A stretch of 27,967 nucleotides of DNA from an uncultured archaeon (GTDB taxonomy: Archaea > Altiarchaeota > Altiarchaeia > IMC4 > SCGC-AAA252-I15), in NCBI GenBank assembly GCA_902384455.1, contig CABMCB010000063.1, positions 1-27,967 of the forward strand, written 5' to 3'. Below, piece after piece: positions 1 through 27,967 of the stretch. The number at the start of each line of letters is the position of its first letter. Position 1 is the stretch's first letter. The notes beneath the pieces were generated by a model. That model searched no databases. It was not told the DNA's origin and saw only the letters and a program-made list of their open reading frames with translations. A program made the position numbers and the translations under genes.

Positions 1-643
1 AACCAAAATAAGCTTCATCAACGAAATAGGCAACATCTGCAAGAAACTGAACGTAGACACATACGACGTAGCCAAAGGAGTAGGACTAGACCACAGAATC
101 GGCCAACACTTCCTCGCAGCAGGACCCGGATTCGGCGGAAGCTGCTTCCCAAAAGACGTCAAAGCACTCGTACGCAAAGCCCGCTCAATAAGCTACGACC
201 CTCAAATCCTCAACGCAGTACTATCCGTCAACGCAACACAACCCCACAAAGTGCTGGAATCAGCCGAGAAACGATGGGGGCCAATGAAAGGGGCTAAAGT
301 CGCCTTGCTGGGTCTTGCCTTCAAGGAAGACACGGACGACGTGCGAGAAAGCCCCGCCATCACAATAGCTGAAGACTTCTTTAAAGCTCAGGCGAAAGTC
401 ACCGCTTATGACAAAAAAGCGGTTGAAAACGCCAAAAAAATATTGGGCGAAAAAATCTCGTACGCGACATCAGTCGACGAAGCACTCAAAGACGCCGACT
501 TAGCCGTCGTCGCCACAGGATGGAAGCAATTCGCAACGCTTAACGTCCACGTAATGAAGAAAAAAAGGGTGCTGGACACACGCCACGTCGTGAAGAAGAA
601 TCTACTGCCCAAGGACACCGAATACGAAGGGCTGCTATGGTGA
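1..643 (+). CDS. ugd: UDP-glucose 6-dehydrogenase (5'-truncated by window edge)
   Basis: Frame is open from base 2: TKISFINEIGNIC...GLDHRIG...GPGFGGSCFPKD (catalytic Cys motif), then GLAFKEDTDDVRESP. The ORF track start at 251 is internal. Confidence 0.95.
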   Translation, partial: TKISFINEIGNICKKLNVDTYDVAKGVGLDHRIGQHFLAAGPGFGGSCFPKDVKALVRKARSISYDPQILNAVLSVNATQPHKVLESAEKRWGPMKGAKVALLGLAFKEDTDDVRESPAITIAEDFFKAQAKVTAYDKKAVENAKKILGEKISYATSVDEALKDADLAVVATGWKQFATLNVHVMKKKRVLDTRHVVKKNLLPKDTEYEGLLW

Positions 644-1506
644 AAAAAATGAAAGCAGTAATTCCCGCCGCAGGACTAGGAACAAGATTCCTACCCGCCA
701 CAAAATCACAGCCAAAAGAAATGCTGCCGCTCGTGGACAAACCAGCAATACACTACGTCGTAGAAGAAGCAGTCGCATCAGGAATAGACGACATAATCAT
801 AGTCACAGGCCGCGGGAAACGCGCCATAGAAGACTACTTCGACCATTCGGTGGAGCTTGAGATGGCGCTTGAGAAATCCGGCAAAACCAAGCTGCGCGAG
901 GAGATGGAGGCCATAAGCGAGATGGCGTCCATACATTTCATACGCCAGAAGCATCCGCTGGGTCTTGGGCATGCGGTATTGACTGCGGAAAAGCACGTGG
1001 GCGACGAACCATTCGCAGTCCTTCTGGGAGACGACATAATATACGGCGAAAAGCCCGCCACACTGCAGCTAATCGAACGCCACCGCAAATACGAAGGAGC
1101 ACCTGTCATCGCCGTGGAAGAAGTGCCTCGGTCGATGATATCCAGCTACGGAATAATAAAAGGGAAAAAGCAGCCGGACGGCGCCTACATCATAGAAGAC
1201 TTGGTGGAAAAACCCAAGCCGGAAGACGCCCCAAGCAACCTAGGAATCACAGGCCGATACGTATTCACCCCCGACATATTTGACGCCCTCAAGAAGACCA
1301 AGCAAGGATTCGGCGGCGAAATACAGCTCACCGACGGAATGAACATCCTGCGGAAAAAAAGAAAAATGTACGCGTTCACATACGCCGGCATAAGATACGA
1401 CCTAGGAAGCAAACTAGACTACCTGCGCGCAACAGTAGAATTCGGACTAAGAAACCAAGAAATAGGCGAAAAATTCCGCGCATACCTAAAGAACGTCAAA
1501 CCATGA
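637..1506 (+). CDS. galU: UTP--glucose-1-phosphate uridylyltransferase
   Basis: [37 protein letters not shown] and EIQLTD motifs. An alternative start is the ATG at 649. Confidence 0.95.
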
Positions 1507-2444
1507 ACATAATAGTCACCGGAGGAGCCGGATTCCTCGGAAGCCACATATGCGAAAGACTACTCACAGAAGGCCACGACGTAGTATGCATGGACAACTA
1601 CCTAACCGGCAAAGACCAAAACATAAAACACCTCTGCCCCAACCCAAAATTTACGGCCGTAAAAACAGACGTCTCAAAACACATAGAATACGAAGGCGAC
1701 GTAGACTTCATACTACACTTCGCAAGCCCCGCCTCACCCAAAGACTACCTCAAATACCCAATACAAACACTCAAAGTAGGAGCACTAGGAACACACAACA
1801 CACTCGGCCTCGCCAAAGCCAAAAACGCAGGATTCCTTCTTGCGTCCACAAGCGAAGTATATGGAGACCCCTTAGTTCACCCGCAGCCGGAAACATACTG
1901 GGGAAACGTAAACCCCATAGGGCCTAGAGGAGTCTACGACGAAGCAAAACGCTACGCTGAAGCCATGACTATGGCGTACCACAGGGCGCACAACGTGGAC
2001 ACACGCATAGTCCGCATATTCAACACATACGGGCCCAGAATGGGCGTAAGCGACGGCAGAGTAGTGCCGGCTTTCCTGTGCCAAGCCCTAAGGAACAAGC
2101 CTCTGACGGTATACGGCGACGGCAAACAGACGCGCAGCTTCTGCTACGTAAGCGACCTGGTCGACGGCATAGTCCGCCTTATGAAAAGCAGCGAACACGA
2201 GCCTGTCAACATAGGCAACCCGCGGGAGATGACGGTCCTACAGTTCGCGCAAGCAATAAAGAAGGCGGTCGGAGCCGACGTCCCAATAATCCACGAACCC
2301 CTCCCAATAGACGACCCTAAGGTGCGCCAGCCGGACATAACCAAAGCCCGCCGCATCCTAAAGTGGGAGCCTAAAGTGACGCTTGAAGAAGGACTGGAAA
2401 AAACAATCCCCTACTTCAAAGAGGTACTTGCATGCGAATGCTAG
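1503..2444 (+). CDS. uxs: UDP-glucuronate decarboxylase (UDP-xylose synthase), extended SDR
   Basis: [56 protein letters not shown] and [10 protein letters not shown] are characteristic UXS motifs. Confidence 0.9.
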
Positions 2445-3355
2445 TCACAGGCGGCGCAGGATTCATAGGAAGCCACATAGTCGACAGACTACTTATGGAA
2501 AAACACGACGTCGCCGTCGCAGACAACCTCTCGTCAGGAACGCGAGGAAACGTCCCATTCGGAGTGGAATTCTACGAAGTAGACCTCACAAGCCCAGGCC
2601 TAACCGAAGCCATAACAGAATTCAAACCCGACGTAGTATTCCACGAAGCCGCACAAATCAACGTCCGCAAATCCATAGAAAACCCAACAACCGACGCCAA
2701 AACAAACATAATCGGCTCCATAAACCTACTCGAAGCCTGCCGGAAAAACAACGTGAAAAAAATAATCTACGCCTCATCAGGAGGCGCAGTATACGGCGAA
2801 CCACAAAAACTACCCGTACCAGAAGACCACCCCATAAAACCCCTATCACAATACGGAGCAAGCAAACACGCAGTAGAACACTACCTAGAAATATACCGCC
2901 AAAACTACGACCTCAACTACACAATACTACGATACAGCAACGTGTACGGCCCCCGGCAAAACCCCAACGGAGAAGCAGGAGTAATAGCGATATTCGCCAA
3001 AGCATTCCTCAACGGCAGCCAACCGGTGATTTTCGGCGACGGAAACCAAACCCGCGACTTCATCTACGCCGCAGACGTCGCGCAAGCAAACCTACTTGCA
3101 GCCCAAAAGAAGACGCCGGAAAAAACATTCAACGTAGGCTCAGGAACAGAAATATCAATCAACAAAATAACCGACCTAATATCCAAAGCAACCGACGCAA
3201 AAACAAAGCCAAAATACGGCCCAGAAGTGCCAGGCGAAGTACGACACACATACTTGGACATATCGCGCGCCAAAAAAGAGCTCGGCTGGCAACCCAAAAA
3301 GAAAATAGAAGACGGAATCAAAGAAACAGTCGAATGGATTAAGAACGGAGACTAA
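2432..3355 (+). CDS. galE: NAD-dependent UDP-sugar 4-epimerase (UDP-glucose 4-epimerase-like)
   Basis: [35 protein letters not shown] and [19 protein letters not shown]. The exact substrate cannot be determined from sequence. Confidence 0.75.
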
Positions 3356-3643
3356 CCCTTACTTATCGTCCTGCCTTCCAAGCCCTTCTCCAAAGCCAAA
3401 GACGCCGCAACAACAACCAAAACCACCCCTAAAACCAAAGAAAAGGAAAAAGGGACGCGAAGAAGGAAATTCACATAAAAAACAGCAACAGGAACAACCG
3501 CAAGCGACAAAGCAAAAGACAAAACAACCCTCTCAACCAAACCCACTCCAGACGAAGAAAAAAAAGCACGGAAAACCGCATAACCCGGAACAAAAAACAC
3601 AACCAACCCCCCCAACAACCGCCCGCAACAAATCAAACATCAT
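3352..3643 (-). pseudogene. Small DUF1616-like membrane protein with a frameshift (one extra base) in a G7 tract (sequencing error or slippage)
   Basis: The ATG at 3643/3640 follows an SD-like GGGGGTGG and reads MMFDLLRAVVGG. Removing one G of the 7-G run (C7 at 3607-3613 on +) joins it to LVVFFVPGYAVFRAFF...GLVERVVLSFALSLAVVP, the DUF1616-type pattern. Confidence 0.6.
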
Positions 3644-3667
3644 CAACACACCACCCCCACAGTAAGG

Positions 3668-3697
3668 TCACACACTATCACACACTATACAATACTA
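3668..3697. repeat. 10-bp tandem repeat (TCACACACTA x2 plus degenerate TACAATACTA) in a divergent intergenic region
   Basis: Read directly; ACTAT recurs at 3674, 3684 and 3694. Confidence 0.7.
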
Positions 3698-3705
3698 TAA
3701 TCCAC

Positions 3706-3716
3706 CCCCTTTAATA
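3706..3716 (+). promoter_or_regulatory. Putative TATA box of the rpe-led operon
   Basis: CCCCTTTAATA lies about 40-50 nt before rpe. The same CCCCTTTAA 9-mer precedes the radical SAM gene. Confidence 0.45.
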
Positions 3717-3756
3717 CCGCCAACCAAAGCAAATACTAAACACAAAAAAACAAAGG

Positions 3757-4419
3757 GTGGAACAAGTGATAAAGATAGCGGCAAGCATACTCTCAGCAGA
3801 CTTCACAAACATGGGAGACGCCGTAAAACAAGCCCAAAAAGGAGGCGCAAACCTAATACACTTCGACGTCATGGACGGCCACTTTGTCCCAAACATAACA
3901 TTCGGAAACGCAATGATAGCCGCCCTCAAACCCCAACTAACAAAACCAGCAGACGTACACCTAATGATAACAAACCCCGAAGAACAAGCACAAAAATACA
4001 TAGACTCGGGAGCCAACTACCTAACATTCCACATAGAAGCCACAAAAAAACCCGAAAAACTAATACAAAAAATCAAAAAACAAGGAGTAAAAACAGGCAT
4101 CTCAATCAAACCAAAAACACCACTAAAAACAATAACACCCCTACTACCAAACCTAGACCTCGTACTAATAATGAGCGTAGAACCAGGATTCGGCGGCCAA
4201 AAATTCATCCCCACCTCACTCGAAAAAATAAAAACACTCAGAAAAACAATAGACACAAAAGGATACAAAACCCTAATCTCAGTCGACGGAGGAATAAACG
4301 CCCAAACAATCCACTCCGTAAACCAAGCAGGAGCAGACATAGCAGTAGCCGGATCCGCAATATTCCAAACAAAAAACATCCCCCAAGCAATAAAAAAACT
4401 CAAGGAGGCAGCCCGATGA
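3757..4419 (+). CDS. rpe: Ribulose-phosphate 3-epimerase
   Basis: ASILSADF, HFDVMDGHFVPNITFG, DVHLM, MSVEPGFGGQKF, VDGGIN and VAGSAIF. The start may be the GTG at 3766, after GGGTGG. Confidence 0.96.
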   Translation: MEQVIKIAASILSADFTNMGDAVKQAQKGGANLIHFDVMDGHFVPNITFGNAMIAALKPQLTKPADVHLMITNPEEQAQKYIDSGANYLTFHIEATKKPEKLIQKIKKQGVKTGISIKPKTPLKTITPLLPNLDLVLIMSVEPGFGGQKFIPTSLEKIKTLRKTIDTKGYKTLISVDGGINAQTIHSVNQAGADIAVAGSAIFQTKNIPQAIKKLKEAAR

Positions 4420-5249
4420 AATCAACGGCAGTTCAGAAATACGATTTCATAGCTCTCAAAGAGAAAGCCAAGCAGATACGCCGCCACATTCTAGAGATGA
4501 CGTACGCTGCAAGCAGCGGGCATCCCGGCGGAAGCATGAGCATAGCCGACATAGTCACTGTTCTATACTTTGCCGTAATGCGCTACGACCCTCAGAACCC
4601 CGCGTGGGAAGAACGCGACCGCTTTGTACTATCCAAAGGGCACGGGGCGCCGGCGTTGTACTCGGCACTTGCGGAAGCAGGATTCTTCCCGACCAAAGAA
4701 CTCAAAACGCTAAGAAAATGCGGCACACGCCTAGAAGGCCACCCTTCACACCAAAAAGTCCCAGGTGTTGAAGCAAGCACCGGAAGCTTAGGCCAAGGAT
4801 TCAGCATGAGCGTGGGAATGGCGCTTGCGGCAAAAATAGACAAAAAGGAAAATAGGGTCTACGCTTTGCTTGGGGACGGCGAATGCAACGAAGGCATAGT
4901 ATGGGAAGCCGCAATGGCCGCAAACCACTACAAACTCGACAACCTCACTGCAATCGTGGACCGAAACCACTATCAAATCGACGGCGTAACAGAAGACGTA
5001 ATGAGCCTCGAACCATTCGCGGACAAATGGCGCGGATTCGGATGGAACACAGTCGTAATCGACGGTCATAATCTCCATGAAATATTCGATGCGTTGGAGC
5101 GCGCGGAGTCCACTAAAGGAAAGCCGACGGTCATAATAGCCAACACTCTCAAAGGCAAAGGAGTCAGCTTCATGGAAGGCAAAAACGACTACCACGGGAA
5201 GCCCCTACCCAAGGAACTGCTCGATAAGGCGCTGGAGGAACTGGCATAA
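4416..5249 (+). CDS. tktA: Transketolase, N-terminal (ThDP-binding) subunit
   Basis: SGHPGGSMS, RDRFVLSKGH, LEGHP, STGSLGQG, GDGECNEG and KGKG. Confidence 0.95.
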   Translation: MKSTAVQKYDFIALKEKAKQIRRHILEMTYAASSGHPGGSMSIADIVTVLYFAVMRYDPQNPAWEERDRFVLSKGHGAPALYSALAEAGFFPTKELKTLRKCGTRLEGHPSHQKVPGVEASTGSLGQGFSMSVGMALAAKIDKKENRVYALLGDGECNEGIVWEAAMAANHYKLDNLTAIVDRNHYQIDGVTEDVMSLEPFADKWRGFGWNTVVIDGHNLHEIFDALERAESTKGKPTVIIANTLKGKGVSFMEGKNDYHGKPLPKELLDKALEELA

Positions 5250-6202
5250 TGACGGAAGAACTTACATTCGACGAATACGCAAGCACGCGCAACGCCTACG
5301 GGGAAACGCTCGTAGCGCTCGGCTCAGAACGCCAAGACATAATAGTCTTGGACGCAGACCTATCCTCCAGCACACAAACCAAGCTATTCTCCACAAGATT
5401 CCCAGAACGCTTCTTCAACGTAGGCGTCGCAGAACAAAACCTAATAGACATCTCCGCCGGAATAGCATTATCCGGAAAAACAGTCTTCGCAAGCACATTC
5501 GCCATGTTCGGCACAGGCCGCGGATGGGAGATGATTAGAAACACGCTCGCATACGACCAGCTAAACGTCAAACTAGTGTTCACTCACAGCGGCCTGCTTG
5601 TGGGCCAAGACGGAAGCTGCCATCAAAGCCTCGAAGACATAGCTATAATGCGGGCGATACCCGGCCTCACAGTGATGATACCTGCGGACGCAAACGAAAC
5701 CAAGGCGATGATACGCTACGCGGCAGAAACGCCGGGCCCGTTCTACATACGCCTTTCGCGAGAGAAAACGCCGGTCCTATTCAAGGAATACCACCATAAG
5801 CCGTCGCAGCCCTTCGTGATAGAAGACGGAGAAGACGTCACAATATGCGCTACAGGCGTGATGGTCGCAATGGCGCTTCAGGCAAGATGCCGGCTATCAA
5901 AAGAAGGCGTATCCGCCCGCGTCATAAACATGAACCAAATCAAGCCGCTTGATGCCGACTTCATAGTCAAAAACGCCAAAGAAACAGGCGCAATAGTGAC
6001 CGCAGAAGAACACAGCATAATAGGCGGAATAGGCAGCGCAATAGCGGAAACACTCGCCGAACGCCACCCAACTCCTATGCGCCGCATAGGCACACAAGAC
6101 AAATTCGGAGAATCCGGCCTAGGATTCGAACTACTTGAAAAATACGGCTTAACCGCGTCAGCCATAGCAAACGCCGCAAAAGAACTGGTGAAGCAAAAAT
6201 GA
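5249..6202 (+). CDS. tktB: Transketolase, C-terminal (pyrimidine-binding) subunit
   Basis: DADLSSST, NVGVAEQN, GQDGSCHQSLED, YIRLSR and TAEEHSIIGGIGS. It overlaps the N-subunit gene at TAATG. Confidence 0.95.
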   Translation: MTEELTFDEYASTRNAYGETLVALGSERQDIIVLDADLSSSTQTKLFSTRFPERFFNVGVAEQNLIDISAGIALSGKTVFASTFAMFGTGRGWEMIRNTLAYDQLNVKLVFTHSGLLVGQDGSCHQSLEDIAIMRAIPGLTVMIPADANETKAMIRYAAETPGPFYIRLSREKTPVLFKEYHHKPSQPFVIEDGEDVTICATGVMVAMALQARCRLSKEGVSARVINMNQIKPLDADFIVKNAKETGAIVTAEEHSIIGGIGSAIAETLAERHPTPMRRIGTQDKFGESGLGFELLEKYGLTASAIANAAKELVKQK

Positions 6203-7206
6203 TCATCATACTGCGAAACGACGCAACCAAAAATCAGATAAACGACGTTCTCGCGAAAATCAAAGCTCTACGCCTTAAGCACCAACTCTCAAAAGGAGTC
6301 GAAAAGACCATAATAGGCGTCATAGGAGACGAACGCATCATCGCAGGCCAACCGTTCGAAAACATGCCTGGCGTGGACAGCGTCATACCAATACTTAAGC
6401 CCTACAAGATGGCAAGCAGGGAATTCCACCCCCAAAACTCCGTCGTCAAAATAGGCGACGCCAAATTCGGCAAAGCATTCACCGTAATAGCCGGACCATG
6501 CGCAGTAGAAAACGAAAAACAAGTCATGGAAACAGCCCGCGCAGTCAAGGCATCAGGAGCGCAAGTACTTCGCGGAGGAGCATACAAACCAAGAACAAGC
6601 CCATACGCATTTCAAGGACTCGGTGAAAAAGGCCTGAAAATACTCGCTAAAGCCCGCGACGAAACGGGGCTGCCGTTTGTCACAGAAGTCGTTGATACGC
6701 GCCACGTAAAAACGGCGGCGCAGTACGCAGACGCCCTCCAAATAGGCACCCGCAACATGCAGAACTTCGAGCTACTTAAGGAAGTAGGCAAAACAAACCT
6801 TCCCGTAGTCCTAAAAAGAGGAATGTGGGCGACCGTGGAAGAATGGCTTATGAGCGCGGAATACGTCATGTCCGAAGGCAACCCCAACATAATACTTTGC
6901 GAACGCGGAATACGAACATTCGAAAAGGCGACGCGCGCAACACTCGACGTATCCGCAATACCAGTCGCAAAATCACTCTCCCACCTGCCAGTAATAGTAG
7001 ACCCAAGCCACGCAGGAGGAAAACGCAGCCTAGTCTCACCGCTTGCGCTCGCAGGGGTAGCGGCAGGAGCAGACGGACTAATAGTGGAAGTCCACAACTG
7101 CCCAGACAAAGCCCTATGCGACGGACCACAAGCATTGCTTCCAAGCGACTTCGCGGAAATGATGAATAAGGCAAAAAAAATAGCGGCCATAGTAGGGCAC
7201 ACTTAA
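6199..7206 (+). CDS. aroF: 3-deoxy-7-phosphoheptulonate (DAHP) synthase, type I-beta, with an N-terminal ACT-like regulatory domain
   Basis: IAGPCAVE, GGAYKPRTSPYAFQG (DAHPS-type KPRTS), QIGTRNMQNF, LKRG, CERGIRTFE, VDPSH and EVH..P..A.CDG. About 65 N-terminal residues resemble the Thermotoga-type regulatory domain. Confidence 0.95.
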   Translation: MIIILRNDATKNQINDVLAKIKALRLKHQLSKGVEKTIIGVIGDERIIAGQPFENMPGVDSVIPILKPYKMASREFHPQNSVVKIGDAKFGKAFTVIAGPCAVENEKQVMETARAVKASGAQVLRGGAYKPRTSPYAFQGLGEKGLKILAKARDETGLPFVTEVVDTRHVKTAAQYADALQIGTRNMQNFELLKEVGKTNLPVVLKRGMWATVEEWLMSAEYVMSEGNPNIILCERGIRTFEKATRATLDVSAIPVAKSLSHLPVIVDPSHAGGKRSLVSPLALAGVAAGADGLIVEVHNCPDKALCDGPQALLPSDFAEMMNKAKKIAAIVGHT

Positions 7207-8285
7207 TGAACACAGTCACAGTCCGCCTCGGAAAACGCTCATACCCCATTTACATAGGCGAAGGCACACTCAACCAACTGGGCGAATTTGCCGCCAAAAA
7301 AATTTCGCCAGGCCGCTGCGCAATAATAACATCCGCACCCATCGCACGCCACCACCTGAAACCCGCAGTAAAAAGCCTCACATCCGCAGGATTTACGCCC
7401 ATAATAATCGAAATCCCCGACGGAGAACAACACAAAAACCTCGCAACATACTTAGCCGTAATAGACGAACTAGTCAAAGCCAAACTCGACAGAACATCCA
7501 CATTATTCGCCTTAGGCGGCGGCGTAGTCGGAGACATCACCGGATTCGCAGCAGCAACATACCTGCGCGGAGTACCCTACGTACAAATACCCACAACACT
7601 ACTGGCCCAAGTAGACTCAAGCGTCGGCGGAAAAACAGGCGTAGACCATCCGCAAGCAAAAAACCTAATCGGCGCATTCAACCAACCAACACTCGTAATA
7701 ACAGACACCAAAACACTCACAACACTCCCCGAAAGAGAATACACATCAGGACTCGCAGAAATAATAAAATACGGCATCATAGCAAGCCCCAAACTATTCA
7801 AACACCTCGAAACACACAAAAAACAAATAACACAAAGAAACCCAAAAACACTCGAACACATCATAACCGAAAGCTGCAAAATAAAAGCACACATAGTAGC
7901 AGCAGACGAAAAAGACGCCGGAATAAGACAAACACTAAACTTCGGCCACACAATAGGCCACGCAATAGAAGCGGCATCCGGCTACAAAAACATACGCCAC
8001 GGAGAAGCAGTAGCCCTCGGAATGATAGCTGCAACCAAAATATCAGAAGACGCTGGACTAACCCAAACGGAGGCAGAGCGCATAAAAAAACTCATAGCAA
8101 ACCTAAACCTTCCCACAAAAACAAACGTCAACATAACCAAAACATTAACCGCAATAAGCCACGACAAAAAAAGGTCAGACGGAAAAACACGCTTCATAGC
8201 CGCCCAAAAAATAGGTTCAACCTGCATAATCGAAAACGTACCCAAAAACACAATACAAAAAGCGCTAAAATCAATCGTTAAATAA
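7206..8285 (+). CDS. aroB: 3-dehydroquinate synthase
   Basis: [50 protein letters not shown]...[14 protein letters not shown] and HGEAV. Confidence 0.93.
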
Positions 8286-8316
8286 AACAAAAAACAAAAA
8301 AAAAGACACGGAAAAA

Positions 8317-8973
8317 ATGGAATTCTTCCTCGACACCGCGGACACAAACGAAATAAAAGAAGCACTATCCTGGGGCATACTCGACGGAGTCACAACAAAC
8401 CCATCGCTTGTCGCCAAAACAGGCAAAACATTCGAAGACGTCGCCCAAGAAATAATAAAACTAGTGAAAGGCCCAGTAAGCATAGAAGCAGTAGCAACAG
8501 ACACATCAAACATGCTAGAAGAAGCCCGCGAATACGCAACATGGGGAGAAAACGTAGTCATAAAAGTCCCCATGACGCCAGAAGGAATGAAAACAGTTGT
8601 CACACTCACAAAAGAACAAATACCCACCAACGTAACACTCGTATTCTCAGCAAACCAAGCATTAATCGCCGCAAAAGCAGGAGCAACATACGTCAGCCCA
8701 TTCATAGGACGCCTAGACGACGCAGGACAAAACGGCCTACAAATACTCGAAGACATAGTCACAATATACGACAACTACGACTTCACAACCAAAGTACTTG
8801 CAGCAAGCCTGCGTCACCCAATACACGTGCTGGAAGCCGCAAAAATAGGCTCCGACGTAGCCACAATACCCATAAACGTAATGAAACAACTCTTCAATCA
8901 CCCCCTAACAGACGCAGGACTCAAACGATTCATGGAAGACTGGAAAAAAGTCCCCACAAAAAAGAAAAAATGA
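8317..8973 (+). CDS. tal: Transaldolase (small MipB/TalC-type)
   Basis: [20 protein letters not shown] (Glu), VIKVP, NVTLVFS and YVSPFIGR (Phe). The Glu/Phe pair indicates transaldolase rather than F6P aldolase. Confidence 0.92.
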
Positions 8974-9542
8974 GCGAAAAAGAAATCAAAGCCCAAATAG
9001 CAGAAAGCATACGCACAAAACAAGCAGTAGCAGACAAACTAACACCCCAAATAAAAAAAGCCGCCAACCTAATAACAAACACCCTCAAAAAAGGAAACAA
9101 AATACTCCTAATAGGAAACGGCGGAAGCGCAGCAGACGCACAACACATAGCAGCAGAATTCGTCGGACGCTACCTAAAAGAAAGAACCGCGTGGCCCGCC
9201 ATAAGCCTAGCAACAGACACAAGCGCACTAACCGCCCTAACAAACGACTACGGCGGACAAACAATATTCTCCCGACAAATAGAAGCACTCGGCCAAAAAG
9301 GAGACCTGCTCATAGCACTATCCACAAGCGGAAGAAGCCCAAACATACTAAAAGCATGCGAAACGGCCCGCAAAAAAAAGATGAAAATCATAGGCCTAAC
9401 CGGCGCCAAAGGCACCAAACTAAAAAACAAAAGCGACATAACCCTCATGGTACCCTCCACCGAAACACCCCGAATACAAGAAAGCCACATAACAATAGGC
9501 CACATACTAGCAAGCCTAGTTGAAAACGAACTCACAAAATGA
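8970..9542 (+). CDS. gmhA: Sedoheptulose-7-phosphate isomerase (phosphoheptose isomerase)
   Basis: [19 protein letters not shown]...FSRQ, STSGRS.N and RIQE.H...GH. The true start is the ATG at 8970 (ATGA overlap with tal), not 8541. Confidence 0.93.
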
Positions 9543-10504
9543 AAAAAGCACTAATAACAGGCGTCACAGGACAAGACGGAAGCTACTTGGCAGAACTACT
9601 ACTATCCAAAAAATACGAAGTATACGGCTTAGTCAGAAGACTATCCACCCCCAACTTCTGGCGCATAGAACACATCCTAGACCAAATAGAACTCATCGAC
9701 GGAGACCTAGCAGACGCCGCCTCACTAAACAACGCAGTAAAAGCGGCAGAACCCGATGAAATATACAACCTAGCAGCCCAATCATTTGTGGCCACAAGCT
9801 GGAGACAACCGCTACTCACAAGCGACGTCACAGGACTTGGCGCCACAAGAATGCTGGAAGCCGCAAAAAACTATACCCCCAACGCCCGCTTCTATCAGGC
9901 GTCCACATCGGAAATGTACGGGAACTCCTCGATTGACGGTAAACAAACGGAGAAAACGCCGTTTCACCCCCGTAGCCCATACGCAATAGCTAAACTGTAC
10001 GCCTACTGGATGAGCGTCAACTACCGCGAAAGCCATAAAATGTTCATCTGCAACGGAATACTCTTCAACCACGAGTCGCCAAGGCGAGGAATAGAATTCG
10101 TGACGCGGAAAATAACGGACGGAGTAGCAAAAATAAAACTCGGACTAGCAGACGACATAACCCTCGGAAACCTTGATGCGCGTCGGGACTGGGGTTACGC
10201 AGGAGACTACGTCAAAGCGATGTGGCTGATGCTGCAGCAGAAGGAACCGGACGACTACGTAGTCGCAACAGGAATATCACACTCAGTCAGAGACTTCGTA
10301 ACAGAAGCATTCAAAGTCGCCGGCATAGAAAAATGGGAAAAATACGTCAAACAAGACCCACGGTACATGCGCCCCACAGACGTCCAATACTTAGAAGGAA
10401 AACCCGACAAAGCAACACTAAAACTCGGCTGGAAACCAACAGTCCAATTCCAAGAACTAGTCAAAATGATGGTCGAAGCCGACATAGAAAGGCATAAAAA
10501 GTGA
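9539..10504 (+). CDS. gmd: GDP-mannose 4,6-dehydratase
   Basis: [59 protein letters not shown] and RDWGYA.DYV. Confidence 0.93.
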
Positions 10505-11415
10505 GAGCCCTAATAACCGGCTCGGAAGGATTCGTCGGCCCCTACCTCTCAGAACTTCTTTTGAAAAACAACTTTGAAGTCTACGGAACATACCTTACGA
10601 CCCCAACAACCATCGTAGACATACATCAAATACAAACGGACATAACCCAAAAAGAAGACGCAAAAAACGCAGTCAAAGAATCCAAACCCGACTTCGTATT
10701 CCACCTTGCCGGATTCAGTTCAGTCGGAGAGAGCTGGAAAAAACCAGAACTATGCCGCCAAATAAACGTGGAAGGAACAAGAAACCTACTTGACGCAATC
10801 AAAGAATCAAACACAAACCCGCGCATACTAATCATATCCTCATCCGAAGTATACGGCATACCCAAAGAAAACCCCATACCCGAAACACACACCCTAAACC
10901 CCATAAGCCCCTACGCAAAATCTCGAGTAGAACAAGAGCAACTAGCAACAAAATACGATCTTGACCTAGTAATATCCCGCAGCTTCAACCACACCGGCCC
11001 ACGCCAACCCAAAGGGTTCGTAGTCCCAGACATAGCAAGCCAAATAGCCTCAATAGAATCAGGAAAAACACCACCAACAATCGAAGTGGGAAACACCGAC
11101 GCAATAAGAGACTTCACCGACGTACGCGACATAGTAAAAGCCTACCTAACAGCACTACAAAAAGCGCCCAAAGGCACATACAACATAGCCTCCGGAAAAG
11201 GAACCCAAATCAAAACAATAATAGAAACCCTTATATCCTTCTCAAACACAAACATAAACCTCCACAAAAACCCCGAAAAAACACGGCCACTAGACACCCC
11301 AATCCGCATAGGAGACCCCACAAAAATCCAACAAACAACCAACTGGAAACCCACAACACCACTCAAAAAAACACTAAAAGACACACTCAAATACTGGAGA
11401 CAAAAACAGCAATGA
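10501..11415 (+). CDS. rmd: GDP-4-keto-6-deoxy-sugar reductase (Rmd-like)
   Basis: [29 protein letters not shown]....QIA, VGN....[12 protein letters not shown], and position directly after gmd. The catalytic motif reads YAKSR. Confidence 0.75.
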
Positions 11416-12356
11416 CAATCCTAGTAACCGGAGCAGCCGGATTCATAGGAAGCCACACAACAGAAAAACTGCTAAATGTGGGCCATGAAATTGTGGGAAT
11501 AGACGACCTAAACGACTACTACGACCCAAAACAAAAACAAGAAAACCTGAACATACTCTCAAAAAACAAGAAATTCACTTTCATAAAAGCAGACATAAGA
11601 GACGCCAAAACAACAGAAGAAACATTCAAAAAACACAAGCCAACCGCAGTAATACACCTTGCCGCCCGCGCAGGAGTACGCCCAAGTTTACTAGACCCCG
11701 CACTATACATGGACGTGAACGTCAAAGGAACAGTCCACCTCCTGGAAGCAGCCCGAAAAAACGACGTAAAAACATTCATATTCGGAAGCAGCAGCAGCGT
11801 CTACGGAGCAAACACAAAAACCCCATTCAGCGAAAAAGACCCAGTAGAACAGCCTATTTCACCATACGCCGCAACCAAACGCGCAGGAGAACTACTTACC
11901 AAAACATACCACAACCTATACAACCTAAACACAACAAGCCTACGTTTCTTCACCGTATACGGACCAAGAGGACGGCCGGACATGGCAGTATATACGTTCA
12001 CAAAAAACCTTCTTGAAAAAAAACCAATCACCGTGTACGGCGACGGAACGTCAAGCCGCGACTACACCTACGTTTCGGACGTAGTCGACGGGATAATCTC
12101 GGCTTTAAATAAAAGCTATCCCGACGAGATATTCAACCTGGGGGAATCCCAGACTGTAACGCTAAACAAGCTGATTCAGACTATAGAAAAAGAGACAAAC
12201 AAAAAGGCAATAATAGAAAGAAAGCCGCTTCAGCCCGGCGACGTAACAACAACCTACGCAGACTTAACTCACAGCAAACAAAAACTAGGCTATAACCCCC
12301 AAGTGAAAATAGAGGAAGGAATACATAAATTCGTGCAATGGTACAACACAAAATGA
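11412..12356 (+). CDS. UDP-glucuronate 4-epimerase-like SDR
   Basis: GAAGFIGSH, LNDYYD, HLAARAGVRPS, SSSSVYG, YAATK, LRFFTVYGPRGRPDMA and QPGDV..TYAD. Confidence 0.85.
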   Translation: MTILVTGAAGFIGSHTTEKLLNVGHEIVGIDDLNDYYDPKQKQENLNILSKNKKFTFIKADIRDAKTTEETFKKHKPTAVIHLAARAGVRPSLLDPALYMDVNVKGTVHLLEAARKNDVKTFIFGSSSSVYGANTKTPFSEKDPVEQPISPYAATKRAGELLTKTYHNLYNLNTTSLRFFTVYGPRGRPDMAVYTFTKNLLEKKPITVYGDGTSSRDYTYVSDVVDGIISALNKSYPDEIFNLGESQTVTLNKLIQTIEKETNKKAIIERKPLQPGDVTTTYADLTHSKQKLGYNPQVKIEEGIHKFVQWYNTK

Positions 12357-13282
12357 AAAAACTCTCCATCATAATACCGGTCTACAACGAAGAACAAAAC
12401 ATCCCCCTACTGCATGCGCGAATAAAACAAGCATTAGACACCCTAAACAAACCCCATGAAGTAATTTATGTTGACGACGGAAGCAAAGACGGAACATACA
12501 ACGAACTTATGAAACTGTTCGGAGTGAAAATAATCAAATTCCGCAAAAACTTCGGGCAAACAGCCGCATTAAATGCAGGAATCACTCACTCTGCAGGAGA
12601 CGTAATAGTCACATTAGACGGCGACCTGCAAAACGACCCAGCCGACATACCTAAACTCATAGCCAAACTCGAAGAAGGATACGACGTAGTTTCCGGATGG
12701 AGGAAACACCGTAAAGACCCCCTTCAAAAACGAATATTTAGCAAATTCGCCAACCGCATCCGCAACCTACTGATTAAAGAACAAGTCCACGACAGCGGAT
12801 GCAGCCTCAAAGCCTACAGAAAAGAATGCTTTGACGACATAGACCTATACGGTGAAATGCACCGCTACATACCAAGTTTACTCGCATGGAAAGGATTCAA
12901 AATAGGAGAAGTAGAAGTCACACACCACCCCCGAATCAAAGGGAAAACAAAATACGGACTCTACCGCCTACCTAAAGGATTCCTAGACCTGATCAACATA
13001 TGGTTCTGGAGAAAATACAGCACACGCCCACTACACATATTCGGAGGCCTCGGAATCATCTCAATACTCATGGGAACCGCACTCGGAATGTACCTGTTAT
13101 TCGTAAAAACAGTTTTCCATGAATCCCTCACAAGCAAAATCACGCCGCTAATAGCCGTACTACTCGTAATTGTAGGAGTCCAATTCTTCATTTCCGGACT
13201 TTTGGCAGACATTTCCGCCAAAAACTACTACCTTCACGAACAAAAAAATCCCTACTCAATCAAAGAAATAATAGAAAAGTGA
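12353..13282 (+). CDS. GT2 glycosyltransferase, polyprenol-phosphate sugar synthase type (ArnC/DPM1-like) with two C-terminal TM helices
   Basis: IIIPVYNEE, VDDGSKDGT, NFGQTAA, DGDLQNDP, DSGCSLKAYR, HRYIP and two hydrophobic C-terminal segments. The start at 12353 follows from the ATGA overlap. Confidence 0.9.
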   Translation: MKKLSIIIPVYNEEQNIPLLHARIKQALDTLNKPHEVIYVDDGSKDGTYNELMKLFGVKIIKFRKNFGQTAALNAGITHSAGDVIVTLDGDLQNDPADIPKLIAKLEEGYDVVSGWRKHRKDPLQKRIFSKFANRIRNLLIKEQVHDSGCSLKAYRKECFDDIDLYGEMHRYIPSLLAWKGFKIGEVEVTHHPRIKGKTKYGLYRLPKGFLDLINIWFWRKYSTRPLHIFGGLGIISILMGTALGMYLLFVKTVFHESLTSKITPLIAVLLVIVGVQFFISGLLADISAKNYYLHEQKNPYSIKEIIEK

Positions 13283-14403
13283 ACGTATTATTCTTAAATT
13301 ACGAGTATCCCCCGATTGGCGGCGGAGCGGGAAACGCCACTAAATACCTGCTTAACGAATATTCGAAAATAAAAGAGTTACGCGTCGATTTAATCACGTC
13401 TGCGTTAGGCGACAGAATCGAGGAAGAAAAAATCTCCGAAAATATATCACTTATTCAGTTGCCTATACGCAAGAAAGACATCCATTTTTGGACTCAACGC
13501 GAAACAATTTCCTACGCTTTAGCCGCCCAGAAATACATAAAAAAATCAGGCGTAAAATACGAAGTCTGCCATGCATTTTCAGGGGTTCCTTGCGGATTCA
13601 TAGCTCAGGAGCAAAGGAAAAAGCAGCCGTACATAGTTTCTCTGCGCGGAAGCGACGTACCCGGATTCAACAACAGATTCGCACTTCAATACGTTTTTTT
13701 GAAGCCCCTAATACGTAGAATGTGGAAGCACGCGTCAGCAGTCGTCGCAAATAGCGAGGGGCTTAAGGAACTTGCTCTTAAAACGAATCCGAACCAGAAA
13801 ATAGACGTAATCCCCAACGGCATAGACACGGCAGAATTCAAGCCCGGCAAAAAGAAGAACGATACATTCCGAATAATTACAGTTTCCCGCCTGATAGAAC
13901 GCAAAGGAATACACCACTTAATTGATGCGGCACCCAAAGTCCTAAAAGAAAACCCTGATACCGAGTTCGTAATAATCGGCGAAGGCGACCTCGAACAAAA
14001 CCTAAAGGAGCAAGTAAAAATGCTCGGAATAGAAAAAAACATTAAATTTATGGGATACATGCCCCACGAAAAATTACCTGAAATATACGCAAACTCAAGT
14101 GTTTTCGTACTCCCCAGCCAAAACGAAGGAATGAGCAACACAATAATGGAGGCGATGGCCGCAGGGCTTCCGGTAATAACGACCGAAACCGGAGGCAGCA
14201 AAGAATTAATTAAAGACGGAATAAACGGGAAAATAATCAAACAAAACAATTCACAAGAAATAGCCGATGCAATAATCTCTTACGCGCAAGACAAAAACAA
14301 AATAATGTCGCACGGACACAGTTCACGGGAAAAAGCCCTAAACATGAGCTGGGAAAATGTGGCAAAAAATTACGCGGAAAAATACGCGGAAATAATCAGA
14401 TGA
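13279..14403 (+). CDS. GT4 glycosyltransferase
   Basis: YEYPPIGGG, VIPNGID, SRL..RKG and PS..EG.S....EAMAAGLPV (EX7E motif). Confidence 0.92.
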   Translation: MNVLFLNYEYPPIGGGAGNATKYLLNEYSKIKELRVDLITSALGDRIEEEKISENISLIQLPIRKKDIHFWTQRETISYALAAQKYIKKSGVKYEVCHAFSGVPCGFIAQEQRKKQPYIVSLRGSDVPGFNNRFALQYVFLKPLIRRMWKHASAVVANSEGLKELALKTNPNQKIDVIPNGIDTAEFKPGKKKNDTFRIITVSRLIERKGIHHLIDAAPKVLKENPDTEFVIIGEGDLEQNLKEQVKMLGIEKNIKFMGYMPHEKLPEIYANSSVFVLPSQNEGMSNTIMEAMAAGLPVITTETGGSKELIKDGINGKIIKQNNSQEIADAIISYAQDKNKIMSHGHSSREKALNMSWENVAKNYAEKYAEIIR

Positions 14404-15755
14404 ACTGGAGAAAACCCGTACTTCTGGGATTAATGCAGGCGAACGGCATGAATGTGAAAGGTAACCTTGAGTTCATCCATAAACTTGAAAAACAAACCCC
14501 CGAGGAAATACAGAAATTCCAGCAAGAACAACTTAAAAAAATACTGCAACACGCCGCAGAAAAAGTACCATATTACTCTAAAATATTAACTAAATCAGAA
14601 GTTTATGCGGACGGAAAAATCAACCTAAAAAATTTCCAAAAAATCCCCCCCTTAAACAAGGAAATAATACGAACCCAAAAAACAAACCTCCACTCAACAG
14701 ACAAAGACGCACGCCAATGGTACAAAAATAGCTCTGGTGGCTCAACAGGAGAACCCGTAGAATTAATACAAGACCGTAACTACAAAGCGTGGAGCTTTGC
14801 AGGCAAAATGTACTTCAATCTTCTCGCAGGAAAAGACGTTGGAGAAAGAGAAGTTCGGATATGGGGATCAGAACGAGACATTATATCCGGCAGTCAAACA
14901 AAAAGAGCGCGCTTTGAAAACTGGCTGTACAATCGGACAATTCTAAACAGCTTTAAAATGACGCCTCAAAAAATGGTGAATTACGCAGAAATAATTAATT
15001 CAGAAAAGCCCTTATTGATAGAATCTTACGTGCAACCAATGTATCAGTTCGCGATTTTTCTGCAAGAAAATAATCTACAAATTCGTTCTCCTAAAGGAAT
15101 AATAACTTCCGCAGGAACATTAACGCCTTCAATGAAGCAGGAAATAAAGAAAACATTCAAATGCAGTGTACACAATAAATACGGGAGCAGGGAAGTAGGT
15201 GACATGGCATGCTCCTGCGAAAAAGACGAAGGATTACATTTAAATCCGGCAACACACGTCATAGAAATATTAGACGATAAAATGCAACCTGTAAAGTCCG
15301 GAGAAATAGGCTCAGTCTACGTCACCACCCTACAGAATTATTCGATGCCTTTAATCCGATATAAAATAGGCGACTTAGCAGTTTCAGCCAGGAAAACAAT
15401 ATGTTCTTGCGGAAGAAACCTACCGTTGATTCAACACGTTGAAGGCAGGGAAATGAGCGTCTTCAAGAAAAAAGACGGAACAATAATTCCAGCGGAATTC
15501 TTCATCCACTTCATAGGCGTAGTACACAACAAAGGTTTCATAGAAAAATTCCAGGTAATACAAGAAGACTACGAAGCAATAACAATAAAGGCAGTAATAA
15601 AAAACAAAAAAGAATTCGAGAAAAACAAAGACGCAATAGAAAAATCCATTAGAAAAACAATGGGCGAAAAATGCGAAATAAAATGGGAACAAGTCAACGA
15701 AATACCCCCACTCAAAAGCGGAAAATACCTATACACGATAAGTAAAATAAAATAA
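14400..15755 (+). CDS. Phenylacetate-CoA ligase family / CapK-like adenylate-forming enzyme
   Basis: VPYY, SSGGSTGEP (P-loop-like), YGSREVG, YSMPLIRYKIGD, C.CGR, EGR and SGK. Confidence 0.88.
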   Translation: MNWRKPVLLGLMQANGMNVKGNLEFIHKLEKQTPEEIQKFQQEQLKKILQHAAEKVPYYSKILTKSEVYADGKINLKNFQKIPPLNKEIIRTQKTNLHSTDKDARQWYKNSSGGSTGEPVELIQDRNYKAWSFAGKMYFNLLAGKDVGEREVRIWGSERDIISGSQTKRARFENWLYNRTILNSFKMTPQKMVNYAEIINSEKPLLIESYVQPMYQFAIFLQENNLQIRSPKGIITSAGTLTPSMKQEIKKTFKCSVHNKYGSREVGDMACSCEKDEGLHLNPATHVIEILDDKMQPVKSGEIGSVYVTTLQNYSMPLIRYKIGDLAVSARKTICSCGRNLPLIQHVEGREMSVFKKKDGTIIPAEFFIHFIGVVHNKGFIEKFQVIQEDYEAITIKAVIKNKKEFEKNKDAIEKSIRKTMGEKCEIKWEQVNEIPPLKSGKYLYTISKIK

Positions 15756-15758
15756 TTA

Positions 15759-16664
15759 ATGAAAAATTCAGTTACCTTCGCAATTGTTGGAGATTGTGCA
15801 GGATGGAATCTGCCCGAAAAAATAGATCCGTTATCTAATGTACGGGAGACACTCCAAACAGCAGATGTTTTTTTATTCAATCTTGAAGGGCCAGTAATAC
15901 ACCCTCTTAACAAAATCAAGATAACCGGATTCCCGACCCTCAAAATAATGCGTTATGCACTAAAAAAACTGGGTAAACTCCAACCTCCCGTATACAGTAT
16001 TCCTGATTTTCTATCCTACATGAAACCATGTAGTATCAACATTGCGTTATTAGCCAATAATCATATTTTAGATGCCGGAGAGAACGGATTATCAGAAACT
16101 ATTAAACACCTAAAAGATAACAAAATACTATATACTGGTGCCGGAGAAAACGAAATAATTGCTCGTCAACCAATAATAATTACCTCAAATGGTTTAACTA
16201 TCGGAATAATTAATCTTAATCTTATTGGGTGGACAATCTTCGGAAAATACTTTAATATCTTTGGCGCAAAAAAAAGAAAACCCGGATCAAGTTTTTATAC
16301 GCCAAATGAACTTGAAAAAGAAATTAAAATTTTAGATGGAAAAGTAGATTCAATTATTGTTTCAATCCATATGGGAAAAGCATTCAAAAAAGAAATTCCA
16401 AAAAAACATATGGAATACTTTTCGATACTTTACTCAAATAAAATAGATCTAATCGTTGGACATCATAGTCATGTATTCGGCGAATTGGTCCATATTAATG
16501 GAAGAAACGTAATAACTTCATTGGGTGATTTTATTTTCAACCACGGATCAAAACACCCCCAACCAGAAACAAAAGTAGCATTCCTAACGCTTGAAAAAAA
16601 CAAAACGCCAATACTAACATTGAAAAGTGGAACATTAGAAAACGGAATACCCCTCTTAAAATAA
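15759..16664 (+). CDS. CapA/PGA_cap family metallophosphoesterase
   Basis: GD, NLEGP, ANNHILD.G, H.G, GHHSHV and SLGDFIF. No N-terminal signal or TM segment is visible. Confidence 0.82.
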   Translation: MKNSVTFAIVGDCAGWNLPEKIDPLSNVRETLQTADVFLFNLEGPVIHPLNKIKITGFPTLKIMRYALKKLGKLQPPVYSIPDFLSYMKPCSINIALLANNHILDAGENGLSETIKHLKDNKILYTGAGENEIIARQPIIITSNGLTIGIINLNLIGWTIFGKYFNIFGAKKRKPGSSFYTPNELEKEIKILDGKVDSIIVSIHMGKAFKKEIPKKHMEYFSILYSNKIDLIVGHHSHVFGELVHINGRNVITSLGDFIFNHGSKHPQPETKVAFLTLEKNKTPILTLKSGTLENGIPLLK

Positions 16665-16693
16665 AATTACTATAACAATATCCAAATTACCTT

Positions 16694-17290
16694 ATGAATA
16701 AAGAAACATCAACTTTCCTGCTTCAGCGGTTCAGACCTAAATTACTTTCATCCATCTACCTTAGTGCAAAATATAACTGCGTAGTTGATCCATCAGCAAC
16801 AATCTTCTTTCCCTCTAAAGTAAAACTTGGAAAATCCACAGTTATACGAAAAGCAACATTAATTGCTAAGACCTCTAAATCTAAAGGAATAGTAATCGGA
16901 GAAAATTCACTTATTGATGATTATGTCATATTACATTCACGCGGCGATTCGATTACCTTGGGTGACCATGTCCACATTAACCCTTTTTGTGTAATTGACG
17001 GTCACGGAAATGTTAAAATAGGTAACAATGTTGGGTTAGCATCTCATGTCCGACTTGTAACTAACCACGTAATACCCCCGTCAAACGAACTAATACGAAA
17101 TCAACCCATCACTAAAAAGGGCATAAAAATTGGGGATGATGTATGGGTAGGTACTGGAGTCACAATAGTAGATGGTGTTTCCATCGGTGATGGATGCATA
17201 ATCGGTGCTGGTTCAGTTGTTCTAAATGATACGCCCGCCTACACAATCTCTGCAGGAGTTCCTAGCAAAATTATCCGTAAACGACAATGA
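16694..17290 (+). CDS. Hexapeptide-repeat (LbH) O-acyltransferase
   Basis: Repeated I-G-x-N/D hexapeptides and IGDDVWVG.GV.I.DGVSIGDGCIIGAGSVV...GVP. Confidence 0.9.
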   Translation: MNKETSTFLLQRFRPKLLSSIYLSAKYNCVVDPSATIFFPSKVKLGKSTVIRKATLIAKTSKSKGIVIGENSLIDDYVILHSRGDSITLGDHVHINPFCVIDGHGNVKIGNNVGLASHVRLVTNHVIPPSNELIRNQPITKKGIKIGDDVWVGTGVTIVDGVSIGDGCIIGAGSVVLNDTPAYTISAGVPSKIIRKRQ

Positions 17291-18231
17291 AAAAAATTAA
17301 TTCGACACAATTAATAAAACTTTTTATCACGCTATTTTTGATATATCTAATATCCCTACACGTTCAGCCCTCAGAAGTTTATAATAAAATAAAAAGTATA
17401 GACCTGCGGATAATCTTCCTAGTTCTCTTAATTACCCTATTCAAAACAGTCTTAAGTGCCTATCGATGGAAAGAAATATTAAATTCATTAAATATCCCCC
17501 TTCCCGAGTTAGTAATGATAAAATTATACTTTATCGGCTCTTTCTTCAACCTATTCCTCCCTTCAAACGTAGGTGGTGATGTCATAAAAGCGTACAAATT
17601 GAATAAAATAGGCAATCACGGACATCTATCCTATTTCTCTGTGGTAGCAGAACGGATATCCGGTTTAATCCCACTTTTTATATTGGCTATTATAGGTTCA
17701 ATCTTATCACGCGATAAACAAATTTTTCTTTTTTTCTACCCTGCTATACTCGGCTTTATATCTTTCATAACCGCCACAATGTTAATTTCAAATACAAAAT
17801 TTATTGACTTTTTAACAAAATTAACAAGAAAAATTCCCCTACTCCCAAATACAAAAATACTAATTAAAATAAATAAAGCGACGATCATGCTTCTAAAAAA
17901 TAAAAAGAGTCTTATTAAAATTTTGGCTATTTCCTTCATAGTTCAATTATCCGTCGCAATAAACAGTTATCTTATAGCAAATTCAATGGGATTGAACGTA
18001 AATCTTCAATCAATGCTTGTAATAACCCCCATAATAATTCTCATGACTACAATACCAATATCCTTAAACGGTTTTGGAATTAGAGAAGGATCATATATAT
18101 ACCTTTTTTCATTTATAGGAATTTCGGCAAACGATTCACTAGCGATATCTCTAACAGTACTAACCGTAGTATATGCTGTAGGTGCAATTGGCGGAATATT
18201 CTACCTACAAGAGAAAAACACGGTTATCTAA
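17287..18231 (+). CDS. Lysylphosphatidylglycerol-synthase TM (UPF0104) family flippase-like membrane protein
   Basis: RW..IL, FFNLFLPSNVGGD..K, ER..G and PIS.NG.G.RE motifs with multiple TM segments. Confidence 0.88.
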   Translation: MKKINSTQLIKLFITLFLIYLISLHVQPSEVYNKIKSIDLRIIFLVLLITLFKTVLSAYRWKEILNSLNIPLPELVMIKLYFIGSFFNLFLPSNVGGDVIKAYKLNKIGNHGHLSYFSVVAERISGLIPLFILAIIGSILSRDKQIFLFFYPAILGFISFITATMLISNTKFIDFLTKLTRKIPLLPNTKILIKINKATIMLLKNKKSLIKILAISFIVQLSVAINSYLIANSMGLNVNLQSMLVITPIIILMTTIPISLNGFGIREGSYIYLFSFIGISANDSLAISLTVLTVVYAVGAIGGIFYLQEKNTVI

Positions 18232-18234
18232 ATT

Positions 18235-20214
18235 TTATGGTATGCTGCTGTTGCTGATATTCCCATCCATACTATTTCCTCCGTCATGTTTCCATCTATA
18301 CACTTGTATTCCATCAACGTTCTGTAGTGTGACTACGTTTATGCCGGCGACAGTAAAATTACCTTTTTTTGGGAATCCTTTACTCCATCCGCCGTTTCTG
18401 CGATAGTCTAATATCATCAGTCCCTGAGAGTTGTTTTCAATAACCCCTGCGACAAAATCAAATCTCTTGGAATCGTCGTATTTATACGGATAAATCCTGT
18501 TTTGAGAAATATTAAAGGTTAAGGGCAAGACATAACTAAAAAACGTGGTAATAAATACGTCCTTATCTTCGATTTCATTTCCTAAGAAAGATACTGTGTT
18601 GTTTACTCTGTCGTGATGTTCGTTCGTAGTCTTGACATAACCATGATCGTCTGATGTTATCGGGAAAAGAATGTTTGATGATTTGAAAATAGAAAACGAA
18701 AAAAATACTAAAAAAATAACAAAAACATATTTCAAACGCCGATTAGAAAAAATGTTGATTGACCTGAAAATAGAAAAGAGCGACGTAGAAATTAGTACTA
18801 TGAAAAAAGGCAGTGCATAAAAAATATATCGTGGCCTAGGATACCTATCAAAAAAGTATAAAAAGAATATCTCATACGAACCAAATATCATTAAATTCAG
18901 AAAGTACTCTTTATTTCCGTAACGCGCAGAAAATAATATTCCTATTCCTACGAGGAAAAAAACTATATACGTTGATTCATTGTCTTGCCACCAATGCATG
19001 GGCGTTCCGACGGGATTAAAATAATATTCGGACCAAACGTATTCACCGTCAAAATCTTCGTAGGATATGTGATTGCTGTTGATTGCAAAATAGACGAGAA
19101 AAAGACCTAAGAACACGGAAAAAAACAAAATTGAGTATCCGATTCTTCTATTATCATTAAAAACCTTCCTGATAGCTCTAAACTCGCTAATAAAAAAGTA
19201 CATTCCAATTACTGGAAAAAGAATAAAACTTGTCCTTAAGCTTGACAAATAGTCGACTTTAAACGCATAAAATACGAATGCAACTATAACTAATGCCTCA
19301 GAAGCGATTTTAAAATTTTTCTTTTTACTATACGAAATTATTGATTCTATCAAATCCAAGGCTATAAGACAAACTATTAAAATAAAAAAAGGATAATAAG
19401 CATATTCTCTGATGTTTCTTGAAACACCAATTGCCCACGGTGATATCGCCCATAAAAACGAGGATAAAATCCCTATATCCTTAGATATCCGTCGTCCAAG
19501 AAAATACAAAGGAAATATTGTAACGGCTCCAAAAATAACTCCCGGTAGTCTCCCCCAAAATAAATAATCATAAAAATTTTTGGGTTGGCCTATTTCATAA
19601 AATAATCTGACGGCATAAGTAACAAGCATTCCTCTGGTGTAGTCTGTTTCCTTAAACTCAAGAAGGTCCTTAGCCGCAATTATGTGCGAATATTCGTCTG
19701 TATACGGATCTAAGATGGTTAAATTCCAAAACCGCAAGAAAAAGCCAATAAAAAAAATAAAAATCAAAATCAAAAAATAATTTTTTCTCTTGCTAAAGGC
19801 CCCCTTATTAAATATGCCCCTTTTAGGGGCTGCTTCATACAAAATAGACGCGATTACTAAGCAAGAAGCAAACAGGCATAGGTAATCTGTTGTACTAGAT
19901 ATCTGTCCCCCTAGTTGCCATATAACAAATACGGAAACAAGAAAAATAGAAATTACTTTGGCTAAAACATGTATGTCCTGTGTTTCATTCCACTGTTTTA
20001 CTCTCGTGTAAAGTAGAAAAAGAAAAAATATTACGGTGGCAATCAACGCCCCCAAAGCGATATACGGATCATCGTACCTCTTGAATATTTCAATGGAAAA
20101 TAATGGGATGGCCAAAGCTATCGTAGCCAGCTTAAGATACGGGCCTATTCGCAACAAAGAGTATATACCTCTGCTAACAGAACCCAGCCTTTCGCCAAAC
20201 AAATCCCTTTTCAT
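18235..20214 (-). CDS. GT-C fold membrane glycosyltransferase (GT39/GT83, PMT_2/ArnT-like) with extra N-terminal TM region
   Basis: LRFWNL...PYTDEY, RLPGVIFG, SPW.I..SR..REY and RY....LPF. The start was moved to the ATG at 20214 because a TATA box lies about 25 nt upstream and the longer ORF overlaps the divergent gene. Confidence 0.8.
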   Translation of the reverse strand: MKRDLFGERLGSVSRGIYSLLRIGPYLKLATIALAIPLFSIEIFKRYDDPYIALGALIATVIFFLFLLYTRVKQWNETQDIHVLAKVISIFLVSVFVIWQLGGQISSTTDYLCLFASCLVIASILYEAAPKRGIFNKGAFSKRKNYFLILIFIFFIGFFLRFWNLTILDPYTDEYSHIIAAKDLLEFKETDYTRGMLVTYAVRLFYEIGQPKNFYDYLFWGRLPGVIFGAVTIFPLYFLGRRISKDIGILSSFLWAISPWAIGVSRNIREYAYYPFFILIVCLIALDLIESIISYSKKKNFKIASEALVIVAFVFYAFKVDYLSSLRTSFILFPVIGMYFFISEFRAIRKVFNDNRRIGYSILFFSVFLGLFLVYFAINSNHISYEDFDGEYVWSEYYFNPVGTPMHWWQDNESTYIVFFLVGIGILFSARYGNKEYFLNLMIFGSYEIFFLYFFDRYPRPRYIFYALPFFIVLISTSLFSIFRSINIFSNRRLKYVFVIFLVFFSFSIFKSSNILFPITSDDHGYVKTTNEHHDRVNNTVSFLGNEIEDKDVFITTFFSYVLPLTFNISQNRIYPYKYDDSKRFDFVAGVIENNSQGLMILDYRRNGGWSKGFPKKGNFTVAGINVVTLQNVDGIQVYRWKHDGGNSMDGNISNSSIP

Positions 20215-20239
20215 CTGGCAGTTAGTATACTCTCTGTGG

Positions 20240-20247
20240 AATATAAA
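20240..20247 (-). promoter_or_regulatory. Putative TATA box (TTTATATT) for the GT-C gene
   Basis: Lies about 25 nt upstream of ATG 20214, the spacing of a leaderless archaeal transcript. Confidence 0.55.
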
Positions 20248-20294
20248 GGTGCTTGTCTTAAACAAGTTATGTTTGTCGTGTTGGGGGTTACAGA

Positions 20295-20957
20295 ATGCGT
20301 TTAGACGATCTGAGGAGTGCTGTTTCAGATGTTTTCTTAGGTCTCTTAGCATTCAATCTGTTTCTTTATTTTTACAAACAACGAAATCCATATTTTTATC
20401 CCTTCTTAGAGGATAAGGCGCTCTTTTCCGTTGCTTTAGTATTTATTCTTTTCGTACTCTTGTACCTGCCATACCAGCGTTTACTCAACTTTTTTTCGTA
20501 CACTTCGGCTCATAGACAGGCGGGTCTTAATCTCATTTCGTTTCATAAGTTACGAAAAATAGGGGCCCGTACAGAGCAGTATGCCCCAATTGAAATAAGC
20601 CAGGAGCAGTTCGTTCAGATTGTTCTACTCGAAGTGTTCTACCTGCTATTATTCCTTTACCCTGCTATTCTTGTTTTATCGGAGTTCGGTTTATTTCCCT
20701 CAGACTTAGATTCGCGTTACTTGTTTGTTTCGCTTGTTTTTTTTGGTTTGGTGAATTTGTTTTTCCGGAAAGATGCTGTTCCCTCACCAATTGTTCATAA
20801 AAATAAGTCCCTTCTACTTTTGCCTTTGGTTTCGGCGTTAATCGTTTATTTTGGTGTAATGCCGGCGACGTTAATCGGAGTAGTCATCAGTCTTTTGACT
20901 GCAATACTTGTCGCCGTATTAATAGAACTGCAGACTTCTCACGGTAGCAGTGTTTAA
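20295..20957 (+). CDS. Hypothetical multi-pass membrane protein
   Basis: 220-aa ORF with about 6 hydrophobic segments that fills the gap between the two GT-C genes. Its stop overlaps the convergent stop (TTAA at 20954-20957). Confidence 0.65.
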   Translation: MRLDDLRSAVSDVFLGLLAFNLFLYFYKQRNPYFYPFLEDKALFSVALVFILFVLLYLPYQRLLNFFSYTSAHRQAGLNLISFHKLRKIGARTEQYAPIEISQEQFVQIVLLEVFYLLLFLYPAILVLSEFGLFPSDLDSRYLFVSLVFFGLVNLFFRKDAVPSPIVHKNKSLLLLPLVSALIVYFGVMPATLIGVVISLLTAILVAVLIELQTSHGSSV

Positions 20958-22441
20958 TCGTCGTTGCCCCATCGGTAGAGGTTTATTGCTCCTGCTTGGC
21001 CTGGTTTTGAGGGGCCGGGTAGCCATGTTGTTTTGTTGGTGAGGATTGGCCAGTAGTCTTGTGGTATGCGGTTTGCGGCGAGGGAGTCGAGTACGAGCCA
21101 CCCGTGTGTTTCATTAAGTATTCCTGTGAGTTCGTCGGCTGATGTTATCGCCGGAGTCATTGTTTGTGCGTAGTGGGTTTTGTTTGCTGTGAGAACTGTT
21201 TCTACTGGGAATCCGGATATGGAGAACGCCAGCCAGTAGTCGGGTTTGAGTCCGTACCATAGGGCTACTTCGGGGTAGTCTACGATTAGTGTGTCTCCTT
21301 GTTTTATGTTGTCTTTGAGGTGGGGGTATACGCTGTTGAAGTCTGGTTGGGGTGCGCGGGATTCGAGGTAGTATGTTGTTTGCGGGGTGAAAGATAATTC
21401 TCCTGAAATGGAAAACAGGAGGATTAGTATTGCGATGGCGGTTGTTTTTCTTTTTCCCCAGATTTCTTTCGCAACATAAGTGAGCGCTTTTGCGGCAAAC
21501 ATTATTATAAATGGCAGTAGGAAATACGCGTACCTGAACCCCAGTAATTTGATTCTGTAAGATATGAAATAGAACGGTATTATGAAGGCGAGTACGCACA
21601 GTAAGGTGGGTCTGCGCGTGTCCTTCCAGTAAAGAAGTAACCCTACAACGGCAAGGTAAATGGAGGCTGGAAACGCCGTCTTAAAGTAGTCGACGTAAGC
21701 CGGAAGATAATTCATGCTTGAAGACAATACTGCAGAAATCGTGTGAAGATACATCTCAGAAAAGACCAGTCCCAAACCAATAAATAGTCCGGCAGCAACC
21801 AAAGTCTTTTGCGGCATCTTCATTTTCCTGCCGCCAAGTTTCATGTCCAATGCCGCATAGGCCGGGTAAATCAAAAGAAGAGAAAAGCCGAACCGGTGGG
21901 ATAAGAAGGCGCCAGCAGTCGCAATCAAAGTTAAGACTGCCGTCTTAGTCTTTCTGTCCTCCAAGTACTTGTAGAACAGAAGCAGGGATAGCAGGTAGAA
22001 GAACTGCAGCTGCTGATACATCCTAGCCTGTCTGCTCCATGCGATTTCCACGTACGAAAAGGTTATTATGTACGCCGTAACTGCCCCTGCAGTATTGCCG
22101 AAAAACTTCCTTGCGGCTATGTACGCCAAAGGAATCATCAATGTGCCAAATATTGCGCTAGGCAGTCTTGCGGCGGCTTCGTTCACGCCGAAGACTGCCA
22201 TGCTTATGGTGATGAATGCGGTGTTAAGTATGTCTCTTTCATATACGCTTCCGCCGGGCATGTAGGGTACTAAATGCGTTAACATTCCTTTGGCTGCGGT
22301 TGCAGAGTAGACTTCGTCAATCCAGAATGACTGCGAGCCTAGGCTGTAGAACCTGAGCATCCCCCCTGCAAGAGTAAGAGCTAGGACGACGTAGAATGCC
22401 GTTTTATCGCCAAACATCTCATATACTCTGTTTATACGCAT
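20954..22441 (-). CDS. GT-C fold membrane glycosyltransferase (GT39/GT83-like)
   Basis: LRFYSLG.QSFWIDE, ARLPSAIFG, WSRQARMY, RY.YFLLPF and many TM segments. A TTTAAA lies about 24 nt upstream. Confidence 0.88.
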   Translation of the reverse strand: MRINRVYEMFGDKTAFYVVLALTLAGGMLRFYSLGSQSFWIDEVYSATAAKGMLTHLVPYMPGGSVYERDILNTAFITISMAVFGVNEAAARLPSAIFGTLMIPLAYIAARKFFGNTAGAVTAYIITFSYVEIAWSRQARMYQQLQFFYLLSLLLFYKYLEDRKTKTAVLTLIATAGAFLSHRFGFSLLLIYPAYAALDMKLGGRKMKMPQKTLVAAGLFIGLGLVFSEMYLHTISAVLSSSMNYLPAYVDYFKTAFPASIYLAVVGLLLYWKDTRRPTLLCVLAFIIPFYFISYRIKLLGFRYAYFLLPFIIMFAAKALTYVAKEIWGKRKTTAIAILILLFSISGELSFTPQTTYYLESRAPQPDFNSVYPHLKDNIKQGDTLIVDYPEVALWYGLKPDYWLAFSISGFPVETVLTANKTHYAQTMTPAITSADELTGILNETHGWLVLDSLAANRIPQDYWPILTNKTTWLPGPSKPGQAGAINLYRWGNDD

Positions 22442-22470
22442 CTCAAGACTATTGTAGATTGTCGTTTAAA

Positions 22471-22713
22471 GTGAAAACGGAAAAAAGAAGGCGGACTGAA
22501 AAAGACAAGCCGAATAAGTCCGTTATTAACGAGGCGGTACTTCGCGACGTGACTCGCTATCTAAACATAGTTTTCGTAGTTGTCGTCCTGCTTGAAGCAG
22601 CAAAGATACTAGACATAAGCAGTGTGCTTAGACTGGATTTGTTCGCTGCCGTAGTTTTAACGCTTAACGTGATAACCCTGTTCAGTTCTAGAAGCAAAAA
22701 GGCATCCAAGTAG
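22471..22713 (+). CDS. Small hypothetical membrane protein (basic N-terminus, two TM helices)
   Basis: A GTG start at 22471 avoids overlap with the divergent GT-C gene. The product is 80 aa with two hydrophobic segments. Confidence 0.5.
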   Translation: MKTEKRRRTEKDKPNKSVINEAVLRDVTRYLNIVFVVVVLLEAAKILDISSVLRLDLFAAVVLTLNVITLFSSRSKKASK

Positions 22714-22742
22714 TCAGTCTTTCGTCCATTGCGTTAGCGGTG

Positions 22743-23966
22743 TTATGTGTTTGTGTCTTGTAGGAGCCATTTCCATATTGGGGTGATGGTTATTTCTCTG
22801 TTGTCTGTTCGGAGAGTGTCTTCTTGGTTGTATGTTAAGATGAGGCCTTTGTTGAGGTTGAATTTGTTCATCGCTTCCGTTAGGCCTTTTGTTTCTCTGT
22901 TTTTATTGTCTTCGTTTAGTTCATTGCAGACTTGTATTGCGCGGGTGATTTTTACGCCTTCTTTGATTACGAAGTCGCATTCGTTTTTTTCCCTGAAGTA
23001 GTAGATGTCTCGGTATTTTCTCCTTAGGTTGAGGAATACGGTGTTTTCGAGCATTCGACCGTTGTCTTCGGAGAAGGAGGCTGAGTTTGTGTTTGACATG
23101 CCGTTGTCGATGCTATACGCTTTTTTCGGGTTTATGAGTTGTTTTTTCAGGGAGTAGTCGAATTTGGGTATTGTAAAGAGGAGGTAGCTGTCTTCAAAGT
23201 ATGATACGAAGGATATGGCACTGTTTGTTGAGCCGAGGTTGAAAGTCTTTTTGAGTGATGTGTAGGAGAATTCTTTTCCGATGTTTGTGAGGAGGTAAAG
23301 GGCCATTTCTCGTATGGTTTTGACGTTTCTGATCTTGTGTCGTACTGCTATATCCCTAACAAATATGTCGTTCAATAGTTCTTGGAGTACTCCGGCTCTG
23401 CCTATTTTGAGGTAATCTGGGAAGCCTCCTTTGAGGAGGTAGTCTTGGAATGTTTTTATGTTGGTTTCTTTGCCTGTGAATTTGAGAAACTCTTTGAATG
23501 AGAATGGGAACAATTCTTGCCTTAAGTGTCTTCCTGTGAGTCGTGAGCCCAGTTCTCTGCTTAGGAGTGAGGCGTTGGAACCAGTTATCACTACGTGTTT
23601 CTTTTTATCCAGCATTGCCCGCACATAAAGCTCCCATTTTTGAACGTTCTGTATTTCGTCGAAAAAATAGTGGTTTTGGTCGCCGTATTCCTCGTGGAAT
23701 ATTTCATCCAGCTTTTGGAAGTCCCCTACTTCAAAGTCCACTACCCGCGGGTCCTCAAAGTTGAGGTAGTAGAATCCGTCAACTTTCTCCATGAGCTGCC
23801 TAAGCAGGGTGCTTTTGCCGCATCGTCTCACCCCCGATAAGATCAACGCTAACGGTATGTCCAACTGCATCTGCGGGTATACGTCTCTTTCAACACCTTT
23901 GTCAAAGAGCGAAAGCTCCTCCCGTTGTGACTTTACTACGCTTCGAAGGGTTTCCTTGAGTACCAC
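22743..23966 (-). CDS. AAA_14 family ATP-binding protein with C-terminal DUF4143/nuclease-like domain
   Basis: Walker A GVRRCGKST, Walker B FFDEIQ, ITGSNA, LTGR, PFSF.E, GGFP, K.Y..D.G, EN.V and C-terminal E.DF...IQV. Confidence 0.9.
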   Translation of the reverse strand: MVLKETLRSVVKSQREELSLFDKGVERDVYPQMQLDIPLALILSGVRRCGKSTLLRQLMEKVDGFYYLNFEDPRVVDFEVGDFQKLDEIFHEEYGDQNHYFFDEIQNVQKWELYVRAMLDKKKHVVITGSNASLLSRELGSRLTGRHLRQELFPFSFKEFLKFTGKETNIKTFQDYLLKGGFPDYLKIGRAGVLQELLNDIFVRDIAVRHKIRNVKTIREMALYLLTNIGKEFSYTSLKKTFNLGSTNSAISFVSYFEDSYLLFTIPKFDYSLKKQLINPKKAYSIDNGMSNTNSASFSEDNGRMLENTVFLNLRRKYRDIYYFREKNECDFVIKEGVKITRAIQVCNELNEDNKNRETKGLTEAMNKFNLNKGLILTYNQEDTLRTDNREITITPIWKWLLQDTNT

Positions 23967-23986
23967 TTTATACTATACACATTAGC

Positions 23987-23994
23987 TATATAAA
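23987..23994 (-). promoter_or_regulatory. Putative TATA box (TTTATATA) of the ATPase gene
   Basis: Consensus archaeal TATA box 20 nt upstream of the GTG start. Confidence 0.6.
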
Positions 23995-23995
23995 T

Positions 23996-24038
23996 TTGTT
24001 CATTACTAATGCACAATCTTGTTCATTACTAATGCACA
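23996..24038. repeat. Perfect 20-bp direct repeat (TTGTTCATTACTAATGCACA x2, 23-bp period), each copy containing the palindrome CATTA-C-TAATG
   Basis: Copies at 23996-24015 and 24019-24038, read directly. Confidence 0.9.
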
Positions 24039-24122
24039 CTTCTACCAATGTTTTACTAAAATTGAACTGTAGTCTAATTTTAGTCGTACTAAAGTTAACG
24101 TATATCCAACTTTTAGTAATTT

Positions 24123-24863
24123 CTATTTCGTCCATTCCGTTAGTGGTGTTGTGTGGCTTGGTAGTTTGTGTGTTGGGATTTTTTTGATGTTGAATTTTTG
24201 GTATCCTATTTTTTCTTTGCGAAGTAAGGTGAGGGCGTTTTCTGTTATTGCGGGGGCTATTAGTATTGCGTGGGCTTCTTTTTGCACGTTTTGTTTGAGC
24301 CAGTCCAGGTACCTTTTTGTTTGCAGCGCTGCGGGCAGGCCTGCGCGTTCCGCTTTGAGTTCTACTACGACATATGTTTCCCCTATTTTTCCGTAGAGGT
24401 CGAAGAATCCAAGCGGGCTTCTGTATTCAATGTGTTTGAGTCTGAAGTTGGGGTCTATTTCCTGAGGGTTTTTTGCGAGGTAGTCGCGCATGTCTTTTTC
24501 CGTGTGCGTCAGTTTTTGTTTGCTTGGGTCGGTGAGGTTTGAGAAGCTTCTGTAGTCTTGTATTTCCTTGATTTTGATTTTCATTTCCTCGTGGGGTGTG
24601 GTTGTTTTTTGGATGAAAATCTGGAGGTTTCCGTCTTCTACGGTGGCTGCTAAATCTGAGGGAGGGCTCATCCAGTTGAGGGGCTTGAATCCTGTGAGGC
24701 TGTGGACGATTATTGTGTTGTCCGGTTTGAGGATTATTATGCGGTCTCCGTCGTCGACGACACTTCTGCTTCTGCCCCAGTATTCTATGCGGCAGTTGGC
24801 AACCAGAATGACGGCGTTTCTTTCGTCCGCGTCTTTGTTGAACCTTTCAGCCCATGATTCCAT
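24123..24863 (-). CDS. nucS: Mismatch-specific endonuclease NucS/EndoMS
   Basis: C.I.Y.GRS.S....GDRIIILKPD....VH....KPLNW N-terminal domain and TEKDM...EY....G.FDL...VVVELK...Q..RY nuclease domain. The start is set at ATG 24863. Confidence 0.88.
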   Translation of the reverse strand: MESWAERFNKDADERNAVILVANCRIEYWGRSRSVVDDGDRIIILKPDNTIIVHSLTGFKPLNWMSPPSDLAATVEDGNLQIFIQKTTTPHEEMKIKIKEIQDYRSFSNLTDPSKQKLTHTEKDMRDYLAKNPQEIDPNFRLKHIEYRSPLGFFDLYGKIGETYVVVELKAERAGLPAALQTKRYLDWLKQNVQKEAHAILIAPAITENALTLLRKEKIGYQKFNIKKIPTHKLPSHTTPLTEWTK

Positions 24864-24891
24864 CGTGGTTAATCTTTTTGGCGTGTTCTCC

Positions 24892-24901
24892 CGTATATAC
24901 G
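24892..24901. promoter_or_regulatory. Palindromic TATA element CGTATATACG between divergent nucS and CDP-alcohol phosphotransferase genes
   Basis: Perfect 10-bp palindrome about 20-30 nt from ATG 24863 (-) and ATG 24921 (+). Confidence 0.45.
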
Positions 24902-24905
24902 ATGT

Positions 24906-25481
24906 ATGATTCCGGGTGATATGGGTGCTTTTGAGGGTTGGCGCCGTAGGGTGCTTCAAAGCGTTCTTGCGCCGTTTTTTTCAGCGTTAGATGGTTTAGG
25001 CGTAAGTCCAATGCAGTTGTCTACATTGTCTCTGTTTTTTTCAGTCATATCGGCGTACCTTGTATTGTCTTCGTCTTGGCTGTGGACTGTTGCGTTGTTC
25101 ATCGCGTTGCTTCTTGATGCTTTAGACGGGGGCCTTGCAGTTTTTCAGAAAAGTGTTAGCGGGCGCGGAGAATTCTTAGATTGGTTTATGGACAGGGTCG
25201 GCACGGTTTGGGTTATCTGCAGCGTTTGTTTGGCGTACAGGCTGCCTTTTTTGCTGGCCGGGTTTCTTGTTTTATTCCATCTGTTAAGTTCGGCGTTGGG
25301 AAAAATTCTGTTGATGCGGGGTGTCAGAAAGTCGAGTGCGTGGGGTTTCAGGACGCTGCTTATTTGCTGCGCTATTGCGGGAATAATTCCGGCGTACCTT
25401 GTTTTGTCTCTTATGGCGTTTGTTTTTGTGACGTTGAAGTTGTCGATTCAGTTGGCAAGAACTTATTTCGCAAGGAAGTAG
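24906..25481 (+). CDS. CDP-alcohol phosphatidyltransferase family protein
   Basis: DALDGGLAV......GEFLDWFMDR matches DxxDGxxAR...GxxxDxxxD except for the Arg, with about 6 TM segments. The start may be 24921. Confidence 0.82.
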   Translation: MIPGDMGAFEGWRRRVLQSVLAPFFSALDGLGVSPMQLSTLSLFFSVISAYLVLSSSWLWTVALFIALLLDALDGGLAVFQKSVSGRGEFLDWFMDRVGTVWVICSVCLAYRLPFLLAGFLVLFHLLSSALGKILLMRGVRKSSAWGFRTLLICCAIAGIIPAYLVLSLMAFVFVTLKLSIQLARTYFARK

Positions 25482-26119
25482 TTGCGGAAAAAATCAATGG
25501 GCGCAGTGAAGATGCGAGAGTAGCCGTACTTGCTTTTCCCCTTCAGTCGAGGATAGTGTTTGACAGGCGTTTCAGTCACTTTGTACCCTTTGCGGGCAAG
25601 GAGAATCGTTATGTACCTGTGCATGAAGCCCTTAAGTCTAAGCGACTTGGCCGCTTCCTTCCGGTATGCTTTGAATGTGCATCCTTGGTCGTGCAGGCGT
25701 ACGCCTGTTGCCATGTAAGCGCAGAGGTTTGCGAAATCTGAGAGAACAACTCTTCCCGCAGAAAACTTCTTGTTCATTCTGCGCCCGCATACGAGGTCGA
25801 ATCCTGAAAGCTTATCTACAAGCGAAGGAATGTCTGCCGGGTCGTACTGTAGGTCGCCATCCATCGTAACTACCACTTCGCCGCCAGCTGCGGTAAAGCC
25901 CGCCTGAAGAGCGCTACTTTGGCCCAAGTGTTCTGTGTGGACGGGTTTTATTCTGCCGTCCTTTGCAGCGTTTTCCTCAAGCAAGGAAAAAGTTTTGTCC
26001 GTGCTTCCGTCATCAACTATCACAAACTCATACTCTCCCTTAAGCGAAGTAAGCCGGTTAAGAAGCTCAACAACATTCTCCTCTTCGTTGTAGACCGGTA
26101 TTACGACTGAAACAATCAT
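25463..26119 (-). CDS. GT2 glycosyltransferase (polyprenol-phosphate/lipid glycosyltransferase-like, no C-terminal TM)
   Basis: SVVIPVYNEE, VDDGSTDKT, GQSSAL, MDGDLQYDP, DQGC.FKAYR, MHRY and H.PR..G.SKY. Confidence 0.9.
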   Translation of the reverse strand: MIVSVVIPVYNEEENVVELLNRLTSLKGEYEFVIVDDGSTDKTFSLLEENAAKDGRIKPVHTEHLGQSSALQAGFTAAGGEVVVTMDGDLQYDPADIPSLVDKLSGFDLVCGRRMNKKFSAGRVVLSDFANLCAYMATGVRLHDQGCTFKAYRKEAAKSLRLKGFMHRYITILLARKGYKVTETPVKHYPRLKGKSKYGYSRIFTAPIDFFRNYFLAK

Positions 26120-27525
26120 TTCCTATGAAACACGTTGTAGCTGCAAAAAGGAATAAGTCTCCCGTCGGAGGTCGCATAGTGCACTCCGCATTTCCTTACC
26201 CGGCTTAAGTCGAAGTTGTAGGGGTCCATAAAGTGCATGCAGCCGACGAACACTGCTTCTTTGAGGAAAACTTTCTTTAGCGGCTTGTACGAGCGCTTCA
26301 AAAGAGCCTCAACCAGCTGCTTTTTGAGTAGGGGGTGCTTGATTAGGGCGATTTGCTTAAGGAGCGTAAGCGATAAGACGGCCCTTCTTTTTGAGTCTTT
26401 TTTCTCGGATGCCTCAATGTAGTCTTCAAGCGTTTTTAATAGTTCTTGCGCGGGCAGCACCCTGTTTATGGGTTCGTATCCGTTGGGTGTGGAAAGAAGG
26501 TACGTCCCCATTCCGCAGCAGGGGTGGAACGTCATATCCGGCTTAGGCTTCTTGTTGACGTGGCTCATGAAACTGTAGACGACGCCCATCAAGTTGAGGG
26601 GAAGAAAGTCCTCTTTTTTTATCTTCCCATTAGTCTGCTTTTCAGTAAGAGAAATGAAGTCGTAAGTTGTTATGCGCTCTCCCATCTTAGCGCGGCCTGT
26701 GTATGAGACCGGCTGCACGACTATTCCTCTTACTACGTCTTTGTTTTCCATTGCGAAGCGTATTATGCTTCCTACCGCGTGGTCGTTCACGCCTTTGGCA
26801 AAAGTCACAACGAGAACTATGTGTCGGAATCCTTCGCGGCGGCAGTTTTCTATCTCCCTGATTTTTTCTTTCAAAAGAGGTTTCCCGCGAAGTTTCACGT
26901 AAATCCCGTCTTCGAGTCCGTCGAATTGCAGGTAGAGGACATTCATTCCTGCGTTCCAGAGTTTTTTGGCGTATCCAGGTTCGTTTGCGATGCGCAGGCC
27001 GTTTGTGCTTACTATTACTTGTTGGAATCCTTTTGTTTTTGCGAGTTTCACCAGTTGGGGCAGGTCGTCTCTTGTTGAGGGTTCTCCTCCGCTGTATTGT
27101 ATTGCAAGCGTTGGAGTTGGTTTGGTGTTGCGGAGTGCGTCGAGGGCTTTTTCTATTTCTTCTTTAGTCGGGTCTTTCTTTTCGTGTTCTCCTGCTTTGG
27201 CGAAGCAGATGGGGCATCTGAGGTTGCAGCGGTCTGTCACGTCGACGACTCCAAGGACGGTCTGCGTCTCATGTTCGTTGCATAGGCCGCAGTCTGTTGG
27301 GCATCCTTTGTCGCGTTTTGTTTTTGGGTTTGCGGGTGGGGTGCCTTTTTTGCTGTATTGTATTATCCTCTTATAGTGGTTGGTGTCGCCCCAGTATTCG
27401 TCTTTGAATTGTCCGTGTTGGGGGCAGTTTTTTTGTAGGATTATTTTGCCGTTTATGTCGGCTATTTGTGCGTCTACTACTTTCAGGCATGTTGGGCAGA
27501 TGCTTTTGGTTTCTGAGAGAATCAC
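26116..27525 (-). CDS. tes: Radical SAM protein of the tetraether synthase (Tes / GDGT-MAS, MJ0619) family
   Basis: CPTC...CPQHG rubredoxin-like site, CPTDCGLCNEH auxiliary cluster, CNLRCPIC radical SAM motif, GGEP, TNG, YLQFDG, HPCCG and CMHFMD.YNFD..RV.KC.VHY...IPFC.YN. Confidence 0.85.
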   Translation of the reverse strand: MILSETKSICPTCLKVVDAQIADINGKIILQKNCPQHGQFKDEYWGDTNHYKRIIQYSKKGTPPANPKTKRDKGCPTDCGLCNEHETQTVLGVVDVTDRCNLRCPICFAKAGEHEKKDPTKEEIEKALDALRNTKPTPTLAIQYSGGEPSTRDDLPQLVKLAKTKGFQQVIVSTNGLRIANEPGYAKKLWNAGMNVLYLQFDGLEDGIYVKLRGKPLLKEKIREIENCRREGFRHIVLVVTFAKGVNDHAVGSIIRFAMENKDVVRGIVVQPVSYTGRAKMGERITTYDFISLTEKQTNGKIKKEDFLPLNLMGVVYSFMSHVNKKPKPDMTFHPCCGMGTYLLSTPNGYEPINRVLPAQELLKTLEDYIEASEKKDSKRRAVLSLTLLKQIALIKHPLLKKQLVEALLKRSYKPLKKVFLKEAVFVGCMHFMDPYNFDLSRVRKCGVHYATSDGRLIPFCSYNVFHRK

Positions 27526-27549
27526 AGTTTATTTCCTGTGCGCGGCGGC

Positions 27550-27559
27550 TTTAAAGGGG
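27550..27559 (-). promoter_or_regulatory. Putative TATA box (CCCCTTTAAA) of the tes-GT2 operon
   Basis: Lies about 25 nt upstream of the GTG at 27525. Confidence 0.5.
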
Positions 27560-27564
27560 TTGGT

Positions 27565-27967
27565 TTAGAACGTCTTGAAGAACTTCATCTCAGTTAGGGG
27601 TTTGTCTTCGCAGTATTTGTCGGGGTCTGTGCTGCAGCAGTCTTTTCTGAGGCAGACATCTTTGTAAAGTCTGTCGTTGTCTATGCATTCGCCTTGAATG
27701 CATGTGTCGAACGGTCCGCAGTAGTCTATCTGCTCTTGGGTTTTTTCTTTGACGCAGTGTGATTTGGCGGTGCCGGGTCTTTCGCATCGAAATTTCACGT
27801 GGTCAACGTAAGGCTGGTTGTCTGTGTCGCAGTACGGGTCGCTTCTGTGGTTTAGTCCGCAGTCGCTGTCTTTTTGGCAGTTTATTGGACATGGGTTGCA
27901 GTTTGGTCCTCCGCAGTCTGTTTGTGTTTCTCCTTGGTTTTGTATTCCGTCTGAGCAGGTTGGGCAT
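27565..27967 (-). CDS. Cys-rich, probably extracellular protein (5'-truncated by window edge)
   Basis: Frame is open from 27966: CPTCSDGIQNQGETQTDCGGPNCNPCPINCQKDSDCG...YC...C...C, continuing into the 77-aa track ORF. Confidence 0.8.
   Translation of the reverse strand, partial: CPTCSDGIQNQGETQTDCGGPNCNPCPINCQKDSDCGLNHRSDPYCDTDNQPYVDHVKFRCERPGTAKSHCVKEKTQEQIDYCGPFDTCIQGECIDNDRLYKDVCLRKDCCSTDPDKYCEDKPLTEMKFFKTF

Follow-up and report, generated by a model that had tools for sequence, protein, structure and literature searches.

We read the gene row rpe-tktN-tktC-aroF-aroB-tal-gmhA, with the gmd and rmd-like genes that follow it, as a lineage-specific fusion of three older modules, and hold with moderate confidence that it forms one probably co-transcribed unit running on into glycan-assembly genes. 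Such a row would couple housekeeping sugar-phosphate metabolism to glycan synthesis, rather than provide a dedicated extra supply. The window, by which we mean the whole stretch of DNA analysed, is one entire contig of 27,967 bp from an archaeal genome (G000) of 2.4 Mb that is 92% complete, and its features are as follows.

2–643, plus strand: ugd, partial (Pfam, NCBIfam)
637–1506, plus strand: galU (Pfam, NCBIfam)
1503–2444, plus strand: SDR1 (Pfam, NCBIfam)
2432–3355, plus strand: SDR2 (Pfam, NCBIfam)
3356–3756: spacer between SDR2 and rpe, 401 bp
3757–4419, plus strand: rpe, ribulose-phosphate 3-epimerase (TIGR01163, 285.8 bits against a cut-off of 212.6)
4416–5249, plus strand: tktN, split transketolase half (NF004559, 369.7 bits)
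5249–6202, plus strand: tktC, split transketolase half (NF004559, 287.6 bits)
6199–7206, plus strand: aroF, type I-beta DAHP synthase (NF006421, 512 bits against a cut-off of 335)
7206–8285, plus strand: aroB, 3-dehydroquinate synthase (TIGR01357, 387.8 bits against a cut-off of 305)
8286–8316: spacer between aroB and tal, 31 bp, A-rich
8317–8973, plus strand: tal, short-type transaldolase (TIGR00875, 313.5 bits against a cut-off of 246)
8970–9542, plus strand: gmhA, sedoheptulose-7-phosphate isomerase (TIGR00441, 206.2 bits, cut-off 209.45)
9539–10504, plus strand: gmd (TIGR01472, 425 bits against a cut-off of 415; 1rpn, 400 bits)
10501–11415, plus strand: rmd-like SDR (2pk3, 254.5 bits)
11412–18231, plus strand: glycan-assembly genes continuing the overlapping row (Pfam, NCBIfam)

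Open reading frames, Pfam and NCBIfam together confirmed the gene order and coordinates reported in the first-pass annotation for the genes from rpe to the rmd-like gene, all on the plus strand and joined by overlaps and a single 31-bp gap; the seven genes that it had counted between 3757 and 11415 are all present, but the range contains nine. The two transketolase halves carry the Pfam domains PF00456, PF02779 and PF02780. From rpe to the rmd-like gene the junctions are, in order, ATGA, TAATG, ATGA, TAATG, the 31-bp gap, ATGA, ATGA and GTGA, the joined genes overlapping by 1 or 4 bases, and tight packing extends from rpe to position 18231 over 16 genes with no gap larger than 31 bp. The genes at 11412–18231 encode SDR3, an ArnC-like GT2, a GT4, a PaaK/F390-like ligase, a PGA_cap protein, a hexapeptide acetyltransferase and a flippase-like LPG_synthase_TM protein. 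Misassembly is an unlikely origin for in-frame ATGA and TAATG start/stop overlaps, and the occurrence in one row of seven specific genes, six of them single copy in a genome of this size, is far beyond chance.

The likelier start of rpe is the GTG at 3766, which follows GGGTGG at 3755–3760. About 45 nt 5′ of the rpe start lies a TATA-like TTTAATA (3710–3716), a putative promoter. The spacer in which it lies, 401 bp here compared with a gap of 7–10 bp between the SDR2 and rpe matches in relatives, also contains an antisense ORF of 94 amino acids (3352–3636) with a weak DUF1616 match (31.6 bits, exactly the cut-off). The 31-bp spacer between aroB and tal contains neither a T-run nor a TATA-like motif; a run of at least five T is absent from the plus strand throughout positions 1 to 13484, an absence confounded by the extreme T-depletion of that strand (third-position T, 0.00–0.10). 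The G+C content drops to 0.31–0.39 from 14400 onward.

The first module, ugd-galU-SDR-SDR-rpe-tktN-tktC, has the same order in all four relatives examined (G012, G016, G013 and G004), and rpe lies immediately 5′ of tktN in each of the seven relatives whose rpe match reaches 42% identity or more. The linkage of pentose-phosphate to glycan genes noted at first pass is thus not peculiar to this genome, four nucleotide-sugar genes preceding rpe-tkt in 4/4 relatives examined, and the module would have been inherited from a family whose pentose-phosphate genes already stood behind nucleotide-sugar genes. The linkage of all seven genes fared differently in the neighbourhood search: the full row was found nowhere else among 40 relatives, 80 aroF loci and 80 Tal loci.

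A tblastn search of this genome gave one copy each of rpe, tktN, tktC, aroF, aroB and tal; the search for second housekeeping copies that the first-pass annotation had proposed returned no other rpe, tktN, tktC or tal in the 92%-complete assembly, the copies in the window being the only ones, and RpiA, which it had also proposed to look for, is present. We did not find PHI, the isomerase of the RuMP route, in this genome or in 13 of the 20 family genomes, such results coming from drafts that are 70–92% complete; 18 of 20 genomes from the other families have it. TktN was found in 12 of the 15 genomes without PHI, compared with 7 of the 26 with it. The alternative, RuMP route to pentoses thus looks incomplete and, with no further copies of their genes in the assembly, Rpe, Tkt and Tal probably make up the only pentose route of the cell. 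Being single copy, these genes are not a dedicated second set, and their row links housekeeping metabolism to glycan synthesis.

The second module, aroF-aroB, is rare in the lineage. We found aroF, which carries an N-terminal ferredoxin-like domain (PF18152), in 2/41 related genomes, G000 and G016, with a strong aroB match in the same two. The best 80 aroF genome loci are bacterial without exception (80/80, 53–62% identity), and their surroundings, to a distance of 10 kb, contain no rpe, tkt, tal or gmhA. Both archaeal copies lie inside bacterial diversity in a tree of these best 80 loci, from which archaeal DAHP synthases are absent as a contrast and which resolves neither the attachment of the archaeal copies nor one shared acquisition by G000 and G016 from two. 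The codon-position make-up of aroF and aroB is the same as that of their neighbours, so that any transfer was not recent. A PDB search with AroB returned DHQS enzymes as its top 13 matches (164–299 bits), compared with 119 and 103 bits for the sedoheptulose-7-phosphate cyclases 4p53 and 5tpr. In G016 the pair occupies a separate contig, away from tkt and tal, and adjoins two isocitrate/isopropylmalate dehydrogenase-family genes and no glycan genes. DHQS-II is present in 37/41 genomes, this one included; an ADH synthase is encoded on contig C18 (368 bits against a cut-off of 299), and aroD, aroE, aroA and aroC lie on other contigs of this genome. AroF and AroB therefore look like an ordinary shikimate entry and not an envelope branch: by their scores they are a genuine DAHP synthase and a genuine dehydroquinate synthase, and they feed a pathway whose remaining genes are elsewhere. 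Bacterial-type aroF-aroB would have been gained by transfer, coming to adjoin the enzymes that make its substrate, erythrose-4-phosphate, and may give a second entry to 3-dehydroquinate besides the ADH-synthase/DHQS-II route of the lineage.

Of the links that the row makes between sugar-phosphate genes, aro genes and gmhA, only that of the third module, tal-gmhA, recurs in relatives. Tal matches transaldolases in the PDB at 221–277 bits, compared with about 125 bits for F6P aldolases. GmhA scores slightly below the equivalog cut-off of TIGR00441, but its top PDB match is 2xbl (184 bits), and the two align with identical residues at the active-site positions His-x3-Glu and Gln...His. The two genes are adjacent in 6/10 orthologous loci (G003, G012, G013, G016, G004 and G018), two of the other four ending at a contig end within 340 bp. 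In G012 the order is tal-gmhA-gmhB, and complete NDP-heptose operons of two further families of the class contain tal, together with tkt in one and without it in the other: heptosyltransferase-gmhA-gmhB-hldE kinase-tktN-tktC-tal-hldE kinase-adenylyltransferase in G033, and hddC-gmhB-hddA-gmhA-tal in G024. Tal and GmhA occur together in 18 of the 41 genomes, Tal alone in 3, GmhA alone in 0 and neither in 20, a table that overstates the signal because the genomes are related and not independent; as background, gmhA was matched at 0/80 metagenome loci with the closest Tal homologues, over retrieved flanks of up to 10 kb per side.

These observations support the link from sedoheptulose-7-phosphate to heptose drawn at first pass. 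We infer a flux in which transaldolase would yield sedoheptulose-7-phosphate and GmhA would convert it to D-glycero-D-manno-heptose-7-phosphate, the pair having been inherited as a module. The kinase, phosphatase and nucleotidyltransferase for the steps after GmhA are absent from the window; the heptose would then be activated for a surface glycan by a kinase and a fused nucleotidyltransferase/phosphatase whose genes lie in other parts of the genome. On contig C18, one cluster has a second gmhA (30% identical) together with genes for a glycosyltransferase, an SDR, an HddA-like kinase and a nucleotidyltransferase fused to a GmhB-type phosphatase, and another HddA-like kinase lies among GT4 genes on contig C11. 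Since the set on C18 is complete and includes a gmhA, that of the window could be redundant or serve another sugar. The rmd-like gene has its best match to 2pk3, a GDP-6-deoxy-D-lyxo-4-hexulose reductase, at 254.5 bits compared with 128.5 for the heptose dehydratase 7us5; judged by sequence, it and gmd are probably a GDP-D-rhamnose branch, and would add that sugar to the products of the row.

The first-pass annotation had instead proposed a dedicated pentose-phosphate supply for the envelope with two seven-carbon branches, one leading by AroF/AroB to DAHP and the other by GmhA to heptose, in keeping with the single overlapping row that leads all the genes into glycosyltransferases and with the relationship, by weak matches, of DAHP synthase to KDO8P and NeuB-type sugar-acid synthases. 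We consider this very unlikely, because a second housekeeping rpe, tkt or tal and PHI were not found, because AroF and AroB are well above the shikimate-enzyme cut-offs and AroB ranks with DHQS rather than sugar cyclases, and because 39/41 relatives, among them those keeping the glycan linkage, are without aroF-aroB, the G016 pair lying beside dehydrogenase-family genes. It is also unlikely, if less so, that a housekeeping pentose-phosphate/aro operon abuts a glycan operon by coincidence, the order having no functional meaning. The tal-gmhA overlap and its adjacency in six other family genomes argue against this, as do the joining of tal to heptose genes by three different operon designs in three lineages, the lack of genomes with GmhA alone, the lack of gmhA matches at the background Tal loci and the SDR genes before rpe in the relatives, against which stand the absence of the complete row elsewhere, the single-copy state of the pentose-phosphate/aro genes, the recombination-prone nature of glycan islands and the fall in G+C after 14.4 kb.

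Tal and GmhA might otherwise act like LmbR and LmbN, transferring a C3 unit onto ribose-5-phosphate to give octulose-8-phosphate and then octose-8-phosphate, with an activated C8 sugar rather than a heptose as the product. Excerpts of the published accounts state that LmbR takes F6P or S7P as its donor, with R5P as the acceptor (PMC5854111, PMC4351081), and G024, which is 97% complete, has no transketolase by protein or Pfam search and so no obvious source of S7P for its tal-containing operon. The idea is nevertheless highly improbable for the present genome, where transketolase is present and adjacent, making S7P available, where Tal is typical (277 bits to 1vpx, compared with 122 bits for the divergent G024 Tal) and where GmhA retains heptose-isomerase residues; in G033, moreover, tkt-tal accompanies a pathway of the ADP-heptose type and a gene resembling GT9 heptosyltransferases. 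We give hardly any credence to the view that the tal-linked GmhA replaces the missing PHI of the RuMP pathway, making tal-gmhA a pair of central metabolism and not of glycan synthesis. Both enzymes are sugar-phosphate isomerases of the SIS fold, the PHI model has GmhA as its best match in the genome, HPS is present here, fused to an RraA-like domain, and the family genera without PHI are those carrying a close GmhA orthologue; yet that best match is 34 bits, against 206 on the gmhA model, true PHI and this type of GmhA coexist in G032 and G033, and the GmhA orthologue is followed by gmhB in G012 and by gmhB and hldE in G033.

The fusion of three modules can be set beside several known systems. 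The S-layer glycan cluster of Aneurinibacillus thermoaerophilus is one that we take to combine the GDP-D-glycero-alpha-D-manno-heptose pathway (GmhA, HddA, GmhB, HddC) with Gmd/Rmd. As in such bacterial clusters, the GmhA-type isomerase here adjoins gmd and an Rmd-like reductase, and, as in the GDP-heptose pathway, the genome encodes an HddA-like kinase and a nucleotidyltransferase fused to a GmhB-type phosphatase. In contrast to those clusters, gmhA is translationally coupled to transaldolase and stands 3′ of rpe, tkt and aroF-aroB, other contigs carry the kinase, phosphatase and transferase genes, and the host is an archaeon.

A second comparison is with archaeal aro clusters; two genes of TK0271–TK0262 in Thermococcus kodakarensis are presumably transketolase halves. 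Like these clusters, the row has tktN-tktC directly adjoining DAHP synthase and dehydroquinate synthase, so that erythrose-4-phosphate would be made beside its consumer. Excerpts of the published reports describe TK0271–TK0262 as an aro operon (PMC6737238) and place the split transketolase TTX_1754/1753 of Thermoproteus tenax in an aro gene cluster (PMC3189178); the first-pass view that the arrangement had not been described thus holds only in part. Unlike the clusters of these two organisms, ours is limited to the first two aro genes, both bacterial in type and seldom present in a lineage that otherwise uses ADH synthase and DHQS-II; it lies among glycan genes and includes rpe, tal and gmhA as well.

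The lincosamide octose pathway offers a likeness by description rather than by sequence. In the excerpted accounts of lincomycin biosynthesis, LmbR is a transaldolase and LmbN, LmbP, LmbK and LmbO are a C8 isomerase, kinase, phosphatase and guanylyltransferase (PMC5854111, PMC4351081), so there, as here, transaldolase is tied to a GmhA-type isomerase that feeds a kinase/phosphatase/nucleotidyltransferase route. That system, as those accounts present it, is a secondary-metabolite cluster of Streptomyces with a C8 sugar product; here, with a transketolase present, sedoheptulose-7-phosphate and a heptose are the simpler reading.

By ORF calling combined with Pfam and NCBIfam searches, we counted 20 genes on the + strand between positions 2 and 18231 of the contig, C63, which is complete at 27,967 bp and belongs to G000, a draft genome of 2.41 Mb in 103 contigs (92% complete).

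Genes and features of the row and its surroundings
Row start, + strand: ugd (partial), galU, SDR gene, SDR gene, then a 401-bp gap
3352-3636, - strand: antisense ORF of 94 aa inside the 401-bp gap, with a DUF1616 match exactly at the cut-off
Row middle, + strand: rpe, tktN, tktC, aroF, aroB, a 31-bp gap, tal, gmhA, gmd, rmd-like SDR gene, third SDR gene
8970-8973, + strand: ATGA overlap of tal and gmhA
Row end, + strand: ArnC-like GT2, GT4 and, at 14400-18231, PaaK/F390-like adenylating ligase, PGA_cap protein, hexapeptide acetyltransferase and flippase-like membrane protein
18235-22441, opposite strand: ORF of 705 aa without a Pfam family, and a PMT_2 GT-C enzyme

The gene order and junctions reported by the first-pass annotation were confirmed on the sequence; from rpe to the rmd-like gene, the successive junctions are ATGA, TAATG, ATGA, TAATG, 31 bp, ATGA, ATGA and GTGA. 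Archaeal-type neighbours lie on the window (NucS, DUF1616 and a radical-SAM methanopterin-type methylase) and in syntenic relatives (Gins51 and archease). Across 13 genes of the + strand (window 1-13500), the proportion of T at third codon positions is 0.00-0.10 and G is scarce, and no run of five or more T occurs on that strand over 13.4 kb, up to position 13485. The composition shifts after about 14400, from the ligase gene on, with T at third positions at 0.14-0.34 and G+C down to 0.31-0.39.

Rpe, AroF, AroB, Tal and Gmd each exceed the cut-offs of NCBIfam equivalog or subfamily models. Rpe matched TIGR01163 at 285.8 bits (cut-off 212.6), and the transketolase is complete in three domains, PF00456 in tktN and PF02779 with PF02780 in tktC, its two halves each falling under the whole-protein cut-off (369.7 and 287.6 against 488 bits). 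Tal, which matched TIGR00875 at 313.5 bits (cut-off 246), is predicted to be a transaldolase and not an F6P aldolase; the latter candidate was rejected in a PDB search, where solved transaldolases scored 221-277 bits compared with about 125 bits for FSA. AroF has the scores of a type I-beta DAHP synthase (NF006421, 512 bits against 335; TIGR01361, 406 against 268) and an N-terminal PF18152 domain. AroB matched TIGR01357 at 387.8 bits (cut-off 305), and its identification as a sedoheptulose-7-P cyclase was rejected, with DHQS structures scoring 164-299 bits and 4p53, 2d2x and 5tpr only 103-119 bits. The score of GmhA against TIGR00441, 206.2 bits, is slightly below the cut-off of 209.45; the protein matches the phosphoheptose isomerase 2xbl at 184 bits, and the His-x3-Glu and Gln...His positions, which we take to be active-site residues, are identical in the alignment.

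Gmd scored 425.2 bits against TIGR01472 (cut-off 415) and 400 bits against 1rpn. The rmd-like protein exceeds the cut-off of no NCBIfam equivalog, and its best PDB match is 2pk3, a GDP-6-deoxy-D-lyxo-4-hexulose reductase, at 254.5 bits, the next being 6x3b at 143.7 bits. The two genes could instead encode a GDP-heptose 4,6-dehydratase/reductase pair making 6-deoxyheptose, and the rmd-like protein matches the Campylobacter heptose dehydratase 7us5 at 128 bits; the PDB ranking of the two proteins does not favour this reading, 7us5 being absent among the matches of Gmd at E ≤ 1e-30, although the rmd-like protein may still use a GDP-heptose substrate. The same genome carries another gmd on contig C59, with fcl after it.

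In many archaea, ribose comes from the RuMP route and the aromatic amino acids from the ADH-synthase route, which has no need of erythrose-4-P. We searched 40 relatives, 20 from the same family and 20 from the same order, giving 41 genomes with G000. Set against these genomes, the row proves to be assembled from three modules, rpe-tktN-tktC, aroF-aroB and tal-gmhA. The rpe gene lies immediately 5′ of tktN in all seven relatives whose rpe match reaches 42% identity or more, and the order ugd-galU-SDR-SDR-rpe-tktN-tktC is the same as in the window in all four relatives whose loci were fetched (G012, G016, G013 and G004). The spacing between the matches of the second SDR gene and rpe is 7-10 bp in these four, compared with the 401 bp of the window, so the longer gap arose by insertion into a pre-existing operon; the antisense DUF1616-like ORF is probably a remnant that broke this operon up.

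These genes had been read as a dedicated precursor supply for the envelope, with a search for rpiA elsewhere in the genome as one check. RpiA was found on contig C72 (43469-43957; PF06026, 177.9 bits). A dedicated supply is not supported: tblastn with all window proteins found no second rpe, tktN, tktC, aroF, aroB or tal in the 92%-complete genome, nor was 6-phospho-3-hexuloisomerase (PHI) of the RuMP route found there, the best matches of its model being the two GmhA proteins. The pentose phosphate pathway (PPP) genes of the window are the cell's own, and its only set. PHI is present in 18 of the 20 genomes from other families of the order and in only seven of the 20 from the window's family, and TktN in 12 of the 15 PHI-less genomes compared with seven of the 26 that have PHI, a distribution that leaves Rpe, Tkt, Tal and RpiA as the probable sole source of pentoses in the window's subclade. 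The hexulose-6-P synthase (HPS) of G000 is fused to an RraA-like domain (NF005442, 517 bits; C76, L108:2581-3864); the genome thus has HPS without detected PHI, and PHI was likewise undetected in 13 of the 20 family genomes.

The linkage of tal to gmhA extends beyond the window. Among ten orthologous Tal loci (56-63% identity), gmhA lies directly 3′ of tal in six (G003, G012, G013, G016, G004 and G018); two others (G014 and G032) end less than 340 bp from tal, in G033 a gmhA belongs to the same row but lies some 3.3 kb upstream of tal, and G006 has a more distant gmhA at 8 kb. The tal-gmhA pair is divergent from GT2, SDR and methyltransferase genes in the three loci examined for this (G012, G013 and G016), with an AAA+ ATPase-like gene downstream and, in G012 and G016, gins51 downstream as well. 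Over the 41 genomes, at thresholds of 1e-3 and 1e-10, Tal and GmhA occur together in 18, Tal alone in three, GmhA alone in none and neither in 20, counts that are descriptive, the genomes being related; in a second family, the three of 14 genomes with Tal are the same three that have GmhA. The coupling of S7P to heptose is conserved and meaningful; the full seven-gene row, found in no other searched genome, is unique among them. As a background control, we took the 80 metagenome loci whose Tal is closest to that of the window (53-65% identity; up to 10 kb of DNA per side): gmhA, aroF and aroB were matched in none and tktC lay upstream of Tal in 15; the metagenome contigs, on which the best Tal match was 65% identical, held no second full row. 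A second tal arrangement, with an rpe-like gene (32-35% identity) after a longer Tal variant that matched in two parts (open frames near 272 aa), was seen in several genera of the family, at fetched loci L015 (G002:C13), L016 (G001:C39) and L017 (G007:C149).

Pfam and NCBIfam searches found no heptose kinase, bisphosphate phosphatase or nucleotidyltransferase gene in the window. Elsewhere in G000, a second gmhA (30% identical) on contig C18 ends a row of genes for a glycosyltransferase, an SDR, a fused nucleotidyltransferase/GmhB-type phosphatase and an HddA-like kinase. A second HddA-like kinase (260 bits, HddA model) is encoded on contig C11 (L106, 5896-11114) among two GT4 genes, an FkbM methyltransferase and an MraY-like transferase; its orthologues occur in most family genomes. 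Three relatives encode heptose activation genes together with GmhA, and in this class Tal goes with heptose genes. The order in G012 is tal-gmhA-gmhB (GmhB, 179.6 bits against 178), and G033, from another family, has one overlapping ADP-heptose-type row (L009, C68, 4921-12106), consisting of genes for a GT9 heptosyltransferase-like protein, gmhA, gmhB, an HldE kinase domain (353 against 345 bits), tktN, tktC, tal, a second HldE kinase domain (395 bits) and an HldE adenylyltransferase domain, so that two paralogous HldE kinase-domain genes flank tktN-tktC-tal. Inside this row of a PHI-bearing genome, tkt-tal does look dedicated, unlike in the window. The third relative, G024, has hddC-gmhB-hddA-gmhA-tal followed by SDR genes (L107, C3, 5238-8887, - strand), with a divergent Tal whose best solved match is 122 bits. 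For G024, a route to octose of the LmbR/LmbN type is a live alternative to the S7P-heptose route, since protein and Pfam searches of this 97%-complete genome found no transketolase; for the window, the octose route is less likely, and we retain S7P-to-heptose coupling there.

A strong aroF match was found in only one of the 40 relatives, G016 (55% identity), and hence in two of the 41 genomes counting G000; the same relative has a strong aroB match (38% identity), the remaining aroB matches being weak, with open frames of 329-373 aa. The aroF-aroB pair of G016 is on a separate contig from tkt and tal, between an FG-GAP protein gene and two isocitrate/isopropylmalate dehydrogenase-family genes. 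The best 80 aroF loci from species-representative genomes are all bacterial (53-62% identity; Omnitrophota, FCPU426, Planctomycetota, Actinomycetota and others), and within up to 10 kb of DNA per side none of them has a match for rpe, tkt, tal or gmhA, and three have an aroB match. A tree of 82 aroF sequences places the G000 and G016 copies in an unresolved portion of bacterial diversity, with a polytomy and long branches, and does not separate one acquisition from two. The transfer of aroF-aroB is not recent, because the codon-position make-up of both genes is the same as that of the adjoining genes, with no compositional contrast.

G000 carries both entries to 3-dehydroquinate, DAHP synthase with DHQS and ADH synthase (TIGR01949, 368 bits against 299; C18, L001:12043-12840, - strand) with DHQS-II (435 bits; C11:42289-43308). 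DHQS-II occurs in 37 of the 41 genomes, and the ADH route is therefore the norm of the lineage. The ADH synthase gene of G000 lies about 950 bp away from the second gmhA cluster on C18. The four other shikimate genes searched for are also present, aroD and aroE on contig C14 and aroA and aroC on contig C77. Given the shikimate-enzyme scores, the DHQS-like AroB, the bacterial closest aroF loci and the presence of other aro genes, we find no support for the idea that AroF and AroB form a C7 branch of envelope synthesis; in our assessment, the DAHP branch represents a shikimate entry brought in by transfer. The earlier picture of two C7 envelope branches fed by a dedicated pathway was therefore half right, correct for S7P and heptose but not for the DAHP branch or the dedicated supply. 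We found no description in the open-access literature of the coexistence of the two dehydroquinate routes. The bacterial-type entry sits exactly between the enzymes making its substrate, and illustrates the integration of a transferred pathway segment into an existing operon.

Beside the observed identities, copy numbers and synteny, we infer a flow in six steps, from transcription through the PPP, dehydroquinate, heptose and rhamnose to an export route. Transcription would probably start behind the TATA-like TTTAATA at 3710-3716, or arise by read-through from ugd, and the transcript probably extends across the glycan genes, given that the genes go on overlapping and that no run of five or more T precedes 13485, an argument weakened by the + strand being almost T-free at third positions. 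Together with RpiA, Rpe, Tkt and Tal would shuttle carbon between F6P and GAP on one side and pentose phosphates, E4P and S7P on the other. From E4P and PEP, AroF and AroB would make dehydroquinate, in parallel to ADH synthase and DHQS-II, while GmhA would convert S7P to heptose-7-P, for activation by the kinases on C18 and C11 and the fused nucleotidyltransferase/phosphatase on C18. For Gmd and its Rmd-like partner, the predicted product is GDP-D-rhamnose. The ArnC-like GT2, the flippase-like protein and the PMT_2 GT-C enzyme of the opposite strand would be consistent with a route that passes through a polyprenyl-phosphate sugar to an external acceptor, and the gene set at the glycan end hints at an acyl- or amino-acid-decorated glycan.

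PPP genes are physically tied to heptose or nucleotide-sugar genes in the window and also in relatives that belong to two other families, which suggests that they supply S7P for surface glycans. A wider, speculative scenario, which we consider possible but rather unlikely, is that in this archaeal class Tkt and Tal are primarily glycan enzymes, the source of S7P in cassettes for NDP-heptose (possibly NDP-octose where Tkt is lacking); that a subclade lost the RuMP isomerase, so that the same genes became the sole pentose route while still inside glycan operons; and that their E4P output made room for the transferred bacterial DAHP route. Were it correct, a concrete role would follow for the non-oxidative PPP genes of archaea, which are a puzzle in organisms that make ribose without this pathway and do not require E4P. 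For annotation, the gmhA-tal pair of the lineage and the PPP genes in its glycan clusters should not be split into housekeeping and glycan units.

In the open-access literature, we found no description of PPP genes inside archaeal heptose or nucleotide-sugar operons. The published parallels concern parts of the arrangement. A split transketolase is clustered with aro genes in Thermoproteus tenax (PMC3189178), and is implied to accompany them in the aro operon TK0271-TK0262 of Thermococcus kodakarensis, where a pathway legend lists F6P, GAP, Xu5P and E4P (PMC6737238). Heptose is reported in an archaeal N-glycan of Thermoplasma (PMC12448462). In lincomycin biosynthesis, the transaldolase LmbR and the GmhA-type isomerase LmbN make octose-8-P (PMC5854111, PMC4351081). 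There a transaldolase is wired to a GmhA-type isomerase, as it is in the window, where tal adjoins gmhA through their ATGA overlap.
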